A DNA stretch of 64,000 bases, taken from positions 124,001 to 188,000 of IMG/VR virus record IMGVR_UViG_3300017987_000001, one strand, 5' to 3'. Every line of letters starts with the position of its first letter. Positions within the stretch are counted from its first letter, which is position 1. Below are positions 1-64,000 of this stretch, one piece after another. Position numbers and translations under genes: made by a program. The notes under the pieces were generated by a model, which was not told the DNA's origin, did no database searches, and was given only the letters and a program-made list of their open reading frames with translations.

Positions 1-897
1 CTGCGAGATGCGCGTCGAGTAGACCGTCGAGGTCTCGTCATCTCCACGATTGTCGCGCACGACATAGCGATCACGCTGGAGGCGCTCCTTCTCGTCCTCG
101 CTCAGCATCGTGTCATCGAGATCGAGCACGTTCGCACGATCGGCGATCATGATCTGGACGTCGGGAGCCGTGTCCTCGATCATCTTGTCGCCGTCAGCCG
201 CCTTCTTCTCCATGGGTTCGGCGACAAAGGCTTCCTTCGCTGCTTCGAGGATAGCATCCATGTCGTAGATGCTGAGCAGACTGTCGGTGAATGCCGCGTT
301 CTTGCGCATCGTAGCGAGCAGCACACGTGCAGCGCTCCAGCCAGCATCCTTGATGAAGCTTGGGAGATCCCACTTGTCGCGCAGCGCCGCGCGCTTCTCG
401 CCGCCCGGGGGGCTCATGATGACGTGCAGGAAGGGCTTGAAGTCGTCGGCTATCGTGGAGGACAGGTAGTCCGTCAAGCCACGCAGCGACTGATCGCTCG
501 CATACTTCGACCCGGTGTACGGGGGCCGAGCCATCGCGTTGAAGTCGGGCTGCTGGATACCCATCTCGCCCGGCGTCATCTCCTCGGTCTCGCCGAGAAT
601 ATGCGGACGACGGTTGAGGAGGTAGTTGATCCAGTTCTCCTGCAGCGGAACGAAGGCGTCCTGACTCTTCAGGTAGAGCAGGTCGTCGCCCTTCAGCTGA
701 CCGTTGAGGAAGAAGACGGGGGCGTACATCCACTCGTCCCCGACGCTGAAGCCCCACACACCGACGGCGTGCGTGTTGTCTTCGCTCTTATCGAGGAGCT
801 GGAAACCTACCAGATGGTCCAGCAGGCCGGGCGCGCGGTCACGAAGGCGAGCGTGCGCGAGGTCAGCGAATGTTCGTTCGAATTCTGCATCTGGCAT
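1..897 (-). CDS. Large hypothetical protein, probable virion component (partial, runs off left edge)
   Basis: Manual translation from ATG 897 (RBS AAGGGGA): MPDAEFERTFADLAHARLRDRAPGLLDHLVGFQLLD..., open to position 1. Several KxA motifs (SKYAS, EKRAA, EKKAA). Not in the supplied ORF track. Confidence 0.75.
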   Translation of the reverse strand, partial: MPDAEFERTFADLAHARLRDRAPGLLDHLVGFQLLDKSEDNTHAVGVWGFSVGDEWMYAPVFFLNGQLKGDDLLYLKSQDAFVPLQENWINYLLNRRPHILGETEEMTPGEMGIQQPDFNAMARPPYTGSKYASDQSLRGLTDYLSSTIADDFKPFLHVIMSPPGGEKRAALRDKWDLPSFIKDAGWSAARVLLATMRKNAAFTDSLLSIYDMDAILEAAKEAFVAEPMEKKAADGDKMIEDTAPDVQIMIADRANVLDLDDTMLSEDEKERLQRDRYVVRDNRGDDETSTVYSTRISQ

Positions 898-949
898 TTC
901 AGATCCCCTTCGGCCAGCTAGTAGAGCGCGTAGCTACCCGCCAGCGTCC

Positions 950-1447
950 TTACGTGTACATCATCGTGTCTGTCGGCGACTTCCGACCCGGAAGCTGCGG
1001 CATCGGCATCTTCGTCTTCCCGCGTGTGGCTTCAGCGATGACCGACTCAGGCGCTTCATCGTAGCCCTCGTCGGGGAACATCTCCTTGCCCTGAGTGACG
1101 TTGGTCATCATCTTGTCGCGCGCCTTGAGGCCGCGCATCAGCTTCGCCATCGTCGGCATGAACGACATCTCTTCGAGCGGCATCCCCATACGACGACCCT
1201 GCTCCAGCTCGTGCTGCGAGAAGGTCGGCCGCTGCTGCTGACGATAGAGCCACGGGCGCACAGTCTCCGGAGCCTTGGAGAACCACTGCTTCACGGCTTC
1301 TTCTTCAGTCATCTCCGGCTCGGCGGGCTGCTGCGGCTGAGCGGTCTGCTGCGCAGCCTGATCCTTCTTACCGCCCCCGAACAGGCTCGAAATCAGTCCG
1401 AGCAACCATGTGCCGAGGTCGAAGCTTTCCTTTACGAGCGGCTCCAT
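950..1447 (-). CDS. Hypothetical protein (165 aa)
   Basis: ORF track; tightly packed in the minus-strand gene run with RBS (AAGGAG). Confidence 0.7.
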   Translation of the reverse strand: MEPLVKESFDLGTWLLGLISSLFGGGKKDQAAQQTAQPQQPAEPEMTEEEAVKQWFSKAPETVRPWLYRQQQRPTFSQHELEQGRRMGMPLEEMSFMPTMAKLMRGLKARDKMMTNVTQGKEMFPDEGYDEAPESVIAEATRGKTKMPMPQLPGRKSPTDTMMYT

Positions 1448-1456
1448 GATCTCTCC

Positions 1457-2347
1457 TTACGAGCTGAACGCCCGACGGGCGTAATCCTCAAACTGGTTGC
1501 GCATCAGTCGTCGCTTATCCGCAACCATCATCGGCTCAAACTTCGACTGAATCTGCTCGGGCGACATGCCGGTCCATTTGCGCCAAAGTGGCGCTTCATA
1601 TGGCGGCGTCTGATCGTACTGCTGCGGCGGCATCATGAACGGCGGCGGTGGTGGCATCGGCCCGGCAGCCATCATCGGACCCGGGTAGCTTGCGAACTGT
1701 ATTCCCGGGCGCGGGCCGCGCGGCATCGACGGGGCCGGTCGACCCTTCGAGAACTCGGCGTAGCTGACCGGCGTGCGCTTCTTGACTTCTGCCTCACGCT
1801 CTTCGTCACGCTTCTTGCGCTCTTGCTCCTGCTGCATTCGCTGACGGAACATCAGCGTCTGCCACGGTGTACCCATCGACGCGAGATAGCGCTCAACCGT
1901 CGGTGTCACCCACGATGGTTTGGCGATCGGCTGGAAGTACGCTGGGTTAATACCGACATCTTTGAAGGTACTGACCAGCTCGGGTGGCAGCGACTTCATT
2001 GCTTCGATATCGCCGCCCGTGCCCACATCTGCAGAACCGCCACCACCGTATGCGGACTGGTAGGCACCATACGCTGCACCGGGAATAGCAGCGAGCAAGC
2101 CCCATGGGCCAAACGCACTAGCACCCATAAGACCTGTCGATAGGCCGGAGCCAAGCGCGGGCAGGATATGGTCGTACCATGCAGCGAGCTTCTCAAGCTT
2201 CGGGCCGGTCTTGCCCTTCGCCCTCAACGCCTTCGCCGCTTTGATGAAGCGGCCAACCTGCGCAGCGGTGTGAATGAACTCATCCTTGCGGCCGGACTTC
2301 TCAATGCCGACGCAGAGGCCAAGTTCATAGGCTTGTAGTCGGTTCAT
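1457..2347 (-). CDS. Putative internal virion protein with Gly/Ala-rich hydrophobic segment
   Basis: Start moved to MNRLQAYELG (ATG 2347, just after the upstream TGA). GLSTGLMGASAFGPWGLLAAIPGAAYG segment; Pro/Met-rich tail. Confidence 0.7.
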   Translation of the reverse strand: MNRLQAYELGLCVGIEKSGRKDEFIHTAAQVGRFIKAAKALRAKGKTGPKLEKLAAWYDHILPALGSGLSTGLMGASAFGPWGLLAAIPGAAYGAYQSAYGGGGSADVGTGGDIEAMKSLPPELVSTFKDVGINPAYFQPIAKPSWVTPTVERYLASMGTPWQTLMFRQRMQQEQERKKRDEEREAEVKKRTPVSYAEFSKGRPAPSMPRGPRPGIQFASYPGPMMAAGPMPPPPPFMMPPQQYDQTPPYEAPLWRKWTGMSPEQIQSKFEPMMVADKRRLMRNQFEDYARRAFSS

Positions 2348-2349
2348 TC

Positions 2350-3618
2350 TCAGCTCCAGCCGCCCGAGGCGAGCATGCGCTTGACGAGGTTCTCGCGACC
2401 CTGACGACCGGCGATGCGCGAGGCCATCAGCTCCATCGCGCGATCCCACATGTCACGCTCGCCCCAGTTCCCAAAGCCTGCGTCCTGCGCGAACTGATCA
2501 TATGCCGACTGCTGCTGCTCGGGCGTCATCTCACCCGCACCGCGCGGCGCGAACGGCATCATTCCCATCCATGGGTTGCCGCGATTCATAGCAGCCATGT
2601 AGCCCATGAACTGAGGGTTGTATCCCTGATACAGCGGGTTCCACGACATAGGCATGTAGCCGCCTCGGCCTCCGCCGCCACCTGCGCCGGGGAAGATCTC
2701 TTCGAGGCCGGAGAGAACATCGCGCGCCTCTTCGGGAACCTGCTGCTCGGTAGCATACTGGCGAAGGCGGTGTGCAGCGTACGGTCCGTACTTGCGACCG
2801 ATCGCCTTCTCGATGCTTGTCCACTGCTCAGCGGTGTACTCGTTCTGTGCCAGCTCGCGCAAGCGATCGTCGAACGCCTGCATCCGCTGCTGATACGTCA
2901 TCTTGCCTGTGTCGATTGGCTTAGCAGCAGCTGCGGCAGGAGTAGTGGGAGCGGGTTTCGCTACAGGCGCCGGTGCTGCGCGCGGAGTCGGTCGTGGGGT
3001 CGGCTTTCTCGGAGGAAGCGTAATCCCCTTCTCCTTAGCTATCGACTCGACCTGCGACCGACCGGTGGACGGGCCGGATCGCTGCGGTGGTGCCGGTATC
3101 TGTGCTGGTGGTGCCGGTGTCTGTGCCGGTGGTGCCGGTGTCTGCACCGATGACTGTGCCGGTGTCTGTGCCGGTGTCTGTGCCGGTGCAGCACTTTCTG
3201 CATCAGTTGCAAGTCCGGCCGCAGTTGCCTCTCCGCCCGGCTGTGACTTTGTGGGAGGCACGGGCTTATTAGCGGGTTGAGCTAGCGACTCCCGAAGAAC
3301 GTAGTTAGCGGGACGACGCGCATCGGGCTCTACAACCCGCATATTGCGATTCTGTGCTAGCGTTGCTTCGAACTCTTCCGGTGTCGTTGGCTGGGCAGGC
3401 GCATTGTTGAACGTAAACTCTACAGGCGCATACTTCTTATTGAACGCGGCCTGCGAGCGCGCCGAAGCTGCTCTATTGGCTTCAGCCATTCGTCGTCGAC
3501 GCTCTTCAGCTTCCTGCTGCTGCCGTCGTATATCAGACAACGTATCCGAAATGCCTAGGCCAGCCTTCTTATGTAGGCCAAGTCTGCGTCCGAGTTCGAA
3601 AGCCAACTTCTGATCCAT
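2350..3618 (-). CDS. Putative internal virion protein with Pro/Ala/Gln/Thr linker (422 aa)
   Basis: ORF track; N-terminus MDQKLAFELG...HKKAG; RBS TAGGAG. Confidence 0.7.
   Translation of the reverse strand: MDQKLAFELGRRLGLHKKAGLGISDTLSDIRRQQQEAEERRRRMAEANRAASARSQAAFNKKYAPVEFTFNNAPAQPTTPEEFEATLAQNRNMRVVEPDARRPANYVLRESLAQPANKPVPPTKSQPGGEATAAGLATDAESAAPAQTPAQTPAQSSVQTPAPPAQTPAPPAQIPAPPQRSGPSTGRSQVESIAKEKGITLPPRKPTPRPTPRAAPAPVAKPAPTTPAAAAAKPIDTGKMTYQQRMQAFDDRLRELAQNEYTAEQWTSIEKAIGRKYGPYAAHRLRQYATEQQVPEEARDVLSGLEEIFPGAGGGGGRGGYMPMSWNPLYQGYNPQFMGYMAAMNRGNPWMGMMPFAPRGAGEMTPEQQQSAYDQFAQDAGFGNWGERDMWDRAMELMASRIAGRQGRENLVKRMLASGGWS
3085..3190. repeat. Coding tandem repeats (12 bp and 21 bp units, TGCCGGTGTCTG core) encoding PAQT / PAPPAQT
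   Basis: Direct reading of the repeats; no spacers. Confidence 0.85.
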
Positions 3619-3627
3619 TTCGCGCTC

Positions 3628-5490
3628 CTAATACTTCGCCCCGGCCATCCCGTCGGGCTTAATCGGAGGCTTCCCGAACTCGGTCGTCTGCGCCAGCGAC
3701 GGAATGAACGATTCGCTGTGCTGCGCAGCTCCGAGGCCACGGTGCACCGATTGTAGCAGATTCTTTTTCAGATGGAAACCACCAAGTCGTACCATCCAAT
3801 CCTCGTTGTACCCCAGCGTCTCCATGGCGCGCACCATCTCCGGGGCGAACATCGGCTCGTCGGAGTGAGCCTTCACGGTCTTGAGTCCGCGCTTGTTGAT
3901 CTCAGCGGCAATGCGCGGCGTGATCTTCGTACCGATGGAGTACTGGAAGATCGGCTCCTCCAAGTACATGCCCACGGCACTCTTCGGTCGCATGGGCTTC
4001 GTACCCGTGCGCGGCTGATACTCGCGTGTGAGCGTGCTGAACTCTACCACATCATCGGGCAGCATGTCGGTGGTTCCGTCGGAGTCGACAATCCGTGCAT
4101 GGTTGATCAATCCGCGCGTCAGCAGCTCGATGTTCCGACGGTTCGCATCGATCTTGGTGGCCTTCAACGTGTTCCGGAAGTTGTTCATGAAGTGCCAGCG
4201 TCCGGCACCGATGCCCTTGTACTTCACAACCTCGGACGGGTTCGGCAAGCCTTCGCTCAATACGTCACCGGCCTCGATCTTGTCGCCGGGCACGACGGTC
4301 GGGTCGAACTCGGGCGCGACGTAGTGCTTCACGCCGCGCACGATAATGAAGTGACCGCCCTGCGGCGCTTTCTCGATGCCCTCGACAGTACCGTCGGTCT
4401 GCGCGATAGCCGCGCCGCCCATGAACGTACGTGGCACCTGAACGAGCTGGTTGATCGCATCGAAGCCGCCAGCGGTAGGACCAGCACCAACGACACCGCC
4501 GGTATGCTTCGAGGAGATAGCTGACTGCGTAATCGGCTCCGAGATAGCCTGTGCCGCTGCAACACCGACGTTGTCACCGATCTCGGGGAGCTTGCCCTTC
4601 TCGCGCACACCGACGCACCGGGCACACACACCATCGCGTGCCTGACACGTGAGCGGGCTGCGCACGATGATCTCTTTACCGTCACGCCCTATGCGCTTGG
4701 CTGCCTTCGTATCGATGATCGTATTCGCTTTGAAGCCCCCAGCGGGAGCTGCAAGGATCGAGCCAACGTTATCCGGGTCATCAGCGTCGACCGGGATGCC
4801 GTTGACCGTACCGCAATCATCCTCAGTGACGAGCAGCCGGTGAGATGCAAGCGCGAGCTGCTTGCCGAGAAAGCCGCCCTTCGGCGTGGCGAACTTGAGG
4901 TCGACCATGCCCTTTCGTGCCCCGTACGAGCCAGCCCAGTACTCGACTGGGTCCAGCCCCTCAGCGTACGAGTTGAGCAACGGGATCGGAACCGGGTTGC
5001 CTTTGTGGTCGGCCACGAGCAGGTCGCCGATGTTCGTCTGACTGAACTGAATCGGGTTGCCGCGTGCGCCGGAGTTGACCTGCATGGCGAGCGCGTTACG
5101 AAGGTCGAGCTGCTCTTGGAAGTTCAGTTTCCTAAGATCGTCGGCGCGCTTGCCGAGAAGTTTTATGACTCGCTCATTCTTTTGCTCATCGGTGAGCGGG
5201 GAGTTCAGAATCCTATTAACGCCACTACGTAGCTCGTCGCGAATCTTCTGTGCCTTCGGCCCTACAGTTAGAGAATCTAGGCTGATGGACGCCTCGCGGC
5301 CGTAGGTGGTAACCACCTCGGCCCCGAGGTCCATCATCTTCTTCGCGATCTCGTTGTACTGCTCCGGGTAGCGCTTCGCCACTTCGCGCAGGACCGTCTT
5401 GATCGTCTTCTTATTGATGGGACGATCGTAGTCCCGCATATCCGGCGGCAGGATGTCGTTGATCAGCAGTTGACCGACTGTAGTCTTCAC
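3628..5490 (-). CDS. rpoC: Multisubunit RNA polymerase beta' subunit, C-terminal half
   Basis: TTVGQ start, NSGARGN, bridge helix YGARKGMVD, EDDCGT, Zn site RSPLTC...CARC, trigger loop AAQAISEPITQ...KHTGG. Confidence 0.95.
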   Translation of the reverse strand: MKTTVGQLLINDILPPDMRDYDRPINKKTIKTVLREVAKRYPEQYNEIAKKMMDLGAEVVTTYGREASISLDSLTVGPKAQKIRDELRSGVNRILNSPLTDEQKNERVIKLLGKRADDLRKLNFQEQLDLRNALAMQVNSGARGNPIQFSQTNIGDLLVADHKGNPVPIPLLNSYAEGLDPVEYWAGSYGARKGMVDLKFATPKGGFLGKQLALASHRLLVTEDDCGTVNGIPVDADDPDNVGSILAAPAGGFKANTIIDTKAAKRIGRDGKEIIVRSPLTCQARDGVCARCVGVREKGKLPEIGDNVGVAAAQAISEPITQSAISSKHTGGVVGAGPTAGGFDAINQLVQVPRTFMGGAAIAQTDGTVEGIEKAPQGGHFIIVRGVKHYVAPEFDPTVVPGDKIEAGDVLSEGLPNPSEVVKYKGIGAGRWHFMNNFRNTLKATKIDANRRNIELLTRGLINHARIVDSDGTTDMLPDDVVEFSTLTREYQPRTGTKPMRPKSAVGMYLEEPIFQYSIGTKITPRIAAEINKRGLKTVKAHSDEPMFAPEMVRAMETLGYNEDWMVRLGGFHLKKNLLQSVHRGLGAAQHSESFIPSLAQTTEFGKPPIKPDGMAGAKY

Positions 5491-5494
5491 CGGC

Positions 5495-5884
5495 CTACCT
5501 CCAGTACGACTGCAGCGTAGCCTGCTGCTCCCAACGACGGAAGTCGAGCCACTCGGTCATCTCTCGCACGAAGGCCCGTACGATCTCCAGATCCTTGAAA
5601 ATGTAGTCCCCGCTGAGCAGGTTTTCAATGGCGAAGAGCTTGATTCCTATCTCGCTCTGGTCCGAGACGATACCGGTATCCCGCAGCTTGCGCACGAACC
5701 CAGCTATACGCTCATTGCGATTGCGCTTCGCATCATCCGGCAGCTCCTGCTCGCTCACCAGCGAGTTGATCGCCGACACAAGTGCGCGGTCATTCACTTC
5801 CTGCCGGTTACGAATGTTCGCCATCTTCCGCCGCTCTTCGATCGGAGGGATATCCATGAACGGTTCGTACTTGCGTGGCATCAC
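5495..5884 (-). CDS. Hypothetical protein (129 aa), shares a segment with the neighbouring gene
   Basis: ORF track; IFKDLEI motif shared with 5881-6642. Confidence 0.65.
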   Translation of the reverse strand: MMPRKYEPFMDIPPIEERRKMANIRNRQEVNDRALVSAINSLVSEQELPDDAKRNRNERIAGFVRKLRDTGIVSDQSEIGIKLFAIENLLSGDYIFKDLEIVRAFVREMTEWLDFRRWEQQATLQSYWR

Positions 5885-6642
5885 TCACCCCCGTCCACAG
5901 GCATGTTGAGGTAAGCGTTCCTGTACGCCTCAAGGTTGTCGCGCGTGACCGTGCCATAGCAGTTCCTCGACGGATCCAGTGTCTCCGTTACGCGCTCCAT
6001 GACCTTGTTGCACACGCGGCTGAGCATCCCCTTGCGTACGGTTGCCGGGATGAGGTTTCCGTTCTTGTCGGGTACGTCCATCTGCGGATTGCCGATCGTG
6101 AACTGCACCTGAATCTGCTCGATCGGCATGGCCGGAACGATCTCGACCTCCATCTCGATACGCCCTGTGTGCGCGTCAGTCTTCACCTTCTTGACGGTGT
6201 AGCCCGCCGGGTTGAACTTCTTGAGCTGCAACTCGTCGATGACAGTTCGAAGCTCGCGAAGGATCTCCAGATCCTTGAAGATGAGTCCTTCGCCCTCATA
6301 GAGACGCTCAACGACGAACTGGAACGCGCTGATCTGCACCTGCTCCTTGCCACCGTAGAGCTGAGCAAGCGTAACGATCAGCGAGATCGCGTCTGCGTGC
6401 GCCTCGTCGGGTGTCGTATACTCGTCTTCGAGAAGGCGATCGATTCCCTCACGCGCCTTTGCATACAACTCTACGTCTTGGAGCTGCGAAAGGGTCTCCT
6501 GCGCGCGTGAGCGCAACCGGTTCTCCATGTGCGTCACGAAACCAGCGCCCTGATTCACGCCAAGCCCCTTCGACACTTCCTTCTGAATGTCTATGAACAA
6601 CTGCTGCTTCAGCGACTGCATCGCGTCGAATGGCATTGCCAT
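5881..6642 (-). CDS. Hypothetical protein (253 aa)
   Basis: Start moved to MAMPFD (RBS GAGGAG); ATGA overlap with the downstream gene. Confidence 0.7.
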   Translation of the reverse strand: MAMPFDAMQSLKQQLFIDIQKEVSKGLGVNQGAGFVTHMENRLRSRAQETLSQLQDVELYAKAREGIDRLLEDEYTTPDEAHADAISLIVTLAQLYGGKEQVQISAFQFVVERLYEGEGLIFKDLEILRELRTVIDELQLKKFNPAGYTVKKVKTDAHTGRIEMEVEIVPAMPIEQIQVQFTIGNPQMDVPDKNGNLIPATVRKGMLSRVCNKVMERVTETLDPSRNCYGTVTRDNLEAYRNAYLNMPVDGGE

Positions 6643-6658
6643 CGCGACTCCTCTGCCG

Positions 6659-8152
6659 TTATACCGCTGGTGCCTTCTTCTTCGGAGGCTGCCCGGGCAA
6701 CGGCTCAGTCTTGGTTGGAGCAGGAGGCTGTTCGACATTGGCGCTCGCCGTAGCTGTATCACCCTGCGGCGCCTGCTCCGTCTCGGCTACCTGCGGCTTC
6801 TGCGGATCCTGCTGCTGTGTCGTTGGTTGAATCCAGTCAGTGCCTGCGGGCTGATTCACGCCCCACATATGCCCGCCCGGCGACTGGATCTGAATCGAAC
6901 CGCCTTCGGCCATCGTTCGGTTCGCCAAATCTTGGAAGCTGCGCTGGAACTTCTGCTCACGCTGCGCCACGGTCGAAGGCTGTGCAGGCTGTTGCGGCGG
7001 ACGCGCAACCGGCTGACGGCTGATTCCGCGCGTGCCCGCGCCCTGCCGCCCACGTCGAGAGCGCGGGGCGTAGCGTCCAGAGGTGAAGCCACTGTACGTA
7101 TGCCCTGCGGACTGACGCGGACCAACAAGCTCTTCATTCAGTCGACGCTGCTCGGTGGTTACATCGCGCGCGAAGTTGACGAGATCACCCATGCCGCCTT
7201 CGAGCTGGCTCGGGCCGCCCTCAGTCATGCGACGACTCGCTGCAGCGATCTGGCCGGGGCGGAAACGAATGCCTGCGCGAGCGAACAGCTGCTGCAGCGC
7301 ATCGCGGCGCTGGCCGTGCCGGTGCACCGCACGCACGGCCTCTTCACTGAAGCCTAGTCGCTTTGCTTCCTCATTCATGTGCTGAATGGTCTGCTCGCGC
7401 GTCGGAGGCTTCGGGCGAGTATCAGCGAACGGAGCGTCGGTCTTGGTGCGCTCCGTCGTAGTCGGCGCGGGATCACTGACCTGCACCGTCGAGCCCATCT
7501 CGCCGCCCTCGCCACCGCCGGAGAGCTTCTTGGCCTTCGCTTCGGCGGTAGCAACGTCGGTCGGCGCTTCGTCTGCCGCCGGTGTCGTCGTCGGCGGTGC
7601 TTCCGTAGAGTCAAGCGCGCCGTTGTACTGCGACTGGCCAGACTCCTCGTTCAATCGCTTCGCCTCTTCGAGCGAGGGTGCAACCTTGAACGTCTTTCCT
7701 GCCTCACTGGGCATACCATACGAATCGACGAAGCTCTGCGTAACCCAAACGATGTTCTCGGCGTGCGGGTTGATCGATTCGCCGCGCGCCATACGCCCCT
7801 GATTGAGTACTCCAAGGATCTGATCGATCGGAGCAGCTCCTTCTTCTTCAGCGGTCTTCTGGCGCTGCGCGAACCCGGCAGCGGCGTCGCTCTTCTCCTT
7901 GGCAAGCAGATTCTGTGGTGCCCACGAGCCACTCGTCGGTGCGCCATTCTCAGCGCGCTTGCACAGAAACTCACCGGCGGTCTTCACCTGCTGCTCGCGA
8001 TCGTTGAGAACCATCGACGCCACGATCTGCGCACCCGGTACTTCTGGCATAAGTAAGAGGTTGGCGAGCGAGAGCGCATCGTCGGTGTCGTAACCGGCGG
8101 ACTTGCAGAAGCGCAGCACGCCTGCGGTGAATGCCTGCTTACGTTCCATCAT
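6659..8152 (-). CDS. Putative internal virion protein, low complexity
   Basis: Start at MMERKQAF (RBS GGAGG); KQAF, KSAG, KTAG, KRAE motifs in the N-terminal region. Confidence 0.7.
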   Translation of the reverse strand: MMERKQAFTAGVLRFCKSAGYDTDDALSLANLLLMPEVPGAQIVASMVLNDREQQVKTAGEFLCKRAENGAPTSGSWAPQNLLAKEKSDAAAGFAQRQKTAEEEGAAPIDQILGVLNQGRMARGESINPHAENIVWVTQSFVDSYGMPSEAGKTFKVAPSLEEAKRLNEESGQSQYNGALDSTEAPPTTTPAADEAPTDVATAEAKAKKLSGGGEGGEMGSTVQVSDPAPTTTERTKTDAPFADTRPKPPTREQTIQHMNEEAKRLGFSEEAVRAVHRHGQRRDALQQLFARAGIRFRPGQIAAASRRMTEGGPSQLEGGMGDLVNFARDVTTEQRRLNEELVGPRQSAGHTYSGFTSGRYAPRSRRGRQGAGTRGISRQPVARPPQQPAQPSTVAQREQKFQRSFQDLANRTMAEGGSIQIQSPGGHMWGVNQPAGTDWIQPTTQQQDPQKPQVAETEQAPQGDTATASANVEQPPAPTKTEPLPGQPPKKKAPAV

Positions 8153-8369
8153 TGACGACCTCCGTCCGAGCCAGCTTGTCGACGCCATAGCGCTTGATGA
8201 CATCGTGGAACTTCTCATCGGAGCAGGTCGTGACGAGAACGTGGTCGGGGCTGACCTGCTCGATCGCAGCGATCGGCTGTCCGAAATTGTCGCGCACGAT
8301 CAGCCACGTCACGCTGCAGTCGAGCACGCGGCCATTGAGTACGCTGCCAATCTGGTAGGTCACCTGCAT
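8139..8369 (-). CDS. Small hypothetical protein (76 aa)
   Basis: ORF track; ATG directly follows the upstream TAG. Confidence 0.65.
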   Translation of the reverse strand: MQVTYQIGSVLNGRVLDCSVTWLIVRDNFGQPIAAIEQVSPDHVLVTTCSDEKFHDVIKRYGVDKLARTEVVNDGT

Positions 8370-8630
8370 CTACTCGTCCTCTTCGCTCTCACCGTTCGCT
8401 TCCTGCTCTGCCCTGAACGCTGCTTCCTGCCGATGCACATAGTCGGCGCACTTGATCTCGTAGGCGATAAGGTTCGCCGCACCCCGCATCATGGACGGAG
8501 TAGCGAGGAACTCCGTAGCAATCTCGCGAACCTTACTCACGAGGCTCGCGAAGCGTTCGTCCTTCTGCTCCCTCGCCTTCAGGTATCGAAGCGTCTTCGT
8601 CTGCTTCTCCGGTTCGTGGATTGGTCTCAT
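8370..8630 (-). CDS. Small hypothetical protein (86 aa)
   Basis: ORF track; ATG directly follows the upstream TAG. Confidence 0.65.
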   Translation of the reverse strand: MRPIHEPEKQTKTLRYLKAREQKDERFASLVSKVREIATEFLATPSMMRGAANLIAYEIKCADYVHRQEAAFRAEQEANGESEEDE

Positions 8631-9353
8631 CTACTTGCTCCGAAGGCCCGCGATGATGTCACCGATCTTCTTCGCCGACTTCACCTGCCCGAGTACGTCG
8701 CTCGCCGATGCGATCATCGGGTTCGGCATCTCCGGCAGCGGTTCGGTCGGGGAGAACGGAGGAGCGCCTGCGCCCATCTCCGGCATCATCGCAGCTACCT
8801 CGGGCGGGATCTCGGGGGCCGCGCCAACATCGCCCGGCGCAGCGGGACCGGCGCCCGGACCACCGCCGCCAATCGCCTCTTCAATGGCATCGAGACGCTG
8901 GGAGATCTTGTCGAGCGCCTTCGTCACGTCGGGAGAAGGCTCATTCGGAGCGCCCTCGCCACCGCCGCCCGCGCCACCCATCTCCGTCGCCACCTGCTGG
9001 AACAGCATGACGAGATCTTCGAGCGTCACGGTGATCGGCGTGCCGCCCTGCGCCATGGCCGGATCGGCTGGTGCGCCACCCGCCATCGCCGGATCCATCG
9101 GAGCACCCTGCGCCATCGCCGGGTCCATTGGTGCGCCGCCCGCCATAGCGGGATCCATGGGCGGAGCGCCACCCGCCATCGCCGGGTCCATCGGAGCACC
9201 CTGTGCGGGCGGAGCGCCACCCGCCATCGCCGGGTCCATCGGAGCACCCTGTGCGGGCGGAGCGCCCTGCGGAGGCGGCGCGAATGCATCCTTCTGTGTC
9301 ATGCTGGCAAGCGCTGCGAGCGCTTCCTTCGCCATGTTCGCATCGAAGTCCAT
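8631..9353 (-). CDS. Acidic Pro/Gly/Ala/Met-rich repeat protein (scaffold-like or internal virion protein)
   Basis: Start at MDFDANM (RBS AAAGGA); repeated GAPMDPAMAG units follow a KDAF motif. Confidence 0.7.
   Translation of the reverse strand: MDFDANMAKEALAALASMTQKDAFAPPPQGAPPAQGAPMDPAMAGGAPPAQGAPMDPAMAGGAPPMDPAMAGGAPMDPAMAQGAPMDPAMAGGAPADPAMAQGGTPITVTLEDLVMLFQQVATEMGGAGGGGEGAPNEPSPDVTKALDKISQRLDAIEEAIGGGGPGAGPAAPGDVGAAPEIPPEVAAMMPEMGAGAPPFSPTEPLPEMPNPMIASASDVLGQVKSAKKIGDIIAGLRSK
9049..9274. repeat. Coding tandem repeats (about 30 bp and 48 bp units) encoding GAPMDPAMAG
   Basis: Direct reading of the repeats. Confidence 0.85.
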
Positions 9354-9366
9354 GTCATGCGTCCTT

Positions 9367-9618
9367 TCATCCACCAACGCTTTGCCGTGCGTTGCGCCGT
9401 GCATCTACAACGCGCGCCCTCGATTTGCTCATCGCAGAAAGAAGCATTTCGATGAACCGTTGTTCTTCGCGCGTGTACTCGTTCGGAGCCTCGTCCGAAC
9501 CATTTGCCGCGAGATCACTTCGGGCGGTCAACGAGCTGAAGGGCACCGTCGGGTACGTCTTCAGCTGCGCCATCTTGCGCAATTGTTGAACGCGTCCAAA
9601 AATCTCGCGAAGCTTCAT
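9367..9618 (-). CDS. Small hypothetical protein (83 aa)
   Basis: Start at MKLREIF; TGATG overlap with the upstream stop. Confidence 0.6.
   Translation of the reverse strand: MKLREIFGRVQQLRKMAQLKTYPTVPFSSLTARSDLAANGSDEAPNEYTREEQRFIEMLLSAMSKSRARVVDARRNARQSVGG
9582..9603. promoter_or_regulatory. 22 bp palindrome copy 1 (ATTGTTGAACGCGTCCAAAAAT)
   Basis: Matches the consensus ATTGTTGGACGCGTCCAACAAT, seen 7 times in the window. Confidence 0.7.
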
Positions 9619-10310
9619 CAGTATCCGCCACCCTGTGCCGCGAACGGGTTCGGCGGAAGCCCGTAGCCAGCTTCCTGCGTCGCTGCCGCGAGCTGCGCAT
9701 CGTGCCCGCCCGGACCCATCTGCGGACCGGCCCACTGCTGCGGGCCGTAGTCGTACTGTTCGCCGCCCATACCAAGCCACTCAGGCGGCAGGAACATCGA
9801 CGCGAAGCCGAGCGTCTCAGCGCCGCCAAGCGCCGAGCGGCCAATACGCGCGGCCTGCCCGAGATTGCCGACGTTGGCCGGGTTCACGAGCTTGCCACCA
9901 GCGCGCGCCATAGCGCCCGGGTTCTTGAAGGTCTTGAGCAAGCGACTACCGGCACCGCTGAACCCGAGACGATTCAGGAGTCCGCCAAGCCCGCGCCCAC
10001 CGTACTGAACCGTCTTACCGATGTTGGTAGCGAGGCGGGTGGGTGTTCGACTCAGGAACTTGAGACCCAAGCCGCGCCCGAGCTTACCAATACCGCTGAG
10101 AAGCGGGCGTCCGAAGGCGAGAATCATCTGAAGCATCTGCGGATTGATGGCCTTCTTCTCCATCTTCGCCTGCTTCACAAGCCCAGCAAGCGCGACGGCC
10201 TGCGCCTTGACGAGCTTCTTGCGCACCTTCCGCTGACGTTGCTTCTTGTAGTCGCACGCGCGCTTCAGCACGAAGAGTGCCTCTTCTTTGGTCAGGATTG
10301 GCATCGGCAT
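9618..10310 (-). CDS. Putative virion protein, basic and Gly-rich (230 aa)
   Basis: ORF track; VKQAKMEKKAIN motif followed by amphipathic/Gly-rich segments. Confidence 0.7.
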   Translation of the reverse strand: MPMPILTKEEALFVLKRACDYKKQRQRKVRKKLVKAQAVALAGLVKQAKMEKKAINPQMLQMILAFGRPLLSGIGKLGRGLGLKFLSRTPTRLATNIGKTVQYGGRGLGGLLNRLGFSGAGSRLLKTFKNPGAMARAGGKLVNPANVGNLGQAARIGRSALGGAETLGFASMFLPPEWLGMGGEQYDYGPQQWAGPQMGPGGHDAQLAAATQEAGYGLPPNPFAAQGGGY

Positions 10311-10383
10311 CCTCCGATGCGCTGAATAGTTCTGCTCCGCATGAGCAATCTACTTGTTCAGCGCGAATGGCGCAAGAGTGATC

Positions 10384-11283
10384 TTACTTCTTGACCTTCC
10401 TGCGAGCGTACTTCTTCTTGCTGTGCTTTGGTCCGCACTTCGCGGACTTGTCACTCGACCCCTTGAACAGTTCGCTGCCGCCACCGATACCTGCGCCAGT
10501 GAGTCCGCCAAGCGCGAGCGAGCCAAGCGAAGGAGTCATGGAAATCTGATCGCCGATCCCCGGCATCTTGGCCTTGATAAGCAGCTTCGCGAGTAGTTCA
10601 GTCAGCGCTGCAGCCCCTGCTCCGCCAATCGCGCCACCGCCTGCGCCGCGACCAACGCGTCCCCAGTTCACGCCCTCATCCTTCTTTTCCTTCTTGTCGT
10701 CCTCGTCGGCAGCACGCTTACGGAACGCGAGCTTCTGCGCCATGCTGTCGAGCAGGTCGTGGCGGCCAAGCTCCTTGATCGCCGCCGCGACCTTCTTCAG
10801 TCGCTTGCGTCGACCGAGACCCATGAACGCCTGCTTGGTAGCCTCGTCCCGGAACTCGATCTTCAGTGGCATGGATAGGTTGAGCGCGCCCTGCGCGTCG
10901 ACCTTCGCATCCTCGATCGCTTCGACTAGCTCGTCGCAGAACGCGTTCGTGGCTTCCTTGGTGAGCGAGCCAGCCGTCAGCTTCGACAGCGCCTCGGATA
11001 GGCCGTAATCCTCGACGACAACCTCCTGCGCCTTCTGTGCGGCCGACTTGATCGTGACTGGGTGCTTGAACATGACCCTATTCCCTTCCAACGTTCCTCC
11101 CATGGCGGCGCAGGCAACTGCCGTTTCGAGATGCTCTGCAACCTTCGATAGCTCTATTTCGAGCGGCGGTACTTCTTCCTTCTTCCGTCCGACAAGGCTC
11201 TTCGTGAACTTGTCGGCAAGTACCCCCGCGATCTTGATATGATCGCCGGTAGCCTCAGAGATCACAAGATGGATATCACTCAT
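10384..11283 (-). CDS. Putative virion protein with C-terminal glycine zippers
   Basis: Start at MSDIHL (RBS GGAG); many KxA motifs; GAGGGAIGGAGAAAL and LALGGLTGAGIGGG segments. Confidence 0.7.
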   Translation of the reverse strand: MSDIHLVISEATGDHIKIAGVLADKFTKSLVGRKKEEVPPLEIELSKVAEHLETAVACAAMGGTLEGNRVMFKHPVTIKSAAQKAQEVVVEDYGLSEALSKLTAGSLTKEATNAFCDELVEAIEDAKVDAQGALNLSMPLKIEFRDEATKQAFMGLGRRKRLKKVAAAIKELGRHDLLDSMAQKLAFRKRAADEDDKKEKKDEGVNWGRVGRGAGGGAIGGAGAAALTELLAKLLIKAKMPGIGDQISMTPSLGSLALGGLTGAGIGGGSELFKGSSDKSAKCGPKHSKKKYARRKVKK

Positions 11284-11425
11284 CGGACTCACTCCTGTTC
11301 TTCCACGCCGCATCAAACTGCCGACGCCATATCCAGTGCCGCACGGTACTCGCGAGCGCCGGTGTTATCGCTACAACCAACAGAACAACTAGAAGAAAGA
11401 TGTTCAGGTTATCGGTATCGCTCAT
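11276..11425 (-). CDS. Small single-TM membrane protein (49 aa)
   Basis: Start at MSDTDN just after the RNAP stop; hydrophobic IFLLVVLLVVAITPALA. Confidence 0.55.
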   Translation of the reverse strand: MSDTDNLNIFLLVVLLVVAITPALASTVRHWIWRRQFDAAWKNRSESDE

Positions 11426-11426
11426 A

Positions 11427-14400
11427 TCACTTCCCGAACTGCACGGAGTCGCCCACGCGCAGTTCACCCCTCTTGTAAGCGCGCAGGACGTCGGCCTTCG
11501 ACATGAAGGTCTTCACACGCTTGTCCTTGGCCGTCGATGCGAGGTACAGCCCGTGCAGGAACTCCTGCCTTGGGAAGTAGTGCACGTCGAAGTCGGATGC
11601 CGCGAGGAGGTTCCGACTCGGCATCATCTTGTCGACCGCTTCTTCCACCGCCGCCTTGCTCACCGGCACATGGAAATTCATAGCGTCACCGTCGAAGTCG
11701 GCGTTGAATCCCGGCGTCACGATGGGCGGAATCTGCAGCGTGTTGCCCTTGGTGATGATTGGCCACGCCGCCATCATGCCGTAACGGTGAAGCACCGGCG
11801 CGCGGTTGATGATGACCGGCCGACGACCAGTCTCTTCGAGCAGCGCCTTGTACGCCACCTGATCCTGATTCTCGATCGCCTTGGCCGCAGCCATCGCGCC
11901 CATGCCGCGCCGAACGAGGTTGCGCATCACGAACGGACGGTAAAGCACCCACGCCTTGCTCTCGGGGAGGCCGACCTGATCCATGCCAAGACTGGGGTTC
12001 GGCGTGATCACGCCTCGACCAACGGTGTCGACAGCCGCCCCGAGCACCTTCTGCTGATACATGCCCAGCTTCGGGCTCGATCCGAAGATGTGGCGCAGCA
12101 AACCGCCGACCTGCTTCTCCTGCGTCTTCGCAGCGACCGGATCACCGAGACCCGTGACCGCCTTGTATGCCTTGTAGAGCCGCAGGCGCTCGTCACCAAG
12201 CTCGTCGTCGCCGAGATCGTTGCGCAGCTCGCGCAGGTCGTCGTTGACGCTCATGAGATCCGCGTAGAGGTAGTTCGGATCATCCACGAACGTCGTCTTG
12301 TTGAAGGTGGTGATCGGGCGGAAGTTCGGAGGAAGCACCGGAACCTTCGTCAGCATGAGGTCGGACGGCTTCTGTCCCGCCTGCTTCAGCGTGCGCAGGT
12401 AGCCAAGTACCTTCACGGCGTTATCGCGCTTCGCGCCGGTCGCCTCGCGCACCTGCGAGGAGTAGTGCTCGATCGCGTCGTCGACTTTGATACGCTTGAG
12501 CGCGCTCAGGATCGCCTTCGACCCGCGCTCACCGTTCAAGTCGTCGCGTCCGGCAATGATCCGCTCCAGCTTGTTCTGCGTCAGCCCGAGCATGCGGCGA
12601 ATCGGCTCTTCCATCACAGGATTCGGGATAGGCTCAGCGAGGTCGATGTGAGACCAGCGCGTGCCACCATGGCCGCCGGTGAGGCCGACATCGAAGAGGC
12701 CGCCCTTCACCGGCTCCATGGCGTCTCCCGTGACCGTGTCGTTCTTCTTGATCGGTCCGGCGGACATCTTATCGATGTCCTTATCCGTCATGGCAAACAG
12801 ATGCAGCTGCTCGCCCTTCTTCTTGAGGTTGATCCCCGACGCCTGAAGCATGCTCAGGAACTTGTCGTAGATCATCGGAACCTTCGGGCTTGCAGGCGTG
12901 TACCCGAGTCGGAGCGCACGCCAGAAGTCGTCATTGCGCTGCCCGCGCACGAGCTTGGCGTCGCGGATGACATCGGTCGCACCGTGGCTGATGAGCGCCA
13001 TCATCTCGCCGACGCCGATACGCTTCGAGCCTTCTTGGCCGCCACCTGCGGGCATGCCCTCAGCCGTGTACGAGCCGATGTCGCGGCCGGAGAGCTTCGG
13101 CTCGGCCATGTGGTGAAGCTTCATCATGTACGTGTAGCCCGTGAAGACCTTCGGGATCTTCCGACCGCTCACCGGATCATGGATATCCTCGGTGTCGCTC
13201 ATCCCGTGCTTCTGCAGTTCCTTCTTCGCGAGCGTGACATAGCTCTCGTCCATGAAGCCCGGCAGCTTGTAGGGCACGCCGGTCTTCTTCGCGATCTTGC
13301 CCAACGCGGTCTCGATGAGCTGCGCCGGGTTGATACGGCTCACGATGCCGAGCGACGACAGCGTGATGTCGAACGGCTTGCCGTCCTTGTCGTGCGGCAT
13401 CTGATCGTCGGGGATGATCTTCGAGATGACGCCCTTGCCGCCGTAGCGATTGGAGAGCTTGTCGCCGACGTGCATTGGCGAGTACGCCTTCACGATGACC
13501 TTCCAGCCCTCCTTCGTCTTGTCGACATCCGTGACCACGCCTTCCGACTCGTGATCCCACGTCTCGGACGCGTCGCTGTAGAGCGTCTTGCGTGCGCGCA
13601 GCATTCCGCCGCCAGACGGCTTACGCTTGGAGATCGACAGCACCAGCGGATCACCGAACTTCACCTTCGTGCCGATCTTCACGACGCCATTGTCATCGAT
13701 CGTCGACATCTGCTGCTTGTCAAAGGTGCCCGGATAGATCGACATATACGACTTCTTGCCTGCCTCCTGATTGTCAGACTGCTGGTACTTCGTCGTGTAC
13801 ATGTGCTCGCTGGCGAGACGCTTCGCAGCTGACTCACTGAGTACGAGCGCGTCATCGGCGTTGTACCCACGATATGGCAGGTATGCGACCTTCAGGTTCA
13901 TTCCGGAGGCCACTGCCCCTGTGTCGTCGGTGAAGTTGCTTCGAGCGAGCAGCTGACCGGGAGCGACAGGATCTCCAACTCGTACGACAGGAGTGTTGTG
14001 GAGGTAGGTCTTCCGGTTGAAGGGGAAGTTGTTATAGAGATCGTAAGAGACCTTCTCTCCGTCGGCATAGCGCACGACGACCTTATCCTTAGTGATCTCA
14101 GCAACCGACCCCATACCCTCTGCACGAACCGCACCAGCCCGATCACCATAGATCTCCTCGAAGCTGCGTCCCGAACCATCATCGGCGAGGTTCTGAACGA
14201 GCGGAGCCTCGGCATTGCGAAGCGGCAGCGCCTGCGTCGCCATCTTCGCGCCCATGAGCAGACGGCCACCCTTGATCGCACTGACCATGGGGACCATGTT
14301 CGCCGTCGCCGTGAACATGTGGCTCGTGTGCGGCAGCTCGAAGTCGACATCCTTACGCTTCACGTACGCGAGCTTCTTGCCACGGATCATCGCTCGCACT

Positions 14401-16925
14401 TCTTTGCCCTTGCGCGCAAGCTCGCCGGGGAATGCGATGATGCTCTTGGCCATCTTGCTGGCGCTGATGCGGCGCGGCTTGCCGGTCTTCGCGTCGAGCA
14501 TGTCAACGTAGATGTTCCCGTCCGAACCCTTGTACGTCCGGTGCGTGATGCGGCTGTCAACACCAATCTTCATGCCTTCGGGCGCACGAATGGGGTCGAT
14601 CACGCCGAAGTGCGACGGCTGCACGGCACGCGCTTCGTCGGGAACAGCGTCGAGACCGGGCATTCCGCCCTCACCCATGCGGGTGACGCGCACGAGCTGG
14701 TCGAAGATCTCAAGCGGGTTCACCTCTTCGAGCGGAGCTGCGAGACCGCTCTTGAGCAGCACAAGTCGAAGCTGCGGCGAGAGCGCGCCCGCCGGGAACT
14801 TCGAGACGTTGCCCTTGTTGGTAGCACGCCACAGCAGCTTACGGGACATGCCGCCAGCGTCACGGGCGATACGCTCGGCGAAGAGATCCTCGGGGCCGAA
14901 CACGCGCTGAAATGCGAGCGAGTCGCGATCGTCCGTATCCGCCTTGCGCTGGTTGATGTCGATGAGCTTCTTCGTGACTTCGGCGATCACTTCGGGCGAC
15001 AGCTTGTCGATCTTGCGGCCAAGCGTCATCTCGGTCGTGTCGGGGTCAACTTCCATCTTCTCGAAGACACCACGCATCTGAAGACCCATGTCATCATCCG
15101 CGCGCTTCTCCATCGCTGCGTCACGCCCCACGAACTGCACGAACGCGCGCTTGATCTCGTCGACCGGCAGCATGGCCTTCAGCTCTTCGAGCGTGGTGAA
15201 GCGGCGCGGAAGCGTCTTCTCCTTCTTCACGGCTTTGAGCTGCTTCTCGACCTTCGCCTGATCGGCCGCCGGGTTGCCCTTGATGTCCTGATTGGCCTGC
15301 TGCTGACGCTCGATCAGCTGCATCGGCTCTTCGTTCTCCATCATCTCTTCGGCGGGCATCGACATGTCGACAACATCGGCGAGCTTCGTCGCCATCGCGC
15401 TCTTGACGAGCGTGTCGGAGATCGCTTCCTCAATCGCGTTCGTCACGGCAAGGAACGCGTTGGCCGTCTTCTCCTCGACGCCGTCGAACAGCGCTGCGAT
15501 CTTCGAAGCGCCACGCGGCTGCTTCTTGGGCTTCACGGCGACGGTGATGTGGAACTGGAACTCCTTGCCGCTGTCATCGCCGCGCGGAAGCTCCTCGAAT
15601 CCGAGCGACTTGCGATGAGCACGCAGCTCGGGCGACTTCGCTTCGAGGAACCATACGCGATCCATCTCATCCCAGCCCTCGGGGTCGAGATCGACGATGG
15701 CGTTCTGCAAACTGAAGGGGAACTTGCGGCCATTACCGCATGCGGTCTTCCACTTCTTGCCGTACTTCCCGATCAGCTGCTTCGCTTCCCAGTTGCGCAG
15801 AACGCTGATGTGCGGGAGATCGAAGCGCGACTCGCAGTCGACGTCCTGATCCTTCAGCGCCTGATACGCAGCCTCGGGCAGTCCCTTGTGGATCTTGAGG
15901 TACGCCCACGGCTTGTCCGAATCCGAATCGTCGCATACCAGCTCGCCGACGAACTTCGCGCGGCGGCGGTTACCTTCCTCGTCCTCCTGCGCAGCCTTGG
16001 CGAACTTGAACTCGCTGCCCACCCAGAGCATGCACCAGCCGGTCGGCGCGACGAAGCCCTGCACCCGGCGGCACGCGTTGACGCCGTTGAAGTTCTTGCA
16101 GCTGGAGCACTGCTGGAAGAATCCCGACATCGTGTAGTTCACGTCGCCCTTGGAGGTCTTGCCGTAGCCGACGTGCTCCTCGGAGTAGCCAAAGAACGCT
16201 GCCTTCTCGGTAGCGTCGGTGTCCTGCTGCTCGGGAGGGGTCTCCTCGGGCTTCTTCGAAACAAGCTTGTGATACGCGCGCTGAACGGCACGCGGGTCGG
16301 ACGCAGCAACGTTCGCCTGCAGCAGGTCCGGTCCCCACGTCTCGTTGAGCTTGCGGTCGTCGTAACCCATCGAGCGAAGGATCGGATAGAGCTTGAGGTT
16401 CGCCTGCCCGACGTTCATGCGGAAGACGCCGGTCTCCGGCTCCATGTAGACCCTGAAGCTGCGCCCCGTGCCACCCTTGACGTTAAAGTGGGCCTCGATG
16501 ATGCCGTTGTCCTTAACTCGACTGTAGATGCCGGGGCGCAGCCTCATTTGGGACGCTACGGTATACTCGTTGCCGTTGAAGACGAACGTACCACGATCGG
16601 TGAGATACGGAACCTGAGCGATGAGCCGTTGGTTAGTCTTGTCGACAATCTTGCCGGATGCGTTATCGACAAGTTCCCACCGACCAGCGAGCTTCCATCC
16701 GAGCGTCTGGCCGCGCATGATCGCCCGCTTCTGCTCGGAGTTGGTGTACTGCTTCGGCTTCACGTACTTCACGTCGTTCAGCCGCAGCGTGTAGCGCTGG
16801 TTCGTCATCGGGAAGCGCTCTTCGATCGCCTTCTGCACGTTCGTGAACAGAAGCTGGCGCGTCGAGCGCACGTCGTCGAACTCACGCATCGTAGGTTCGT
16901 TGGGAGCAGCGATTACGTCGGCCAT
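11427..16925 (-). CDS. rpoBC: Multisubunit RNA polymerase: beta fused to N-terminal half of beta', with a ~370 aa internal insertion
   Basis: beta motifs GTFVFNG, HFGVIDPIRAPEG, RLLMGAKM, GYNADD, GDKLSNRYGGKG, YMMKLHH. beta' motifs VPVLPPNFRP, NRAPVLH and catalytic NADFDGD. Confidence 0.97.
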   Translation of the reverse strand: MADVIAAPNEPTMREFDDVRSTRQLLFTNVQKAIEERFPMTNQRYTLRLNDVKYVKPKQYTNSEQKRAIMRGQTLGWKLAGRWELVDNASGKIVDKTNQRLIAQVPYLTDRGTFVFNGNEYTVASQMRLRPGIYSRVKDNGIIEAHFNVKGGTGRSFRVYMEPETGVFRMNVGQANLKLYPILRSMGYDDRKLNETWGPDLLQANVAASDPRAVQRAYHKLVSKKPEETPPEQQDTDATEKAAFFGYSEEHVGYGKTSKGDVNYTMSGFFQQCSSCKNFNGVNACRRVQGFVAPTGWCMLWVGSEFKFAKAAQEDEEGNRRRAKFVGELVCDDSDSDKPWAYLKIHKGLPEAAYQALKDQDVDCESRFDLPHISVLRNWEAKQLIGKYGKKWKTACGNGRKFPFSLQNAIVDLDPEGWDEMDRVWFLEAKSPELRAHRKSLGFEELPRGDDSGKEFQFHITVAVKPKKQPRGASKIAALFDGVEEKTANAFLAVTNAIEEAISDTLVKSAMATKLADVVDMSMPAEEMMENEEPMQLIERQQQANQDIKGNPAADQAKVEKQLKAVKKEKTLPRRFTTLEELKAMLPVDEIKRAFVQFVGRDAAMEKRADDDMGLQMRGVFEKMEVDPDTTEMTLGRKIDKLSPEVIAEVTKKLIDINQRKADTDDRDSLAFQRVFGPEDLFAERIARDAGGMSRKLLWRATNKGNVSKFPAGALSPQLRLVLLKSGLAAPLEEVNPLEIFDQLVRVTRMGEGGMPGLDAVPDEARAVQPSHFGVIDPIRAPEGMKIGVDSRITHRTYKGSDGNIYVDMLDAKTGKPRRISASKMAKSIIAFPGELARKGKEVRAMIRGKKLAYVKRKDVDFELPHTSHMFTATANMVPMVSAIKGGRLLMGAKMATQALPLRNAEAPLVQNLADDGSGRSFEEIYGDRAGAVRAEGMGSVAEITKDKVVVRYADGEKVSYDLYNNFPFNRKTYLHNTPVVRVGDPVAPGQLLARSNFTDDTGAVASGMNLKVAYLPYRGYNADDALVLSESAAKRLASEHMYTTKYQQSDNQEAGKKSYMSIYPGTFDKQQMSTIDDNGVVKIGTKVKFGDPLVLSISKRKPSGGGMLRARKTLYSDASETWDHESEGVVTDVDKTKEGWKVIVKAYSPMHVGDKLSNRYGGKGVISKIIPDDQMPHDKDGKPFDITLSSLGIVSRINPAQLIETALGKIAKKTGVPYKLPGFMDESYVTLAKKELQKHGMSDTEDIHDPVSGRKIPKVFTGYTYMMKLHHMAEPKLSGRDIGSYTAEGMPAGGGQEGSKRIGVGEMMALISHGATDVIRDAKLVRGQRNDDFWRALRLGYTPASPKVPMIYDKFLSMLQASGINLKKKGEQLHLFAMTDKDIDKMSAGPIKKNDTVTGDAMEPVKGGLFDVGLTGGHGGTRWSHIDLAEPIPNPVMEEPIRRMLGLTQNKLERIIAGRDDLNGERGSKAILSALKRIKVDDAIEHYSSQVREATGAKRDNAVKVLGYLRTLKQAGQKPSDLMLTKVPVLPPNFRPITTFNKTTFVDDPNYLYADLMSVNDDLRELRNDLGDDELGDERLRLYKAYKAVTGLGDPVAAKTQEKQVGGLLRHIFGSSPKLGMYQQKVLGAAVDTVGRGVITPNPSLGMDQVGLPESKAWVLYRPFVMRNLVRRGMGAMAAAKAIENQDQVAYKALLEETGRRPVIINRAPVLHRYGMMAAWPIITKGNTLQIPPIVTPGFNADFDGDAMNFHVPVSKAAVEEAVDKMMPSRNLLAASDFDVHYFPRQEFLHGLYLASTAKDKRVKTFMSKADVLRAYKRGELRVGDSVQFGK
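15520..15960 (-). other. 2H phosphoesterase-like domain inserted in RNAP beta
   Basis: Two H-x-[ST]-hydrophobic motifs: PHISVL (H372) and FHITVAV (H459), 87 aa apart. Confidence 0.75.
16023..16146 (-). other. HiPIP-like 4-Cys (putative Fe-S) domain inserted in RNAP beta
   Basis: CSSC-x8-C-x11-WC-x2-W (..PTGWCMLW) matches the HiPIP cysteine spacing. Confidence 0.65.
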
Positions 16926-18016
16926 CAGATCGGCTCCTCCGCGATTGTCTCTTTCTCGCCCGGATCTTTACGGTACGCCACAAGCGGCGTCGGTGTGGCA
17001 AGTGCGCGCCGCTTGAGCAGCCGCTCCAGTGTCTGCGAACGCTTGCGTCCTTCGTCATGCTTCTTCGCGTAACGCCACGCGCCTGCACCGGCCGCGCCGG
17101 TCAGCATCATCAGGCTGAGCAGGTAGAGTCCGGCAATCCCGCTTCCGGCTCCGGTCCACGGCCCCGGTGTCGTAGCCTCGACCGGATCACCCCAGCCTTC
17201 GCCATTAGCCTTCTTCTGCATGATCTCGGCAATCTTCGTGAAGTTGCCGCGCGAGAAGATATCGGCGAGATGGTCGACCCGCTCGGCGAGACTCGCGACC
17301 TTCTGGCCACTGTACTCGGATTCGAGCGCTTTCTGGAACTCTTCTTCTGCCTGCGCACGCTCGCGCTCGATGCGCTTCTTGCGTAGTTCGTCGTAGTGCT
17401 TGCCCGCGAAGTGCGACGTGAGTCCAGCTGCAGTGATCGGCAAGCCGACAAGCATCGACGCGCCGAGCGGATGGGTGATCGGATTGTCGGTGGGTTGGAA
17501 GAGATTCCCGAGCGCGCCCTTGAGATCCATGCCGCCGAGCAGGTTCTTGACGTACTTGTAGATCAGCGGCGACATCAGCGCGCCGCCCGCAAGTGCGATC
17601 GGCAAGCCGTAGCCCGCTTCCTTCTCGCTCGCGGCTTTGATGGGTACTTCAAGCTCCTGCTTCGGGAGCTTCAGCTTCGCGCCCGCTCGCTCGGTATCGA
17701 GATACTCGGTCATGAGCTTCTTGCGTCGCTTCTCGGCCTTCTCGAAGCTTCGCTTCTTCAGTGCAGCCACGAGTGCAACCGCCGGTATGCCGAGCAGAGC
17801 ACCGCCGCCGACGGCCTTCAGGAAGCTGCGCCAGCCCACGGGCATTCCACCGATGTCGCCACCGAGCCCCTCGACCTCCTTCGCGAGGTCGCCGCTGGCG
17901 CTGAAGCGGTCAACAACGTCGTCGAGACTGAGTTCGGCCTCCTTCAGCATCTCATCGCTGATAGGGGCACCCTCGGTCTCGGACGCCTGCTTGATTGCGA
18001 GTGCAAGCTGTCCCAT
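16925..18016 (-). CDS. Putative virion/ejection protein with four Gly/Ala-rich hydrophobic segments
   Basis: Start at MGQLAL; hydrophobic segments alternate with basic helices; KQAS, KEAG, KVAS, KIAE, KKAN motifs. Confidence 0.7.
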   Translation of the reverse strand: MGQLALAIKQASETEGAPISDEMLKEAELSLDDVVDRFSASGDLAKEVEGLGGDIGGMPVGWRSFLKAVGGGALLGIPAVALVAALKKRSFEKAEKRRKKLMTEYLDTERAGAKLKLPKQELEVPIKAASEKEAGYGLPIALAGGALMSPLIYKYVKNLLGGMDLKGALGNLFQPTDNPITHPLGASMLVGLPITAAGLTSHFAGKHYDELRKKRIERERAQAEEEFQKALESEYSGQKVASLAERVDHLADIFSRGNFTKIAEIMQKKANGEGWGDPVEATTPGPWTGAGSGIAGLYLLSLMMLTGAAGAGAWRYAKKHDEGRKRSQTLERLLKRRALATPTPLVAYRKDPGEKETIAEEPI

Positions 18017-18017
18017 A

Positions 18018-18374
18018 TCAGAACCCTCTCTGCGGGTTGTACACATACAGATCGGCCCACCGCAGGAAGACACGCCAGTTCTTCGTCTCCGGATCGTACT
18101 CCCGGTCCTCAGCAGAGATGACTGCATGCCCGTTGGAGTACATCGTGTAGATGTCCGCCATGCGCTTGCGATCCTTCTCGTCACTCATATCGAGAATCTC
18201 GACGTGAGCACGCACGCCCTGCTTGGGCTGCATATGATCGGGATCGTCGTTCTTCAGGTCGGGCACATGGCCACGGAACGGGAGACCGTCCATGCCCGGA
18301 AGAATCGCGGGCATGTCGCGCTGCCCATTGGATGGATCGATCAGCTTGCCGTCGATATCCCAGCGATCAGCCAT
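18018..18374 (-). CDS. Hypothetical protein (118 aa)
   Basis: ORF track; tightly packed in the operon. Confidence 0.7.
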   Translation of the reverse strand: MADRWDIDGKLIDPSNGQRDMPAILPGMDGLPFRGHVPDLKNDDPDHMQPKQGVRAHVEILDMSDEKDRKRMADIYTMYSNGHAVISAEDREYDPETKNWRVFLRWADLYVYNPQRGF

Positions 18375-19831
18375 CAGATCTCCACCCCTCCTGCGGTCAT
18401 CGGAAGAATCTTGTTGTGCGCGTCGTCGGGCTGCGTCTCACCCTCTGCCTCGCGCTCCTGCGGCTGATTCTTCTTCGCACGGCGTTCAGCCTGCCGCGTG
18501 AGCCGCTTGTAGAGCGCCATGCGCTCAACGTGCCGCAGCTCTTCCGGATCAAGCGTAGGCTCCCGAGAGAGCGAGTATGCGGCGGTCGAAGCACCGGCAC
18601 CTAGGAGCGGAATGCCTGCAGTGGGGATGAGAAACGTGAGTATGGCGAGGTTCTTCGCCAATCCCCCTCCCTGCCGGATGATCTCCGCGAGTGCACTCGT
18701 TTGCGCCGCCTTCTCCAGCGCGCCATCGAGTTCGCTCGGCCGGATACCCGCCTCGGCGAACTTCTCGTAGAAGCCGTACTTGAACGCATTCTTCTTCAGC
18801 TTCTCGACGTCACGATCCTTGCGCTCCTTGTTCTCCGTGTGCTTCTTCGTTCCTTCGCCGACCGCCTCGATCTTCCCCTCGTCGACAGCGTCTTCCATAC
18901 CCTTTTCGAGATCGTCGAGTCGCGGCTCGTAGTAATCGTCTCCCTCTGTGAGGTGATCTTTCGCAATCTCCTGTGCCACTGCCGGATTGCTCGTGTGCTC
19001 AAGCTCTACTTCGGTGCCCTTCTCGATCTGAGCCTTCGGGAACATCGACGTGGGCATACCGGCGGCGAGTCCGCCGGGAATCACGTCGTCCTTGCCACCA
19101 ACGAGCTTGGCGAGGAGGCGATAGATCTCCTCCTCCGCCTCATGCTCGTCGACGCCGAGTGACTCTGCTTGCTGGTGGAAGCCCTCGTCGTCGATACCCT
19201 GTCCCATCTGCGTGATGTAGTTCACGAGCTGCTGTAGGATCTCGGGCGGCAGCGACTCTTCAGCCTCGTGCTCGGGCGATTCGATCTCGCCTTCCTCGTG
19301 CTCTTCGCTTTCATCCCCGTTGGCACTCTTCACGACGTACTCGACGAAGCTCTGCATCTTCGGCATGCCGCTGATGCCCTGCAGCGCCTGTGCGAGCGAC
19401 GGAGCTGGCTGCGACGGCCCATTGAGGCCAAGCAGATTGCTGGGCGCTTCGGGCGTGCCGGGAGCGGCCGGTCCCATAGCCGACGGGTTGCCGCCCTCTT
19501 CGACGACCTTCTCCTCAGGCGTGCGGTGAAGCCCGGGGTAGCGCAGCTCTTCGATCATGCGCCGCCGACGATCGGCCTTCTCGGCCTCGTTCTTCTGAGC
19601 AATAGCCTGCAGAAGCGGAGCTTTCTCCATAACCGTGCGGAAGTCCTGCCCCTTCAGCGCTTCGAGCGCGTCGATGCCGATGCCCTTCTGATCGAGCTTC
19701 CTCATGCGCTCGGTCATCGTAGGCGTGGGCATGCCGCTCATCGGCTGGACGCCGGGTAGCCCCGGCATACCTGCGCCGATGTTCGCCTGCTTGAGGTGAT
19801 TTTTGAACGCGTCCAACAATCTCTGGGGCAT
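18374..19831 (-). CDS. Acidic putative virion protein with DUF5661-like segment and C-terminal TM
   Basis: KGTEVELEHTSNPAVAQEIAKDHLTEGDDYY resembles DUF5661; KQAN, KSAN, KNAF, KAAQ motifs. Confidence 0.7.
   Translation of the reverse strand: MPQRLLDAFKNHLKQANIGAGMPGLPGVQPMSGMPTPTMTERMRKLDQKGIGIDALEALKGQDFRTVMEKAPLLQAIAQKNEAEKADRRRRMIEELRYPGLHRTPEEKVVEEGGNPSAMGPAAPGTPEAPSNLLGLNGPSQPAPSLAQALQGISGMPKMQSFVEYVVKSANGDESEEHEEGEIESPEHEAEESLPPEILQQLVNYITQMGQGIDDEGFHQQAESLGVDEHEAEEEIYRLLAKLVGGKDDVIPGGLAAGMPTSMFPKAQIEKGTEVELEHTSNPAVAQEIAKDHLTEGDDYYEPRLDDLEKGMEDAVDEGKIEAVGEGTKKHTENKERKDRDVEKLKKNAFKYGFYEKFAEAGIRPSELDGALEKAAQTSALAEIIRQGGGLAKNLAILTFLIPTAGIPLLGAGASTAAYSLSREPTLDPEELRHVERMALYKRLTRQAERRAKKNQPQEREAEGETQPDDAHNKILPMTAGGVEI
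19799..19820. promoter_or_regulatory. 22 bp palindrome copy 2 (ATTTTTGAACGCGTCCAACAAT)
   Basis: Consensus match; intragenic. Confidence 0.7.
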
Positions 19832-19842
19832 GGGGCTGCTCC

Positions 19843-21816
19843 CTATCGCATGAATGGGCTACCGGGGGACTGCGCTGCGGGCGCTCCCCGGAAGTAGCCC
19901 ATGATACTCGAAATCGTGTCGAGAATGTTGCCCGTATCTCGGATTGACTGCGGCTTCGTGCCGAGCAGCATACTCAGCAGATTCTCTCTGAGACCGAACG
20001 GCTTCGCGGGCGCCGGGCCGCCCATCCAATGCGGCTTCGCCGGAGAGCCGCCGCCCATCCACGCAGGCTTCTGTGGTCCGCCACCGCCGAGCAGCCCACC
20101 AAGGAACGCCTGCTTCAGCAGCCCAGCCGATTCGTGGACCTTGTCCCAATCGACCGAAGCTGCATGCTCGAAAATGGATTGTAGTATCGTGATCTTCCCG
20201 GTCTTGGGGTTCATGTAGATGTCCCCAGCCTCTGGGTTCTCTGGGTCAAGCGGTCCCAATCGAATCGAATCTTCTTCATCGTCATCAAAGCGATGCGCTC
20301 CTGCATCGACTGCGCGTTGATCTTCTTTCCACTGCTCTTCATCCTCGTCGGGTTCCTTCTTAGAGAATGGCCAGAGCGCTTCCTTCAACAGGATGCCTGC
20401 GTAGTCGGATGCTTTCCTCATGTCTGGATAGTCCTCGTGAATGGAGATCAGTCCGGGCGCGCGGTACGCCCCACTCGGGAACTGACCCTGTGCCTTGATC
20501 CGAGCAATCCGACCAAGGAACTCCTCCGGGTTCTTCAGCATTGCCCGCCGAAGATCCTCGGAGAATCCCGTTCCTACTTTACCAACTGCGGGGCCGTCAG
20601 GCGAGAGCGAATACTCGAAGCCGCCCGCTCCGACGCCCTCCAACCGCTTCTCGCCGGGGAAGATGTCCTTCACGAACACGTCGTGCTCGTCGTACAGCTT
20701 GACCTTCGCGGGCTTGCCGCCCTTCTTCGGCCACGCTACAATGCCCTCATGAGTAAGCGGATCACGCCCACCCTTGACATCCTCCCACAGAGCACGCTGT
20801 TCTTCCGGGGTCTCGGCCATTCGTGGGAGATGGAACTTGCCTTCAGGCAGATGCTTGAGGATTTCGCGGACCTTATCAAGGCGCTCGGCAATCGGGACGT
20901 CCATGCCGATGGGCTTCTTGCCGTACTTCAGGATATTGAAGATTGCATTGCGGAGCTGAACGCCCTGCTCGCGCTGCTTCTTCAGCGATTTGCGCGTCGA
21001 GGAGTTAAGAATCCCACCCAGTTCTTGGGGAGGGATGGCACGATCATCACGCGTACCGTAGAGTTCCCCACGGAGAATTGATCCCACGAGATGCTTGGGG
21101 ATGTTGAGGCCAGTAGTTCCTCCAACTCGGTAGGTGTGGACAATAGGTCGGCCAGTCGTTGTCGGCCGGTATGAGAGAACATCGATCTTATCCGAGAATA
21201 GCTTGTAGAGGGCTGCTGCTCCATCGATCTTCTCCATGTGGAGGTACTTCTCGTCGAAGAGCTTCTCCACGTCCTCGGCCGGAACCTTGGCGTACCGAAC
21301 CTTCTTGTGCTTGATGACCTCCGTGGGCGTCGTGTTGATCATCAGCCACGAGCCGCCCTGCGTCTTCTTCGTACGCGGCGAGCCGCCGGTGGGCGGTCCG
21401 CTCTTGCGTATCATCGTGTACATCTCTGGGTGCTTCTTGTGCGTGACCACGAAGTTGATCTTGTTCGGCTCGACCTTCGTGACCAGCACCGTGCCTTTGT
21501 CGTGCGTCTTCACCAGCCCCTTGCCGTAGCCCGACGTTATTTCGCCCTCGAAATTCGCGTAGGCTCCGGTGTGAAGCGGTTGTTGGAATGCTAAAACTTT
21601 CTGCCCCGACTCCTCGGGGAGTTTGCGTGATGCCCAACTGAGAAGTGATGGCTTGCCGCCTAGGTTTGGTCCGAACCGAATATCGTAGTGCGGCCCAGCT
21701 CGGTCAGCTAGGTGGCGCTGGATCACATACAGAAGCTCACGGCCCTTCGGGAGATCCGTAACGCTCCCGAAGCGCCGTGGGTCTGGTAGGCCCGGCGCGA
21801 ACTCAGTCTTGGCCAC
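19843..21816 (-). CDS. LigD-type 3'-phosphoesterase domain fused to ATP-dependent DNA ligase, plus KxA-bounded tail
   Basis: PE motifs IQRH...HYDIRF, H..YANFEG...GYGKG. Ligase motifs EKIDG, GELY, EGIV, KVK and OB-fold GKVGTGF. Confidence 0.88.
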   Translation of the reverse strand: MAKTEFAPGLPDPRRFGSVTDLPKGRELLYVIQRHLADRAGPHYDIRFGPNLGGKPSLLSWASRKLPEESGQKVLAFQQPLHTGAYANFEGEITSGYGKGLVKTHDKGTVLVTKVEPNKINFVVTHKKHPEMYTMIRKSGPPTGGSPRTKKTQGGSWLMINTTPTEVIKHKKVRYAKVPAEDVEKLFDEKYLHMEKIDGAAALYKLFSDKIDVLSYRPTTTGRPIVHTYRVGGTTGLNIPKHLVGSILRGELYGTRDDRAIPPQELGGILNSSTRKSLKKQREQGVQLRNAIFNILKYGKKPIGMDVPIAERLDKVREILKHLPEGKFHLPRMAETPEEQRALWEDVKGGRDPLTHEGIVAWPKKGGKPAKVKLYDEHDVFVKDIFPGEKRLEGVGAGGFEYSLSPDGPAVGKVGTGFSEDLRRAMLKNPEEFLGRIARIKAQGQFPSGAYRAPGLISIHEDYPDMRKASDYAGILLKEALWPFSKKEPDEDEEQWKEDQRAVDAGAHRFDDDEEDSIRLGPLDPENPEAGDIYMNPKTGKITILQSIFEHAASVDWDKVHESAGLLKQAFLGGLLGGGGPQKPAWMGGGSPAKPHWMGGPAPAKPFGLRENLLSMLLGTKPQSIRDTGNILDTISSIMGYFRGAPAAQSPGSPFMR

Positions 21817-21842
21817 TGCAGGCTCCTGTCAAAGCCCGTGCA

Positions 21843-22412
21843 TTATAGACGAGTGCCGCGAATCAGGCAATATACATCGCGGTTCTTGTCGACGTGGTCG
21901 ATGTCGCTCCAGATGGGGTTGCCTATCCCGAGATCGGACAGGAATGACTCCTCTCGGGCCACGGACTCCTTGTTCATCGTGACGATCGTACCTCCGACAG
22001 CCGTCACGCGCGCCAGCTCTCGTGAGACGGTCTCCCGGTCCTTCGCCGCATTGATGCTCTGCATCGTCATGATGTCGACCACGAGATCGAACGTGCCGTC
22101 GTCGAAGGGCAGCTGGAATGTGTTCAGCGTGACGGGCGTCACGGTCTTGCGGTTGTTGGCCGCTCTGCCCACCCAATCGCCGAAGAGATCCGCTGCCCAC
22201 ACGTGCCCGCACTTCGATGCGATCTGCTGCGTGAACCGCCCGTAGCCACAACCGAAGTCGAGACCGTGCGTGTAGAAGCCCGTGAGCACCTTCGTCAGCT
22301 CGGCCCCAATGATGGTGCCCTGCCGCACGTGATCCTCACCCACGTGGCCCACGCACTTGTCGCCGAAGCGCTTCTTGCGATCGGTCCAGTATTTCAGCGT
22401 GTCGGAGAACAT
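21843..22412 (-). CDS. Class I SAM-dependent methyltransferase
   Basis: GLDFGCGYG motif I; FDLVV motif. Confidence 0.85.
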   Translation of the reverse strand: MFSDTLKYWTDRKKRFGDKCVGHVGEDHVRQGTIIGAELTKVLTGFYTHGLDFGCGYGRFTQQIASKCGHVWAADLFGDWVGRAANNRKTVTPVTLNTFQLPFDDGTFDLVVDIMTMQSINAAKDRETVSRELARVTAVGGTIVTMNKESVAREESFLSDLGIGNPIWSDIDHVDKNRDVYCLIRGTRL

Positions 22413-22413
22413 G

Positions 22414-23343
22414 TTAGTCCTCGGAGATCGTAGGATATACGTACCACTGAATGGTCTTGTGCAGCCCTTCGAGCAACTTCATCTTCGGCTCGAACTTGAG
22501 TGCTTCGCGCATCTTCGTCACGTCGAGCACCTTGCGCGCCGCGCCGTTGGGCTTCTCCGTATCCCAGACGACCTCGCCCTTGTATCCGGTCAGCTTGACG
22601 ATCTTCTCCGTCAGTTCCTTGACCGTCGTGCCGATACCGGTGCCGATGTTGATCGTACCCATCGCCAGCTTCTCGTAGGCGAGGAAGATGGCATCGGCAG
22701 CGTCGTCGACGTACATGAACTCACGGATCGGGCTTCCATCTCCCCAGCACTTCACACTGGGCTTGTCCTCCTGTACGGCTTCAATGAAGCGCGCGATGAG
22801 CGCACCGACGACATGCGAGCGGTAGATCGTGAAGTCGTCGTGCGGGCCGTAGAGATTCGTGAGGATGGCCTGCCCGCCCATGATGCCGTGCTGCTTGCGA
22901 TACTGCCGCTGGCAGACCAGATGGATGCGCTTGGTCATGCCATAACCCTCGACGGACTCATGGCACGGCCCAGCTTCGAGATTCTCCTCGACGAGGTCTT
23001 CCCCCACGTCGCCCGGGTAGGCGCACGCTGAGCCGACAGAGAAGACCTTCTTGATCTTCATGCGCGCGGCAGCCTCCCACACGTTCAGCGCCATGATCGA
23101 GTTGATGTGGAACATATCGGCAGGCTGGTACATGTTGATGCCGATGCCGCCGTAATAGGCTGCCGAGTGAAGGATACCGTCGACGTGCTCGTGCCGCTGC
23201 AGGTAGCGGCAGACACTGTTGAGGTCCATCAGATCCATCTCGGTCGAACGCGGCGCAAGAACCTCGATGTGCTTCTCCTGTCTGAAGCGACGCACGAGCT
23301 TCTGTCCCAGAAAGCCTGACCCGCCAGTGATCAGAATAACCAT
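22414..23343 (-). CDS. fcl: GDP-L-fucose synthase-like epimerase/reductase (extended SDR)
   Basis: TGGSGFLG, SACAYP, YGMTK, NLYGPHD, WGDGSPIREFMYVDD, KPNGAARKVLD. Confidence 0.85.
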   Translation of the reverse strand: MVILITGGSGFLGQKLVRRFRQEKHIEVLAPRSTEMDLMDLNSVCRYLQRHEHVDGILHSAAYYGGIGINMYQPADMFHINSIMALNVWEAAARMKIKKVFSVGSACAYPGDVGEDLVEENLEAGPCHESVEGYGMTKRIHLVCQRQYRKQHGIMGGQAILTNLYGPHDDFTIYRSHVVGALIARFIEAVQEDKPSVKCWGDGSPIREFMYVDDAADAIFLAYEKLAMGTINIGTGIGTTVKELTEKIVKLTGYKGEVVWDTEKPNGAARKVLDVTKMREALKFEPKMKLLEGLHKTIQWYVYPTISED

Positions 23344-23987
23344 CAGTTCCTCCTCGTGAAGATCGCATCACCCCAGAAGTCGGGGGTCGACCCCGGCTGG
23401 AAGTGACGCAGTGTGAATCCCTGCTCGTTCATGTACTTCTCGATCTCGGGCAGCAGCTTCGTGCCTTTGTACAGCGGCTTGAGCCACGCCTCACAGATGA
23501 CCAGCTTGCAGTTCTCCAGCGTCTTGAGCGCTCCAAGCAGCACCTCGTAGTCGTGTCCCTGCACGTCCGTGACCATGACGTCGATAGGCGGCAAATTCAG
23601 CATGTCGATCGCCACTACTGCCACAGGGATCGTCGTATGGGTGCGTATCGACCGAAATCGCTTCTTCGCTATGTCCTTGTCCAGCGGGTGAAGCGACGAG
23701 CATTCGAGCGGGACCGTCGAGTACCACGGCCGAACGCCTGCCCGATCCGACACGATCTTCTGCAGGCATACGACATCCGGGTACTTCTCGCCGATCACCT
23801 CGGCGTTCGACGAGTCGCCCTCGACGCACACGATCTTCGCGTTCCACTGACGGTACGCTTCGATCTCCTGCCCGATACCAGCGCCTACGTGAAGAATCGT
23901 AGGTTCGTCTTCCGGCTGGATCTCTGCCAGCCGCATCCCGATGTCGATCAACGCTGGCACAACTTCCCTTCGATCAGATAGTGCCAT
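23343..23987 (-). CDS. FkbM-family methyltransferase
   Basis: LHVGAGIG, VCVEG, DVMVTDVQGHDYEVLLG, WGDAIF; start uncertain. Confidence 0.85.
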   Translation of the reverse strand: MALSDRREVVPALIDIGMRLAEIQPEDEPTILHVGAGIGQEIEAYRQWNAKIVCVEGDSSNAEVIGEKYPDVVCLQKIVSDRAGVRPWYSTVPLECSSLHPLDKDIAKKRFRSIRTHTTIPVAVVAIDMLNLPPIDVMVTDVQGHDYEVLLGALKTLENCKLVICEAWLKPLYKGTKLLPEIEKYMNEQGFTLRHFQPGSTPDFWGDAIFTRRN

Positions 23988-24736
23988 CCGAAGAGCCTTT
24001 CGAGTGCACGGAACAGGTGATGAGGCATCCACCGCCATGGCAATGCCTGCCTGTACTCGTGCCGGACGTACTCCGGGATGCTCCACGAGAAGATATGTTC
24101 CTTGCGTGCGCTCGTCAGCTCGAAGTGCGGTTCGAGCAGCTTGCGTACCCCGCGCTTCGTGTAGGTGTACGCTACAGGAACGCCGGGCTGGGCCTCGCAC
24201 GTTACGCTGCTGATGAGCATCTGCAGCGACTTGATCGAGTACTTGGCGTACAGCATGAGCTTCAGCACGGTGTCAGGACCGGCGAAGTTCGCCAGCTCCT
24301 GCATCGCACGATCCGGACTCGGCGTGTGGTGAATCACTCCGAACGAGTAGATGAGATCGTACGGATACGGATCGACGGTCCGGCTCAGCTCCTCGCAGTT
24401 CGCCTGCTTGAGCACCACACGATCCTCAAGACCGTACGCCTTCACGCGCTTCTCGGTGAGTTTCAGGCTCTCCGTGGAGAGATCGACGGCAGTCACGTAT
24501 GCACCGGCTCGCGCGAAGCTGACGGTGTCAGTGCCAATGCCGCAGCCGATCTCCAGTACGTAGCGATCCTTCCATCTCGGGAATTCGGCGAACGTGGGAA
24601 TGTGCGGCTCGACGAAGTACTTGCGCTTCTCGACCTGATCGAAGTACTCACGCGTCCCGACGGGGGCCGTGCCGTGTCGGATGTTGCACGGGCGCGCGTC
24701 CCAGAACTTCTGGACCTCCTCGATGGTTGCGGTCAT
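23948..24736 (-). CDS. Class I SAM-dependent methyltransferase
   Basis: Start MTATIEE (ATGA overlap); VLEIGCGIGTD, YDLIYSFGVIHH. Confidence 0.88.
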   Translation of the reverse strand: MTATIEEVQKFWDARPCNIRHGTAPVGTREYFDQVEKRKYFVEPHIPTFAEFPRWKDRYVLEIGCGIGTDTVSFARAGAYVTAVDLSTESLKLTEKRVKAYGLEDRVVLKQANCEELSRTVDPYPYDLIYSFGVIHHTPSPDRAMQELANFAGPDTVLKLMLYAKYSIKSLQMLISSVTCEAQPGVPVAYTYTKRGVRKLLEPHFELTSARKEHIFSWSIPEYVRHEYRQALPWRWMPHHLFRALERLFGWHYLIEGKLCQR

Positions 24737-25512
24737 ACGAACTTCCACCTTCCGCCTGTCGCCCCAGCCTTCTGCTTGCTGGGCTTGTAGATGCCCATGT
24801 TGTGCTTCACGGCCGGATGCTCGTAGATCGAGCGCTTTACCTTCGCACCGAGCTGACGATACGTGTGAGCGGGGTGCAGGATCTTCGGGTTCTTCAGCGT
24901 ACAGATCGGCGTGCGCGAGCGGTTGAGCGCTACCCAATGCAGCCAGTTGTCCCACGCCGCCGCACCCATCACGTAGTCGGGCATGTACTCCAGCATCTGG
25001 AGCGCGAACTTCTTGGTGAATGCGAAGTAGTCACTGCCGCCCGTGCGGTGCGCCTTGATGTCCTTACGCTGCCACAGCGCCTTGTAGCTCGGCTCGTCTA
25101 CGGCTGGCCTATCGAGGTTGATGTCGTAGCGAATACCAACGACGAACGGATTGGGGTTCTTGAACAGCAGCGATCCGAGCTTCGGGTGGAACTTCGGGCA
25201 TACGATGATGTCGGAGTTGATGAGGCACATGTACTGCGTCGTCGTGTGCTCCGCAGCGACAGCGATCAGCGAGCGCAGCATCGGATGCGTGGTTTCCAGC
25301 CCCTGATCGCACGCGAGCTTGACCTCGGGGATGTACTTGAAGCCGTGCTTCTCGCAGAACTCCTTCACGCCCTTATCGCGGCCGAGCGCGAGAATCGGGT
25401 TCGTATCCATCTTCTCGCGCTTCCACGAGTAGACGGCACTGCGCTGACCAATGTCGTCGGTCGCATCGCCGATCTCCTTGAAGGTCGTGAAGAAGGTGAC
25501 GTTACTTTCCAT
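24733..25512 (-). CDS. Putative GT-A fold glycosyltransferase
   Basis: CLINSDII (DxD-like), SDYFAF, WDNW; cluster context. Confidence 0.55.
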   Translation of the reverse strand: MESNVTFFTTFKEIGDATDDIGQRSAVYSWKREKMDTNPILALGRDKGVKEFCEKHGFKYIPEVKLACDQGLETTHPMLRSLIAVAAEHTTTQYMCLINSDIIVCPKFHPKLGSLLFKNPNPFVVGIRYDINLDRPAVDEPSYKALWQRKDIKAHRTGGSDYFAFTKKFALQMLEYMPDYVMGAAAWDNWLHWVALNRSRTPICTLKNPKILHPAHTYRQLGAKVKRSIYEHPAVKHNMGIYKPSKQKAGATGGRWKFV

Positions 25513-26419
25513 AGACTTCCCTCAGCCTCTCGTCTGCCAGTCGAAGGTAGCGATTGTTCTGGAGATACTCCGTCAGCTGCTTGCCGAGCTTGTGGCGAGG
25601 GAGCACCTTGATGACGGTGGCGTTCGCGGCGCGAGAGCGCTTCTTCTGCGTGTCGCCGAGAACGTTGGTCTGCTCGAAGAAGAACTTCCACCCATCGGAG
25701 AACCGAATGCCGAGCTTGTTGCACAGGTTCTGCAGGAAGGCATCCGGGTCGCGACAGAAGTGCTCGTAGCGCACGATCGGGATCTTGTGCTGGATGAGCT
25801 TGTCGACGTAGACGAGATACGCCTTCGCGTACCGGTTGGCCTTACTGAACTGACGATCGGACCAGCCGTGGAATTTCGCAAAAGATAGTGCACAGTCGAC
25901 CGCGTTGCGTACATAGGCTACTGTACGCGGACCGTTCCCGAGCAGCACGTGTGTGCGAAGATCCTTGTGGGTTCGCCCACCATTGAAGTCGGTGGTATAG
26001 AAGCTGTTGATCGTCCAGTCGCGTACGACTACCGCGCGGTTCTCTCGCTCCGCCCACACGCGATCGAGATGATCGACGCAGGAGAGCCATGGCGTGCCCT
26101 TGGGGATATCGACATTGAACCAGTTGCGCGCCTGCCAGTGCGCGGAGTGAATGCCTGTGTGGATACTCGGATGAACCTCTGAGAGCACGGCATGACCCAT
26201 CGCAAGCAGGCACCTGTTCAGCACCGTAGCGCCGGTGCGCGCCCACGCGTAGATGAGCGGCACGTTGACACGAATATGCGGTTCGGGAGCCTTGAGAACG
26301 GTAGGCGCTCTCGGCTTGGCCTTTCGCCTGCGCTCGTCGAGCGCACGCTGCCGCGCCCGCGAAATTGCGGCTGCGCGGGGATTCTGGTTTGCTCTATCGC
26401 CTTTGTATGCCCGGCTCAT
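25502..26419 (-). CDS. Sulfotransferase-family protein
   Basis: ARTGAT (5'-PSB-like), VRNAVDCALS (3'-PB-like), IVRYEHFCRDP...LGI. Confidence 0.75.
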   Translation of the reverse strand: MSRAYKGDRANQNPRAAAISRARQRALDERRRKAKPRAPTVLKAPEPHIRVNVPLIYAWARTGATVLNRCLLAMGHAVLSEVHPSIHTGIHSAHWQARNWFNVDIPKGTPWLSCVDHLDRVWAERENRAVVVRDWTINSFYTTDFNGGRTHKDLRTHVLLGNGPRTVAYVRNAVDCALSFAKFHGWSDRQFSKANRYAKAYLVYVDKLIQHKIPIVRYEHFCRDPDAFLQNLCNKLGIRFSDGWKFFFEQTNVLGDTQKKRSRAANATVIKVLPRHKLGKQLTEYLQNNRYLRLADERLREVYGK

Positions 26420-26422
26420 GAC

Positions 26423-27073
26423 TCACCGCTTCAGAAGGTAGTTCTCGCCGTCGTAGACCTCGGGGTCAGAATAGCCACGTGCGGCCAACCACTTCAGCGC
26501 ATCCTCGGCACTCTGGCCCCGCTTCCCCAACGCATGATTCAGCTCGACCATGACGTAGGGATTGAGATGCTCCAGTGTCGACTCGGCGCCCTGCAGCACC
26601 TCAAAGTCATATGAATCCACATCGATCTTGATTGCATCAACGTGATGGAGATTCTCGCGATCAATGAAGTCGTCGATCGTGACGAACGTATACTCTTGGA
26701 ACTCGGGCGCCTGTCCCCAGACCTTGAAGATGCCATCCTCGATCTTGCCGCTCTTCGCACCCATCGCGCAGCGCCAGCAGTCGACATTGTCGCCGCACTG
26801 ATCCTTCGTCTGATTGTGCTTCACGTTCTCCATGAGCATAGCGAACGTCTCGGTCGGCTCGATGGCCAGCACGTGACCCTTCGGTGCGAGCTGGGAGAAG
26901 AGGAGCGTGTAGTAGCCGATGTTCGCACCCACATCGATGATGGTCCAGTCTTCCTTCACGTGCTGGACGAACCACTTCTTCGTCTGCATCTCGCAGTTCG
27001 GGTAATAGTTCGCGAACTGTGGATAGAATGCGATCAGCTCGATGGGGTCTCTGCCGGGAATGTTCGTGTGCAT
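26423..27073 (-). CDS. FkbM-family methyltransferase
   Basis: Start MHTNIP (TAATG overlap); IIDVGANIGYY, AIEP, IKIDVDSYDFEVLQG. Confidence 0.9.
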   Translation of the reverse strand: MHTNIPGRDPIELIAFYPQFANYYPNCEMQTKKWFVQHVKEDWTIIDVGANIGYYTLLFSQLAPKGHVLAIEPTETFAMLMENVKHNQTKDQCGDNVDCWRCAMGAKSGKIEDGIFKVWGQAPEFQEYTFVTIDDFIDRENLHHVDAIKIDVDSYDFEVLQGAESTLEHLNPYVMVELNHALGKRGQSAEDALKWLAARGYSDPEVYDGENYLLKR

Positions 27074-28116
27074 TATGATGGCCTCGATGGTCCGGGTCGG
27101 AGGGTGCGAGCAATCGGAGGCGGCTGCGTGCGCTGCCTCTTGGGGCTTGGCTTCAATGCACGCTGAGGCGTGGGCGGCTGGATACGCTTGCGCGGCGTCA
27201 CCGCCTTCGAGACCCCCACAGGGGTCGGATGCTTCGGAAGCGGCGGGATCTCGCGCATCTTCGGTGCGGGTACGAGCATGTCGAAGCCCATAACCTTCGT
27301 CGTCTGCACGTGTCCCAGCCCCCAGCGTCGCCGATCGTTGGTATACGGCATCCACAGCTCGGGGTTGTATTCCGGCCCCCACGGTGGATCCTGCGGGAGC
27401 CGCTTGTGATTCACATACGACGACTTATGCCACAGATGGTAGCAGCTGCCCGTCGCTACGATCTTGCCCTTCAGCTTGATCACCTGAGAGCACAGCCGAT
27501 GGTCCTTGTGGATTTTCGCCCAGCGGATCGTCTCATCGTAACCGAGCAACGCCTTCCAGTAGGATACGAGCGCCATCTGGAAGTCCCCCGCGCCCTGCGT
27601 GTACGCAGGAGGCACCGACTTCCAGTTCTTCACGACGATGTCCGGACTGGTCAGCTCCTCCGCGCGCTCGTAGACACGGTCGGACTTGATATCGGTCCGA
27701 TGCACTGTGCGATAGAGCGTGCGAGGCTGGCAGCCCTGCCATCCGGCAAGCAATTCCACGGTATCGGGGCCGAAGAGAATATCAGCGTTCGTGCACAGCG
27801 CAACCTTCGCAGTGCTGCGCCTGAGCGCGACGTTCTTGGCGAAGAACTCCATGATGACCATCTTCGGATTGTCGCACACCATCGAGTGCCACTCGGGGCC
27901 AACGACGTACGCCTTGGAGTTCGGAACCTCGTTGATGTAGCGATGAGCCAGCGTGCCGAGCTTGTCGTGCGGCGAGTTCCACTCGACGAACGTGAACTGG
28001 AAGTCCACGTCCGCCTCAGCGAGTGCTCGCGCATTGAACTGTGAGGCATAGATCAACCGACCGCCGAAGTCACCGGTGTGGTTGTCCGCCCGCCCGACAA
28101 CGATGATCTCAAGCAT
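27073..28116 (-). CDS. Putative GT2-like glycosyltransferase with basic Pro-rich tail
   Basis: IIVVGR.DN, FVEWN, CTNADILF, AGDFQM, HLWH. Confidence 0.6.
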   Translation of the reverse strand: MLEIIVVGRADNHTGDFGGRLIYASQFNARALAEADVDFQFTFVEWNSPHDKLGTLAHRYINEVPNSKAYVVGPEWHSMVCDNPKMVIMEFFAKNVALRRSTAKVALCTNADILFGPDTVELLAGWQGCQPRTLYRTVHRTDIKSDRVYERAEELTSPDIVVKNWKSVPPAYTQGAGDFQMALVSYWKALLGYDETIRWAKIHKDHRLCSQVIKLKGKIVATGSCYHLWHKSSYVNHKRLPQDPPWGPEYNPELWMPYTNDRRRWGLGHVQTTKVMGFDMLVPAPKMREIPPLPKHPTPVGVSKAVTPRKRIQPPTPQRALKPSPKRQRTQPPPIARTLRPGPSRPS

Positions 28117-28780
28117 CTTTGTTCAGTACCAGTTCCAGCCACTCCATCTCCGCTTCGGGGAGCGGCATCTGCGTGCCACGGCGCTTCACGAGTGTGATAC
28201 CGGGGATGCTACGCTTCGGCACGTACTTCATCTTCGGCTGATTCCACTGCGTCCCAAACGGATAACGATCAAAGCCCATCACGTCAAACTGATCCGTCGA
28301 GCGAATCTCCTCGACAAGCTTACGTACGCCTGCCATCTGCGTGCTGTCGTGCATGATCCAGAAGTCGGTCAGCTTCTGCGCTCCCAGCCAGTCAGCCTTC
28401 GAGCCTTCGTAGGAGTGATCGCCGTCGATGAAGCACAGTCCGAAGCGGTGGCCATCCTCCGTAAGCTCCTGCAATGCATTCTGACTGTAGTCATTCATGA
28501 TGTGAAGAAACTTCTCCGGGGCGTGCTGAACTTCCCAATTCTTCTTTATGTAGGGAATACACGCCGGATTCTTCTCGATCGTGACGATGTGCACGTTCTT
28601 CGTCGTGTTGGTCGCCGATGCGCCCTTCCAGAGCGACAGCGTGCCCAGCCCCATATTCGCACCGATCTCAAGGATGCGCTTCGGCCGCAGGAGTGCTGCG
28701 ATGCCGTAGAGGAAGTAGTACTCCTCGATGAGGCACGACTCCGAGAACGTCAGTCCTTCACACTTAATGGCTTGCAGCAT
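28109..28780 (-). CDS. Class I SAM-dependent methyltransferase (Methyltransf_24-like)
   Basis: ILEIGANMG, FIDGDHSYEG, IMHD. Confidence 0.85.
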   Translation of the reverse strand: MLQAIKCEGLTFSESCLIEEYYFLYGIAALLRPKRILEIGANMGLGTLSLWKGASATNTTKNVHIVTIEKNPACIPYIKKNWEVQHAPEKFLHIMNDYSQNALQELTEDGHRFGLCFIDGDHSYEGSKADWLGAQKLTDFWIMHDSTQMAGVRKLVEEIRSTDQFDVMGFDRYPFGTQWNQPKMKYVPKRSIPGITLVKRRGTQMPLPEAEMEWLELVLNKDA

Positions 28781-30062
28781 GTGTACGCTCCTTCAGCAGG
28801 CTGTCGACCTCGTCCCAGAAGTGTTGGTACAGCCAGTGATCGCACCGTTGATTGAACCACTGGAGCCCGCGCAGCGCTATCGGCTTGTACTTGTCGAACC
28901 GGCGCACGAGTTCGGTGAGCTGCGGTATCAGTCGCTCCTTGACCGGACGAGCGAGCTGCACGTAGTTGTTGTCGGGTTTCAGCCCAACGAGCTTACACTC
29001 AGGCACCGTGGGAGCCACCATCAGTGAGCATGCACTCGGGATCTCCGAGTACTTGTTCACGAGGTAACCGAACTTGTCCTGCCCGAACACACAGATCTTC
29101 GCTTGCGACAGATGCTTCGACCACAGCAGGAGGGGTGGAGCAGCGTACTTCGATGCGCTGATGTTCTCCTTCCCCACCTTGGGCGCTGGCGTGCCCCACA
29201 GCTTCAGCTTGAACGGTACCTTCGTATTGCGCAGCAGGTTCCAGATTGCCGTGCGCTCGGGGTACACCGGCCCAGCCACGCCGATCACCATCACGTCGTA
29301 CGGTCGCTTCTTGAACGTCGTATTCTGGTTCGCCCAGAACGGATCGGCGAGGAACGGCGTGAAGATGACCCTCGTCTGCTTGGCGATGCTGAACGCGCCG
29401 TTCCAGATCGATGGATAGGGCGTGAGCACGGCCGCAGGCTTCTTGTCGAAGAGCTGCTGCGCGCGCTTCTGGATCGCAGGCGGATGATGATCGTGACAGT
29501 ACAGGAAGATCGGCGGGTTGCCCTTCTGCGTAAGCAGTGGCGTCTGTCCGTGCACCGTCATGATGATGAAGTCGTAGTCCTTCAGATTGTAGCGGTCGAT
29601 GTCGCCGAACCCGCAGAAGGTCGTCTGGTACGGACTCATCCGCTTGCGCCAGAGCATGAGACCGGTCTTCGGACCGTGACGCACGAGCAGATGCGGCGCT
29701 CCGGCCACGAACAGACACTTGCGCCCGGGCAGGTCGGCGTGCTTCCCCAGTGCGAAATTGTAGTTGCGACGGAGATGCAGCCACTCGGGCTTCAGTACGT
29801 TCGCACACTGCTGCTGCATCTGTGCCTTGTGCGCCGGGTGCCCGCATGAATGCGGCTTCCACTGATTCCTCCCCGAGATGCGTGACTGCCACTCCATGAG
29901 CGTACACAGCTCGCAGTTGGTGATCTCGCGCGGTCCGCCGTAGGTCTCCATATGCTCGCGCGTGATAGTGCATAGCGCGAGATCGTTCCCCCATGCGACC
30001 GTGGAGAACTCCTCGCGCTGGAACCACGCCTTGCGAGCAAGCTGAAAGACCCGGGACGCCAT
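28764..30062 (-). CDS. Putative GT-B glycosyltransferase (CgeB-like C-terminal domain)
   Basis: YDVMVIG...YPER, LSQAKICV, KYSEIPSACSLMV; cluster context. Confidence 0.6.
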   Translation of the reverse strand: MASRVFQLARKAWFQREEFSTVAWGNDLALCTITREHMETYGGPREITNCELCTLMEWQSRISGRNQWKPHSCGHPAHKAQMQQQCANVLKPEWLHLRRNYNFALGKHADLPGRKCLFVAGAPHLLVRHGPKTGLMLWRKRMSPYQTTFCGFGDIDRYNLKDYDFIIMTVHGQTPLLTQKGNPPIFLYCHDHHPPAIQKRAQQLFDKKPAAVLTPYPSIWNGAFSIAKQTRVIFTPFLADPFWANQNTTFKKRPYDVMVIGVAGPVYPERTAIWNLLRNTKVPFKLKLWGTPAPKVGKENISASKYAAPPLLLWSKHLSQAKICVFGQDKFGYLVNKYSEIPSACSLMVAPTVPECKLVGLKPDNNYVQLARPVKERLIPQLTELVRRFDKYKPIALRGLQWFNQRCDHWLYQHFWDEVDSLLKERTHAASH

Positions 30063-30991
30063 CAGTCAATCCTCCACGGGTTGTGAATGACGATGTTCTT
30101 GGCAATCTGACCCACTTCGAGCACGCCTTGGTTCAGATCGACGAGCGACTTGAATCCGGTGTCCGTGAACTTCGAGTAGTCAACCGCATAGTTGCGGCAG
30201 TCAGCGTCCTTGCCGATCGACGCCTCGTGAATGTACATCGGGAAGAGCTTGTCGATAGCATTCGCAGCTTCACGCTTCGTGAGGTTGAGATGATCCGCTC
30301 CCACGTTGAAGATGTGCCCGCCTACGCTATCGAACTTGTTGATGGCGTGGAGGTAGCTATCCGCAGCGTCACGAACGTGGAGGAACGTGCGCCTGTGGCC
30401 GCCCTCGTAGATCACGAGATAGCGCTTGCGCACGGCGTGGAACACGAAGTTGTTGATCAGCAGGTCGAAGCGCATGCACGGGCTACCGCCGAAGATGGTA
30501 GCGAAGCGAAGGCATGCAGCACCCGCGTCCTGACAGATCTTCTCCGCCTCGGCCTTCGTATGCCCATAGTGGCTGAGCGGGCTGATCGGCGTCGTTTCGT
30601 CACACACGCCATCCACCATGCCGTACGTGCTACCGGTGGAGGCATACACGAAGACCTGATTCTTCGACACGTGCTTGGCCACGTTGCGGCTGCCAACTAC
30701 GTTGGTCTCAGTAGCAAGCTGCGGGTCAGCGGCGCACGCCGGGAAGCCCACAATCGCGGCGAGATGAAGCACGACATCGTTCTGACTGACGAGCTTGCCT
30801 ACCAGCTCCTCGTCACGGACGTCGCCCTTCACGCAGTCGAACACGCGACTGATGGTCGCATGCCCCAGCAGCGAGTGGAATCCATAGTCTAGCTTGTCGA
30901 GTACGGTGACGCGATGTCCCGCATCGAGAAGACGCCCGCAGAGCACTGATCCGACATAGCCTGCTCCACCCGTAACGAGAACGTTAGCCAT
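30062..30991 (-). CDS. NAD-dependent nucleotide-sugar epimerase/dehydratase
   Basis: TGGAGYVG, HLAAIVG, ASTGSTYG, YGHTK. Confidence 0.9.
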   Translation of the reverse strand: MANVLVTGGAGYVGSVLCGRLLDAGHRVTVLDKLDYGFHSLLGHATISRVFDCVKGDVRDEELVGKLVSQNDVVLHLAAIVGFPACAADPQLATETNVVGSRNVAKHVSKNQVFVYASTGSTYGMVDGVCDETTPISPLSHYGHTKAEAEKICQDAGAACLRFATIFGGSPCMRFDLLINNFVFHAVRKRYLVIYEGGHRRTFLHVRDAADSYLHAINKFDSVGGHIFNVGADHLNLTKREAANAIDKLFPMYIHEASIGKDADCRNYAVDYSKFTDTGFKSLVDLNQGVLEVGQIAKNIVIHNPWRID

Positions 30992-32297
30992 TGGTATGCA
31001 ATCCGTTTCTGTAAAGGTCGACTACACGCTTGCCAGAGAGCTTGTAGTCGAGCACCTTCGCGAAGACCTCGGGCTGCAGCCGCATGTTGACGATGATCGC
31101 ATCCGAGGTCTCAAGTAGATCATCGACATTCGCCGTAAGATTGTGCATCAGTTCCGCAGCTTCTGCATCGCCACGAACCATAAGATCGAGCGTGACGTCG
31201 TCGGTGTCCGAGAAGATCGGATCCCAGAAATGGATCCCCACGTCATCGCCCTCGGCAAGCGCGAAGAACTCCACAGCGAGCGAGTGCCGAGCGTCGGGGT
31301 ATCCGGGGCGATAACCCATGCCGATCATGCCGAGCGTGTTAACGTCATCGTGATCGGCAGCTTCCCGGTAGATGCGCTGGATGCGGTCGCGGTTGTGGAG
31401 ATTCGCCAGTGCGAGCGTCGGGCACCGATGCGAGATGAGGTTCTCCAGCAAGATGCCGCGCAGGATGGCGCTGTCCTTCGGCAAGCACGTGCCACTGAAC
31501 GGAGGACCGGCCTTCATGTGGGAGAGTGTGAGCAGTCGTCCGGCGCTGCTCTCGCAGAATGTCAGATGCGTGACGATCGTGGGGTCGACGCCGAAGTGGT
31601 CGCACAGATCACCCAGTTCGTTGGCGAAGTTGATCTTGAGACACATGTACGTGTTGTGCATCAGCTTGACGAACTCGGCCTCTTCGTAGCTACAACGACT
31701 CTGCTCCGTCTCATTCCATGTCACCGAGCGAATGAACTTGTCGAGCTTGTCGTTCGGCCTGCCGATCTCGCGCTGCCACGACTTCAGCGGTCCCATACCG
31801 AGCACGATCTTGGGCGGATGCAGGAAGTCGGTCACGCCAGCGCCCGCGCGCAGGAACACGGGCTGATACACGAACTGTGCCTCGCAGTCCTTGAGCGCGG
31901 GAAGCACGTGCTTCGCAATCGTGCCCGGAAAGACCGTCGAGCCGAGGATGAGGATCTGCCCCTTCTTCAGGATGGGCGCCAGATCCTTCAGGAGGCCCGT
32001 CAGAGCGCTGAAATCACAGACCTCGTACTCTGACCCCTCGGGAACGATTGAGGGCGTCTGAACGGCTATGAAGATGATCTCCGCATCAGCGACGTACGCG
32101 AGATCATTGGTGATGTAGGCGCGCTTGTAGTCGATGCCATTCCAGCAGCTTTCCTCGCCCTCGAACAGCTTCCCGCTCTCCCACGCTTCGAGCTTCGTGC
32201 GGTCCTTATCGATGACGATCAGGTCATGCCCTGCGAGCAGCGCTGCACCGCCCCAGCTGATTCCCATGTTGCCCGCACCGATGAGTGCTACCTGCAT
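30984..32297 (-). CDS. UDP-glucose/GDP-mannose dehydrogenase-family protein
   Basis: Start MQVALIGAGNMG; AVQTPS, STVFPGT, KLMHN..KINFANE, catalytic GTCLPKD. Confidence 0.88.
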   Translation of the reverse strand: MQVALIGAGNMGISWGGAALLAGHDLIVIDKDRTKLEAWESGKLFEGEESCWNGIDYKRAYITNDLAYVADAEIIFIAVQTPSIVPEGSEYEVCDFSALTGLLKDLAPILKKGQILILGSTVFPGTIAKHVLPALKDCEAQFVYQPVFLRAGAGVTDFLHPPKIVLGMGPLKSWQREIGRPNDKLDKFIRSVTWNETEQSRCSYEEAEFVKLMHNTYMCLKINFANELGDLCDHFGVDPTIVTHLTFCESSAGRLLTLSHMKAGPPFSGTCLPKDSAILRGILLENLISHRCPTLALANLHNRDRIQRIYREAADHDDVNTLGMIGMGYRPGYPDARHSLAVEFFALAEGDDVGIHFWDPIFSDTDDVTLDLMVRGDAEAAELMHNLTANVDDLLETSDAIIVNMRLQPEVFAKVLDYKLSGKRVVDLYRNGLHTNG

Positions 32298-32298
32298 G

Positions 32299-32985
32299 CT
32301 ATCTCCTCGCGATCTTGAATGGCTTGCGCTTGCCCTGCAGTACCATGCGCAGGCTCTGCTTGTAGCCGAGATGGGTGGACATATCGAGTACGCCAAGCCA
32401 CGGCCTCGGCTTCATCTTCAGGAACTTCTGATCGTAGTACCAGTCGGACATCGACTTCTGGTCCACGCGCCCGGTGACCTTCGGGATGCCGAACTTCTCA
32501 GCGAAGTCACGTCGAACAACCCAGCACGGGCCGTTCGACGTGTTCTTCAACCGCACCTCATAGTCTCCGATCTGAACGGTGGAGCGCGTGGGGTGCTTGC
32601 GCTCCTGCAGTCGATCGGTATGCATCGCTGCAGCTACCACATCCTCGCGCTCGTCGAGCACGAGCTTGCCCGCCTTCAGCCACTCGGGCTTGAGAATCAT
32701 GTCGTCATCAACCCACGACACGTACTTCGCGTCGCTCGCTTCTACCTGCTTCCACATCTGGCGCAGCGCGTACGACTTCTGCCACTGCGGAACGTTGCGC
32801 TGATTCTTGATGATCTGTTGCACGCGTCCAACAGTCTTCAGCCACTTGTACGTGCCGTCGATCGAGCCGTTGTCGATGACGAGCAGGTGGGCATCTCCGA
32901 TGTCGGATGCGAGCAGCGACTCCACGCACTGCTTCAGGAAGTCGAGTCGATCACGCGTGATCACCGTGATGATTGTGTCGGGCAT
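32299..32985 (-). CDS. Glycosyltransferase family 2
   Basis: LKQCVESL, IDNGSIDGT, WVDDD. Confidence 0.88.
   Translation of the reverse strand: MPDTIITVITRDRLDFLKQCVESLLASDIGDAHLLVIDNGSIDGTYKWLKTVGRVQQIIKNQRNVPQWQKSYALRQMWKQVEASDAKYVSWVDDDMILKPEWLKAGKLVLDEREDVVAAAMHTDRLQERKHPTRSTVQIGDYEVRLKNTSNGPCWVVRRDFAEKFGIPKVTGRVDQKSMSDWYYDQKFLKMKPRPWLGVLDMSTHLGYKQSLRMVLQGKRKPFKIARR
32814..32835. promoter_or_regulatory. 22 bp palindrome copy 3, degenerate (TCTGTTGCACGCGTCCAACAGT)
   Basis: Core match with compensatory CTG/CAG flanks; intragenic. Confidence 0.5.
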
Positions 32986-33866
32986 CAGAGTCGATCCTTT
33001 TTGTAAACGCTGTAGAGCAGCTTAACGATGGTCCCCGTGATCTGTGCAGGCGGGAGCACCACGCCCTTCTTGTGCAGGATCACTTCCACGGGCGTAGCGA
33101 ACGGATTCCAGTCCTTCTCGTACCGAACTTTGTTGCCGCCGCCGATCAGGCTCTGGAAGCGGCTCGTCGCCCACACGACGTGAGGCACGCGGCAGAGCGA
33201 CGCCAGATGCATCGGACCGCTCGACGGGCCGATCACGAGCTGCGAGCTGGCAATGAGGTTCACCAACTCGTTCAGTGGCATGCCGCGCTTGTCCGTCACG
33301 CCTATGGGCAGGAGTGAAGCGTGCTTGGTACCGATCGCCACAATCTCTTCACGCTTTGCGATCTTCTTCGTGACGATCTGCTCGATCAGTCGGTCCCACA
33401 TCTTCTGCGGATAGTTATCCCCGGCGAATGGAGCAGCGCATCGACGATTGCGCGCGTGAATGACGACCTTCCACGGTGTCGGGATCAGGCCGCCATATGG
33501 CACGAATGACTGATCGCGGAGCTTTCGTCGAGGAGGACGGCGTACCCAGCTCTCCAGCCTAATCACTTCGTATCCGAGCTTCTGGTACTTGTGCTCGTAG
33601 GCGCTCAGCTCGCCACGAACGCGCGCGACCTCGGCGGGGTTGTCGACCTTGCCCTTACGTGGACGGTGCCCGTCACGATCGCAGAGGATGACATGGGGAA
33701 TGAAGGTGTGACTGAAGTCACGGTAGAGCGGCCAGAGCCCTTCCGTGCTGCAGATGATTACGTTTCGGGGATCAATACCCTGAGCCTGCTTGCGTACGAA
33801 GCCCTGCCACTCCATCAACTCCCAGCCGAACTCCGATACGCACGGTCCAGCGATAAGCGCCTTCAT
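32985..33866 (-). CDS. GT9 (heptosyltransferase)-like glycosyltransferase
   Basis: IGPSSGPMHLASLCRVPHVV resembles the GT9 DSGPMHLA motif. Confidence 0.7.
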   Translation of the reverse strand: MKALIAGPCVSEFGWELMEWQGFVRKQAQGIDPRNVIICSTEGLWPLYRDFSHTFIPHVILCDRDGHRPRKGKVDNPAEVARVRGELSAYEHKYQKLGYEVIRLESWVRRPPRRKLRDQSFVPYGGLIPTPWKVVIHARNRRCAAPFAGDNYPQKMWDRLIEQIVTKKIAKREEIVAIGTKHASLLPIGVTDKRGMPLNELVNLIASSQLVIGPSSGPMHLASLCRVPHVVWATSRFQSLIGGGNKVRYEKDWNPFATPVEVILHKKGVVLPPAQITGTIVKLLYSVYKKDRL

Positions 33867-33902
33867 TGCCCTGCGGTCCCTCCTCGATTAGGGACGGCGG
33901 CG

Positions 33903-36677
33903 TCAGCCAGTCTGTGCGCCGGTCATCTGTTGTAGTGCTTGGAACCCTCCCTCAAGCTTCGCCTGATCCCTTGTCTCGTCCATCTTCTGGATAACGAGCG
34001 CGTGAAGCGTCTGATCGGACTTCTTGAGGTCCGTGAGCTGCGACTTGCGGATCTCGTACGGCATACCAAGCATCTGCATCGCAATCTGCTCAGCCTGCGA
34101 TTGCATATCGTCGGGTGTCGTTCCACCCGCCGGAGAGGGCTGTCCAGCAGGAGCAGCGCCTGCGGGAGCGCCACCAGCAGGAGCGGGCTGACCGGGCATC
34201 TGCGGCTGGTCTGCGGCAGCGAAGATCTGCTCGAACTCCTGCTGCTTCGCCTGATCCTCCTGAAACTTCTTGCTCTCGTCGGCGAACTGCTTCTCTTCCT
34301 CGAACATCCGCCGTATTTCCTCGCGCCAGTCGATTCCATACGGTGCGAAGGCAGTCTGCTTCGAGATCTGCTGCGAGGCGGCGAGCTGAAGCTGGATCTG
34401 CTTCTTCTCGATGTCCTCGGCGAGCGTCGTCGGCTGGAGGCGTCCGCTGATCTTCTCCCAGTTCATCAGGTCGGTAATCGCCTCGAAGAACCAGTTGACC
34501 CACCCGTTCATGGCGGAGACGAAATGCGTCCACGTGCGCTCAAACAGACGCAGCGCCATCGGAGCTGCCTGCACCTGCAGCGTGCCACGGTACATCTCAG
34601 CCGGAACGCCCATAGCATTGAGGAACTCGTCCATGCCTGCATTGATGAGGTCAACGGGAGCGAGATCCTGCCCCTCGCCACCAAGAGCGCGGTAGTCGAT
34701 GGGGAACGGGAGTGCATTCCACTGAGTCGGATCCTTGCGATGCTTGCGAATCATGCCCATCACGCGGCCCATGAACGAACCAGCATTGACGTGATACAGC
34801 GGGTCGACCTCGCCAGTGCCCGAGCCCTTGCCCGGCGTGATGATGCGGAATGGAATGATGTAGTCGAGACCGATGGCCTCGTTGTAGCGCTTGAGCACCT
34901 GCACGTACCACGCCTGCTTGAAGTTGGCGAGGATGCGCGGAATGCCCCATCCGGCATTACGCAAACCGGCGACGCACTCCTCTTTGAAGTGGTAGATGAT
35001 GCCCTTGTTGAACTGGAACCACTTGTCGGTGCGCAAGCACTCGACTATTTCCCACGGCGTCGACTCAAGGTAGAACGGGTTGCCCTTGCGGACCTCTCGC
35101 TTGATGTCCGAAGGCGGGATCCAATAGTACGCAGTCTCGTGAGAAATTGGGTGGTGCTGGAGACGGACCTCGTGGGGCGACCATCGAATGATTCGTGGCT
35201 TATCCTCTTCCACGGAACGGCGATCGACACGTTCGAATACTCCCGTCCACCCACACTGTGGACACGTCGCGTTGAACTGCCAGTTCTCAAAGGAGTATTC
35301 CATCCGACCGAGCGTGCGTTCGTGGAAACACTTACGACAGCGAAGATATCGGCGGAATGGAATGTGTACGGAAGTGAATGAATTACCGTAGCACTGCTTC
35401 GTCAGAATGCCGTTATCGATAACGAACGTATGCGTCTCCATCTCGACACAGCAGAATACCTCGTCAACAATACCTGTTCCGCGTACTTCCTTGACTCCGA
35501 TATACTGACCATAGTTCGTGGGCTTGTAGTTCTCCTCGAACTTGGCTCTATGCGCTGGGATCAGGAAGTCTTGCGGCAACATCGACTGCTTAAGCAACGT
35601 GACGTAATAAATGTCACTGTCGTATACGTCGACGTGTCCGTCATCACGAACAAACTCCGCCGTACGCCGCTGACTTCGGACAGGACCAGCGGACATACCG
35701 ATACGAGGAAGCTGTCGAACAATTGCCTCCAACGTAGCGGAGGATGCCTGCGTCAGCATCGCACAACCGTGCGTGTCCACAGTACCATCAGCAGACAGGA
35801 AGCCGCATACGAAGCCGTACCAATACTCCGCACTCATGTCATTCGACGGGAGCGCCTTGTAGTGCGGCGGCAGACCAAACATCTCGACTTTTCCAGAGTC
35901 CGGCGTGTAGTCGTCTACATCCCAGTACGCCAGCATGACCGCGTCCTTCTCCCCGAAGAACGTAGCCTTTGCCTGCTTGCCCTTGTTGTACAGTGAGCCG
36001 TCACCAAACGTGAAGCCGTGGCGAACGCCTTCCTTGAAGTCATCACCCCGCTCGGGGCGAGGAGCTACGACTCTGGGGATCCTGTATCCCTTCCGCAGTT
36101 CAGCTGTAGAAACTTCAACCTCTTTGTCAGAGCAGTTCTTGGCGATCCACCGATGCTCGGGCGTAGCCAGCACGGTGCGGCCGTCGCTAAACTCAACTTC
36201 GAGAAGTTCTTGATGACCAAAGGACTTGAACTCTGCGGGGCGATACACGCCATCTTTCGATAGCACGTCAACAGTCTTACCCACAAGCTCGCGAAGCTTG
36301 AAGACGCCACCGCGCGTGACCGCTTCAGTGTCGCCGTGGAAACACATGTAATCGTCGCCAATAGTAGCGAGCACGTCGAGGATCTTGATCTGCTTATTTA
36401 GGAAGTCTTCGTACTTCTCCTTCTCGTCATCCGATGCATCCTGCAGTTCGATCTTCGTCAGGAAGTAGCGAACGACACGCTGCGCAGCCATGCGAAACGT
36501 GCCGTTGGTTACCCACAGATACTCACACCAGCGCATGACGTCGTAGAGCGAGCGCGGCATCTGTGTGGATGCGTAGTCAAAGAACGGGTCGGGGAATGCT
36601 TGAGAATACCGGTTCGCCGTACTGTTGGCTGAACCGACACCGGTCGTTGGGAACATCGGGAAGACAGCTTCGGCCAT
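33903..36677 (-). CDS. Portal-like protein with a LAGLIDADG intein
   Basis: Spliced junction reads DDYM-CYGNSF (portal-type GN[AS]F). Position heads the structural module. Acidic/Gln-rich C-terminus. Confidence 0.7.
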   Translation of the reverse strand: MAEAVFPMFPTTGVGSANSTANRYSQAFPDPFFDYASTQMPRSLYDVMRWCEYLWVTNGTFRMAAQRVVRYFLTKIELQDASDDEKEKYEDFLNKQIKILDVLATIGDDYMCFHGDTEAVTRGGVFKLRELVGKTVDVLSKDGVYRPAEFKSFGHQELLEVEFSDGRTVLATPEHRWIAKNCSDKEVEVSTAELRKGYRIPRVVAPRPERGDDFKEGVRHGFTFGDGSLYNKGKQAKATFFGEKDAVMLAYWDVDDYTPDSGKVEMFGLPPHYKALPSNDMSAEYWYGFVCGFLSADGTVDTHGCAMLTQASSATLEAIVRQLPRIGMSAGPVRSQRRTAEFVRDDGHVDVYDSDIYYVTLLKQSMLPQDFLIPAHRAKFEENYKPTNYGQYIGVKEVRGTGIVDEVFCCVEMETHTFVIDNGILTKQCYGNSFTSVHIPFRRYLRCRKCFHERTLGRMEYSFENWQFNATCPQCGWTGVFERVDRRSVEEDKPRIIRWSPHEVRLQHHPISHETAYYWIPPSDIKREVRKGNPFYLESTPWEIVECLRTDKWFQFNKGIIYHFKEECVAGLRNAGWGIPRILANFKQAWYVQVLKRYNEAIGLDYIIPFRIITPGKGSGTGEVDPLYHVNAGSFMGRVMGMIRKHRKDPTQWNALPFPIDYRALGGEGQDLAPVDLINAGMDEFLNAMGVPAEMYRGTLQVQAAPMALRLFERTWTHFVSAMNGWVNWFFEAITDLMNWEKISGRLQPTTLAEDIEKKQIQLQLAASQQISKQTAFAPYGIDWREEIRRMFEEEKQFADESKKFQEDQAKQQEFEQIFAAADQPQMPGQPAPAGGAPAGAAPAGQPSPAGGTTPDDMQSQAEQIAMQMLGMPYEIRKSQLTDLKKSDQTLHALVIQKMDETRDQAKLEGGFQALQQMTGAQTG
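35394..36344 (-). mobile_element. Intein (317 aa, C112-Q428) with homing endonuclease
   Basis: N-terminal block CFHGDT; block B ATPEHRW; LAGLIDADG-like GFTFGDG and GFLSADG; ends HTFVIDNGILTKQ before Cys+1. Confidence 0.92.
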
Positions 36678-36685
36678 GCCGACCT

Positions 36686-36895
36686 CTACTTCTGTTCGTG
36701 TGCATCTTTCAGGTGAAGCGGTACGGCCTTGAGTGGAACGGTGTCAGCTTCGGATGCGCGCTTGTCCATCTCCTGCTGCGCCTCACGCGCATGACGCAGG
36801 CAGAGCACCTTGTCATCCATGATCGTGTACGAAGGAGCCTGACAGTAGTCGCAGCGCGTCGAGCCGATCACGACCTTGTTTGCTTTATCCATCAT
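36686..36895 (-). CDS. Small Cys/His protein (69 aa)
   Basis: CDYC...CLRH; start at MMDKAN overlapping the upstream stop. Confidence 0.6.
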   Translation of the reverse strand: MMDKANKVVIGSTRCDYCQAPSYTIMDDKVLCLRHAREAQQEMDKRASEADTVPLKAVPLHLKDAHEQK

Positions 36896-37592
36896 CCTGC
36901 TCCTCTGCGATGAACAGTACCGTAAATGTAACCGAGTCGTCTGGCATTGTAAACTGAATTCCAGCCCACACGCACGTGAGCGTCTTCTTGTTGACCTGTA
37001 CCTCGACGACCATCGCTTCCTCACCCTCGATCTCGGGCAGCTCGTAGGTGGTTCCGAGTTCGGCGTTCCGAGACATGAGCACCAGCTGATTGCCATCGCG
37101 AAACACCGACGAGTACTGCTGGCGCACACGCCCGAATGTCCCCTTGATAGCGACAGGTACCGTGGTGCGCTTCGGGATGGTTACGTTCGGAACGTCGAGC
37201 GTGGCAGGCGGAATCTCGTGCGTCTCGTCGACCTCCACACGTGTGGGGATATCCGTGTCGACAGGAGGAACAGCGCGTCCGGCCGGTGCTTGCTTCGGCG
37301 CTTTGTTGGACGCGTTCAAAAATGTCTGCTCCACATCGGCCTCGTCCGGGCTGGCCTTCTTCTCCGAGCCTTTGGCCAGTGCTCCCGGCTCGACTACAGC
37401 GATGGTACGCATTTCACCACCTTCGCACACCACGATGTTCTGCTCGATCTGAGGGTTCTGCGCGTCGAAGCCCATGCTGCCACCGACCTCTCCGCCCTTC
37501 CGGTGGGAGGGGATGACGGTCGCATGCAGCGCCTCATCACGTGCGTATTCGGTGCGGTTCTCCGGCCCAAAGTCGCCTTCTGTGGGGGTCAT
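36885..37592 (-). CDS. Hypothetical protein, first gene of the structural module
   Basis: Start at MTPTEG (RBS GGAG), downstream of a sigma70-like promoter. Confidence 0.7.
   Translation of the reverse strand: MTPTEGDFGPENRTEYARDEALHATVIPSHRKGGEVGGSMGFDAQNPQIEQNIVVCEGGEMRTIAVVEPGALAKGSEKKASPDEADVEQTFLNASNKAPKQAPAGRAVPPVDTDIPTRVEVDETHEIPPATLDVPNVTIPKRTTVPVAIKGTFGRVRQQYSSVFRDGNQLVLMSRNAELGTTYELPEIEGEEAMVVEVQVNKKTLTCVWAGIQFTMPDDSVTFTVLFIAEEQDDG
37302..37323. promoter_or_regulatory. 22 bp palindrome copy 4 (TTTGTTGGACGCGTTCAAAAAT)
   Basis: Consensus match; intragenic. Confidence 0.7.
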
Positions 37593-37620
37593 ATAGTTTT
37601 GCTCCAAATAATGTGCCTAC

Positions 37621-37649
37621 ATAATAATCCTGCGAAACTACGCGGTCAA
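37621..37649 (-). promoter_or_regulatory. Sigma70-type promoter TTGACC-N17-TATTAT
   Basis: Near-consensus boxes with a 17 bp spacer, between a terminator and the structural module. Confidence 0.75.
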
Positions 37650-37659
37650 GCTGATAGCT

Positions 37660-37703
37660 AAAGAAAGGGCGAACCCATCCCGCCAGCCTTACGACTGACG
37701 GGA
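37660..37703 (-). terminator. Intrinsic terminator-like hairpins
   Basis: CCCGTCAG/CTGGCGGG stem, then GGG-TTCG-CCC followed by TTTCTTT. Confidence 0.6.
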
Positions 37704-37716
37704 CGATCCACCCCTC

Positions 37717-37875
37717 CTACCATCCGAGGATTGTAGCCACAGCCGCGAAGATGACGAGCAGTATCACTCCCACACAACCACACGTACAAGCACTCCCGTG
37801 ATCACACTCAGGGCACAGCTGCGGGTATTGCTTGAGCGTAGGCTTGCCGCACATGCGACACGGTCGGTTTGACAT
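37717..37875 (-). CDS. Small Zn-finger + TM protein (52 aa)
   Basis: Manual translation MSNRPCRMC...CPEC...VGVILLVIFAAVATILGW; below the ORF-track cutoff. Confidence 0.6.
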   Translation of the reverse strand: MSNRPCRMCGKPTLKQYPQLCPECDHGSACTCGCVGVILLVIFAAVATILGW

Positions 37876-37879
37876 ACTA

Positions 37880-38110
37880 CTACGCCTCCTCGCGCATGTA
37901 CTTCTCGTCCATGACGCCCAACGCGTAGCTCATCAGCCTGTCCATCTCGGCCAGCGGCTCACGCACGTAGACCGTATCTGCGTCGTACGGCCCGACCTTG
38001 ATGCACGTCCCAGCCGAGGGCTTCTCCGGCTCCTTCGCCTGATAAGACACGATCTTGTGCGCGTTGAGGCGATAGTCCTCGCCATTCAGCATGTGGAGCA
38101 GAAGAATCAT
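37880..38110 (-). CDS. Small hypothetical protein (76 aa)
   Basis: ORF track; ATGA overlap; ends TAG TAG. Confidence 0.65.
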   Translation of the reverse strand: MILLLHMLNGEDYRLNAHKIVSYQAKEPEKPSAGTCIKVGPYDADTVYVREPLAEMDRLMSYALGVMDEKYMREEA

Positions 38111-38598
38111 CGCTTCCTCCCATTGAGCTGTCGTTGCATGTTCAGGATCCTACCGGCCTCGCTAGCCGATCTGGGCACGTGCGTACGTGCTCGCTTGCGT
38201 AGTGCCTCCTCCTGTGCCCACTCCTTGGCCCTGTAGATGAGCAGCATGGTCGTAACCGACGACAGAGCGTACAGGATCGCCAGACTGATCGGAATGAGCC
38301 GCGTCAGGGTCGACACTGCAAGGGCTATCAGGGAGGCCAAGCAGATCGGAGCTGTAGCACGCGCGATATCCTTGACCAGCGGAGGATTGTTCGGGGTGCA
38401 CAGTCTCACGAGGTTGGCCGTCAGGCGGAAGAGCAGATGAGTGAGCAGGAAAGCGACGACCCCCACGTAGAGGGTCGGCGCCTTCCCGGTGCGTACGGAG
38501 AGCAGGAGTTCGAGAATGGCTGGGATGGCAAGCAGGCAGGCGTTGACGAACAGGATGGTCGCCGCGCCCATCAACACGCCGTAGATGTGCCTGCGCAT
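38107..38598 (-). CDS. Membrane protein, about 4 TM helices
   Basis: Four hydrophobic stretches. Confidence 0.7.
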   Translation of the reverse strand: MRRHIYGVLMGAATILFVNACLLAIPAILELLLSVRTGKAPTLYVGVVAFLLTHLLFRLTANLVRLCTPNNPPLVKDIARATAPICLASLIALAVSTLTRLIPISLAILYALSSVTTMLLIYRAKEWAQEEALRKRARTHVPRSASEAGRILNMQRQLNGRKR

Positions 38599-39173
38599 GA
38601 CGCCCTCCTTGGATCGTGCCCGAGCGCCTTGGCGCGATTGATGAACGACATGTTATTCAGCACCCGCTTGCGCGCCTCGTAGAACAGCGGCATCTGCGAG
38701 CGCGCGGCGAACTCCTCACGCAGGCAGAGGTCCGCGATCGCGGCGTCTGCGCTCTTATCACGCACCACCTCGGCGAGTGCTACCTGCAGTTGTCCGTCGT
38801 ACATGGCGTGGTACTTCTCGGCCAGCTCGTCGCCGCGTCGCGGCTTGTCCGAACGCGCAATGCGCACGACCTCGCCGGTCTGCAGGTAGTACGTGCCATC
38901 GTGGTCGAACACGGCCATGATGACCTCCGTGCTCTGGGCGATGACGATCCCGCCGTGGTTGCTGGGCAGGTAGGGCGCGCAGTCCGCCACGGATTCGATC
39001 ATGCCCTTGCCGCCCCGCACCTGTGCGAACGCGCCCCACTTGATCCAGCACGTGTAGCGCTTGCCGAGGTGGAGGAACGGCACATCCTCCTCGTGGCTCG
39101 TGTTGAAGCCCGACACCACCCGTCCGACGAGCGAACCGGACGGCCAGCTCTCGCGTGCTATGTCTACGAGCAT
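38571..39173 (-). CDS. Hypothetical protein (200 aa)
   Basis: ORF track; GC3-rich codon usage. Confidence 0.6.
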   Translation of the reverse strand: MLVDIARESWPSGSLVGRVVSGFNTSHEEDVPFLHLGKRYTCWIKWGAFAQVRGGKGMIESVADCAPYLPSNHGGIVIAQSTEVIMAVFDHDGTYYLQTGEVVRIARSDKPRRGDELAEKYHAMYDGQLQVALAEVVRDKSADAAIADLCLREEFAARSQMPLFYEARKRVLNNMSFINRAKALGHDPRRASCAGTSTAC

Positions 39174-39185
39174 GACAGATTCTTT

Positions 39186-39620
39186 CTAGCGCAGATGATC
39201 GCGTACCCAGTCGGCGAAGCTCATGCCTTCGGGGCAGCGTGCGCGAATGTGGTCCTCTTCCCCGTACTCCTTGGCGTCCTTCTCCCACTTCGGTGCGCAC
39301 GTGGGGCAGATTGCCCGGCTGTCGAAGAGGATCCCGCCCGACTCCTTGGATTCGGACCAGTCCTCGTTGCAGCCGTCGCAGATCACGAAGTCGCCGGGAT
39401 CGATGACGATGTGCTTCACGGGTCCGAGCATGTGCACATCGAAGCCACGATCCTGCATCAGTCCGGCGAGGGCGGAGGCGAAGCTCTTCCCGGGTGGGAG
39501 CTTCGCCTTTGCCTCCTCGGCCTCGATCGCTTCCAGCCGATCCTCAGCCTTCTTCAGCTCGGCGGCCGTGTAGTGCATGGGGTTCTCGAACATCTTCTGC
39601 AGGCGCTCTTTCTCGGTCAT
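39186..39620 (-). CDS. Hypothetical Zn-binding protein
   Basis: Start MTEKERL; ICDGC...ICPTC. Confidence 0.65.
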   Translation of the reverse strand: MTEKERLQKMFENPMHYTAAELKKAEDRLEAIEAEEAKAKLPPGKSFASALAGLMQDRGFDVHMLGPVKHIVIDPGDFVICDGCNEDWSESKESGGILFDSRAICPTCAPKWEKDAKEYGEEDHIRARCPEGMSFADWVRDHLR

Positions 39621-39628
39621 GGGAGCAC

Positions 39629-40027
39629 CTAGACGCAGAAGCGGTCGATGTGGATGGCCTTGGTCTCGCGGTCGGCGACCCGGATGACCCGGAAGGGCGT
39701 GTCGTGCAGCGGCTTGTCGAGCTGCGCCGCCATCGCCTGCTTCACCGGCAGCGGGATCAGCACGACGTCGACTTCGCCCTGCTCGGCCAGCTGCGTCCAC
39801 GCGAAGATGAGCGCCGCGCACCCGGTCGACATCTTGAACGTGATGTCGATGTCCGTCGTACCCTTGATCCCCGGCTGCTCGATCTCCTCCACGTCGAGCT
39901 TGCCCAGCACCGCGTCCTCCTGCGAGGCGCGCGGGAGGACCGTCCCATCCACGAAGTTGAACGGATGCGGCGAGCTGAAGTTGCCCACGCGCAGCCCGTT
40001 CGTCAGCGTCACGATACTCTTGTCCAT
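39629..40027 (-). CDS. Hypothetical protein (132 aa)
   Basis: ORF track; RBS AAAGGA. Confidence 0.7.
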   Translation of the reverse strand: MDKSIVTLTNGLRVGNFSSPHPFNFVDGTVLPRASQEDAVLGKLDVEEIEQPGIKGTTDIDITFKMSTGCAALIFAWTQLAEQGEVDVVLIPLPVKQAMAAQLDKPLHDTPFRVIRVADRETKAIHIDRFCV

Positions 40028-40115
40028 GGTCAGTTCCTTTCATCCCACGGGAGCTAATGGGAGAACCATCTCCCATAGAATGGTGACGCGCTGCTGGGCT
40101 GGTTTAAGCTGATAG

Positions 40116-40162
40116 CTAAAAAGGAACACTGACCACCGCCGCCCCCCACGGCGGCGGTGGTC
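40116..40162 (-). terminator. Intrinsic terminator-like hairpin
   Basis: GACCACCGCCG / CGGCGGTGGTC stem followed by a T-rich tract, after the 40179 stop. Confidence 0.65.
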
Positions 40163-40178
40163 ATTCCGATCGTACCGG

Positions 40179-41462
40179 CTAGCCGGTCTTGCGCTTGCGC
40201 TTCGACTTCGCGGGCTTCACCTCGACCTTCGCAGCTTGCTTGAGGTACTCATCCAAGCGCCGCTTGATCGTGTGCATAGACACTTCGAAGTCTTTGGCAA
40301 TCGCAGCGTACGAACGTCCGGCTTCACGCATCTTCGCCATGCGCTTGAGCTGCTTCTCGGTGAAGTCGATGCGCTTACGCGTGTGTGCCTTCGGCTTCTC
40401 GGCCTTGGACTTCGGCTTCTTGTCAGACATCGACGTCTTCACGTACTTCCCCATTTTCTGTACGCGCTCCTTGAGTCCGTAGTCCTTCATTGCGTCGAGG
40501 AACTTCTCGGACCCAATCGAATACTGGAACGGGGTACCGGCAACGTTGAGCCGCGAGTTTACGGCCAAAGCCTCACCGGGAATCTCGATCGCCGACTTGC
40601 CTTCATAGTACTGCGTCCACGCCCACGCAACTGCATGAGAGAGTGCGCGCGGAGACGGCCGCGCTCGCTGATTGAGCGCGTTCCGCGTACGATCCTGTAC
40701 ATCGATCAGGAACTCACGAAGCGCCTGTCGTGGATCATTCGCCTTCATGATGCCGTTGTGCGCAACACCGTGCCAGAAAAGCTTGGCCTTCCTCGGCTGC
40801 CACTGCATGGTGATCAGCGCGACCGACAGGATCGATTGCTGATAGACTGTCGGACGCCGCAGCGCACCCATCCGCCCTTCGAAGACTCCATTGAGGCTGA
40901 TCATGGAGTCCACGAAATGCTTGGCGAACTGGCAGTACAGTGCAGGGTAATGCGTCTGCACCCTCGCGATGCTCTGCGAGAATGAATCAGCGATGAACGT
41001 CACGGCACTCATCAGCTTACCAACGCCCCGCTTCCCGAGAATCTCGATGATCTTCTTGCCGTAATAGGCCACGAACATATCGGCCTTCGTACGGCTGCCC
41101 ATACCGGTGTCGAATGATATGTACAGACGGTCGACCTGTGCCATATCCTTGCACTTGTACGTGATCATGACGAAGTACATCGGGATTCCTGTTCGTGCGA
41201 TGGTCGTGAGCCTGTGGTAGCCGTCAACGATGAATGTCTTGGCCCCGACCGCCGCAAGCGAGAGTACCGATCCCGGTCGGAAGGCACCCTCGTCCAGCAT
41301 CATCTCCAGCCCGCCGAGTGTGACGTTCCGCATCGGGCGCTGCTTCGGGTACATCATCGTCTTGAGCATCTCGCGCGCCTTGACCGGTGTGATCCGCGTC
41401 AGCTTCACGCGGATGCTCAGGATAAACCTGAACAATCCAAACAACGAAGACAGAAAAGCCAT
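40179..41462 (-). CDS. ParB/Srx-like N-terminal domain protein with C-terminal HTH
   Basis: FIVDGYHRL motif; C-terminal REAGRSYAAIAKDFEVSMHTIKRRL helix-turn-helix; start uncertain. Confidence 0.65.
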   Translation of the reverse strand: MAFLSSLFGLFRFILSIRVKLTRITPVKAREMLKTMMYPKQRPMRNVTLGGLEMMLDEGAFRPGSVLSLAAVGAKTFIVDGYHRLTTIARTGIPMYFVMITYKCKDMAQVDRLYISFDTGMGSRTKADMFVAYYGKKIIEILGKRGVGKLMSAVTFIADSFSQSIARVQTHYPALYCQFAKHFVDSMISLNGVFEGRMGALRRPTVYQQSILSVALITMQWQPRKAKLFWHGVAHNGIMKANDPRQALREFLIDVQDRTRNALNQRARPSPRALSHAVAWAWTQYYEGKSAIEIPGEALAVNSRLNVAGTPFQYSIGSEKFLDAMKDYGLKERVQKMGKYVKTSMSDKKPKSKAEKPKAHTRKRIDFTEKQLKRMAKMREAGRSYAAIAKDFEVSMHTIKRRLDEYLKQAAKVEVKPAKSKRKRKTG

Positions 41463-41492
41463 TGTGGTATTCCTTTCACCCACGGGCAGTAG

Positions 41493-41732
41493 CTAGTGCT
41501 TCGGGTCGCTCTTGAAGTCGGGCATGAGCGACCGCGCGACGTCGTCGACGATGGTGTTGCGCGACTGCTCGCACTGCTTGATCTCGGCCTCGACGCTCCT
41601 CAACATCTCGCACCACTCCTTGGTGGCGTCGTCGGTCGGATCCTCCAGCAGCGTCTTGTGCGCCTCACGCAGTACGCGGAGGCGTCGCTCGTTGTCGTTG
41701 AACTTGCCCTGCGTCTTGATCTCCAGCGCCAT
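41493..41732 (-). CDS. Small coiled-coil protein (79 aa)
   Basis: ORF track; RBS AAAGGAG. Confidence 0.65.
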   Translation of the reverse strand: MALEIKTQGKFNDNERRLRVLREAHKTLLEDPTDDATKEWCEMLRSVEAEIKQCEQSRNTIVDDVARSLMPDFKSDPKH

Positions 41733-41745
41733 GACGGCGCTCCTT

Positions 41746-42096
41746 TCATTTCGGCCACGTGATGTGGCGTTCGATAACTTCGCACTTGCGCCTGATCTCG
41801 CGCTGTGCCTTCTCGTCGCTCTTGATCGCCCGCTCCATGCATTCGGGCACGTTCACGCATAGGTGAATGCGTTGCCGTCCGTCGTAGTAGTACGTCGTGT
41901 CGACGACGTTTGGGAAGCAGACGAACGTGCCGGGTGCCGTCATGCCGCAACGCTGGCAGTACACGGACTTGAGCTTGCGTGTGCACTCGTAGATGCGTGG
42001 CAGATCGTACGGGAACAGCAGGATATGTGCGACGGGAAGGGTGTACCGGTCAGGCAAGATCGTGGCGAGCTTCATCAGCGCGCTCACGTCCGGCAT
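41746..42096 (-). CDS. Small Cys-containing protein
   Basis: Start MPDVSA; CQRC...C..VPEC. Confidence 0.6.
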   Translation of the reverse strand: MPDVSALMKLATILPDRYTLPVAHILLFPYDLPRIYECTRKLKSVYCQRCGMTAPGTFVCFPNVVDTTYYYDGRQRIHLCVNVPECMERAIKSDEKAQREIRRKCEVIERHITWPK

Positions 42097-42120
42097 CTCT
42101 ATATTCCTTTCCACCCACGG

Positions 42121-42297
42121 TCACGTCTTGAGCCTCGTGCGCACCTTGTACCCGCTCGGCAGCTTCAGCTCAGCGAGAGACTTGGCGCGCATAGCATCTG
42201 CGAGACCGAGACCTTCGGCGCCGATGAGGTCGACCACCGTGTTCGTCCGGCGGTCGATGATCTCGACGATGTAGCGCAACTGGGTCGGGTCTAGCAT
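42121..42297 (-). CDS. Small hypothetical protein, paralogue of 42589-42780
   Basis: IIDRRT motif shared. Confidence 0.55.
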   Translation of the reverse strand: MLDPTQLRYIVEIIDRRTNTVVDLIGAEGLGLADAMRAKSLAELKLPSGYKVRTRLKT

Positions 42298-42560
42298 GGT
42301 GACGTCCACTTCGACACTTCGCAGATCGCACAGTCGAGGTAGCCCGAGCCATCATACAGGTAGTTGAACAGGTAGATCACCTCGCGGACGATGTAGCGCG
42401 TACCGTCTGCGCCACGTCCACCAGCGGTGTCGATTACCCACTCGCCCACGCGCGGCGGCATCGGCAGCTCCATGACGAAGTCTGCGGAATTGGCATCATC
42501 GTCCTTCGTGCGATCGTATGCGAACTGCGACTTCGGGATGATGATGAACTCGATACGCAT
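42291..42560 (-). CDS. Small hypothetical protein (89 aa)
   Basis: Start MRIEF (RBS GGAGGG); PMPPRVGEW. Confidence 0.6.
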   Translation of the reverse strand: MRIEFIIIPKSQFAYDRTKDDDANSADFVMELPMPPRVGEWVIDTAGGRGADGTRYIVREVIYLFNYLYDGSGYLDCAICEVSKWTSPC

Positions 42561-42570
42561 GCGCCCTCCA

Positions 42571-42592
42571 ATTGTTGGACGCGTCCAACTAT
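42571..42592. promoter_or_regulatory. 22 bp palindrome copy 5 (ATTGTTGGACGCGTCCAACTAT)
   Basis: Near-perfect consensus; sits between a stop codon and the next RBS. Confidence 0.75.
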
Positions 42593-42780
42593 GCGACAAC
42601 GCACTCGCATTCGCAATCCATCGCGAGTTCGACCTTGAACGACCGGCGGCTGCGATCCTTCTCCAGAATGGACTTCAGCCGCTGCGCTTCCCGGTACAGC
42701 ATCTTCGGCCCGACGCACTGCACGATCTCCTTCGTGCGTCGATCGATGACGTGAACCATCCACTCTTCGTTCTCGGGCAT
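42589..42780 (-). CDS. Small hypothetical protein, paralogue of 42121-42297
   Basis: Start MPENEE; VIDRRT motif. Confidence 0.55.
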   Translation of the reverse strand: MPENEEWMVHVIDRRTKEIVQCVGPKMLYREAQRLKSILEKDRSRRSFKVELAMDCECECVVA

Positions 42781-42905
42781 CGCTCCATGTCCTTTCACAG
42801 TTGGCAGGGCTACCCACTGTAGCGCCCTCCAGATTCAAGAAAGTGGGCGTGCGCCGACAACCTTCCCGAAGCCGACGCACGCCCGTTCCCGTGGGTGGGG
42901 AACTG

Positions 42906-43500
42906 CTACAGTTGACGACAGTTCAGATTGTGAAGGATGGTCATTGCGTCGCTGACACGATCCCACGCATGCATGTCGTTGCGTGACGAGAATCGACTCC
43001 CGTCGCGTTTGAACGCGCTCTTTGTCAGCGCGTCCTTCACGATCGATATCGGCGCTGCCGAGAACCAGACCGTGATCTTGTTCTTGTCGTGGTGCTCGCG
43101 GAAGATGATGGCCTCGCGAGCGTTCCCGTTCGCCTTGACCACGGCAAGCGCGACTCCCTCACTGTAGTCGAAATCGTCCCACCAGCAGTCCGCGTCGGAC
43201 TCGCCGCTCTTGGCGTACACCTCCGACCAGTTGTGCCGAGCGAGTTCGCGAAGCAGCGGATCGATCGCGTAGGTGGCAATCGGAACCCACCAGTCGCCGG
43301 TGGCACTACTGTACTTGAAGCCGCACGTCTTGAGCACCTCGATGATCGCATTGGCCTTCAGCCAGAAGCGAACGATGATGCGCTCCTTCGTGCGGTAGAT
43401 CCCACAGTAGTTACCGCAGCGATGCAGCAGCACCGCATTGCTCTGGTTGATCGCGATGTTCCAGCTGCTGATGACCTCACCGATGTTCGGGGTCTTCGCT
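42906..43500 (-). CDS. Hypothetical protein with two internal repeats; start not identifiable
   Basis: Repeat I-x-V-x-F...LK..[GA]FK occurs twice; no clear ATG/RBS, so the 5' coordinate is approximate. Confidence 0.45.
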
Positions 43501-43522
43501 GCAGCCCCAGCCCCGGCTAGGG

Positions 43523-44041
43523 CTAGCGGTCGAAAGGGCGGACGGCGATCTTCTGCTTGTCGGGGTCGAACCCGCCCTCTTCCTTCGATTCGAGGATCGC
43601 CGCGCGGATCACCGCGTCCTCGGGGGTCTTGGCGACGACCTTCTTGGTGGGACCGACGGACGTGATGACGTCCTTCTCGCCGATGGTGCGCACTTCGTAC
43701 TCGAACGTCTGCATGCTCTTCTCCTCCCGCTTTCGCGGAGCGTGGATCTTCGGTGTAACCGCAGGGGCCGGTCGTGCCGGATTGACGCACATCGCAGTGA
43801 CGTCGACTTTGACCTCAATTGGGTAAAGCTTCTTCCCGTCGCTGTACTTCCGCGACGAGATCGACAAGGTCTTGTCGAAGGGGATGAGTTCGTCACTAGA
43901 CAGGTGTTGGTACGGATCTTCCTTCAGGCGGATCATGAAGTCGAACGGATCGTAGCCCGGGAAGAACTTGTGGAATGCCTGAATGAACGTCGTACCCGGC
44001 GGGACCATTTCCACACGCGGTTTCTTCTCGTCATGTGGCAT
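43523..44041 (-). CDS. Hypothetical protein with possible internal start at 43714
   Basis: Start MPHDEK (RBS GGAGG); second RBS GGGAGGAG before MQTFEY. Confidence 0.6.
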   Translation of the reverse strand: MPHDEKKPRVEMVPPGTTFIQAFHKFFPGYDPFDFMIRLKEDPYQHLSSDELIPFDKTLSISSRKYSDGKKLYPIEVKVDVTAMCVNPARPAPAVTPKIHAPRKREEKSMQTFEYEVRTIGEKDVITSVGPTKKVVAKTPEDAVIRAAILESKEEGGFDPDKQKIAVRPFDR

Positions 44042-44119
44042 GAATCCTCCAGCCAAAGTGGGAGCCTCTGCTGGAGCTTCGCTTACCAACCAGCACCGCG
44101 CTGGTTAGGTGGATGGTTT

Positions 44120-45532
44120 TCAGGCGTCGGACGTGCGCTTGGCTTTCTTCCTGCGCTTCGTCGTCGCCTTCTTGTTCGCCGCACTTCTGGCCTTGGCTTT
44201 CGCCGCCTTGCTCTCTTGCTGGCGTTCGACAGCCTGCATGACCAGATGGTGCGCCGCGTCTACGTACAGGTCGATGGCGTAACCGATGCCCTCCTTCTTC
44301 ACCAGATTCCGGACGGGCGTGAGGTTGCGGCCGTAGCGCCCACGCCGGTTCTCCGCAGGACCGGCGATGACGTGGGGGCCAGAATCGACACGTACGCGCA
44401 CTTCCCCGAGCGACTGCGGCACAACGAACTCGATCGGATAACCGAGCTGTTCGCCGATGAGCTGCTTAGCTTGCGTAAGGATGAACCACGACTGCACCTG
44501 AGCCAGTGCAAGTTCGAGGTTCCCTCCCAGCTTCGAGACCATCGCGGGGATGTCATTCGGATTATTGACCCGCTGAACGGGCCAAGGTCCGTAGAGAGCG
44601 GTGCCGGGCATGACCTTCTGCCCGGACCGCACGATGGGTTCGACGTATGGCAGGTCGAACCCCGTCCGCTCGGAAGCGATGCGATTCGCTTCCGCCGGGT
44701 CAAACGTGTACGTCTTCTCCTGATTCCCGTCGGTGACGGTCACGTCGAATCCATCCACTGACGCAACCGTGCCGACCATGTCGGCAGACATGTTCGGCAC
44801 ACCCGGAATCCCCCACCTGCCGGTGGAGGTGGCGCTGCTGATGCCGATCATCAGGCTGCGGCGGGAACGCGCGCAGTCTGCGAAGGTCTCGTCACTCGCG
44901 CGAAGCGTGAGCTTGCGCTTGGTGACGACGATGAAGTCCATAGGAGGCATCTCGGTGGTAGCTTCGACCCCGTTCTCCTTGACTTCTTCGAGCATCGCCA
45001 GCACCTTCCCGGCGAGCCGTCGCTCATCGTCCGTCGAGTCCTCCCCCGTGACGAGGCAGTACTTCCCGGACTCACGATCAGCTCGACGGGACATCCCGAG
45101 GGGCACTGAGTAGGTGATTTCCGACTGTCGCCTATAGTGCCCGTCTACGACGGTCCCCTTGAGACGCCGATCGCTCGACGCGCGAACGATCCAAGCGCCG
45201 CCGTTGTGCATCGTGCCGTTGCACAGTTTCCCGTCAGCTGAAAGGTGCCATGGATCCAGCTTGTGACGGGCGAAGTTCCTTCTCGTGGAGTAGTCGAGGT
45301 CCACAAGAGTGGTGACGGTCTCCATGGTGTCGACGGGGCGGTACTCCTCGTCTCCACGCAAAAGGAACTTGAACACTGCACGGTCTTCGGCCGATAGATC
45401 GTGCAAAACGGAGGGTCGCGGCTGGACGATCTCGTTCCAGAGTCCGCCCATGCGCTGCGATCGATCTCCGCAATTCTCGTCGAGAGGCCCGTGGAGCCTT
45501 TCGACAACCTTCATGAAGTCTGCGTGCTTCAA
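44120..45532 (-). CDS. Hypothetical protein, possible degenerate RNAP beta mid-region paralogue
   Basis: TTG start with RBS GGGGAG. RSLMIG...GTVASVDGFDVTV...TYTF...PIVRSGQKVMPGTAL parallels the beta RALMG-to-SBHM region. By-eye alignment only. Confidence 0.5.
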   Translation of the reverse strand: MKHADFMKVVERLHGPLDENCGDRSQRMGGLWNEIVQPRPSVLHDLSAEDRAVFKFLLRGDEEYRPVDTMETVTTLVDLDYSTRRNFARHKLDPWHLSADGKLCNGTMHNGGAWIVRASSDRRLKGTVVDGHYRRQSEITYSVPLGMSRRADRESGKYCLVTGEDSTDDERRLAGKVLAMLEEVKENGVEATTEMPPMDFIVVTKRKLTLRASDETFADCARSRRSLMIGISSATSTGRWGIPGVPNMSADMVGTVASVDGFDVTVTDGNQEKTYTFDPAEANRIASERTGFDLPYVEPIVRSGQKVMPGTALYGPWPVQRVNNPNDIPAMVSKLGGNLELALAQVQSWFILTQAKQLIGEQLGYPIEFVVPQSLGEVRVRVDSGPHVIAGPAENRRGRYGRNLTPVRNLVKKEGIGYAIDLYVDAAHHLVMQAVERQQESKAAKAKARSAANKKATTKRRKKAKRTSDA

Positions 45533-45597
45533 CAGACTCTCCCCTACTATGAAATAGCAGAGGCTCCCATTAATAGTAACGCGCTGGGAACGCGCAT

Positions 45598-45924
45598 TTA
45601 GCCCGTTTTGGGCTTGGGAATGAAGGGTACGAAGTGCCCCGAATCGTTGACCGTCGTGGCGTCAATTCCGACCTGCACAACCTCGCCATCCACCTCGAAT
45701 GACCCCACCGGAGCAAGGTTGCCCAGCCGCACGCGGTGGCCACGGAACGCGAAGGCATGCAGCTCCTCCGTAGCCTCCAGTACGTTGGACTTCAACGCCC
45801 GCTCGAAGGCCGAACGGTCACCGCACTCAAGGCACTGCGGCGGCTTGTCGGCTGCGTCAGGAATGATGATCAGCCAGAACGGTATCGGCTTCGTCTCCGC
45901 CTTCTTATCTGGTTCGTCGCTCAT
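45598..45924 (-). CDS. Hypothetical protein (108 aa)
   Basis: ORF track; ATGA overlap. Confidence 0.65.
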   Translation of the reverse strand: MSDEPDKKAETKPIPFWLIIIPDAADKPPQCLECGDRSAFERALKSNVLEATEELHAFAFRGHRVRLGNLAPVGSFEVDGEVVQVGIDATTVNDSGHFVPFIPKPKTG

Positions 45925-46184
45925 TGCGGCTTACCCTTCTTCGGCGCATCCAACGCAGGCTGCACGGGACGCGTACGCTGATCGACATCCACGGAGCCGG
46001 TCTTGCCGTTCACCGACAGGATGCCACGGAACACGATCGTGCCGTCGTTGCGTGCCACCTCGACGATGCCGATAGTCGCCTTGCCCTTCGGCTGGTAGAA
46101 CGTGGGTTCCAGCACGATCATGTCCTTCTTGATCTCCACATTCTTCGCCTCGATGCTACTGGGCGGCTTGATCGCCACTTTCAT
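45921..46184 (-). CDS. Hypothetical protein (87 aa)
   Basis: ORF track. Confidence 0.6.
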   Translation of the reverse strand: MKVAIKPPSSIEAKNVEIKKDMIVLEPTFYQPKGKATIGIVEVARNDGTIVFRGILSVNGKTGSVDVDQRTRPVQPALDAPKKGKPQ

Positions 46185-46806
46185 TGAGTTCTCCCATCTC
46201 TATCAGTCGTGCGCGCCCGCGAGCGACGATAGTCGGCTCCGGCGGCTGCACGGTCAGCGTAATCATCTCTGGTGCCGTCGTTGGATGCGGCAATCGCTTC
46301 AGGAATTCTTCACGTTCGAGATCTTCAGCCTCTCCCGGCTTGAAGATCGGATACGGCAGCATCTCCCGGTGTGTCTCTGCGACGAGCCGGGCAGACATGG
46401 TTGAGATGGTCCACACATCGATAACCTCGGGCCGAGGGTTCTCGACACCGACCATCCGCATAAACGGATCGCCGATCGGTGCCGCCATACGGCGCGGCAC
46501 ACAGAAGCCGCCATGCTTCGGGTGAACCATCTCAACCGACTCCAGCCAGCTACAGAATGCCGGATATGCCTGATCGTTCATGACATACAGACGAGACCCG
46601 AACGGCTGCGGCAGGTTGATGATCTCGAATCCCTGAAAGTCGTAGTACGTCAGCGTCACGTCCATCTTCGTGTCATTGACGAAGCGGCCAACGACGTCGA
46701 ACGTGATGCCGCCGTAGGTGTAGAGGGCCGCGTGCGTGAACGGCACGAAGCCCTCCTTCCGAGCCTCCAGCAACGAGCCGAGCAGTTCGAGCTTGTCTGT
46801 ACTCAC
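46156..46806 (-). CDS. Hypothetical protein (216 aa)
   Basis: ORF track; GTG start overlapping the upstream TAG. Confidence 0.65.
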   Translation of the reverse strand: MSTDKLELLGSLLEARKEGFVPFTHAALYTYGGITFDVVGRFVNDTKMDVTLTYYDFQGFEIINLPQPFGSRLYVMNDQAYPAFCSWLESVEMVHPKHGGFCVPRRMAAPIGDPFMRMVGVENPRPEVIDVWTISTMSARLVAETHREMLPYPIFKPGEAEDLEREEFLKRLPHPTTAPEMITLTVQPPEPTIVARGRARLIEMGELNESGDQAAQ

Positions 46807-47072
46807 TAGTGATTCTTTCTAGCTGCCTTTATCACCCTCATTGCAGCAGTGTAGCTGTACGGCTTTCCGTCAACGACCAGCATGGGGATCTGCTGGTTTA
46901 TCAAGCAGTGCATCGCCATGACATCAATACTGCGGTCCGTCCGCCACCCCTCGTGCGGCATACCGTAGTACTCGATGTCGTGCTTCTCGTACTCCAGCTT
47001 CATGCGCTTGAGCTTATCCTCAGCCGACGCACAAAGACCACAGTTCTTCTTTCCGTACAGGACGATCTGCAT
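46806..47072 (-). CDS. Glutaredoxin/NrdH-like thioredoxin-fold protein
   Basis: IVLYGKKNCGLC, QQIPMLVVDG. Confidence 0.8.
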   Translation of the reverse strand: MQIVLYGKKNCGLCASAEDKLKRMKLEYEKHDIEYYGMPHEGWRTDRSIDVMAMHCLINQQIPMLVVDGKPYSYTAAMRVIKAARKNH

Positions 47073-47114
47073 TTCATTTCCCCTTAACGGCGGAGTCTCA
47101 CCGCCGCAGTAGTT

Positions 47115-47146
47115 TGGCCGGTGCGGTATATATACCGCACCGGCCA
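47115..47146. repeat. Perfect 32 bp palindrome TGGCCGGTGCGGTATATATACCGCACCGGCCA
   Basis: Read directly; intergenic. Confidence 0.85.
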
Positions 47147-47153
47147 GTGCCCC

Positions 47154-47780
47154 CTACAGACCGAGACGGGTGCTCAGCGCAAGAGCGAATATGGCCATCT
47201 CTTCCGCGTCGTCCTCGTTCGGCACGGGTAAGCCAAAGCGCTTCGCGATCTTGTCGTATGGGATCTCGGGAACGTGCGGTCCCCGATACCCACAGATCAC
47301 ACGCGCAGGATCGAAGTAAATCGGGACATCAGGCTGCACCGCAGCCGCCGTGTGCCCGAACATCCAGTGGAGCGAGTACGGAAGCGAGCCGTTGGCGATC
47401 ATGTACTCGATGGCCATGATGCGCAGCGTCGCTTCCAGCCTGCAGCCACTGACGATGATCCGTGTCACCTTCGAAGGATCCGTGATGACCCCCGACTTGT
47501 TGAGGATGTAGTCGACGGCCATACGGCCACAGCCTACGCCCCCTTGCGAGAACGAGTTCTCTTCGTCGGGTGTGCCATCACGCTTGAGCGTAAGAACGCA
47601 GGCCGAGGTGATCGTGCCCGCCAGTGGGTGGGTCACGGTCTCGGCCTGCAGTTCAGCTTTGCGCTCGGCGATGTACTGCGCGATCTTCGCCGGATCCTTG
47701 TAGTTCTTGGGTGCCTTTACGTCTATGTACTCCTCCCAGTCGGGGACTGAGCGGAGCACTGCGCCCACGTAGTACCGCAT
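47154..47780 (-). CDS. PolB-type 3'-5' exonuclease-like protein, probably inactive
   Basis: KAPKNYKDPAKI...HPLAGTI resembles phage PolB-exo-like proteins; ExoI DxE absent. Confidence 0.5.
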   Translation of the reverse strand: MRYYVGAVLRSVPDWEEYIDVKAPKNYKDPAKIAQYIAERKAELQAETVTHPLAGTITSACVLTLKRDGTPDEENSFSQGGVGCGRMAVDYILNKSGVITDPSKVTRIIVSGCRLEATLRIMAIEYMIANGSLPYSLHWMFGHTAAAVQPDVPIYFDPARVICGYRGPHVPEIPYDKIAKRFGLPVPNEDDAEEMAIFALALSTRLGL

Positions 47781-48130
47781 GCCTTCTCGAATTCCTCCCT
47801 AGCCTCCTTCATGTAACGGGGCAGGTAGTAATCCCACCCCATTCGCGGCGTATGGCACGGTGCCTTCCCGCGCACCTGCGCATACACATTCAGGTAGGCC
47901 GAAATCTGGAAGCGGCGAACGGCAGCCTCAGACTGAACGTACGTGACGTCGTGCCTGTAGCCGTACTTCGACGGAGAGAGACGATCCACCTCCGCCTGCA
48001 GCCGTTCCCGGTCTTCCTTCGTCTTGCGCGGCATACGAAGCGCACGTTTCGCTTCCCGCTGTATGTCCGCAAGCTCCTTGATCTTCTGCTTCAGCGTCTG
48101 AATCCCACGACGATAGTCATCACGGTCCAT
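47723..48130 (-). CDS. Hypothetical basic protein (135 aa)
   Basis: ORF track; RBS GGAG. Confidence 0.6.
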   Translation of the reverse strand: MDRDDYRRGIQTLKQKIKELADIQREAKRALRMPRKTKEDRERLQAEVDRLSPSKYGYRHDVTYVQSEAAVRRFQISAYLNVYAQVRGKAPCHTPRMGWDYYLPRYMKEAREEFEKACGTTWAQCSAQSPTGRST

Positions 48131-48258
48131 CTTGAGTCTCCAATCGGTAGTACCTAATCAAATGGGTAATGAATTGGGTACTGGCGATCGGCGGACCGCG
48201 AGCCTATGGGGGATGTAGCTAGGTGAACTCCATGGCTTTCCTCCTTCCCGTGCCCCCG

Positions 48259-48927
48259 TTACGACTGATTCTGAACGTCCCCGTCGTCGTCATCCGCGCT
48301 CGACCCGGCCGTCCAGTCGATGGACTGCGCACTCGCGCCGCCACGGTATGCGCCGACATTGCTCGACATGCACTTCACGGCATGCGCGTAGTGATGCGCG
48401 TTGCCAGCACGGTACTTGACGATCCGGTCCATCGCGATACCCATGCCGCGCGCCTCGTCGAACGCTTCAGCACCCGCAGCGAGGAAGACGAACTGCCACT
48501 GGAACTGATTCGTCTGCGTGTCGATCATCTTCATGAGCTGATCGCGCTTGTACTCGTGACTGGAGTTCTCCTGCCCGTCGGTGATGATCGCCATCACAAC
48601 CTTGCTCGGGCGTTCCTCTTCGGGCTTCTCAGCCAGCCGCTTCCCGACCTCGTCGATCGTGCGTCCGACCGCATCCAGCAACGCCGTCATGCCGCCGGGC
48701 GTGTACGTGCTGGTGCTGAGACGCGGAACTTCCTTGATGGGCGCGCACTTGTGAACGATATCATACGCGGTATCGAACAGCGTCAACGTGAGCTGTGCCT
48801 CTCCGGGCAGCTTCTTCTGCTCGTCGAGGAACGTGTTGAACGCACCCATCGCATCGTCGCGAATCGTGGCCATCGATCCGGACTTGTCCATCACTACGAT
48901 GATCTCCGTCAGATTTGGCTTCGTCAC
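48259..48927 (-). CDS. von Willebrand factor A domain protein
   Basis: MIDAS VMDKSGSM, TALLDAVG, IITDGQEN; GTG start with RBS GAGGAG. Confidence 0.88.
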   Translation of the reverse strand: MTKPNLTEIIVVMDKSGSMATIRDDAMGAFNTFLDEQKKLPGEAQLTLTLFDTAYDIVHKCAPIKEVPRLSTSTYTPGGMTALLDAVGRTIDEVGKRLAEKPEEERPSKVVMAIITDGQENSSHEYKRDQLMKMIDTQTNQFQWQFVFLAAGAEAFDEARGMGIAMDRIVKYRAGNAHHYAHAVKCMSSNVGAYRGGASAQSIDWTAGSSADDDDGDVQNQS

Positions 48928-48928
48928 G

Positions 48929-49123
48929 TCACTCTCCTCTTGCCTCAGCCTGTATGTCACGAAGCTGCTCTTCGAGGCGATGAATAGCTTCGTCTGGGGT
49001 CACCCCCATTGCAGAATGGAAGCCCCAGTGCGCCTTCCACGCGCGGGCCTCGTACACGAACGTCAGCGACACGTTGTCGCGAAGCTTGTCCGCCAACATC
49101 TCGATAGCTATCACGACATTCAT
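48929..49123 (-). CDS. Small hypothetical protein (64 aa)
   Basis: Start MNVVIA (RBS AAAGGAG) just downstream of the tRNA. Confidence 0.6.
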   Translation of the reverse strand: MNVVIAIEMLADKLRDNVSLTFVYEARAWKAHWGFHSAMGVTPDEAIHRLEEQLRDIQAEARGE

Positions 49124-49135
49124 GATTCTCTCCTT

Positions 49136-49210
49136 TGGAACGTCCGGCGGGGGTCGAACCCGCATCTTGCGCCTTTAGAGAGCGCCGCACTCCCATTGTG
49201 CTACGGACGT
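49136..49210 (-). tRNA. tRNA with CUA anticodon (amber suppressor), CCA encoded
   Basis: Manual cloverleaf: ACGTCCG/CGGACGT acceptor, GCAC/GTGC D arm, GCGCT-CTCTAAA-GGCGC anticodon arm, GCGGG-TTCGACC-CCCGC T arm, U73, CCA; 75 nt. Confidence 0.93.
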
Positions 49211-49377
49211 TCCTCTTGTTTCTCCTCCATCGCGTCGCGCTTGAGCTTCGCGCCCAGCACAAACGAGCAGGACACGGATCCGAAGACCCCGAGCATGCGC
49301 GCGTAGATGTTGCCGGACAGTATTGCTGCGGTCGCACCCATTAGAATCATCGCAAGCAGCCAGCTCCTGCTATTCAT
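49201..49377 (-). CDS. Small 2-TM protein whose stop lies inside the tRNA
   Basis: Manual translation MNSRSWLLAMILMG...EEKQEERP*; below the ORF-track cutoff. Confidence 0.45.
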   Translation of the reverse strand: MNSRSWLLAMILMGATAAILSGNIYARMLGVFGSVSCSFVLGAKLKRDAMEEKQEERP

Positions 49378-50446
49378 CATCCAGTACCAGCATCTTGTTG
49401 AGCTGCGTGACCGGGTAGATGTTGCTGTCGATCTGAACGTTCATTGTCCCGCCCGCAAGTTGCGAGGGCTTGAAGTCTGCCCATACGTGCGGCCTATCAG
49501 TCAGGTACGGAGGGTACAGCTCCTCCGGACGCATGCCTTGTGGCTGGTCGTGCTCCGTGTTGATCCCGACTACGGTAGCAATCGGATAGTGGAACTGCAG
49601 CTGCTGCAGCGTGGCCAGCGATCGCACGAGCCGCGCAGGGCGTGGTTCGATCGTCTGCTCCTCGGCGATGAGCTGATCGAGATCTTCAATCACGAGCAGG
49701 CCAGATGGATTGAACTGGTCGGTAACTGAAGAGCGAAGTACCTCAACCAGCTGTCCGACCGTATCACCTTTGCCCCGCCAACCGCTCAGCGCAATCACCT
49801 TGCTCGCATGCACGTCTTCCTCGCCCGCCTTGCCCGTGATGGGGTGTCGGTCGTCTTCGCCAGCATGAAGCACGACGACACGCCCGCCCGCGCGCTCGTA
49901 TACCTTCGTGAAGAGCGCGAGGATAATGGGGAGTGCGGTCGAATGTGAGAAGATGGGGAAGATGTCCTCGTGCGTCATCCCGTTCTCGAACTTCCGATCG
50001 AGATCGAGCGGCAGCGGGACGGCCTTGCTCTTGATGCGCCCCGTGAGCTTCTTCATCCGGGCCTTACGCCCCTCGTCGCGCTCCAAAGCGATCTGAGCCT
50101 GCGCGTTGAGCCATGGCTGGAGCTTCTGGTTGAACTCGGCCAGCATGGGCGGGAAGTCGAACATCTTACCCGCCGCGTGCTGCTGTGCCTCGTACAGAAT
50201 GCCGACCATCATGGCCGATACGTCAGGCATCTCCGACGCGCGCATCGACGCCCAGTTGACGAGCCTATGTCCGAAGAGGGCTAACGCGGCCAGACGGCGG
50301 AGATCCGCGCTTTCCTCCATTGCCTTTTCGAGACGCTCTCCCGCCTCGTCGTGGAGCTTCATCCGCCGCTCCGCTTCCTTCTGCTGCTGCTCCTTCATCG
50401 CTGCCTGCAGCTTCGCGATGTCCACGTTCTGTGGAATCTGGGGCAT
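49370..50446 (-). CDS. Hypothetical protein with possible degenerate ATPase-like C-terminal domain
   Basis: Start MPQIPQ (RBS GGAGG); LLVIEDLDQ Walker B-like segment, no Walker A. Confidence 0.6.
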   Translation of the reverse strand: MPQIPQNVDIAKLQAAMKEQQQKEAERRMKLHDEAGERLEKAMEESADLRRLAALALFGHRLVNWASMRASEMPDVSAMMVGILYEAQQHAAGKMFDFPPMLAEFNQKLQPWLNAQAQIALERDEGRKARMKKLTGRIKSKAVPLPLDLDRKFENGMTHEDIFPIFSHSTALPIILALFTKVYERAGGRVVVLHAGEDDRHPITGKAGEEDVHASKVIALSGWRGKGDTVGQLVEVLRSSVTDQFNPSGLLVIEDLDQLIAEEQTIEPRPARLVRSLATLQQLQFHYPIATVVGINTEHDQPQGMRPEELYPPYLTDRPHVWADFKPSQLAGGTMNVQIDSNIYPVTQLNKMLVLDDE

Positions 50447-51080
50447 AAAACGCCTCCAATACTCTAGGGTCGACGGTGTCGAGGAACTGGTCGAACCTGA
50501 ACCCGACAACCGAATGCTCCGGCAAATGAATCTTGTGCTTCTTCACCTCAACGACGCGCTCGTCGATGCGGAAGATCATGCTGGGGGATGGGCGGTAGCC
50601 GAACATGGTGAACTCGGCCAGTGTAGCCGTAGTGACCCAGCCAAGCAATAGTCCGCGATTGCGCTTTGTCACGAGAAATGGCCGCCTCGGGACGGCCATC
50701 GCTTCGTCGTAGCATTGCGCCCAAAACTTCATCCAGTCATGATTCGGGTCGACGTTCTGGAGTACGCCAAGCACGTCGTATGTCTTGTACGACTTGAATT
50801 CGAAGCAGAACGCATCCAGCAGCGGCTTGCCAAGCGGGTCGGTATACTTCATGTCACCAAACTCGTTGGCCGTGGACTTCCCGCTCCGTCTGCGTCGGGA
50901 TGTTGCGCGTGAGCCGGACCCGGACGTCCTCCAGTAGATATCGTCACGTTTGCCCTCAGTCCACCACAGGCTCATCTGTACGCAGCGGTCGCGTTCGAAT
51001 TGTCCACCTTTCGCCGCACCGCCGCCGGGTCTCATCTTCCTACCCTTCTTCTTTCTCTTCGCCACGGTCGTCTTCCTCAT
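50265..51080 (-). CDS. Holliday junction resolvase-like PD-(D/E)XK nuclease
   Basis: KGGQFER...RTSGSG...FGD...FEFKS...FWAQC...LVTKRNR; the 3' end overlaps the next gene. Confidence 0.75.
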   Translation of the reverse strand: MRKTTVAKRKKKGRKMRPGGGAAKGGQFERDRCVQMSLWWTEGKRDDIYWRTSGSGSRATSRRRRSGKSTANEFGDMKYTDPLGKPLLDAFCFEFKSYKTYDVLGVLQNVDPNHDWMKFWAQCYDEAMAVPRRPFLVTKRNRGLLLGWVTTATLAEFTMFGYRPSPSMIFRIDERVVEVKKHKIHLPEHSVVGFRFDQFLDTVDPRVLEAFYAPDSTERGHREAAGSDEGAAAEGSGAADEAPRRGGRASRKGNGGKRGSPPSGRVSPLRT

Positions 51081-51267
51081 TGAGCGGGACAGGCGGCTTG
51101 ATCTTGCGGGAGAAGTACTCCTCCCGCGCCTTCAGCTGCTCGTCTGCGGCCTGCTTCGCCTTCCGCTCCTGATAGGTCCGCGCGTCCCTGCAGCTGGGAC
51201 ACTGGCCGTGATTGCGGCAATGCGGGTCATTCCGCTTGCACTTGTTGATCTTACGCCACCGACTCAC
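51040..51267 (-). CDS. Small basic Cys/His protein (75 aa)
   Basis: C...HCRNHGQCPSC. Confidence 0.55.
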   Translation of the reverse strand: MSRWRKINKCKRNDPHCRNHGQCPSCRDARTYQERKAKQAADEQLKAREEYFSRKIKPPVPLNEEDDRGEEKEEG

Positions 51268-51946
51268 GGAACCCCTCCAACAGGTAGTGCGTCATGAGAC
51301 AGTCGAACCCTGCGTCGTGCGCAGCATTGAGATCGAGGTTGTACTTCTTGTCCACCTCGTACGTCGTTACTGCGAACTCAAGCCGCCACTTCACGCGACT
51401 TCGCGTGTGGCGTATCCGATTGAAGTAGCTCTCCAGCGATTCGTGCGGTCCGATCATCGACTTCATCTGAGCTGCTTTGAAAATGCAGCCCGTATCGATG
51501 ATCTCACCCGGCTTAAACGCGAAGTCCATTCCCTGCCGCTCGAACTCGCGGGAGATGAAAGGACCATCGAAGGATAGAGCGTTGTGCCCGACATACATAC
51601 AACGACCGCTGCGGTATAGCTGCAGCAGCCTGAGTATGCGGGGGTACAGCTCGTCGGGTTCTTCGCCTTCCTTTTGGAGGATGTCATCCGTGATCCCCGT
51701 CACTTCCATGGCCTGCCCCTTCATCGTCCCACGGGGACGACGAACGTAGTGCGCGGCGTTCGCTACGACCTTACGCTCGCGCACGGCGGCATAACCAAAC
51801 TGCACGATTACGTCCGGCTTCTTGCCTTCCGGCGGGTTGTAGTGAAACCCGCTCGTTTCGATATCGATGACGAGGTAGTCGTCGGGAAGACTGCCGCCCG
51901 GGCAGCGGGCCGCAATCCCAGCAATGATCTTCTGTGTGTCATTCAT
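51251..51946 (-). CDS. DEDDh 3'-5' exonuclease (DnaQ-like)
   Basis: VIDIETSG, GHNALSFD, AHDAGFD; start MNDTQK. Confidence 0.9.
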   Translation of the reverse strand: MNDTQKIIAGIAARCPGGSLPDDYLVIDIETSGFHYNPPEGKKPDVIVQFGYAAVRERKVVANAAHYVRRPRGTMKGQAMEVTGITDDILQKEGEEPDELYPRILRLLQLYRSGRCMYVGHNALSFDGPFISREFERQGMDFAFKPGEIIDTGCIFKAAQMKSMIGPHESLESYFNRIRHTRSRVKWRLEFAVTTYEVDKKYNLDLNAAHDAGFDCLMTHYLLEGFRESVA

Positions 51947-52421
51947 CAGATGATCCTGCTCTACCCAAGCATCGAAGGATCCGGTCGACCTCACTTTGTA
52001 CGTCCTCCAGCGAGGGCGTTTGGCCCTCCTTCTCCGGCTGTACGGATTCGAACCAGATCGGCATCTCGGAGAACATCGCGCACATCAGCAACTCGGAGAT
52101 GAGCGCACGAACTCCTGCGCGTGGACCGTCCTCGAACAAGTCCCTGAACCAACCCTCCGGCTCTCGCCGTACCACTGGATCCTCACGCAGCGCATTCAAG
52201 AAGCGTGCGAGATCCTTGATGAACGACTCCAGCTCTTCGCGAAGTCGCTCGTCAGGTACGTGACAGTCTATGCACCGGTCGATCATCATCCCACGAATGT
52301 GGTCCGTGGTGATGTCCTGCCCCAGCATGTGGAGCGCGTTATGAATCAACCGTGGCATAGCCCAAATGAGATCCCGATCCGGGTTGTAGAGCCGCTTATC
52401 GGCCCCGCGCATTTGAAGCAT
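51939..52421 (-). CDS. Hypothetical protein (160 aa)
   Basis: ORF track; RBS TAGGAG. Confidence 0.65.
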   Translation of the reverse strand: MLQMRGADKRLYNPDRDLIWAMPRLIHNALHMLGQDITTDHIRGMMIDRCIDCHVPDERLREELESFIKDLARFLNALREDPVVRREPEGWFRDLFEDGPRAGVRALISELLMCAMFSEMPIWFESVQPEKEGQTPSLEDVQSEVDRILRCLGRAGSSDE

Positions 52422-52430
52422 CTGGTTCTC

Positions 52431-53306
52431 CTAGCCCATTCGCTCGCGCGCCCAGTGCGCGCGAACATCCTTTGTCTGACAAGAGATGCACGCCTTCGCG
52501 TTCTTCCGCTCGGGATCGAACGCCGCGTGATCCCTATTACACAGGTCACACCGTTTGATGATCCACGTGTACCGATGTGTGCCGAGCATGCACTCCGAGT
52601 AGCCGACCGGACACGTGTGACAGCGTTGGTTGTAGTGCCGAACGCACGGACCTGCGCGCGCCTTCCGTAGACGCTTGTTGTAGCGCTTGTGCTGATCAAG
52701 GCAGTGCATCTCGTCGATGTCGAGCGTGCCGTCGTCCTTCTGCACTATGTAGGCGAGGAACCACATGCCGACCAGCTCGCTGTGGAGCGGTCTCATATCG
52801 TTCATGTTCCACGCCAGCTCGTTGGCGAGCATCCACATCACGAGCTTGTAGGAAACGGACTTCAGCAACTCACGTCCGGACATCGCGCCCGCACTGATCA
52901 TCACGGTCATGTTGATGCGCGTCCTGTTGTTGATCACCCGACCAAAGCGCATGTCCGTGATCGTCACAGGGTACCAGCCCGGCTCGCCTAGCGTGCCCGT
53001 GATCGGTTTGCCGTCGCGTAGCAATGAGAGACCGCCCGCGAGCTTCGTCGCGATCTGATCACCTACACGACCCGTCAGCTCCTGCCCGATGAATTCGAGC
53101 AGCGATTGGCGCAGCGCAAGCTCATGATCGTCGTCCTCGTCGTCCAGCTTGAGCATGCGCATGAAGAGCGCGACCAGCTCGTCGAGCTGGTCTTCGTCTA
53201 TGATCGTTCCGTAGTAGGACGTGAGTCGCAGCGCGATCTTCTTGCGCCACTGCCTGACACGACCGAGGTCGAATGCAGGCACACGCACCGCTTCTTGGCG
53301 AATCAC
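52431..53306 (-). CDS. Hypothetical protein with Cys-rich C-terminus
   Basis: GTG start after RBS GAGGAGG; CHTC, CDLC, CISC. Confidence 0.7.
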   Translation of the reverse strand: MIRQEAVRVPAFDLGRVRQWRKKIALRLTSYYGTIIDEDQLDELVALFMRMLKLDDEDDDHELALRQSLLEFIGQELTGRVGDQIATKLAGGLSLLRDGKPITGTLGEPGWYPVTITDMRFGRVINNRTRINMTVMISAGAMSGRELLKSVSYKLVMWMLANELAWNMNDMRPLHSELVGMWFLAYIVQKDDGTLDIDEMHCLDQHKRYNKRLRKARAGPCVRHYNQRCHTCPVGYSECMLGTHRYTWIIKRCDLCNRDHAAFDPERKNAKACISCQTKDVRAHWARERMG

Positions 53307-53327
53307 CGCTTCCTCCTCGACTTTTAC

Positions 53328-53356
53328 GTTGTACCAGCAGTTAGGGTGCTTGACAA
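53328..53356 (-). promoter_or_regulatory. Sigma70-type promoter TTGTCA-N17-TACAAC (extended -10 TG)
   Basis: Read directly; follows a terminator and precedes an RBS. Confidence 0.7.
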
Positions 53357-53385
53357 GATCAAAACTATGGGGCCGCTCTGCGGGC

Positions 53386-53424
53386 AAAAAGAAAGACGGG
53401 GCGGTTGCGGAGGCCGCCCCGTCT
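53386..53424 (-). terminator. Intrinsic terminator
   Basis: AGACGGGGCGG/CCGCCCCGTCT 11 bp stem plus TTCTTTTT. Confidence 0.85.
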
Positions 53425-53465
53425 GCGGAGGAATCGGCGACAGTGGGGGTCGCCTTTTCGGGAAG

Positions 53466-53981
53466 CTAGGTGGGAGGTACGAAGTCAGTCAGCGAGGCTT
53501 TCGCTCCTCGCAGGAATGCCTTGGCGATATCGAGAAGCACCTTGGTCTCCTCACTCGGCTCGACCTTCGGTAGCTTGATGTCTTGGTCCATCTTCATCAA
53601 CAAAATCCGCGACAGGCTCTTCGCGCCCGGAAGGAATGCAGCGTCTTCGCCGGTAAGCCGCTCCTCCAGCTTCGTGTGGACGAGGTCCGTAAGCGAGACG
53701 AATCCGCCGTCACCGGGTGAGCCGGTGATGTTCGCTTCGAGCGTTTCGATCGCAGTGAGATACTTCTGTGCGTTCTTCGCATCGTCCTTGTTCGCTACAA
53801 AGTACGTGAAGACCGCAAGGTTGCCCGCCATCTCGGCATTCGAGACCGCCTGTGCGGGATCGTCGATGTCGATGTTCGGGCAACCAGCTATCGGCAATAG
53901 TAAGACCAACGCCAGCAAGCTGGTTAGTATCGCACGCAAAACTCGCCTCCTTTCGCTTGTAGTGGTACCACGAACCACCAC
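53466..53981 (-). CDS. Lipoprotein
   Basis: Basic N-terminus, hydrophobic core, lipobox IAG-C. Confidence 0.7.
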   Translation of the reverse strand: MVVRGTTTSERRRVLRAILTSLLALVLLLPIAGCPNIDIDDPAQAVSNAEMAGNLAVFTYFVANKDDAKNAQKYLTAIETLEANITGSPGDGGFVSLTDLVHTKLEERLTGEDAAFLPGAKSLSRILLMKMDQDIKLPKVEPSEETKVLLDIAKAFLRGAKASLTDFVPPT

Positions 53982-54025
53982 AAGATCAAGTGTATTCTGG
54001 GTCAGAAAACTAAGTCTAGCGGTAG

Positions 54026-54400
54026 CTAGAACCTATGACTTGGCATCGGCGGCAGGTCGTCTTCCTCGACGATCTCGGCCACCATGGATTGTGTCTCTGC
54101 TTCCAGAGCGGCAGCATCCTGCTCTTCCCGCTCGTATTCCCCACTGGCGCGCTTCTCTTTCTCGCGCTTGAGTATCTCCGCTACACGGTGCTGGTAGTTG
54201 GCAAGCTCTTCTTTGGTAGGTGTGAACAGCTTCCCGCCGATCCATACTGCCGCCCGCTCATCGTAGTCCTGAATGTCGAGCAGCAGCGAGAGCGCAGCAC
54301 TCCTGACGGCCTCCGTTCCGCCAGTCATGTACGCCCACAGCACGCGCGCAGCCTTCTCACCGGTATACGCGAACTCGATGAGCACTGCGTCGTCACTCAC
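54026..54400 (-). CDS. Hypothetical acidic protein (124 aa)
   Basis: ORF track; GTG start overlapping the upstream gene. Confidence 0.65.
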   Translation of the reverse strand: MSDDAVLIEFAYTGEKAARVLWAYMTGGTEAVRSAALSLLLDIQDYDERAAVWIGGKLFTPTKEELANYQHRVAEILKREKEKRASGEYEREEQDAAALEAETQSMVAEIVEEDDLPPMPSHRF

Positions 54401-54725
54401 GGGTACCGTTCCCTTTCACAACACGAATCAGCTTCTTCACCGCAGTCAGGATCCTCGGCTCGCCAGCCTGTTCATCGGCTTCGAACGGCCGATTCTCATC
54501 CGACCCGGCGTACTGCACATTGATCTTGTTGGAGGATGGCCACCAGTTCAGGATGTACTCACGCGCCCTGAACTGATGGCCTCCTGAGATATCACGACAC
54601 TCGATCCCGTACTTCTGACAGAGTGCCTGAAGGATTGGCAGCCACTTCTGGAGTCGCTTCTTCCGCTCACGGCGGCGCTCGCGACGCTCCAGCCTCGCTG
54701 TCTTGTATTGATTGGTTGCCTGCAT
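54393..54725 (-). CDS. Hypothetical basic protein (110 aa), probably leaderless
   Basis: ATG lies 7 nt after the -10 box; no RBS. Confidence 0.65.
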   Translation of the reverse strand: MQATNQYKTARLERRERRRERKKRLQKWLPILQALCQKYGIECRDISGGHQFRAREYILNWWPSSNKINVQYAGSDENRPFEADEQAGEPRILTAVKKLIRVVKGNGTRE

Positions 54726-54731
54726 ATGAGA

Positions 54732-54760
54732 GTTGTACTGCGTGCAACCAGCGACGTCAA
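54732..54760 (-). promoter_or_regulatory. Sigma70-type promoter TTGACG-N17-TACAAC
   Basis: Read directly. Confidence 0.75.
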
Positions 54761-55198
54761 CTACTCACGTTGCGAGCGCGGGACGAGCGAGAACTCCGTC
54801 GCTACGAGATCGAACCCCGCAATGAAGTCCTCCACGACGATGTACTTGCGTGGGGTTCCGTTGCTGGAATTCGTCGGGTCGGGTATCGCATCTCCGCGCA
54901 TGAGCTGCTCGTACAGCTTCAGCGGATCGTGCCCGAGCGCCTTGGCGAGATTGATGAACGACTTCGCGCGCATTGCATCCTTGCGCGAGTAGTTCTCGAT
55001 CGTCGACCGGCCGACTCCCGCCTTCTTCGCGAACGCGCCCATCGTCATGCCCTTCTTCGCATTGTGCTGCTTGATGAGCGTAAGAAGTGCGGGCATCAGC
55101 TCGCCCATGTACAGATCCACGCCCCAAGGCTGTCGTCCGTGCAGTACCTCTGCCAGCACGTGTGCCTCGTGAGCGTACGTCTTGTCCTTCGTCGCCAT
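54761..55198 (-). CDS. XRE-family HTH DNA-binding protein
   Basis: Start MATKDK; GMTMGAFAKKAGVGRSTIENY...LAKALG. Confidence 0.8.
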   Translation of the reverse strand: MATKDKTYAHEAHVLAEVLHGRQPWGVDLYMGELMPALLTLIKQHNAKKGMTMGAFAKKAGVGRSTIENYSRKDAMRAKSFINLAKALGHDPLKLYEQLMRGDAIPDPTNSSNGTPRKYIVVEDFIAGFDLVATEFSLVPRSQRE

Positions 55199-55223
55199 AC
55201 GTCCTCCTCGTTCTGTTGAGCTG

Positions 55224-55706
55224 CTATGCGACCTTGTACTTCGCGAACGCCTTGGTGATCGCTGCATCGAGATCTTCCAATGCGAGGATCATTCGGCGGT
55301 GCTTCAGAAGCTCGTCCTTCGTAGCATCCGTCTTCAACTGCTTCGAGTTGCGCTTGCTGTAATCGCGGTTACCCATGCCGTTACGCAGCGAGGACTTGGC
55401 GCGACGCAGGCGCTTCTGGATATCGCGACTCACTTCATTGAGCGTCGGCGTCGTCGTGTAGCCGTGCTTCGTGTGCACGACCACGCCGAGAGAGCGACGG
55501 ATATCCGTCAGCACCTTGCCCAGCGGCCTGTCGACACTATCACGCGCGAGCGCAGCGATGAGCGCCGCCTTCTCGTGATACTGTGCCGTGGCCATGTGGT
55601 TTTCGAGCTTCTGGTGCGGCTTGTCCGGGAGTCGGAACGTGCGAGCACGCCCTACGTACGTGATTGCTTCCTTCTTCCGCTTCGGCGCTGTTTTCGTCTT
55701 CACCAT
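55224..55706 (-). CDS. Hypothetical basic protein (160 aa)
   Basis: ORF track; RBS AGGAG. Confidence 0.65.
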   Translation of the reverse strand: MVKTKTAPKRKKEAITYVGRARTFRLPDKPHQKLENHMATAQYHEKAALIAALARDSVDRPLGKVLTDIRRSLGVVVHTKHGYTTTPTLNEVSRDIQKRLRRAKSSLRNGMGNRDYSKRNSKQLKTDATKDELLKHRRMILALEDLDAAITKAFAKYKVA

Positions 55707-55715
55707 TTCTTTCTC

Positions 55716-56450
55716 CTAACGACGGGTGTTCACTTTCGACCCCGCCGGTTTTTCACTCAGCCCGCGTCGCTTGGCTTTGTTCACTGCCACCCCGTAGTTG
55801 AAGGCCGTGAACGGCAGCCCCTGCTGACGGACCGCCTCTCCGAGGAGCGTGTCGCCACCATTGTGACTCAGCCGCACGTCGGGCCAGTCGATCTGCTTCA
55901 TGACATCCGTGCGGAGCCACCAGTAGGCTCCCTGTGCGAATGTGATTCCGGGGGACTTGATACCGGGCGTTCGGGTCGCACACATCTCCGTGGGCTTCCC
56001 TTTGAACCACGTCGCCTGCTTGATGAAGTCCCACTGCCCCGGAAGGTGGTGCACGTACCACGACTGCCCAACATACGAGCAGTTCGGGACGCGCGCGATA
56101 TGTCCTGTTGTCTTCTGCCACCAATCGCTCTTGTCGATATACGAGTCGTCATCGAACCAGAGGATCCATGGGGTTTGCGGCTTCCACGTCTCCATCTCGT
56201 GGAACATCAGCCGCATGGCCTTGTACTTCGGCTTGTTCTCTTCGCTGAAGAGGTACTCGAAGTCCGCGCTGCCGTGCTTCTCCTTGAAGCCCATCACAAG
56301 CTTCTGCGACGGCTTGCCAATGGTATTGCACCACAGCCTGATCACCGCCTGATCGAGCGGCGTGTAAGCGAACAGCGAGCGAAGGAGGCGCGTGTGCAGG
56401 GCAAGATCGTTGCCGTACAGGAGCGCGTAAATTGTCACGAACTCATTCAT
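55716..56450 (-). CDS. GT2-like glycosyltransferase (stand-alone)
   Basis: WILWFDDDSYI, FAQGAYW, HNGGD..LG. Confidence 0.7.
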   Translation of the reverse strand: MNEFVTIYALLYGNDLALHTRLLRSLFAYTPLDQAVIRLWCNTIGKPSQKLVMGFKEKHGSADFEYLFSEENKPKYKAMRLMFHEMETWKPQTPWILWFDDDSYIDKSDWWQKTTGHIARVPNCSYVGQSWYVHHLPGQWDFIKQATWFKGKPTEMCATRTPGIKSPGITFAQGAYWWLRTDVMKQIDWPDVRLSHNGGDTLLGEAVRQQGLPFTAFNYGVAVNKAKRRGLSEKPAGSKVNTRR

Positions 56451-56974
56451 TGGCGTCTCAGATCCTTAGACATCATCCTACTGAAGAGCCGCTGCTTCAC
56501 GTCGAAGATCGCATTCTTGATGCTGTCGATCTTGCGATAGCCCTTCTTCGTGACCGCATCCAGCTCTTCGATGGCTTTGGATATCACTCCCGTGAAGTGC
56601 GATGCCGTCTCGACTACCTGAGGACCGTTCGCTACCTGCTTGAGCGCAACAGCGAGATGGTCCACGAGCGCGGCATTGAACTCCGCAGGCGGCAGCGACT
56701 CGATGCCGGATATCATATCCCAATACTTGAGCGGAATGCGCATATCATGCTGATCATCGTCGTCCGGGTCAACGCGCTTGCGCACGTCACCGTGCCGGAA
56801 GGCAACAGCAACTTCGTTGACGACGATGACCTCGAAGTCACAGCCGGGATACGCAATCACGACGCTAGGCAGTGAGTTCTTCCCGCCCTTCACGACCACT
56901 GACGAGAAATTACTCCGTCGAGATTTCTTCAAAAGTCTGGGATCCAAGCCAGACCACGACTTACGTTTGGCCAT
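56447..56974 (-). CDS. Hypothetical protein (175 aa)
   Basis: ORF track; RBS GAGGGGG. Confidence 0.65.
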   Translation of the reverse strand: MAKRKSWSGLDPRLLKKSRRSNFSSVVVKGGKNSLPSVVIAYPGCDFEVIVVNEVAVAFRHGDVRKRVDPDDDDQHDMRIPLKYWDMISGIESLPPAEFNAALVDHLAVALKQVANGPQVVETASHFTGVISKAIEELDAVTKKGYRKIDSIKNAIFDVKQRLFSRMMSKDLRRQ

Positions 56975-56989
56975 TTCACCCCCTCATCG

Positions 56990-57017
56990 TTGACTTACAT
57001 CACCCAAGGTGTATCAT
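56990..57017 (+). promoter_or_regulatory. Sigma70-type promoter TTGACT-N16-TATCAT on the plus strand
   Basis: Read directly; opposes the coding direction. Confidence 0.6.
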
Positions 57018-57022
57018 TGCTC

Positions 57023-57155
57023 TGCTTGGCGGAGAGTTCGGGAGGCAGATCACAACTTCAACCCCCCAGCAAGTGATTTCCGATACAGACAGTGGGGCAC
57101 TGCTCTGTCCACCAAGCAACAACGGCGACCCAGCCCGGGTCGCCGTTGCTTTTTT
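57023..57155 (+). ncRNA. Putative structured small RNA (~130 nt)
   Basis: Lies between a plus-strand promoter and terminator; closing stem TGCTTGG/CCAAGCA plus internal hairpins. Confidence 0.5.
57121..57155 (+). terminator. Intrinsic terminator on the plus strand
   Basis: AACGGCGACCC/GGGTCGCCGTT 11 bp stem, then GC-TTTTTT. Confidence 0.75.
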
Positions 57156-57171
57156 GGACGCGTCCAACAAT
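57150..57171. promoter_or_regulatory. 22 bp palindrome copy 6 (TTTTTTGGACGCGTCCAACAAT)
   Basis: Perfect 14 bp core; intergenic. Confidence 0.75.
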
Positions 57172-57495
57172 CTACTTGGAGTCGGATGCAGAGCTGGACT
57201 CCTCCTCGTCAGGCTTCGCCTCACCGGTCGCACGCTTCTTCAGCCCGTCTTCGAGCGCGGTGCCGCCGATGAACATCGCCGACACAGTAGCGACAACCAT
57301 GCCGAAGATCTCCGCCATGTTGTTGACGATCTCGGGATCCTCTCCCTCCGGGAGCCGCCCCAACAACATGAAGTAGCTCGCCACGACCGCCAGTATGGCG
57401 AAGACGCCCTTCCGACTCGCGAAGATGTTACCGAGAGACTTGAGTCCTCCGTACTTCGCAAGCTGCTCCACGGCTTTCGCGACATGGTTCTTCAT
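57172..57495 (-). CDS. Two-TM membrane protein (holin-like topology)
   Basis: Two hydrophobic helices, charged C-terminus; function is inference. Confidence 0.6.
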   Translation of the reverse strand: MKNHVAKAVEQLAKYGGLKSLGNIFASRKGVFAILAVVASYFMLLGRLPEGEDPEIVNNMAEIFGMVVATVSAMFIGGTALEDGLKKRATGEAKPDEEESSSASDSK

Positions 57496-57523
57496 CTCTG
57501 CATCCTCCCATTGCGCCGGGGGC

Positions 57524-58252
57524 CTAGATCCCGGCCGCTTTCAGTGCCTTCTCGACGTCTACCACGAGCTGCTTCGCGATCGGCAGCTGCTCGTGAAGCG
57601 CTTCCGCCACCTCTTCCAGCTTATCATCCGGCGTCTTGTCGCGCTTCGCGAACTCGCGCAGCCGGACCAGCAGGTCGGGCAGCAGCTCGCCGTTGACCTT
57701 GGTCAGGACCGTGGTCGCCGTCTTGATCGGGCGTGAGAGGCCGCTCGGGACGCCCTTGTCGTCGTCCTTCTTCGTCTTCTTCGGATCCTGCTCGCCCTTG
57801 TACTCCTTGACGGCCTCGATGAACTCGTCGGAGTTCTTGAACTTGCCCTTCTCCCACGCCAGCTGGAACTTCGCGCGGTCGTCGGGATCCTCGATCTTGA
57901 CGAGATAGAGCATCGCGCGCCACGGCCAGAGGTCGGCAAGCTTCTTCACTTCCGACTTCTTGAAGAGCCGCGAGAACTTGATCGCCGCGTAGACGAGTGT
58001 CTTCTCCTCGCCGAGATACTTGATGATGTCCTCGACGACGTGGGCACCGTAGGTCTTCTCGTGAAGCTCCTTGCCCTCCTCGTCGGCCATCGTACGAGCG
58101 ACAATGCCGAGATCGTACTTCCAGACGAGGTCGACCTTGGTCATCTCGTGCTTGCGGTTCGCCAGCTCGTTGACGTCGTCGCGGAACTTCGACTCCGCAG
58201 CCTTCAGCATGGACTTCTTCTGCGTCACAGTGATCGTTGCAGCTTCAGCCAT
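57524..58252 (-). CDS. Hypothetical charged helical protein (242 aa)
   Basis: Start MAEAAT (RBS GGAGG). Confidence 0.7.
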   Translation of the reverse strand: MAEAATITVTQKKSMLKAAESKFRDDVNELANRKHEMTKVDLVWKYDLGIVARTMADEEGKELHEKTYGAHVVEDIIKYLGEEKTLVYAAIKFSRLFKKSEVKKLADLWPWRAMLYLVKIEDPDDRAKFQLAWEKGKFKNSDEFIEAVKEYKGEQDPKKTKKDDDKGVPSGLSRPIKTATTVLTKVNGELLPDLLVRLREFAKRDKTPDDKLEEVAEALHEQLPIAKQLVVDVEKALKAAGI

Positions 58253-58286
58253 TACGTCCTCCAGTTTCCCGATTCCTCCGCAGGAA

Positions 58287-58718
58287 TCACTTGTCGTCCG
58301 CTGAATCCTCAGGGACGAGATACCCTCCGTCTGACATTGCGGCCTGTTTGAACAGCCGCCGCAGTTCCTTCGCCGCACACCACCGCTCGTGCACGTTTAG
58401 AAGGCCGTGCGCAGTTTCGCGCACGGAGAGCGCTACCACGTGGAGGTCAAGCTCCACAAGCGCGGCATGCTCCTCTGGTGTGAGTCCTTCCGTCAGGATG
58501 TTGTACACGGGGCTGTCCTGCATGAGCCGCACGAGCGTCGATAGATTCTCCGCAAGACGCTCGTCCGGTCGCATAACAGCCAGCCGCCCGAACAGTACCT
58601 TCGCCTGCTCGGAGATGTGCGACTCCGTCATCTCCTCGCCGAGCTTCTTCAGATCGTCAGCGCTCGGGTAGGATCGTGACTTGAGCTTCTCCGGCGGGAG
58701 AAGCGGGCGCTCTTTCAT
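58287..58718 (-). CDS. Hypothetical protein (143 aa)
   Basis: Start MKERPL; ATGA overlap. Confidence 0.6.
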   Translation of the reverse strand: MKERPLLPPEKLKSRSYPSADDLKKLGEEMTESHISEQAKVLFGRLAVMRPDERLAENLSTLVRLMQDSPVYNILTEGLTPEEHAALVELDLHVVALSVRETAHGLLNVHERWCAAKELRRLFKQAAMSDGGYLVPEDSADDK

Positions 58719-59206
58719 GGTTGCCATTTCTGTCTCAGCCCAGCGGCAAATGCGTCGAACGGCAAAACCGTGAGCCGCGAGCCATCGTGGCCGTTCCGAA
58801 TGATCGCGTTGACGCCCGGGATGACCGAGACGTCGGCATCGTGGATGATCCAGTTGCTCTTGGCGACCAGCGGGAAGACCACTCCTACTTTCAGTCCTTC
58901 TTCGTGCGTCGCGCGGGCTTCGATGAACGCCTGCGCGATCGGATGCTTCATGAAGGATTTCAGCAACAGGTCTCCGATGACCTGCCCCTTCAGTTTGGTA
59001 ACGGTGACATATACGGGTGGGTTGTACGCGTCGTTGAACCACTCGAACCCGAACTCATCACCGGCCTCGTGCGCCAGCTCTCGGGCATCCTCATCATCCA
59101 ACAGGATGGAGAGGAGCCGGTTGAGCATGCGAATGTCATAACGCTGCTCCGATTGCTGCCGCTTGTCGGCTTCGAACTGGTCGAAGCCGGGAAAGAGATT
59201 GTTCAT
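58715..59206 (-). CDS. Hypothetical protein (163 aa)
   Basis: ORF track; ATGA overlap. Confidence 0.65.
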   Translation of the reverse strand: MNNLFPGFDQFEADKRQQSEQRYDIRMLNRLLSILLDDEDARELAHEAGDEFGFEWFNDAYNPPVYVTVTKLKGQVIGDLLLKSFMKHPIAQAFIEARATHEEGLKVGVVFPLVAKSNWIIHDADVSVIPGVNAIIRNGHDGSRLTVLPFDAFAAGLRQKWQP

Positions 59207-59781
59207 ACCGTTCCCTCATCACACAGCGAGTCGGTGAGCTTCCTGATATAGTTGCGCACGCGACGGAGCCACTCGCAGTCACGGAAGTTGACGAAGAACA
59301 TGAAGACGGGGATGTTGAGCACCTGCGCCAGACCACGCACGTACGTACCATTTGGCGCTGTGTCGTTGCGCTCCCAGTACGAGATAGTGGTCTGTGCGAC
59401 TGGGATACCCTTGTCAGTCATGAGCTTCGCGAGGCGCCACTGTGGGACGCTCCGCTCTTCTCTGAACCTCCGTAGATTCTCTCCGAAGTGGTAGTCGTAG
59501 TGCGTGGGTGGTTGGGGGAGCGCGGGCAGATCTAAGATCTGCCCGGGCGGGACAGCTATGTACGCTTCATCCGATAGCTCATTGTTCTCGGTATCGAACT
59601 TCAGGTCTTCGAAGTGGTGCCAGTAGAGCTTGCGACGCCCATTCCACTGTACGGCGACCTTGTTGAAGTTCGACACACGAGTCGTTTGCTTGCGTACCGC
59701 GATACCCTTACGATCCTTCTTCGCGACCAACAGCTTACCGTTGGCCGCATACAGATCCGTACGCGCCCACACAACCCCCAT
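59203..59781 (-). CDS. Protein with C-terminal XRE-family HTH
   Basis: FGENLRRFREERSVPQWRLAK...QTTISYWERN..P. Confidence 0.85.
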   Translation of the reverse strand: MGVVWARTDLYAANGKLLVAKKDRKGIAVRKQTTRVSNFNKVAVQWNGRRKLYWHHFEDLKFDTENNELSDEAYIAVPPGQILDLPALPQPPTHYDYHFGENLRRFREERSVPQWRLAKLMTDKGIPVAQTTISYWERNDTAPNGTYVRGLAQVLNIPVFMFFVNFRDCEWLRRVRNYIRKLTDSLCDEGTV

Positions 59782-59827
59782 GTAGTAGCTCCCTCCTCAA
59801 GCAACCCATATGCTATCTGAAGTGGAA

Positions 59828-61024
59828 CTACGATTCAAGCGGCTCGTCGTCTTCGCACGCAACTTCCGGATCCTGAACCGTGGACTCCGGAATGGGCATA
59901 GCACCCACCCATTCCTTGTAGTCGTTGATGCCCAACCGCTTACGGAGTTCGACCATAAGCTCAGGATTCGACTGAACAGCCAGCCCCACATCCTGCCCGG
60001 AAACCGCCTTCAGCCCGAGCTGTCGACAGTTGAACGAGCGCGTGAGCGCCGTCATATTCTCCGTAGAGGGTGTCACCTCAATGAGATCCTTTACCGCCGC
60101 TTTCTGCTGCGACAGCATTTCGGCGGTAGCGTGATTCCAGTCGAAATGCATTCGTGCGAGCGGGCCAGAATGATCGTAGACGAACAGCGTGTCGATCGAG
60201 CGCTTGTGCTCGCCAAACGAGTTCTTCTCCGATCGGAGCCTGAGCTGCGTCAACGTCTGCTCGGACCCGCGCTGATCCTTGATGCGGCGGATGCTGAGGT
60301 ACACGGTCGCGTAGAAGTCCTGCGCGATACCGCTCGGCTTCGACTTCTCGTGGCCGGTACGCCCATCCATCTTCTGCTTCTCGTGGTTCACGTAGATCAT
60401 CGCCATCGGCCAGCCTGCAAGCTTGCTGGCATACGTCTTCAGCCACTTCGTCCAGAGCAGCGCTTCGGACGAGTAGTCGCGCTTCGCCGAGCCGTCCTTC
60501 GCGATCTGTTCTCCGCGCTCCTCCGTGGCTGCGCCACTCAGGCTGTCCAAACCTACTGCGATGAGGAAGTCGCGACTCGGCTTCTCCTTCTTCATCCACT
60601 CGATAATCCACGTCAACGACTCCTGCGCTGCATCGACGCTGGTAACGGGACGCATGAGGATGCGCTTCGCCATCTCGCCGCATGTTGACTTCAGCATCGG
60701 TGCGCTGATCTTCTCGCCTTCCGTCTCCACGAGCCAGCCGGATCCCGTGAAGCTGCAGATGTGCCGCATGAAATCAAGCAGGAGCGCCGACTTGAACGAC
60801 TCGGGCGGCCCAGCGATGCCATACGACTTCCCGAGGATCAGCTTGTCACTACCGAACAGGTACTCCAACGCCAGCGACTGGAGCGGCAAGCCGACGTGCC
60901 GCTCGTTGATCAGTTCGCTGGCGTAAACGCCCTCCGCGCCGAACTGATTCTGTGCGCCATGCAGCAGCCCAAGGTGGGCGTCGGCAGGCATTGCTGCAGT
61001 GGCTTTCGCTTTTCGCTTTCCCAT
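59828..61024 (-). CDS. recA: RecA/UvsX-like recombinase
   Basis: Walker A-like GPPESFKS, Walker B VGLDSL, VNHEK, GIAQDFYATVYL, EKNSFG. Confidence 0.85.
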   Translation of the reverse strand: MGKRKAKATAAMPADAHLGLLHGAQNQFGAEGVYASELINERHVGLPLQSLALEYLFGSDKLILGKSYGIAGPPESFKSALLLDFMRHICSFTGSGWLVETEGEKISAPMLKSTCGEMAKRILMRPVTSVDAAQESLTWIIEWMKKEKPSRDFLIAVGLDSLSGAATEERGEQIAKDGSAKRDYSSEALLWTKWLKTYASKLAGWPMAMIYVNHEKQKMDGRTGHEKSKPSGIAQDFYATVYLSIRRIKDQRGSEQTLTQLRLRSEKNSFGEHKRSIDTLFVYDHSGPLARMHFDWNHATAEMLSQQKAAVKDLIEVTPSTENMTALTRSFNCRQLGLKAVSGQDVGLAVQSNPELMVELRKRLGINDYKEWVGAMPIPESTVQDPEVACEDDEPLES

Positions 61025-61093
61025 GATTCCTCCAAGGTGGGCGGCCGTAGGTCATCACGTGGTGCCCCGTTTTAAATGCACCGCCCACCCACG

Positions 61094-61115
61094 ATTGTTG
61101 AACGCGACCAACTAT
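61094..61115. promoter_or_regulatory. 22 bp palindrome copy 7 (ATTGTTGAACGCGACCAACTAT)
   Basis: Consensus match; overlaps a stop codon upstream of recA. Confidence 0.65.
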
Positions 61116-62506
61116 TGACCAGCGTTACCCGGAGTCTCTCCCTTGTTCTTCGCATCGTTCAGCATGGTGAGAGCCTGAGCGAGGAGCGCCGGGTCGACCG
61201 CACCGCCCGTCACCGCCGGACCGGGAGTGTGCGGAGCCGCATTGGGCGACTGAGGCGTCTGCTGCGTCTGCGGCTGCTGCCCGGCAGGTGCCGAGAACTC
61301 AGACGGAGTCGCAGGAACTTCCGGACCGGACGGGGTCTCTTCGTCGCCTCCGTCACCGGAACCCCAGCCGTCGTCCGCAGGCGGAGCCTGCTGAGTCTGC
61401 GGGGGAGCCTGTTGCGTCTGCTGAGTCTGCGGAGGCGCCTGCTGCGTCTGAGACTGCTGCAGCTGCTGCTGCGCCGCCCCCTGCAGTCCACCACCGCCAC
61501 CCGTGGCATACGCCTGCCGCACGCCGCCGCGCATGCTGTTCTGCAGCGCCTGCCAACTACCGCACGTGCCCTCGGGGAGCATCCCCTCGTACTCGCTGCG
61601 ACCGAGTGCGAAGTCGAGCAGCTCGACCGGGAACGCCCGCTTCAGGTAGCCGATCTGCTGCTCTGCCGTGTGATACCGGAAGAGCTGGGGCCACGGGGTC
61701 CAGAAGCTGCGCACGCGATTCTGCATCGCCTCGTTGAGCGGCTTCTCGGCGAGCATCTCGATGTCGTAGTGCGCAATCTCCGTCTCCGTCTTCTCGGCCT
61801 GAAAGATCTTCATGATCCGGCCGTGCTCGGGCGAGCACCAGTCCCCGAGCTTGAAGCCGCGAGCACACAGCTCGTCGAACGCGCGACGTCCCTCTTCCGT
61901 ATCCGTCGGCGGAAGCTGCGCAGGGAACTCGAAGCCCTCAACTTGCGCATTGCCCAGTCGCGAGAACGCCATGAGGATCGAGAGCGAACCCATGAAGAGC
62001 ACCGGGAATCGCGGCTCTTCCTTGCCCGTGACGCGGTTCTTGCAGGGCTTACCCTTGATCGCCGTGGCAGCCGCCTGCGCGAACATGTGCGTCTGGACCT
62101 TCGATACCTTCGCACCCCGTCCCGGACCGCTCTGGGTCCAGCCGTACCACTCCTTCGGGATGTCGTGCGGACTGTGCTCTGCCACCGTCAGCAGGGCATT
62201 GGTCAGCTTGGTCGTCGGATCCTCACCATCCAGCTCGGGGATCCGCGTGATGTACGTGAACGACTCGAATGCACCGAGCTTCTTCGCGACAGGCTCGGTC
62301 TCAACAGCCGGGCCGAAGTGGTCAAACTCGATGCTGTTACGCATCGGTTCCCAGCCACCCTCTCGCGGAGCAGGGAAGATGCGGATCTCCGTGAATGTCT
62401 TCCAGTCGGGCAGCTGAGTCGAATGCGGCGTACCGGGCTGCTTGATCATGAACCCCGGAACGCCATCGAGTCCGCCACCGCCACCAGCACGATCTCTGAA
62501 CGCCAT
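61112..62506 (-). CDS. Putative single-stranded DNA-binding protein with Gln/Pro-rich acidic linker
   Basis: IRIFPAP resembles the gp32-like IRFLP motif; located between polA and recA; disordered acidic C-terminal part. Confidence 0.5.
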   Translation of the reverse strand: MAFRDRAGGGGGLDGVPGFMIKQPGTPHSTQLPDWKTFTEIRIFPAPREGGWEPMRNSIEFDHFGPAVETEPVAKKLGAFESFTYITRIPELDGEDPTTKLTNALLTVAEHSPHDIPKEWYGWTQSGPGRGAKVSKVQTHMFAQAAATAIKGKPCKNRVTGKEEPRFPVLFMGSLSILMAFSRLGNAQVEGFEFPAQLPPTDTEEGRRAFDELCARGFKLGDWCSPEHGRIMKIFQAEKTETEIAHYDIEMLAEKPLNEAMQNRVRSFWTPWPQLFRYHTAEQQIGYLKRAFPVELLDFALGRSEYEGMLPEGTCGSWQALQNSMRGGVRQAYATGGGGGLQGAAQQQLQQSQTQQAPPQTQQTQQAPPQTQQAPPADDGWGSGDGGDEETPSGPEVPATPSEFSAPAGQQPQTQQTPQSPNAAPHTPGPAVTGGAVDPALLAQALTMLNDAKNKGETPGNAGQ

Positions 62507-62507
62507 G

Positions 62508-63110
62508 TTAGTTGCTCCCTTCAAGCAATTGATCGATTATTGGTGTGAACATCTTGATAAGCGCTTTCTTTTCTCTCTGTACCAATTCGAAGAACGGTTC
62601 TCTGTACGTCACCTCACGAAACATATACCGAGGAACGTAGTAGCATGGTTCCGCGTCGTTCGCCGCATCAATACGTCCGTTGCAAATCCGACCTCCACAA
62701 GGATCGTAGCCGACTTTGCTAAGGTCGATATCCGCAACATCGACGACGTGAATTCTGTCATCGCCGAGCGTGCGTACGATGAACAAGCAATGAGGGATGC
62801 TTCCCACATACTTCATCAGTTCATCATACTTATCCACGTCGAGGATATAGGTGGGCCACTTCTCCCATCGTCCGCTTCGGCACTTCACTTCAGAAATGAA
62901 GCATAACGCGAGCGATGAGGTTCCTACCCGGTAGTGCGCGTACCGCCCAGCCAACGGTGGTGGAAGCTGCTGTAGATTAAGCACACTCCACGCATCGAGC
63001 GGATCGAAACGCTCGAAACGGTAGATCTCCGGATTCCCAAAGGCTTTGGACAGGCAATGCAACGCGATGAACTCGTTCTCCATGTGTTCTCTGTTTTCGT
63101 AGGTAGGCAT
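62508..63110 (-). CDS. Putative PD-(D/E)XK nuclease-fold protein
   Basis: PLDAW...ISEVKCR. Confidence 0.45.
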   Translation of the reverse strand: MPTYENREHMENEFIALHCLSKAFGNPEIYRFERFDPLDAWSVLNLQQLPPPLAGRYAHYRVGTSSLALCFISEVKCRSGRWEKWPTYILDVDKYDELMKYVGSIPHCLFIVRTLGDDRIHVVDVADIDLSKVGYDPCGGRICNGRIDAANDAEPCYYVPRYMFREVTYREPFFELVQREKKALIKMFTPIIDQLLEGSN

Positions 63111-63125
63111 ACCTACTCCTCGATC

Positions 63126-64000
63126 TTACCAGTACTTTTCAGGCACTCCGATTTGCTCTAAGCTCTCTTTCTTTGGCTTCTCACCCCATCTCAGCATGAT
63201 CTCCGGATCGATACCGAAGCTGAAGTTCAGCCGGGGAACCACCGCGTTGTGCACCATGCACAGCGGGAGCACGAACTCCACGACATGTTCGATCTGTTCC
63301 ACCGGCACTTCGAGCATGACTGCATCGTGAATCGCAAGCAGGATCCGATACGCACACCACGGATTCTGCTGCTTATAGAGCCACAGGTTGTACAGCGCCG
63401 TCGACAGCGTGTCGGCGACGACGGACTGAATCGGGAAGTTGACTGCCTCCCGCTCCTGCGCTGCCATCACGGACTCGTCGGGCGACACGAAGAAGTGTCG
63501 TCGCCGTCCGTACGGGTTCTCGATCCAGTGCGGGTGATTGCGTACACAACTCTTGCACCAGTTCACGTAGTCGCGAACCTTGCTATAGCGTTCGTACCAC
63601 GCATCGATAATCCGTTGAGCCTTGTCGGCATCCATGTTGGCCGCGCCCTTGGTTTCACGATTGACTTGACGGGCGATAGCCTTCGCTCCGCGCTGATACG
63701 GGATGCCGAAGTTGATATTCTTCGCAGCGACGTACAGGTGCGGGAAGGCTTTCGATACCTCCTCGTAGCTGCACGGTGCGCGAAGGATGTCAACGGCAAC
63801 CTTAGCGTGGAGCTTAATGGGGCCAAGAGCATCAGCGATGAGATTCTTGTCGCCGCTGATGTAGGCAAGCCCACAGACCTCGGCCGACTTGTAGTCAGCT
63901 TCGATGAGGACGTAGCCATCAGGCGCAATCACACACGATCTGAGCGACTGAACATCCTCGCCCATGATCATCTTGTACTTGCTCTCCTGACGCTTACTCC
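63126..64000 (-). CDS. polA: Family A DNA polymerase, C-terminal part (5' end outside the window)
   Basis: Motif A EADYKSAE, motif B AAKNINFGIPY, YGRRR, NFPIQS, motif C IHD. Confidence 0.95.
   Translation of the reverse strand, partial: SKRQESKYKMIMGEDVQSLRSCVIAPDGYVLIEADYKSAEVCGLAYISGDKNLIADALGPIKLHAKVAVDILRAPCSYEEVSKAFPHLYVAAKNINFGIPYQRGAKAIARQVNRETKGAANMDADKAQRIIDAWYERYSKVRDYVNWCKSCVRNHPHWIENPYGRRRHFFVSPDESVMAAQEREAVNFPIQSVVADTLSTALYNLWLYKQQNPWCAYRILLAIHDAVMLEVPVEQIEHVVEFVLPLCMVHNAVVPRLNFSFGIDPEIMLRWGEKPKKESLEQIGVPEKYW

What the first reader, a model, noticed from the sequence alone, without database searches (positions are those of the whole stretch)
16023..16146. HiPIP-like Fe-S mini-domain inside a viral RNA polymerase
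Seen: CSSCKNFNGVNACRRVQGFVAPTGWCMLW. Established: C-x2-C...C...GWC is the cluster-binding pattern of high-potential iron-sulfur proteins, which are normally exported electron carriers. Inference: here it could be a redox sensor, an Fe-S cargo or a repurposed Zn/Fe knuckle. It is bounded by EKAA and AKAA.
Basis: partly seen in the sequence, partly recalled or inferred. Interest (0 to 1): 0.7.

Follow-up and report, generated by a model that had tools for sequence, protein, structure and literature searches.

The report
HiPIP iron-sulfur domain in phage RNA polymerase
A jumbo phage's own RNA polymerase carries, inside an extra insertion, a 50-residue domain that belongs to the high-potential iron-sulfur protein (HiPIP) family, which is normally an exported bacterial electron carrier. 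If it binds its cluster, this would be an iron-sulfur cofactor on a bacterial-type RNA polymerase, which the papers I searched do not describe.

Summary
The peptide is real. It lies on the minus strand at residues 273-301 (window 16023-16109) of an 1832-aa ORF (11427..16925). That ORF is a fused RNAP beta plus N-terminal beta' in a complete 207,857-bp phage record.

The HiPIP reading holds up:
- The window's own 50 aa hit the minimal HiPIP PioC (PDB 6xyv) at E=1.1e-4, with the same C-x2-C-x8-C-x12-C spacing.
- A profile of the module from 17 homologues finds only HiPIPs in the PDB.
- A wider profile reaches PioC at 6.9e-15.
- 70 of 83 relatives match Pfam HiPIP. The window's own segment is sub-threshold (10.3 bits against a cut-off of 22).
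- The AF2 model (pLDDT 91.9) matches only HiPIP structures (TM 0.79).
- All four Cys and the shielding Tyr, Phe and Trp are invariant in 17/17 homologues; the second Trp (W301) is in at least 90%.
- The rest of the polymerase core has no cysteine at all.

The module has no Tat leader. It sits in a ~415-residue insertion in the beta lobe, directly followed by a 2H phosphoesterase domain.

Cluster binding is inferred, not shown, and the function is unknown. My best guess is an air-stable [4Fe-4S] module whose folding depends on the cluster, acting structurally or as a regulator. I found no paper describing this. It is a new variant of a known kind.

The parts
11427..16925 (-). 1832-aa ORF. It is an RNAP beta subunit fused to the N-terminal part of beta', and it ends shortly after the NADFDGD catalytic motif.
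   Evidence: Translation. Pfam Rpb2_6 6e-58, Rpb2_3, Rpb1_1, Rpb1_2. It is the only multisubunit RNAP set in the genome found with PF00562 and PF00623.
15006..16253 (-). Lineage-specific insertion of about 415 residues (225-640) in the beta lobe (beta2). Order: variable linker, HiPIP module, short conserved linker, 2H domain, long acidic/helical variable linker.
   Evidence: Residues 1-226 align to bacterial beta ~34-234, and residue 642 aligns to E. coli beta 420. The Vibrio phage D181 homologue has only about 35 residues here. The linkers vary in length among homologues.
16014..16163 (-). HiPIP (PioC-type) domain, residues 255-304.
   Evidence: PioC E=1.1e-4. Profile hits in the PDB are HiPIPs only. 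AF2 pLDDT 91.9. Foldseek gives 18/18 HiPIPs, TMq 0.79.
16107..16109 (-). Cys273, predicted cluster ligand 1.
   Evidence: Invariant in 17/17 RNAP homologues and in 83/83 family members. Aligns with the first Cys of the PioC C-x2-C-x8-C-x12-C motif.
16098..16100 (-). Cys276, predicted cluster ligand 2.
   Evidence: Invariant.
16071..16073 (-). Cys285, predicted cluster ligand 3.
   Evidence: Invariant.
16032..16034 (-). Cys298, predicted cluster ligand 4. It is preceded by Gly296-Trp297.
   Evidence: Invariant. Trp at Cys4-1 is a HiPIP hallmark (PMC7462912).
16134..16136 (-). Tyr264 of the invariant V-N-Y motif. It is the counterpart of the conserved HiPIP tyrosine upstream of Cys1.
   Evidence: Invariant in 83/83. 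Aligns with the Tyr of PioC.
16023..16037 (-). W297-C298-M-L-W301: Trp at Cys4-1 and an aromatic residue at Cys4+3, the hydrophobic shield of the cluster.
   Evidence: W297 is invariant and W301 is at least 90% conserved. The rule comes from PMC7462912.
15516..15938 (-). 2H phosphoesterase-like domain, residues ~330-470. Its two H-x-S/T motifs are at H372 (15801-15812) and H459 (15540-15551).
   Evidence: Pfam 2H-SAK PF22547 E=1.4e-3, sub-threshold. The same family is precomputed on 7 of the 17 homologues. Both His are invariant. AF2 pLDDT is about 65-93 over this stretch. Top Foldseek hits are Usb1, CPDase, poxvirus cGAMP PDE, Acb1 and LigT. Stand-alone relatives exist.
3628..5490 (-). Separate ORF (620 aa) that encodes the C-terminal part of beta'.
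   Evidence: Pfam Rpb1_5 7.6e-23 and Rpb1_4.

Best explanation
Residues ~255-304 of the phage RNAP beta/beta' fusion are a true member of the HiPIP fold family, of the minimal PioC type. The module was captured once by this phage RNAP lineage. Its nearest relatives in the tree are small HiPIP-like proteins without a leader, some of them phage-encoded.

The module is now part of a ~415-residue insertion in the beta lobe. It is joined through a short conserved linker to a 2H phosphoesterase domain and tethered to the polymerase by variable, partly low-complexity linkers.

I propose that C273, C276, C285 and C298 bind one [4Fe-4S] cluster, shielded by Y264, F279, W297 and W301. A HiPIP of this size has almost no secondary structure and folds around the cubane. 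The domain would therefore fold only when the host's Fe-S assembly machinery loads it. The HiPIP shield would keep the cluster stable in air.

The module has no Tat leader and sits in the reducing cytoplasm. The cluster would rest in the 2+ state, so the module cannot be a periplasmic electron shuttle. The most likely role is a structural or regulatory module that depends on the cluster. It would organise or gate the lobe insertion and its tethered 2H enzyme, coupling the phage polymerase to host iron and oxidant status.

Shown: family membership by sequence, predicted fold, conservation, position in the enzyme, absence of a leader. Inferred: cluster binding. Speculative: the regulatory consequence.
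For: Homology to HiPIP:
- The single sequence hits PioC at E=1.1e-4.
- The profile of 17 RNAP modules hits only HiPIPs in the PDB; PioC aligns ungapped with identical Cys spacing.
- The wider profile reaches PioC at 6.9e-15, 3h31 at 1.6e-8 and 1isu at 3.5e-6.
- 946 proteins match at E<=1e-3 among 1.84 billion representatives. Most are 50-130 aa, and about a third have RR leaders.
- 70/83 of these match Pfam HiPIP, best 8.7e-8.

Fold: AF2 pLDDT 91.9. All 18 Foldseek PDB matches are HiPIPs; TMq 0.79, rmsd 1.9 A to PioC.

Constraint on the residues:
- The four Cys, Y264, F279, G296 and W297 are invariant in 17/17. W301 is at least 90% conserved.
- The aromatic rule at Cys4-1 and Cys4+3 is met.
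- The RNAP core outside the insertion has 0 Cys in 1416 residues, with about 18 expected. The same holds for the intein-free homologues, where every Cys but one lies in the HiPIP-2H insertion.

Position: beta lobe. The insertion is absent from the Vibrio phage homologue.

Single capture: the RNAP modules form one clade, support 0.89, next to leaderless small proteins.

Precedent for enzymatic add-ons to phage RNAP beta: the HD domain in Bacillus jumbo phages (PMC7824862).
Against: - No metal or cofactor data exist. The attempt to model the 4Fe-4S ligand was not folded by the tool and gives no evidence.
- The window's own segment is below Pfam's HiPIP cut-off (10.3 against 22 bits).
- With RNAP-only sequences AF2 left the module unfolded (pLDDT 30-43). 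The confident model therefore rests on an alignment that includes genuine HiPIPs.
- I know of no HiPIP with a documented non-electron-transfer or intracellular structural role. The proposed mechanism has no direct precedent.
- In one homologue (P0002) about 190 residues separate the HiPIP from the 2H domain. This weakens the idea of a tight HiPIP-2H unit.
Confidence: 0.5

Rival explanations
1. It is a redox switch or electron-transfer site. The HiPIP cluster cycles between 2+ and 3+ in response to oxidants, or exchanges charge with DNA near the downstream channel. This changes polymerase activity or promoter use, or activates the neighbouring 2H enzyme. The module would then be a true sensor rather than a passive structural cofactor.
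For: The HiPIP fold is built for the 3+/2+ couple at positive potential (PMC7462912). The module sits in the beta lobe, which borders the DNA cleft; the position is, the location of the lobe from general RNAP structural knowledge. The module is basic, with invariant K259 and near-invariant K256. Fe-S proteins that control transcription through RNAP-bound factors are known, for example WhiB1 on sigma A (PMC6954389).
Against: Nothing here bears on redox cycling. At cytoplasmic potential a HiPIP stays in the 2+ state unless strongly oxidised. The long flexible linkers make a fixed position near DNA uncertain. 2H phosphoesterases need no redox partner.
Confidence: 0.2
2. It is a repurposed metal knuckle or docking module. 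The HiPIP scaffold has lost the cluster. It binds Zn or a single Fe, or it serves only as a compact protein-protein or packaging tag. HiPIP-like modules are also fused to capsid-associated phage proteins.
For: Modules of the same family are fused to a head-maturation protease (P0036, two copies), a portal protein (P0055), an ADP-ribosyltransferase (P0153) and a NUDIX enzyme (P0057). The RNAP and the ORFs around it are cysteine-poor. Five RNAP homologues carry a second Cys-rich 'zinc- or iron-chelating' CxxCxxCC domain in the same insertion.
Against: No Zn-finger family is supported by homology; only sporadic single hits appear, against 70/83 for HiPIP. The Cys spacing and the cluster-shielding Tyr, Phe and Trp residues are kept exactly as in cluster-binding HiPIPs. 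A site holding a single small ion would not require this.
Confidence: 0.2
3. It is a chance cysteine pattern or a neutral remnant with no function.
For: The loose four-Cys pattern is frequent in six-frame translations of this GC-rich DNA, 34 occurrences. The direct Pfam score is sub-threshold.
Against: There are 17 invariant columns across homologues down to 46% identity over the module. These are the only cysteines kept in an otherwise Cys-free polymerase. The sequence and fold matches to HiPIPs are significant.
Confidence: 0.03

Closest known systems
PioC of Rhodopseudomonas palustris TIE-1 (PDB 6xyv), the smallest known HiPIP, and HiPIPs in general (Pfam PF01355)
   Same: Identical C-x2-C-x8-C-x12-C spacing. 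Tyr upstream of Cys1, Gly-Trp before Cys4 and an aromatic residue at Cys4+3. Domain length of about 50 residues. Predicted fold TM 0.79.
   Different: There is no Tat leader. It is not a free periplasmic electron carrier but an internal domain of a cytoplasmic 1832-aa enzyme. The direct Pfam score is below the cut-off. Cluster binding and potential are unknown.
[4Fe-4S] domain of archaeal RNAP subunit D/Rpo3 (from my own knowledge; not tested here)
   Same: An Fe-S cluster on a multisubunit RNAP that is not part of catalysis. It is thought to act in assembly or as an oxidant-sensitive structural element.
   Different: A different subunit (the alpha-like D, not beta). A different, ferredoxin-like cluster domain. 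Oxygen-labile rather than HiPIP-shielded. Archaeal, not phage or bacterial-type.
Lineage-specific insertions of bacterial RNAP beta, such as E. coli beta SI1 in the beta2 lobe (from my own knowledge; position mapped)
   Same: An extra module inserted in the lobe between the conserved N-terminal beta segment and the region that aligns to E. coli beta ~420.
   Different: To my knowledge bacterial inserts are built of other repeat folds and carry no cofactor or enzyme domain. This one holds a HiPIP and a 2H phosphoesterase.
HD phosphohydrolase fused to the RNAP beta cognate of Bacillus jumbo phages (PMC7824862)
   Same: A phage multisubunit RNAP that has gained a phosphohydrolase-type enzyme domain.
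   Different: A C-terminal fusion in phiKZ/AR9-type split polymerases. An HD fold, not 2H. No Fe-S module.
WhiB-like [4Fe-4S] proteins bound to sigma A (PMC6954389)
   Same: A small Fe-S protein attached to the transcription machinery that makes it respond to redox or NO.
   Different: A separate protein with an unrelated fold and an oxygen/NO-labile cluster. It binds sigma, not beta.

Membership tests
HiPIP (PF01355) | Four cysteine ligands in the order C-x2-C ... C ... C with HiPIP spacing | tested here: met
   C273-x2-C276-x8-C285-x12-C298. The spacing is identical to PioC and the alignment is ungapped.
HiPIP (PF01355) | Trp at Cys4-1 and an aromatic residue at Cys4+2/+3 that shield the cluster | tested here: met
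   W297 is invariant and W301 is at least 90% conserved. The rule is quoted from PMC7462912.
HiPIP (PF01355) | Conserved Tyr N-terminal to Cys1 | tested here: met
   Y264 is invariant in 83/83 aligned family members and aligns with the Tyr of PioC. That this Tyr is a family hallmark is from my own knowledge.
HiPIP (PF01355) | Significant sequence similarity to proven HiPIPs | tested here: met
   phmmer of the 50 aa against the PDB gives PioC at 1.1e-4. Profile A3 gives PioC 6.9e-15, 3h31 1.6e-8, 1isu 3.5e-6 and 1hlq 4.4e-4.
HiPIP (PF01355) | Score above Pfam's gathering cut-off (22 bits) | tested here: not met
   The window's segment scores 10.3 bits, E 0.9, and there was no hit in the whole-protein scan. 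70/83 relatives match at E<=1, best 8.7e-8. This is an operational threshold, not a biological feature.
HiPIP (PF01355) | HiPIP three-dimensional fold | tested here: met
   The AF2 model (pLDDT 91.9) gave 18 Foldseek matches, all HiPIPs, with TMq up to 0.80. Caveat: this is a prediction, the alignment included genuine HiPIPs, and the RNAP-only alignment gave pLDDT 30-43.
HiPIP (PF01355) | Tat leader, periplasmic soluble electron carrier | tested here: not met
   The domain is internal at residues 255-304 of a cytoplasmic polymerase. It is therefore a HiPIP-fold domain, not a classical HiPIP electron shuttle.
HiPIP (PF01355) | Binds a [4Fe-4S] cluster that cycles 3+/2+ at positive potential | not testable with these tools
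   The ligand co-folding job was not run by the tool. This needs spectroscopy and metal analysis.
2H phosphoesterase superfamily (2H-SAK, PF22547) | Two H-x-T/S motifs | tested here: met
   H372-I-S and H459-I-T. Both His are invariant in 16/16.
2H phosphoesterase superfamily (2H-SAK, PF22547) | Pfam gathering cut-off (27 bits) | tested here: not met
   19.4 bits, E 1.4e-3 for the window's protein. The family is recorded on 7 of the 17 homologues and on stand-alone relatives.
2H phosphoesterase superfamily (2H-SAK, PF22547) | 2H fold | tested here: met
   pLDDT is about 65-93 over this stretch of the model. The top Foldseek matches are Usb1, CPDase, cGAMP PDE, Acb1 and LigT. E-values are modest (>=2.8e-3) because 100 disordered residues were included in the model.
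Multisubunit RNAP beta/beta' | Beta and beta' catalytic domains, including NADFDGD | tested here: met
   Pfam Rpb2_6 6e-58 and Rpb1_2 3e-25. NADFDGD is present in the translation.

The most novel reading that the evidence does not exclude
The HiPIP domain holds an air-stable [4Fe-4S] cluster that makes a bacterial-type phage RNA polymerase, or its tethered 2H phosphoesterase, respond to host iron or oxidant status. To my knowledge this would be the first Fe-S-dependent beta-subunit RNAP. It would also be one visible member of a wider, unrecognised class of cytoplasmic phage HiPIPs that are attached to portal, prohead protease, ADP-ribosyltransferase and NUDIX proteins or encoded as ~55-aa stand-alone genes.
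Probability: 0.25. Interest if true: 0.85.

Novelty: new variant of a known kind. Interest (0 to 1): 0.66.

Why it matters
HiPIPs are described as exported photosynthetic and respiratory electron carriers. Finding the fold as an internal, strongly conserved domain of a cytoplasmic phage RNA polymerase extends what the fold is used for.

I found no report of an Fe-S cofactor on a bacterial-type RNAP. If confirmed, it would give a simple way to test whether a phage links its transcription to host iron-sulfur supply or oxidative stress.

The same searches show that leaderless HiPIP-like modules recur in phage proteins and are annotated as 'hypothetical'. The finding therefore points to a family-level gap in annotation, not a single oddity.

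The adjoining 2H phosphoesterase is of separate interest. Enzymes of this fold include phage and viral proteins that destroy cyclic-nucleotide immune signals (Acb1, poxvirus cGAMP PDE among the matches), as well as RNA-end repair enzymes.

Tried and rejected
- Reading the stated interval on the + strand gives an unrelated peptide. The feature is on the minus strand.
- The direct Pfam scan of the whole protein and of a 90-aa piece gave no HiPIP hit even at E<=10. On the 50-aa piece it gave only 10.3 bits. The weak NRDD (Zn site) hit, E 0.011-0.024, appeared in only 4/83 members, so I rejected it.
- Megablast of the gene against 50,697 phage records found nothing. tblastn of the module against the same records found nothing. 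Only distant RNAP homologues without the insertion turned up: Vibrio phages D181/D148/D69 and Salmonella phage Arash.
- Complex prediction with a 4Fe-4S ligand was counted but not folded, so it gives no evidence either way.
- The search for related loci failed with the broad alignment. With the RNAP-only alignment it found one further IMG/VR locus.
- I looked for a stand-alone HiPIP-2H two-domain protein that could be the source of the insertion. Only 2H proteins without a HiPIP were found.
- I checked for flanking DNA repeats or a meaningful EKAA/AKAA boundary. Only chance-level matches appeared.
- No second HiPIP module and no second RNAP set were found in the genome with these profiles.
I could not measure the Cys S-S distances that would separate cubane geometry from Zn geometry.
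- Literature searches for HiPIP or Fe-S in phage RNAPs found nothing relevant.
Full report
**1. The observation**

On the + strand the interval 16023-16146 translates to an unrelated peptide. The quoted peptide is on the minus strand, inside ORF 11427..16925 (1832 aa). The 29-residue motif is residues 273-301, window 16023-16109.

The ORF is a viral RNA polymerase gene. Pfam finds Rpb2_6 (6e-58), Rpb2_3, Rpb1_1 and Rpb1_2, and the protein ends about 70 residues after NADFDGD. It is therefore a beta subunit fused to the N-terminal part of beta'. The C-terminal part of beta' is a separate ORF at 3628..5490.

The window is bases 124001-188000 of a 207,857-bp virus record with direct terminal repeats, rated complete. 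PF00562 and PF00623 find only this one multisubunit RNAP set in the genome.

**2. Is it more than chance?**

- The loose four-Cys pattern occurs 34 times in the six frames of this 60% GC window. With G-[WY]-C before the last Cys it occurs once.
- A search restricted to residues 225-520 found 16 homologous RNAP proteins from metagenomes, 50-78% identical over that region.
- All of them carry C-x2-C-x8-C-x12-C.
- In the 50-residue module there are 17 invariant columns. These include the four Cys, V-N-Y, F279, N283, V-Q-G and G-W before Cys4.
- The linkers on either side vary in length and sequence.
- The whole ORF has only seven cysteines. Four are these and three are in the next domain.
- The remaining 1416 residues have none. 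About 18 are expected from the 1.29% Cys content of the other long ORFs in the window, Poisson P~1e-8.
- In all intein-free homologues every Cys but one lies in the HiPIP-2H insertion, so the polymerase core is Cys-free there too.

**3. Is it a HiPIP?**

There was no hit in the first scan and 10.3 bits, E 0.9, against a cut-off of 22 on the 50-aa piece. The other routes agree with each other.

*Sequence*
- The 50 aa alone hit PioC (PDB 6xyv), the smallest known HiPIP, at E=1.1e-4 over residues 3-49.
- A profile of the 17 RNAP modules finds four PDB sequences at E<=10, and all four are HiPIPs. PioC aligns without gaps and with identical Cys spacing.
- The same profile, run against 1.84 billion representative proteins, finds 946 proteins at E<=1e-3.
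- Most of these are 50-130 residues long. About a third have twin-arginine-like leaders and about a third are 75 aa or shorter.
- Of 83 aligned members, 70 match Pfam HiPIP, best 8.7e-8. No zinc-finger family collects more than two.
- The broadened profile hits PioC at 6.9e-15 over its full length, and four more HiPIPs at E<0.05.

*Fold*
- With that alignment AF2 gives pLDDT 91.9.
- All 18 Foldseek matches in the PDB are HiPIPs. TMq is 0.79 to 1isu and PioC, with rmsd 1.9 A to PioC.
- Caveat: with RNAP-only sequences AF2 left this stretch at pLDDT 30-43. The fold evidence therefore leans on the family alignment.

*Hallmark residues*
- The PioC paper names Trp at Cys4-1 and an aromatic residue at Cys4+2/+3 as HiPIP hallmarks (PMC7462912). 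These are W297 and W301 here.
- The Tyr upstream of Cys1 (Y264) is invariant across all 83 sequences.

*What is not HiPIP-like*
- There is no Tat leader.
- The domain is internal to a cytoplasmic enzyme.

**4. Where it sits**

- Residues 1-226 align to bacterial beta ~34-234.
- Residue 642 onward aligns to E. coli beta from residue 420.
- Against Thermus beta, residues 78-198 align to 93-212 and residues 664-792 to 322-453.
- The stretch between these anchors is therefore several hundred residues longer than in Thermus beta. It lies in the beta2 lobe, near the place of the E. coli SI1 insert (my own knowledge).
- The distant homologue in Vibrio phage D181 has only about 35 residues at this point and no Cys module.
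- The insertion (~225-640) reads: variable linker, HiPIP (255-304), a short conserved linker, a 2H phosphoesterase-like domain (~330-470), then a long acidic/helical variable linker.

Evidence for the 2H domain:
- Two invariant H-x-S/T motifs, at H372 and H459.
- Pfam 2H-SAK at E 1.4e-3, sub-threshold for the window but recorded on 7 of the 17 homologues.
- pLDDT about 65-93.
- Top structural matches are all 2H enzymes: Usb1, CPDase, penguinpox cGAMP PDE, phage Acb1 and LigT.
- Stand-alone 2H-SAK relatives exist without a HiPIP. The two modules were therefore joined in this lineage.

A FastTree of the modules puts all RNAP copies in one clade (support 0.89) next to leaderless small proteins. 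This suggests a single capture. The alignment is only about 50 columns, so the result is weak.

**5. How it most likely works**

*Shown:* family membership, predicted fold, strict conservation of the ligands and shield, location in the lobe insertion, no export signal.

*Inferred:* the four Cys hold a [4Fe-4S] cubane. The unchanged Cys spacing and the retained aromatic shield are what a cubane requires and what a single Zn ion would not. I put this at about 0.7.

*Proposed mechanism:*
- A 50-residue HiPIP folds around its cluster. The domain would then be folded only when host ISC/SUF machinery has loaded it.
- HiPIP shielding would keep the cluster intact in air.
- In the cytoplasm the cluster would rest as 2+.
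- My best-supported reading is a structural or regulatory module that depends on the cluster. It would organise the lobe insertion and the tethered 2H enzyme, tying the phage polymerase to iron and oxidant status (confidence 0.5 for the package).

*Rivals:*
- A true redox or DNA-charge switch (0.2).
- A scaffold that has lost the cluster and serves as a metal knuckle or docking/packaging tag (0.2).
- Chance (0.03).

The co-folding test with a 4Fe-4S ligand was not executed by the tool and says nothing.

**6. Comparison with what is known**

- Closest family: HiPIP, specifically PioC.
- Closest functional analogues: the [4Fe-4S] domain of archaeal RNAP subunit D (my own knowledge; different subunit and fold) and WhiB-type Fe-S proteins on sigma A (PMC6954389).
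- Closest architectural precedents: bacterial beta lobe insertions, and the HD phosphohydrolase fused to the beta cognate of Bacillus jumbo phages (PMC7824862).
- Full-text searches for HiPIP or Fe-S together with phage RNAP returned nothing relevant.
- The jumbo-phage review does not mention HiPIP or iron-sulfur at all.

**7. Wider pattern**

- Modules of the same family occur fused to a phage head-maturation protease (DUF2213, two copies), a portal protein, an ADP-ribosyltransferase and a NUDIX enzyme.
- They also occur as leaderless ~55-aa genes on phage-like contigs.
- Among 50,697 deposited phage records, tblastn with two of these proteins found only one phage, entered under two accessions: Synechococcus phage S-SRM01. 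Its 67-aa protein is annotated 'hypothetical' and has the same Cys spacing and G-W-C.

**8. Verdict**

Cluster binding and function need bench work. Novelty: a new variant of a known kind, that is, a known fold in a new, cytoplasmic, polymerase-embedded context. Interest 0.66.

Noticed in passing
window 15516-15938 (-), residues ~330-470 of the RNAP ORF: A 2H phosphoesterase-like domain with two invariant H-x-S/T motifs lies directly after the HiPIP module inside the RNAP beta lobe insertion. Its structural neighbours include Usb1, CPDase, poxvirus cGAMP PDE and phage Acb1. An RNA-end-processing or immune-signal-degrading enzyme tethered to a phage RNAP deserves its own study.
   Followed up: partly
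window 11427-16925 (-): Outside the insertion the polymerase has no cysteine at all: 0 in 1416 residues, with about 18 expected. The same holds in intein-free homologues. The usual beta' zinc-binding cysteines are therefore absent.
   Followed up: partly
window 1-21423 compared with 21843-40076: The long ORFs around the RNAP (1-21.4 kb) are cysteine-poor (0-0.97%, several with none). The next block (21.8-40 kb) runs mostly at 1.4-2.8%. I have no explanation; it may reflect proteins exposed to oxidising conditions or packaged in the virion.
   Followed up: no
window 11427-16925 (-) and 3628-5490 (-): Unusual gene split: beta is fused to the N-terminal part of beta', up to just past NADFDGD. The C-terminal part of beta' (Rpb1_4/Rpb1_5) is a separate ORF about 6 kb downstream. 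Five ORFs without Pfam matches lie between them.
   Followed up: partly
homologues P0002-P0017: RNAP homologues carry further add-ons: inteins (LAGLIDADG/Intein_splicing) in seven, an N-terminal GNAT acetyltransferase in P0002 and P0012, and a Cys-rich CxxCxxCC 'zinc- or iron-chelating' domain (about 20 bits, cut-off 23) after the 2H domain in P0013-P0017.
   Followed up: partly
P0036, P0055, P0153, P0057; L010 8001-8174; L012 2465-2668: HiPIP-like modules are fused to a phage head-maturation protease (two copies), a portal protein, an ADP-ribosyltransferase and a NUDIX hydrolase. They also occur as leaderless ~55-aa genes on phage-like contigs and in Synechococcus phage S-SRM01 (QPX48026.1, 'hypothetical protein').
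   Followed up: partly
window 19843-21816 (-) and 18374-19831 (-): Upstream of the RNAP lie a LigD_N 3'-phosphoesterase plus ATP-dependent-ligase-like protein and a DUF5661 protein. The same order is kept on a related 210,759-bp contig. DUF5661 is fused to a 2H-SAK domain in P0172, which hints at a shared nucleic-acid end-repair function.
   Followed up: no
window 22414-32396 (-): A block of sugar-nucleotide and methyltransferase genes: nucleotide-sugar epimerase, methyltransferase and UDP-glucose dehydrogenase. They may serve DNA or surface glycan modification.
   Followed up: no

What the first reader, a model, noticed from the sequence alone, without database searches (positions are those of the whole stretch)
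15099..16208. RNA polymerase beta carries a KxA-bounded cargo insert: candidate 'RNAP plus payload' polyprotein
Seen: residues ~240-610 of the 1832 aa RNAP interrupt the beta sequence between the N-terminal GTFVFNG region and the DDRD...HFGVIDP region. The insert holds two foreign domains plus a charged linker. K-x-A motifs sit at each junction: EKAA at the start, AKAA between the domains, SKIA/EKTA/VKSA/TKLA after the second domain, and EKRA at the end. There are no intein splice motifs. Inference: this is a precursor that a phage protease cuts into RNAP pieces and free accessory enzymes, so the payload is packaged or delivered in fixed ratio with the polymerase. I know of no described RNAP with this arrangement, but novelty was not checked by search.
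Basis: partly seen in the sequence, partly recalled or inferred. Interest (0 to 1): 0.92.

Follow-up and report, generated by a model that had tools for sequence, protein, structure and literature searches.

The report
Phage RNA polymerase carrying detachable enzyme cargo
A large uncultured phage has about 370 extra residues (an iron-sulfur-type domain, a 2H phosphoesterase and a linker) inside its RNA polymerase beta subunit, each piece bounded by the Lys-x-Ala motif that marks this phage group's head proteins, so the polymerase probably doubles as a carrier of enzymes cut loose in the capsid; cleavage itself is not shown.

Summary
ORF 11427-16925 (-) encodes a 1832-aa fusion of RNAP beta with the N-terminal half of beta'. 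Residues ~244-609 are an insertion that ~42 relatives lack. It holds a HiPIP-like four-Cys domain, a 2H phosphoesterase with both His motifs, and a helical acidic linker. There is no intein signature.

K-x-A is not a chance pattern. Of all 400 X-x-Y patterns it is the most enriched in this phage's head-module proteins (65 vs 23 expected). The same holds in Salmonella phage Arash, in Vibrio phage D69, and in 39 relatives' RNAP inserts (284 vs 131). RNAP cores show no excess (85 vs 83.5).

The motif sits at both junctions in 36-37 of 39 insert-bearing relatives and between the modules in the multi-module inserts inspected. The insertion arose once, and its cargo then varied (2H, SET, HAD-like, DUF5661, Zn ribbons). 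In at least one relative the beta gene is split at this site; a second appears split by an HNH gene. The Arash homologue is the most-detected protein in virion preparations.

Best reading: a virion RNAP whose beta lobe is a cargo slot processed by the head protease. Cleavage and delivery remain unproven. Verdict on the interpretation: partly supported. This is a new variant of known kinds.

The parts
11427..16925 (-). ORF of 1832 aa: RNAP beta fused to the N-terminal half of beta' (ends shortly after NADFDGD); stop codon TGA
   Evidence: the identical protein is on 3 contigs up to 207,878 bp
16197..16925 (-). beta N-terminal piece, residues 1-243 (contains GTFVFNG); ends in the first K-x-A (K241-A-A243, nt 16197-16205)
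   Evidence: the N-junction K-x-A is present in 37/39 insert-bearing relatives
15990..16196 (-). Module 1, residues 244-312: HiPIP-like four-Cys domain (C273, C276, C285, C298); ends in the KFAKAA double K-x-A (nt 15990-16007)
   Evidence: phmmer to PioC 6xyv E = 2e-4 with all four Cys aligned; NCBIfam iron oxidase Iro E = 1.4e-6, below its cut-off; AF2 confidence is low here
15495..15989 (-). Module 2, residues 313-477: 2H phosphoesterase with H372 (HISV) and H459 (HITV); ends in K475-I-A477 (nt 15495-15503)
   Evidence: Pfam 2H-SAK E = 1e-4, below its cut-off here but above it in relatives; AF2 pLDDT above 90; Foldseek top hits are all 2H enzymes; both His are invariant in 34 sequences
15099..15494 (-). 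Helical, acidic linker, residues 478-609, with K-x-A at K486, K508, K514, K592 and K607 (the last at nt 15099-15107, 'MEKRA')
   Evidence: K and A of the K-x-A sites are the best conserved linker columns (mean 0.45 vs 0.24, P = 0.001); a C-junction K-x-A occurs in 36/39 insert-bearing and 2/42 insert-less relatives
11430..15098 (-). beta C-terminal part plus beta' N-half, residues 610-1832; begins with the conserved flank (VFEKMEVDPDTTEMTLG), then DDRD, Rpb2_6, Rpb1_1/2
3628..5490 (-). Separate gene for the C-terminal half of beta' (620 aa), completing the polymerase
   Evidence: PHROG RNAP hits; Pfam Rpb1_5; Arash gp216 homologue

Best explanation
This is the large subunit of a phage-encoded, probably virion-packaged multisubunit RNA polymerase. 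Its beta lobe has become a cargo slot.

Shown:
- A ~370-aa insertion holds a HiPIP-like metal-cluster domain, a catalytically intact-looking 2H phosphoesterase and a helical linker.
- Every module boundary carries the motif [L/M/H]-x-K-x-A.
- That motif is the signature pattern of this phage group's head-internal proteins, candidate protease, scaffold-like protein and capsid-protein N-terminus.
- The insertion arose once, and its module content was then repeatedly exchanged, while the K-x-A separators were kept.

Inferred:
- The precursor is incorporated into the prohead with the rest of the polymerase.
- The head maturation protease (candidate: the 489-aa gene about 14 kb beyond the window start) cuts at the K-x-A sites.
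- The products would be beta-N (~243 aa), free HiPIP-like (~69 aa) and 2H (~165 aa) proteins, small linker peptides, and beta-C/beta'-N (~1223 aa). The two polymerase pieces stay assembled non-covalently.
- On infection the polymerase and its cargo would enter the cell together.
- There the 2H enzyme would act early, either degrading nucleotide immune signals or healing or processing RNA ends.
For: Insertion and domain identities:
-.

Motif statistics:
- K-x-A ranks first of 400 X-x-Y patterns in six head-module proteins (65 vs 23 expected, z ~10). This is robust to 20-aa block shuffles, and M-x-K and H-x-K rank next.
- K-x-A far exceeds the reverse pattern A-x-K: 17 vs 4, 12 vs 2, 9 vs 1, 15 vs 3, 7 vs 1.
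- The same holds in Arash and Vibrio phage D69 (42 vs 15.8, z 7.7), and weakly in phage G.
- The capsid protein has the motif at a fixed N-terminal position in 107 of 108 distinct N-termini.
- RNAP inserts of 39 relatives have 284 vs 131 expected. Cores of an 18-relative subset have 85 vs 83.5.

Placement and history:
- Junction conservation is 36-37 of 39 insert-bearing relatives, against 2 of 42 insert-less ones.
- K-x-A lies between the modules in the multi-module inserts inspected.
- K and A are the most conserved linker columns.
- All sites but one (K393, inside the 2H fold) lie outside confidently folded parts.
- A tree on the flanks only needs one gain of the insert and at least 6 content changes.

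Natural splits at the site:
- L011 encodes beta-N plus a Zn-ribbon tail, then a 149-aa ORF, then 2H plus beta-C.
- In another contig an HNH endonuclease gene sits between a cut 333-aa ORF (probably beta-N; no DNA held) and the 2H-led beta-C ORF.

Protease candidate:
- It has the canonical position before the scaffold-like and capsid genes.
- 17 of 44 family members match the PHROG 'head maturation protease'.
- It is 32% identical to phage G gp19, which is annotated as a head maturation protease (PMC12484599).
- It has an invariant K237-x-A239 just after the protease domain.

Virion location and precedents:
- Arash Gp206 is the most-detected protein in purified particles (PMC10585845).
- The 201phi2-1 virion RNAP beta subunit loses a 275-residue propeptide to the prohead protease (PMC5694885).
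- 2H domains occur in head-packaged polyvalent proteins (PMC5512222).
Against: - No proteomic or biochemical datum shows cleavage at K-x-A in any phage. The Arash supplement held here contains no peptide lists, and literature searches found no such motif.
- The Arash authors themselves caution that abundant enzymes may co-purify with particles.
- The capsid-protein K-x-A lies in a generally conserved stretch, so its conservation alone proves little.
- The protease assignment rests on weak profile matches.
- The insertion maps to the beta lobe beside the bacterial SI1 site, where inserts normally stay attached.
- The N-terminal GNAT fusions in P0002 and P0003 lack a K-x-A separator.
- All insert-bearing proteins share one origin, so part of the junction conservation is inherited rather than independently maintained.
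Confidence: 0.55

Rival explanations
1. This is an ordinary, if unusually rich, lineage-specific insertion of the beta lobe that stays covalently attached. The 2H and metal-cluster domains would work in cis with the polymerase, for example on nascent or host RNA ends or as a regulatory or docking surface. At most the flexible linker would be trimmed.
For: The insert maps into the lobe next to the E. coli SI1 (beta-i4) position. Lineage-specific inserts at such sites are the rule in bacteria (established knowledge; Lane and Darst 2010, from memory). Enzymatic domains fused to phage RNAP beta are known, for example the HD domain in AR9-like phages (PMC7824862). The GNAT fusion has no K-x-A. K-x-A is not depleted in the RNAP core.
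Against: This reading does not explain why the head-protein signature motif flanks the modules in 36-37 of 39 relatives while being absent from the same spot in insert-less relatives. It does not explain why the gene can be split at that place. It does not explain why module content turns over so freely.
Confidence: 0.27
2. K-x-A is a functional short motif but not a cleavage site. It could be a capsid-targeting or scaffold-binding motif, or a lysine-modification site. Relatives carry SET and GNAT domains that act on lysines. The motif would direct the RNAP and its attached modules into the prohead.
For: The same statistics as for the main explanation show only that the motif is selected, not what reads it. 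SET and GNAT domains are fused to relatives' RNAPs.
Against: Seventeen sites at ~12-20-aa intervals in a 389-aa internal protein resemble the multi-cut propeptides of T4- and phiKZ-type phages (PMC5694885). The motif also sits immediately after the protease domain of the candidate protease itself, which fits auto-processing. Substitutions at the Ala position are to Ser or Gly, as expected for a small P1 pocket.
Confidence: 0.1
3. The feature is an artefact or a selfish element: an assembly chimera, an intein, or a chance composition effect of Ala/Lys-rich linkers.
For: Relatives do carry inteins and homing endonucleases in this gene.
Against: The identical ORF is on three contigs from different sources. 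There is no Hint or LAGLIDADG hit and no Cys/Ser...His-Asn boundaries here. The enrichment survives local shuffles and the reverse-pattern control.
Confidence: 0.03

Closest known systems
Virion RNA polymerases of phiKZ-like jumbo phages (phiKZ, 201phi2-1, SPN3US)
   Same: Both are multisubunit beta/beta'-type RNAPs packaged in the head and ejected for early transcription. Subunits exist as several polypeptides. In 201phi2-1 the beta subunit loses a 275-residue N-terminal propeptide to the prohead protease (PMC5694885).
   Different: Here beta is fused to beta'-N rather than split by genes. The group is distinct (closest cultured relatives are Arash and Vibrio D69 at 31% identity). The motif is K-x-A, not S/A/G-x-E. 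The removed part is internal and consists of folded enzymes, not a terminal propeptide.
Polyvalent proteins of phages and conjugative elements (Iyer et al. 2017, PMC5512222)
   Same: Both are strings of effector domains in one polypeptide, packaged and delivered with the DNA. 2H phosphoesterase is one of the recurrent domains, and some polyvalent proteins are proteolytically processed.
   Different: The carrier there is typically MuF, portal or other head proteins, and processing is by built-in peptidase domains. Here the carrier is an essential polymerase subunit, the cargo is internal, and the separators match the head protease motif.
Lineage-specific insertions of bacterial RNAP beta (e.g. 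E. coli SI1 / beta-i4, residues 225-343)
   Same: Both lie in a surface-exposed position in the beta lobe and are absent from relatives. E. coli beta tolerates splitting in this dispensable region (Severinov et al. 1990s, from memory).
   Different: Bacterial inserts are built from repeated structural modules and stay attached. This one holds enzymes of foreign origin, has variable content, and is bounded by a protease-type motif.
T4 internal proteins and scaffold processed by gp21 at L/I-x-E, with capsid-targeting sequences
   Same: A short tripeptide-type motif is over-represented in head-internal proteins, and cleavage inside the prohead frees ejected proteins.
   Different: The motif and protease family differ. 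In T4 no polymerase is involved.
Standalone viral 2H enzymes (phage Acb1 anti-CBASS nuclease, poxvirus cGAMP phosphodiesterase, rotavirus VP3 and coronavirus ns2 2',5'-phosphodiesterases, Usb1, LigT/ThpR)
   Same: They share the fold and the two H-x-T/S motifs, and they are the top Foldseek hits.
   Different: Sequence identity is 10-16%. The substrate is unknown. The closest sequence family is Pfam 2H-SAK.

Membership tests
Multisubunit RNAP beta / beta' (double-psi beta-barrel RNAP) | Rpb2 domain 6 and 3 of beta; Rpb1 domains 1-2 with the NADFDGD metal site of beta' | tested here: met
   Pfam E = 6e-58, 2.5e-6, 2.8e-12, 3.3e-25; NADFDGD read in the translation; the beta' C-half is in a separate gene
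Intein | Hint/splicing domain, N-terminal Cys/Ser, C-terminal His-Asn followed by Cys/Ser/Thr | tested here: not met
   No PF14890, PF14528 or PF07591 hit in this protein, although relatives have them elsewhere; the insert starts with Phe-Phe-Gly and ends Lys-Arg-Ala/Asp
2H phosphoesterase superfamily | Two H-x-T/S motifs on a duplicated alpha+beta fold | tested here: met
   HISV at 372 and HITV at 459, both His invariant; AF2 pLDDT above 90; the best Foldseek hits are Usb1, cGAMP PDE, CPDase, phage PDE and Acb1
Pfam 2H-SAK (PF22547) | Score at or above the gathering threshold (27 bits) | tested here: inconclusive
   19.4-22.7 bits for this protein; standalone and N-terminal relatives found with this domain score 28-48 bits
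High-potential iron-sulfur protein (HiPIP) | Four Cys in C-x2-C-x8-16-C-x12-13-(W)C spacing binding a [4Fe-4S] cluster | tested here: inconclusive
   Cys273, 276, 285 and 298 align to PioC (E = 2e-4) and Iro (E = 1.4e-6, but 28.5 vs a cut-off of 100 bits); no Pfam HIPIP hit; the AF2 model is low-confidence; cluster binding is not testable here
Head-protease-processed virion protein | The phage encodes a head maturation protease | tested here: inconclusive
   The 489-aa gene lies before the scaffold-like and capsid genes; weak PHROG hits (E = 0.0046; 17/44 relatives, best 2e-7); homologue of phage G gp19 (PMC12484599); no Pfam or PDB hit
Head-protease-processed virion protein | The substrate carries the motif shared by the phage's other head proteins, in exposed positions | tested here: met
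Head-protease-processed virion protein | The protein is present in the virion and its mature ends lie at the motif | not testable with these tools
   Only indirect evidence: Arash Gp206 is abundant in particles (PMC10585845); no peptide-level data are held
Polyvalent proteins | Two or more conflict-related effector domains in one packaged polypeptide | tested here: inconclusive
   Relatives combine SET, HAD-like, DUF5661, 2H and Zn ribbons, but the effector roles are inferred and the carrier (RNAP) is atypical
Bacterial beta-i4 / SI1-type lineage-specific insert | Insert in the beta lobe at the SI1 position, built of structural repeat modules | tested here: inconclusive
   hhalign places the site in the lobe just C-terminal of the SI1 gap, but local confidence is low; a Pfam Rpb2_2 remnant flanks it in relatives; the content is enzymatic, not repeat modules

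The most novel reading that the evidence does not exclude
The beta lobe of this phage clade's virion RNA polymerase is a dedicated, evolvable delivery slot. Any enzyme placed between two [L/M]-x-K-x-A separators is carried into the prohead by the polymerase. It is then freed by a head protease with a previously undescribed Lys-x-Ala specificity and injected in fixed ratio with the polymerase. This would supply counter-defence or host-takeover activities (2H phosphoesterase, SET methyltransferase, HAD-type phosphatase, metal-cluster domains) before any phage gene is expressed.
Probability: 0.4. Interest if true: 0.85.

Novelty: new variant of a known kind. Interest (0 to 1): 0.72.

Why it matters
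If the modules are released in the capsid, three things follow.
- It would be the first case of an essential polymerase subunit serving as the vehicle for injected effector enzymes.
- It would define a new head-protease specificity (Lys-x-Ala) for a very abundant, almost uncultured phage group. More than 1,700 capsid homologues at E <= 1e-10 were found in metagenomes.
- The motif could then be used to predict processed and ejected proteins across these genomes, and the slot suggests a natural design for loading cargo into capsids.

Even if the insert stays attached, a 2H phosphoesterase and a HiPIP-type domain built into an RNA polymerase are unusual and testable. The cultured relatives Arash and Vibrio phage D69 allow the motif to be tested directly.

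Tried and rejected
- Intein: rejected (no splicing domain or boundary residues).
- Chance or composition: rejected (global shuffles, 20-aa block shuffles, the reverse A-x-K control and an unbiased 400-pattern scan).
- tblastn of the insert against 50,697 phage records: no match. The IMG/VR scan found only 3 distant loci.
- Pfam on the linker and on neighbouring K-x-A-rich ORFs: nothing.
- PDB sequence and profile searches for the candidate protease: nothing.
The protease fold and the position of the insert on a full beta model were therefore not obtained.
- The Arash supplement holds only gene tables, no peptides.
- Literature searches for a Lys-x-Ala head-protease motif, for a 2H insert in RNAP, and for the 'Swiss Army Knife' proteins gave nothing relevant.
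- Other multi-domain 2H-SAK proteins show only a weak K-x-A excess (500 vs 373), so the motif belongs to this phage group, not to the 2H family.
- The mReC lineage paper (PMC7481178) uses contigs from the same metagenome but does not mention inserts. Its capsids matched a T4-type Pfam family, unlike this one, so membership was left open.
Full report
**What is there**

The finding lies in ORF 11427-16925 on the minus strand (1832 aa).
- Pfam identifies beta domains (Rpb2_3, Rpb2_6) followed by the N-terminal half of beta' (Rpb1_1, Rpb1_2). The protein ends about 90 residues after NADFDGD.
- The C-terminal half of beta' is a separate gene at 3628-5490.
- The closest annotated phages are Vibrio phages D69/D181/D148 and Salmonella phage Arash. 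They are about 31% identical and align over about 80% of the query in two blocks.
- Against Arash gp206 the alignment breaks at query residues ~233 and 611.

**The insertion is real and lineage-specific**

A protein search returned about 80 family members.
- Between two conserved anchors (query 223-650) this protein has 428 aa.
- Forty-two relatives of about 1450 aa lack the insert; nearly all have 44-60 aa there, typically 48-49.
- Thirty-nine relatives have 138-624 aa there.
- The C-terminal flank (...VFxKMELDPxxTxxTLG) is present in all.
- A profile-profile alignment to bacterial RpoB places the site in the beta lobe. It lies just before the helix equivalent to E. coli ~375-390 and next to the SI1/beta-i4 gap, although local confidence is low.
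- A remnant of Pfam Rpb2_2 (the lobe domain) flanks the site in relatives.

**Content of the insert**

Module 1 (residues ~244-312) has four Cys (273, 276, 285, 298).
- It matches the small HiPIP PioC (E = 2e-4, all Cys aligned).
- It matches the NCBIfam model for the HiPIP-type iron oxidase Iro (E = 1.4e-6, below its cut-off).
- The AlphaFold model is poor here, so this is a HiPIP-like assignment, not proof of a cluster.

Module 2 (residues ~313-477) is a 2H phosphoesterase.
- Both H-x-T/S motifs are present (HISV 372, HITV 459), and both His are invariant in 34 sequences.
- Pfam gives sub-threshold hits to 2H-SAK and 2_5_RNA_ligase2.
- Model pLDDT exceeds 90.
- Foldseek's best PDB hits are all 2H enzymes: Usb1, a poxvirus cGAMP phosphodiesterase, CPDase, a Burkholderia-phage phosphodiesterase, and the anti-CBASS nuclease Acb1.
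- An exhaustive search found 394 representatives of this 2H type. Many are standalone, or at the N-terminus of large multi-domain proteins that pass the 2H-SAK threshold.

Residues 478-609 form acidic helices of moderate confidence with no family match.

No intein signature is present, although relatives carry inteins elsewhere in the gene.

**The K-x-A motif: statistics**

- The insert has 10 K-x-A against 4.0 expected (P = 0.003). The rest of the protein has 9 against 9.4.

To learn whether the motif means anything, I fetched the same genome beyond the window start (99.99% identical contig). It contains the head module:
- a 489-aa candidate protease (Arash gp222 homologue);
- a 453-aa Ala/Glu-rich scaffold-like protein;
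- small internal proteins;
- the 304-aa major capsid protein.

K-x-A is strongly over-represented there and far exceeds the reverse pattern A-x-K: 17 vs 4, 12 vs 2, 9 vs 1, 15 vs 3 and 7 vs 1. Metabolic enzymes in the window show no excess.

In an unbiased scan of all 400 X-x-Y patterns:
- K-x-A ranks first in the head proteins (65 vs 23 expected, z about 10). M-x-K and H-x-K come next, giving [L/M/H]-x-K-x-A.
- The result survives shuffling within 20-aa blocks.
- The same holds in Arash and Vibrio phage D69 (42 vs 15.8, z 7.7), and weakly in phage G.

Other placements of the motif:
- The capsid protein carries it at a fixed N-terminal position (for example GMEKTA-QD) in 107 of 108 distinct N-termini. 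That stretch is conserved as a whole, so this is weak evidence by itself.
- The candidate protease has an invariant K-x-A immediately after its catalytic domain. The same is seen in phage G gp19, as expected for auto-processing.

**The motif in relatives' inserts**

- Across 39 insert-bearing RNAPs K-x-A is again the top pattern (284 vs 131 expected). It ranks above the patterns that merely reflect the conserved 2H fold.
- RNAP cores of an 18-relative subset are at expectation (85 vs 83.5).
- A K-x-A lies within 35 residues upstream of the conserved C flank in 36 of 39 insert-bearing relatives, and in the first 45 residues of the segment in 37 of 39. For insert-less relatives the C-junction figure is 2 of 42.
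- In linker columns, the K and A of these sites are the best conserved positions (0.45 vs 0.24; P = 0.001).
- Where the Ala is replaced, it is by Ser or Gly.
- In the multi-module inserts inspected, a K-x-A separates nearly every pair of modules: SET, a HAD-like DxDGT domain, DUF5661, Zn ribbons, an extra domain in P0002, and always the 2H leader (...K-x-A-x-IGAKESDRKW). The 2H leader of P0025 has K-E-G instead.

**Evolution**

- A tree built only from the flanks puts all insert-bearing proteins in one clade (SH-aLRT 90). One gain suffices.
- Within that clade the content class changes at least six times, including loss of the 2H domain.

**Natural gene splits at the site**

- In contig L011 the beta gene is split at the insert. 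The pieces are beta-N plus a Zn-ribbon-rich tail (with ...QEKQA-D after the beta flank), a 149-aa ORF, and an ORF that starts at the 2H leader (MEKDA-YIGARESDRKW) and continues into beta-C/beta'-N.
- In another contig an HNH homing-endonuclease gene sits directly upstream of the 2H-led beta-C ORF, after a 333-aa ORF that touches the contig end and is probably beta-N. No DNA was held for this contig, so that ORF could not be checked.
- The polymerase can therefore work as two polypeptides broken here.

**Virion context**

- In Arash, the homologous beta subunit is the protein with most spectra in purified particles. The beta' piece and a sigma factor are also detected. The authors note that abundant enzymes might co-purify (PMC10585845).
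- The RNAP genes lie inside the structural gene block: portal at 33903-36677, the head module downstream.
- They are flanked by K-x-A-rich ORFs.

**Mechanism proposed**

Shown: the anatomy, the domain identities, the motif statistics and their conservation.

Inferred:
- The precursor enters the prohead with the polymerase.
- The head protease cuts at the K-x-A separators.
- beta-N (about 243 aa) and beta-C/beta'-N (about 1223 aa) stay assembled.
- The HiPIP-like (~69 aa) and 2H (~165 aa) modules are freed, and the linker is chopped into small peptides.
- Everything is ejected with the DNA.

The 2H enzyme may degrade nucleotide second messengers (like Acb1) or process RNA 2',3'-cyclic ends. Relatives pair it with a HAD-type phosphatase, which would fit RNA end-healing. 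The substrate is unknown, and which bond in the motif is cut is also unknown.

**Comparison with known systems**

- The nearest precedents are virion RNAPs of phiKZ-like phages, one of which (201phi2-1) loses an N-terminal propeptide to the prohead protease (PMC5694885).
- Polyvalent packaged effector proteins include 2H domains (PMC5512222).
- An HD domain is fused to RNAP beta in AR9-like phages (PMC7824862).
- Bacterial lobe inserts occupy a similar position.
- I found no description of enzymes inserted into the lobe of a phage RNAP, nor of a Lys-x-Ala head-protease motif. The library searched is incomplete.

**Caveats**

- Cleavage is not demonstrated anywhere.
- The protease assignment is weak: a PHROG hit at E = 0.0046, with 17 of 44 relatives matching (best 2e-7), and homology to phage G gp19. 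There is no Pfam or PDB match.
- The N-terminal GNAT fusion in P0002/P0003 lacks a separator.
- All insert-bearing proteins share ancestry.

**Verdict**

I put 0.55 on the processed-cargo model, 0.27 on an attached cis-acting insert, and 0.10 on a non-cleavage role for the motif.

Noticed in passing
window 49136-49210 (-): A tRNA with anticodon CUA (amber suppressor; ARAGORN labels it tRNA-Pyl). TAG is nevertheless an ordinary stop for 15 of 45 minus-strand ORFs.
   Followed up: partly
window 2350-5490 (-): The beta' C-half ORF (3628-5490) ends in TAG, and the next ORF (2350-3618, 422 aa; by gene order the counterpart of Arash gp217 'helicase', though no sequence match was detected) follows 9 nt later in the same frame. 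With the suppressor tRNA this could allow a read-through fusion. It was not translated through the stop.
   Followed up: no
window 33903-36677 (-): The portal protein is 924 aa against 579 aa in Arash. It has a ~320-aa insertion with a weak Intein_splicing Pfam hit, so it is probably an intein.
   Followed up: partly
window 21843-33866 (-): A cluster of nucleotide-sugar epimerases, a UDP-glucose dehydrogenase and several methyltransferases sits between the RNAP and portal genes. It may serve DNA or virion glycosylation or modification.
   Followed up: no
window 18374-19831 (-): A 485-aa ORF carries a DUF5661 domain. The same domain occurs as a module inside the RNAP inserts of relatives P0023 and P0030, so modules are shared between the RNAP slot and separate genes.
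   Followed up: partly
window 6659-8218, 10384-11316, 16925-18184 (-): ORFs flanking the RNAP genes are also K-x-A-rich (7, 10 and 8 sites; z 2.4-2.8). They may be further head-internal or ejected proteins. The 419-aa ORF has a weak holin-like, membrane-like segment.
   Followed up: partly
L004:10852-12021 and L004:17431-17799 (same genome, beyond the window start): A 389-aa protein has 17 K-x-A sites at ~12-20-aa spacing, and a 122-aa protein has 7. These are likely heavily processed internal head proteins.
   Followed up: partly
relatives P0002, P0003 (N-termini): A GNAT acetyltransferase is fused in frame to the N-terminus of the RNAP, without a K-x-A at the junction.
   Followed up: partly
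L011:4177-11337: In this relative the RNAP beta gene is split at the insert into three ORFs: beta-N with a tail rich in CxxC Zn ribbons, a 149-aa ORF, and 2H plus beta-C/beta'-N.
   Followed up: yes
window 19843-21816 (-): A 657-aa ORF with an ATP-dependent ligase-like region lies next to the RNAP block. Arash virions are reported to contain two RNA ligases (PMC10585845). This could link to RNA end-healing by the 2H and HAD modules.
   Followed up: no

What the first reader, a model, noticed from the sequence alone, without database searches (positions are those of the whole stretch)
15520..15960. 2H phosphoesterase (Acb1-like) embedded in the RNAP: possible pre-packaged anti-defence nuclease
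Seen: PHISVL and FHITVAV motifs 87 aa apart, with LEAKSPELRAHRKSLG between them. Established: paired HxS/T motifs define 2H phosphoesterases, and the phage T4 protein Acb1 is a 2H enzyme that cleaves CBASS cyclic nucleotides. Inference: if the RNAP is ejected from the virion, this domain could destroy cyclic-oligonucleotide signals from the start of infection. An RNA 2',3'-cyclic phosphate repair role is an alternative.
Basis: partly seen in the sequence, partly recalled or inferred. Interest (0 to 1): 0.85.

Follow-up and report, generated by a model that had tools for sequence, protein, structure and literature searches.

The report
Phosphoesterase domain inside phage RNA polymerase
A large uncultured phage has a well-conserved, apparently active two-histidine (2H) phosphoesterase domain built into a surface lobe of its own RNA polymerase; the domain is real and unusual, but it is not a member of the Acb1 anti-CBASS family and its substrate is still unknown.

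Summary
Window 11427-16925 (minus strand) is one uninterrupted 1832-aa ORF encoding a fused RNA polymerase beta + beta'-N-terminal subunit. Its only two canonical H-phi-[S/T]-phi motifs (H372, H459) lie in a 157-aa domain (aa 322-478). That domain matches Pfam 2H-SAK, gives a confident AlphaFold model (pLDDT 86.5), and finds mainly 2H enzymes by Foldseek.

It sits in a ~380-aa insertion at one fixed point of the beta lobe region, together with a HiPIP-like four-cysteine module and a variable linker. The cultured relatives Arash and D69 lack the insertion, as do about half of 104 related polymerases. So the domain is an accessory, not part of the catalytic core. Where present, it is the best-conserved segment of the protein (74% versus 63-68%).

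It is not Acb1: no PF23474 match, and hhalign probability is 1.5% or less. Its relatives are N-terminal 2H domains of multidomain phage proteins that also carry InPase, SET, NUDIX or GNAT domains.

Packaging in the virion is supported only by analogy, from mass spectrometry of Arash virions. Signal-nucleotide degradation (about 0.4) and RNA 2',3'-cyclic-phosphate end healing (about 0.3) cannot be separated by computation.

Verdict: a real feature and a new variant of a known kind.

The parts
11427..16925 (-). Gene for the fused RNA polymerase beta + beta' N-terminal half (1832 aa), the carrier of the domain
   Evidence: Uninterrupted ORF. Pfam finds Rpb2_3, Rpb2_6, Rpb1_1 and Rpb1_2, and NADFDGD is at aa 1741. 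It is 31-33% identical to Arash gp206 and Vibrio phage D69 0261.
15081..16226 (-). Lineage-specific insertion (aa ~234-615) at a fixed point in the beta lobe region
   Evidence: Arash gp206 aligns to aa 30-233 and 611-1831 with nothing in between. In 2H-less relatives the flanks are 2-9 aa apart. The flanks align to Salmonella RpoB on either side of the lobe region.
15999..16172 (-). HiPIP-like four-cysteine module (aa 252-309; C273, C276, C285, C298, then GWC..W)
   Evidence: The cysteines are invariant in 16 homologues. The profile hits the HiPIP PioC (6xyv) at E = 1e-4 with all four cysteines aligned. Pfam HIPIP matches 13 of 16 members. The fold is not confirmed: pLDDT is below 55 in this part.
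15492..15962 (-). 2H phosphoesterase domain of the 2H-SAK family (aa 322-478), the finding itself
   Evidence: Pfam 2H-SAK matches 17 of 17 members, best E = 3.7e-9; the window copy scores 25.2 bits against a cut-off of 27. AlphaFold2 pLDDT is 86.5. Most top Foldseek hits are 2H enzymes. It is the most conserved segment of the protein.
15798..15815 (-). First catalytic motif, PHISVL (H372, S374)
   Evidence: It lies at the start of a predicted beta strand.
15600..15647 (-). Conserved SPEL..R helix (aa 427-442), with family-invariant R438 and near-invariant S431 and P432
   Evidence: and predicted helix 111-119 of the model. A role in binding phosphate or substrate is inferred only.
15534..15554 (-). 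Second catalytic motif, FHITVAV (H459, T461)
   Evidence: It lies on a predicted beta strand.
15081..15491 (-). Poorly conserved acidic linker returning to the beta core (aa 479-615)
   Evidence: Mean identity is 35%, against 63-74% for the other segments. This linker was not detected in relatives outside the HiPIP-bearing clade.
3628..5490 (-). Separate gene for the beta' C-terminal half (620 aa), the partner subunit
   Evidence: Pfam Rpb1_4 and Rpb1_5 and PHROG RNA polymerase families. It is homologous to Arash gp216 and D69 0264.
18374..19831 (-). Neighbouring gene with a weak DUF5661 match; possibly linked by function
   Evidence: Pfam DUF5661 at 25.6 bits, just below the cut-off. DUF5661 is fused to 2H-SAK in other proteins and in related polymerases.
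19843..21816 (-). Neighbouring gene: LigD-type 3'-phosphoesterase fused to an ATP-dependent ligase (657 aa); possibly linked by function
   Evidence: Pfam LigD_N and PHROG 114 ligase, plus PDB matches to archaeal phosphoesterase domains. LigD_N and a ligase OB domain were each found in one 2H-SAK protein of 93; one search does not show whether it is the same protein.

Best explanation
Window 15492-15962 (minus strand) encodes a catalytically competent 2H phosphoesterase of the 2H-SAK family. It was inserted, with a HiPIP-like four-cysteine module and a variable linker, at one fixed surface point of the beta lobe region of a phage-encoded fused beta/beta'-N RNA polymerase subunit.

Shown:
- The domain, its motifs, its fold class and its insertion point.
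- It is an accessory: about half of sister polymerases lack it.
- It is under strong purifying selection.

Inferred mechanism:
- H372 and H459 act as the general acid/base pair, with S374 and T461 holding the phosphate. This is the metal-independent chemistry of all 2H enzymes.
- The bond attacked is a ribose-phosphate linkage: opening of a 2',3'-cyclic phosphate, or cleavage of a 3'-5' or 2'-5' bond through a cyclic intermediate.

Most likely role (about 0.4): a counter-defence hydrolase carried by the polymerase. It would destroy host nucleotide second messengers (cyclic oligonucleotides, or 2'-5'-linked or cyclic-phosphate-bearing signals). If this polymerase is packaged like that of phage Arash, the activity would be present from the moment of DNA entry and located where the first transcripts are made.

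It works like Acb1 only in the sense of shared superfamily chemistry. It is not a member of the Acb1 family.
For: Domain identity:
- Pfam 2H-SAK and 2_5_RNA_ligase2 matches.
- A profile search of 1.84 billion representatives gave 521 hits. Of 93 next-tier hits scanned, 92 are PF22547 proteins.
- AlphaFold2 pLDDT is 86.5, with both HxS/T motifs on strands.
- Most of the top Foldseek PDB hits are 2H enzymes: drCPDase, Usb1, penguinpox cGAMP PDE, Acb1 and the BCSR5 PDE. BFVD hits reach E = 2.5e-5 and TM 0.60-0.64 and include an entry named 'Swiss Army Knife 2H phosphoesterase'.

Active site retained:
- Both histidines are invariant in 148 sequences.
- 163 of 165 homologues keep two motifs.

Selection:
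- The 2H segment averages 74% identity, against 67-68% for the beta core and 63% for beta'-N.

Accessory nature:
- The insertion site is discrete. Fifty of 104 related polymerases carry the 2H domain. One 2H-less polymerase is nested in a 2H clade with support 0.97.

Conflict-effector flavour:
- Partner domains in non-polymerase relatives are InPase (7), SET (5), SNF2 (3), DUF5661 (3), NUDIX (2), peptidase C39 (2) and GNAT (2). No RNA-ligase family was listed.
- Related polymerases carry SET, DUF5661, InPase, LNS2 or GNAT as further accessory domains.
- Iyer et al. 2017 reasoned that polyvalent-protein 2H domains degrade signalling nucleotides or act as RNases.

Delivery:
- Arash gp206 and gp216 were among the most-detected proteins in purified virions.
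Against: - No biochemical data exist for any 2H-SAK member that I could find.
- No solved structure is detectable by sequence.
- Foldseek matches to solved 2H enzymes are weak (E about 1e-2, TM 0.36-0.45) and do not discriminate substrates.
- It is not in the Acb1 family.
- Packaging is inferred from a relative with about 31-33% identity that lacks the insertion, and its authors allow for contamination.
- A LigD-type 3'-phosphoesterase/ligase gene lies three genes upstream. LigD_N and a ligase OB domain also each occur in one 2H-SAK protein of 93. Both points favour nucleic-acid end repair.
- Conservation higher than that of the polymerase core could instead mean a role integrated with transcription.
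- Nothing explains why a freely diffusing signal would need a tethered hydrolase, other than delivery.
Confidence: 0.4

Rival explanations
1. RNA end healing. The domain is a 2',3'-cyclic phosphodiesterase that opens the cyclic-phosphate ends left on tRNAs or phage transcripts by host metal-independent RNases (anticodon nucleases, toxins, Csm6- or Cas13-type effectors). A 3'-phosphoesterase and a ligase, possibly the LigD_N/ligase protein encoded three genes upstream, would then restore them. Sitting on the polymerase keeps the activity close to new transcripts.
For: - 2',3'-cyclic-phosphate opening is the canonical 2H reaction. The top PDB fold hit is the Deinococcus CPDase 5h7e.
- BFVD hits include entries named RNA 2',3'-cyclic phosphodiesterase and RNA ligase fusions.
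- The Pfam family name comes from 'Swiss Army Knife' RNA-repair proteins. This is from my memory of Burroughs and Aravind 2016; the paper was not readable here.
- A LigD_N + ATP-ligase gene is at 19843-21816. LigD_N and a ligase OB domain each occur in one 2H-SAK protein of 93.
- Arash virions also contained two RNA ligases.
Against: - No RNA-ligase or RtcB family was listed among the partners of 93 relatives. One AAA_18 match might be kinase-like.
- No RNA ligase or kinase appears in the precomputed Pfam annotation of genes across about 64 kb around the polymerase.
- Iyer et al. 2017 noted that polyvalent-type 2H domains never associate with RNA ligases.
- The other accessory domains on related polymerases (SET, GNAT, InPase) are not repair enzymes.
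- The beta lobe faces downstream DNA, not the RNA exit. This point is from general knowledge of bacterial RNAP structure and was not tested here.
Confidence: 0.3
2. Ribonuclease. Like Usb1, the domain cleaves RNA 3' ends or internal sites and leaves cyclic phosphates. It would either degrade host RNA at take-over or trim phage transcripts.
For: - Usb1 is the second-best PDB fold hit (6pgl, probability 0.96, the best TM at 0.45).
- Iyer et al. 2017 listed an RNase role as one of two predictions for polyvalent-protein 2H domains.
Against: - All fold matches are weak and do not separate Usb1 from the other 2H enzymes.
- No RNA-binding module was recognised in the insertion.
- An RNase fixed to the phage's own polymerase risks damaging phage transcripts.
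Confidence: 0.12
3. Non-catalytic module. The 2H fold, with the four-cysteine module, is used as a structural or regulatory surface of the lobe and has no hydrolytic role. It might bind DNA, a sigma-like factor, a packaging partner or a nucleotide ligand.
For: - It is the most conserved segment of the protein, which would suit an interaction surface.
- Bacterial beta lobes carry non-enzymatic lineage-specific insertions (general knowledge).
Against: - Both histidines and the second-motif threonine are invariant or nearly so across 148 sequences. These include non-polymerase proteins in which the domain sits in quite different contexts.
- About half of related polymerases function without the insertion.
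Confidence: 0.08

Closest known systems
2H-SAK domain (Pfam PF22547) of multidomain phage 'Swiss Army Knife' or polyvalent-type proteins
   Same: - Same sequence family. The profile of the polymerase domains retrieves these proteins at E = 1e-13 to 1e-19, and 92 of 93 scanned pass PF22547.
- They share the signature GW..(M)(S/D)RVWF.E..SPEL..(L)RKS.GL..LP....FHIT.
- The same partner domains recur: SET, DUF5661, InPase, LNS2 and GNAT.
   Different: - In those proteins the domain is usually the N-terminal module: it starts within the first 100 residues in 141 of 165 homologues. Here it is an internal insertion in an RNA polymerase beta subunit.
- The window copy scores 25.2 bits, just under the 27-bit Pfam cut-off.
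- No member has a tested activity that I could find.
Acb1, the anti-CBASS nuclease (T4 gene 57B; Pfam PF23474; PDB 7t26 and 7t27)
   Same: - Same 2H superfamily and similar small size: about 150 aa, two HxS/T motifs, metal-independent chemistry (PMC9117128).
- It appears among the fold hits: 7t27 at E = 0.087 and 7t26 at E = 0.12. BFVD Acb1 entries score E = 0.03-0.3.
   Different: - No PF23474 match for any of 17 domains, while T4 Acb1 scores 202.7 bits.
- hhalign probability is 0.24% and 1.5%.
- The histidines are 87 residues apart here, against 69 (H44 and H113) in T4 Acb1.
- Acb1 is a free-standing protein, not part of a polymerase. Its lid and adenine-binding residues were not identifiable here.
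LigT/ThpR-type RNA 2',3'-cyclic phosphodiesterases (for example Deinococcus CPDase, PDB 5h7e) and Pfam 2_5_RNA_ligase2 (PF13563)
   Same: - Best PDB fold hit by E-value.
- PF13563 matches 14 of 17 members weakly.
- Same two-lobed HxS/T architecture.
   Different: - TM is only 0.36, and sequence matches are below threshold.
- Those enzymes are free-standing and about 180 aa. No sequence-level relation to any solved chain was found.
Phage multisubunit RNA polymerases with accreted enzymatic domains or lineage-specific lobe insertions
   Same: - Precedent that phage RNAP subunits acquire hydrolase domains. In AR9-like Bacillus jumbo phages the beta C-terminal piece is fused to an HD phosphohydrolase (PMC7824862).
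- Precedent that the beta lobe tolerates insertions, as in E. coli beta SI1 (from memory).
- The fused beta/beta'-N plus separate beta'-C arrangement matches Arash gp206 and gp216.
   Different: - A different enzyme family (2H, not HD) and a different location (lobe insertion, not C-terminal fusion).
- The polymerase aligns along its length with bacterial RpoB and RpoC, and its cultured relative Arash encodes sigma factors. I did not compare it with the phiKZ/AR9 split type.
- Arash and D69 have no insertion.

Membership tests
2H phosphoesterase superfamily | Two H-x-S/T motifs with hydrophobic neighbours, tens of residues apart | tested here: met
   HISV at 372 and HITV at 459 are the only such motifs in the protein. 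Both histidines are invariant in 148 relatives.
2H phosphoesterase superfamily | Two-lobed alpha+beta fold with each motif on a central beta strand | tested here: met
   The model has pLDDT 86.5 with both motifs on strands 51-55 and 137-145. Most top PDB and BFVD fold hits are 2H enzymes, though PDB scores are weak (TM 0.36-0.45) and BFVD scores better (TM up to 0.64, E = 2.5e-5).
2H-SAK (Pfam PF22547) | Own score at or above the Pfam gathering cut-off (27 bits) | tested here: not met
   The window domain scores 25.2 bits (E = 2.1e-5), narrowly below the cut-off. Homologous polymerase domains reach E = 3.7e-9.
2H-SAK (Pfam PF22547) | Significant profile-level homology to bona fide members | tested here: met
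   All 17 polymerase domains match PF22547 at E <= 0.1. The profile of these domains finds 261 proteins at E <= 1e-10. Of 93 scanned, 92 pass PF22547 at E <= 1e-4.
Acb1 (Pfam PF23474) | Match to the Acb1 family profile | tested here: not met
   No hit at E <= 1 for the whole protein or at E <= 0.1 for any of the 17 domains. The positive control, T4 57B, scores 202.7 bits.
Acb1 (Pfam PF23474) | Profile-to-sequence homology with T4 Acb1 | tested here: not met
   hhalign probability is 0.24% with the 17-sequence profile and 1.5% with the 148-sequence profile.
Acb1 (Pfam PF23474) | [quoted passage not shown] | not testable with these tools
   Defined biochemically in PMC9117128. It needs an enzyme assay.
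Virion-packaged (injected) RNA polymerase | Presence of the subunit in purified virions and early host-independent transcription | not testable with these tools
   Only an analogy is available. Arash gp206 (3516 spectra) and gp216 (1210 spectra) were detected in virions, with the authors' caveat about carry-over. This phage is uncultured.
Polyvalent proteins (Iyer et al. 2017) | Several effector domains in one polypeptide joined to a packaging or transfer module (MuF, portal and the like), often with a processing protease | tested here: not met
   Pfam finds no MuF, portal or protease module in the protein; the carrier is the polymerase itself. The resemblance lies in the domain repertoire only.
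HiPIP (Pfam PF01355), for the adjacent four-cysteine module | C-x2-C ... C ... G-W-C pattern with the four cluster ligands, and a match to HiPIP profiles | tested here: inconclusive
   The four cysteines and GWC..W are invariant. PioC (6xyv) is hit at E = 1e-4 and 3h31 at E = 0.013, with the cysteines aligned. Pfam HIPIP matches 13 of 16 members, but all E-values are 3.9e-4 or weaker and the window copy scores only 9.8 bits against a cut-off of 22. The structure model is unreliable here. Fe-S binding is not testable.

The most novel reading that the evidence does not exclude
In a widespread clade of ~200-kb environmental phages, the phage's own RNA polymerase doubles as a delivery platform for counter-defence enzymes. 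The lobe insertion site and the N-terminus collect the same domains that other phages string together in injected polyvalent proteins: 2H, SET, DUF5661, InPase, LNS2, GNAT and a HiPIP-like module. The 2H domain would then be a polymerase-tethered 'ring nuclease'. It would destroy cyclic-oligonucleotide alarm signals (type III CRISPR cOA, CBASS) at the site and time of the first transcription, which is where type III systems are triggered. The neighbouring four-cysteine module might gate this activity by redox state or by Fe-S cluster occupancy.
Probability: 0.2. Interest if true: 0.85.

Novelty: new variant of a known kind. Interest (0 to 1): 0.62.

Why it matters
If the domain is active, this is a multisubunit RNA polymerase with a built-in 2H phosphoesterase. 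I found no description of such an architecture in the literature searches I ran.

It would show that phage polymerases, like polyvalent proteins, can serve as carriers for host-conflict enzymes. It would also give the large and biochemically untested 2H-SAK family a tractable representative. That representative comes with a clear genetic contrast: natural sister polymerases with and without the domain.

It would also make two open questions testable. One is what the polyvalent-type 2H domains actually cleave. The other is whether counter-defence enzymes are delivered with the transcription machinery.

If it turns out to be a plain cyclic-phosphodiesterase for RNA repair, the finding is still a new architecture, but of moderate interest.

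Tried and rejected
- **Similarity to known phages.** Megablast of the gene and tblastn of the insertion against 50,697 phage records found nothing. PHROGs has no family for the insertion.
- **Solved structures by sequence.** Searches of the PDB with the 17-sequence and the 148-sequence profiles found nothing significant. The best hit was E = 0.89, to a phage BCSR5 protein labelled Acb1.
- **Acb1 membership.** Tested and rejected.
- **Joint model of the four-cysteine module plus 2H.** It was poor: pLDDT 68, and below 55 for the cysteine part. It gives no information on how the two pack, so I ran no fold search on it.
- **Intein or other selfish insertion.** Rejected. The window polymerase has no intein or homing-endonuclease match, and the domain is more conserved than its host protein.
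- **Read-through of a stop.** Not needed for this ORF. A crude test gave no genome-wide sign of TAG recoding, despite a tRNA with a CUA anticodon.
- **Context look-ups for free-standing or oddly placed relatives** (P0022, P0026, P0024, P0019). They were uninformative: short contigs, or neighbours with no recognisable domains. The gene upstream of the split-type P0019 is not the missing beta N-terminal piece.
- **Literature.** Burroughs and Aravind 2016 could not be opened. No paper mentions 2H-SAK, PF22547 or the BCSR5 phosphodiesterase.
- **A second copy in the window.** None: a six-frame scan found neither a second 2H nor a second HiPIP-like copy.

Full report
**1. The observation**

The stretch lies on the minus strand inside one uninterrupted ORF, window 11427-16925, of 1832 aa. 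JGI called the same ORF on the source contig, a 207,878-bp metagenomic contig.

The protein is a fusion of RNA polymerase beta with the N-terminal half of beta'. Pfam finds Rpb2 domains 3 and 6 and Rpb1 domains 1 and 2, and NADFDGD is at aa 1741. The C-terminal half of beta' is a separate gene about 6 kb downstream, at 3628-5490. Salmonella phage Arash (gp206 and gp216) and Vibrio phage D69 have the same arrangement. No stop has to be read through for the domain in question.

PHISVL is at aa 371-376, FHITVAV at aa 458-464, and LEAKSPELRAHRKSLG at aa 427-442, with H372 and H459 87 residues apart. They are the only two canonical H-phi-[S/T]-phi motifs in the 1832 residues. A pair 60-110 residues apart arose in 0.2% of 20,000 shuffles.

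**2. What the domain is**

Sequence evidence:
- Alone, the window's domain matches Pfam 2H-SAK (PF22547) at 25.2 bits, E = 2.1e-5. That is just under the 27-bit cut-off. It also matches 2_5_RNA_ligase2 weakly.
- Seventeen homologous polymerases from metagenomes carry the same region at 53-80% identity. All 17 match PF22547, the best at E = 3.7e-9.
- A profile of these domains, searched against 1.84 billion representative proteins, found 521 hits, 261 of them at E <= 1e-10. Of 93 next-tier hits scanned, 92 are PF22547 proteins.
- In a 148-sequence alignment, H372, P415, W418, R438 and H459 are invariant. T461, S431 and P432 are nearly so. Of 165 homologues, 163 keep two HxS/T motifs.

Structure evidence:
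- An AlphaFold2 model of aa 322-478 has mean pLDDT 86.5, with both motifs on beta strands.
- Most of the top Foldseek hits in the PDB are 2H enzymes: Deinococcus CPDase, Usb1, the penguinpox cGAMP phosphodiesterase, Acb1, a Burkholderia phage phosphodiesterase, CNPase and AKAP18. These scores are weak, at E about 1e-2 and TM 0.36-0.45.
- Predicted viral structures match better, up to E = 2.5e-5 and TM 0.64. They include an entry named 'Swiss Army Knife 2H phosphoesterase domain-containing protein'.
- No solved structure is detectable by sequence.

I conclude that this is a genuine 2H phosphoesterase domain with its catalytic residues intact. It is a somewhat divergent member of the 2H-SAK family.

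**3. Not Acb1**

Pfam has an Acb1 family, PF23474. T4 gene 57B scores 202.7 bits on it. Neither the whole window protein nor any of the 17 domains matches it. hhalign of the domain profiles against T4 Acb1 gives 0.24% and 1.5% probability. Foldseek ranks several other 2H enzymes above the Acb1 entries. The likeness to Acb1 is therefore the shared superfamily chemistry described by Hobbs et al. (PMC9117128), not family membership.

**4. Anatomy of the insertion**

Arash gp206 aligns to aa 30-233 and then to aa 611-1831, with nothing in between. D69 behaves the same way. The inserted ~380 residues have three parts:
- A four-cysteine module, aa 252-309. C273, C276, C285 and C298 followed by GWC..W are invariant. 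Its profile hits the HiPIP PioC at E = 1e-4 with all four cysteines aligned. Pfam HIPIP matches 13 of 16 members weakly. Its fold could not be confirmed.
- The 2H domain, aa 322-478.
- A poorly conserved acidic linker, aa 479-615.

The flanks align to Salmonella RpoB at annotated residues 125-194 and from 458 onward. That record's RpoB is 38 residues longer than the usual 1342 (my inference), so these correspond to E. coli beta about 87-156 and from about 420. This brackets the lobe (beta2), the domain that carries the SI1 insertion in E. coli. The lobe boundaries are from memory. In relative P0022, a weak Pfam Rpb2_2 (lobe) match follows directly after the insertion.

**5. Distribution**

Searching with the polymerase core (aa 640-1290) found 2760 homologues at E <= 1e-20. 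Many sit on contigs of 190-211 kb. Among the top 120:
- The junction is all-or-none. In polymerases without a 2H domain the flanks are 2-9 residues apart, with two exceptions that carry other inserts of 92 and 121 residues. In all polymerases with a 2H domain they are at least 200 residues apart.
- The smallest insertions, about 200 residues, are the 2H domain alone. Larger ones add HiPIP, SET, DUF5661, LNS2 or InPase. Two polymerases carry an N-terminal GNAT domain.
- In some, the subunit is split at the site, so that the 2H domain becomes the N-terminus of the large piece.

On a FastTree of the core rooted with Arash and D69, 50 of 104 tips carry the domain, and parsimony needs at least 3 changes. 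One 2H-less polymerase (P0207) is nested in a 2H clade with support 0.97. Another (P0168) is sister to the window's clade with weaker support, 0.76. The polymerase-borne 2H domains group together in a domain tree, but weakly, with support 0.53.

So the domain is dispensable for RNA synthesis. Yet where it is present it is the best-conserved part of the protein: mean identity 74%, against 67-68% for the beta core, 63-64% for beta'-N and beta-N, and 35% for the linker.

**6. Function**

The chemistry can be stated with fair confidence. It is metal-independent acid/base catalysis by the two histidines on a ribose-phosphate bond. The substrate cannot be stated.

Points favouring a conflict-effector role on nucleotides:
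- The non-polymerase relatives are multidomain proteins with the 2H domain at the N-terminus. Their partner domains are InPase, SET, SNF2, DUF5661, NUDIX, peptidase C39, LNS2 and GNAT, and no RNA-ligase family was listed.
- The same repertoire decorates the polymerases.
- Iyer et al. 2017 argued that 2H domains of phage polyvalent proteins, which never accompany RNA ligases, are RNases or degraders of signalling nucleotides.
- In Arash the homologous polymerase subunits are among the most-detected virion proteins, so delivery with the DNA is plausible.

Points favouring RNA end healing:
- It is the canonical 2H reaction, and the best PDB fold hit by E-value is a CPDase.
- A LigD-type 3'-phosphoesterase fused to an ATP-dependent ligase lies three genes upstream.
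- LigD_N and a ligase OB domain each occur in one 2H-SAK protein of 93.
- Against it, precomputed Pfam annotation shows no RNA ligase or kinase across the ~64 kb surveyed.

My estimates are about 0.4 for signal-nucleotide hydrolysis, 0.3 for end healing, 0.12 for an RNase, and 0.08 for a non-catalytic role.

**7. Novelty and verdict**

The domain family is known and named. Phage polymerases with accreted hydrolase domains have a precedent in the HD domain of AR9-like phages. A 2H phosphoesterase inserted in the beta lobe, as the constant core of a variable cassette of conflict-type domains, did not appear in any paper I could search.

I class it as a new variant of a known kind. The central idea, an accessory counter-defence phosphoesterase riding on the polymerase, remains the leading hypothesis.

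Noticed in passing
window 15999-16172 (-), aa 252-309 of the polymerase: A HiPIP-like four-cysteine module lies directly upstream of the 2H domain (C-x2-C-x8-C-x12-C, then GWC..W). It is invariant in 16 homologues. Its profile hits the HiPIP PioC at E = 1e-4, and Pfam HIPIP matches 13 of 16 members weakly. A possible Fe-S module inside an RNA polymerase lobe would be unusual. It occurs only in the window's own clade of polymerases.
   Followed up: partly
related polymerases P0022, P0166, P0174, P0180, P0181, P0190, P0198, P0004, P0013 (no window coordinates): Sister polymerases carry other accessory domains: SET, DUF5661, InPase and LNS2, and an N-terminal GNAT in P0004 and P0013. SET and DUF5661 in P0022 lie at the same lobe site; the positions of the others were not mapped. 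This is the repertoire seen in non-polymerase 2H-SAK proteins. In some, the beta subunit is split exactly at the insertion site, with the 2H domain as the new N-terminus.
   Followed up: partly
window 15501-15515 (-), aa 471-475: An invariant R-G-x-S motif, followed by a conserved K in most members, sits just after the 2H domain in the window's clade. It is absent from the wider family consensus. It could be a processing or modification site, but there is no evidence either way.
   Followed up: no
window 33903-36677 (-): The portal protein homologue is 924 aa, against 579 aa in Arash. The extra ~320 residues interrupt the alignment and give a weak intein-splicing match (aa 152-425). Inteins and LAGLIDADG domains are also common in the related polymerases.
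   Followed up: partly
window ~21843-33866 (-): A ~12-kb run of sugar- or glycan-modifying genes lies between the portal and the polymerase. It includes a GT2 glycosyltransferase, a UDP-glucose dehydrogenase, two NAD-dependent epimerase/dehydratases, at least five methyltransferases and a possible sulfotransferase. The target (virion, DNA or host surface) is unknown.
   Followed up: no
window 19843-21816 (-) and 18374-19831 (-): A LigD-type 3'-phosphoesterase fused to an ATP-dependent ligase (657 aa), and a 485-aa protein with a weak DUF5661 match, sit just upstream of the polymerase. Both domain types occur fused to 2H-SAK elsewhere.
   Followed up: partly
window 49136-49210 (-); also 2350-5490 (-): ARAGORN finds a tRNA with anticodon CUA, an amber suppressor type that it labels Pyl. 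A crude test shows no general TAG recoding. However, the beta' C-terminal ORF ends in TAG, and the next ORF (2350-3618, 422 aa) continues in the same frame, so suppression would fuse them into 1069 aa.
   Followed up: partly
window 5491-11426 (-): About ten ORFs with no family match separate the two polymerase genes. Arash also has a run of small genes in this position, but no sequence similarity between the two sets was detected.
   Followed up: no
window 63126-64000 (-), running off the window end (L008 428-3325): A 965-aa family A DNA polymerase carries an N-terminal uracil-DNA glycosylase (UDG) domain in the same polypeptide.
   Followed up: no
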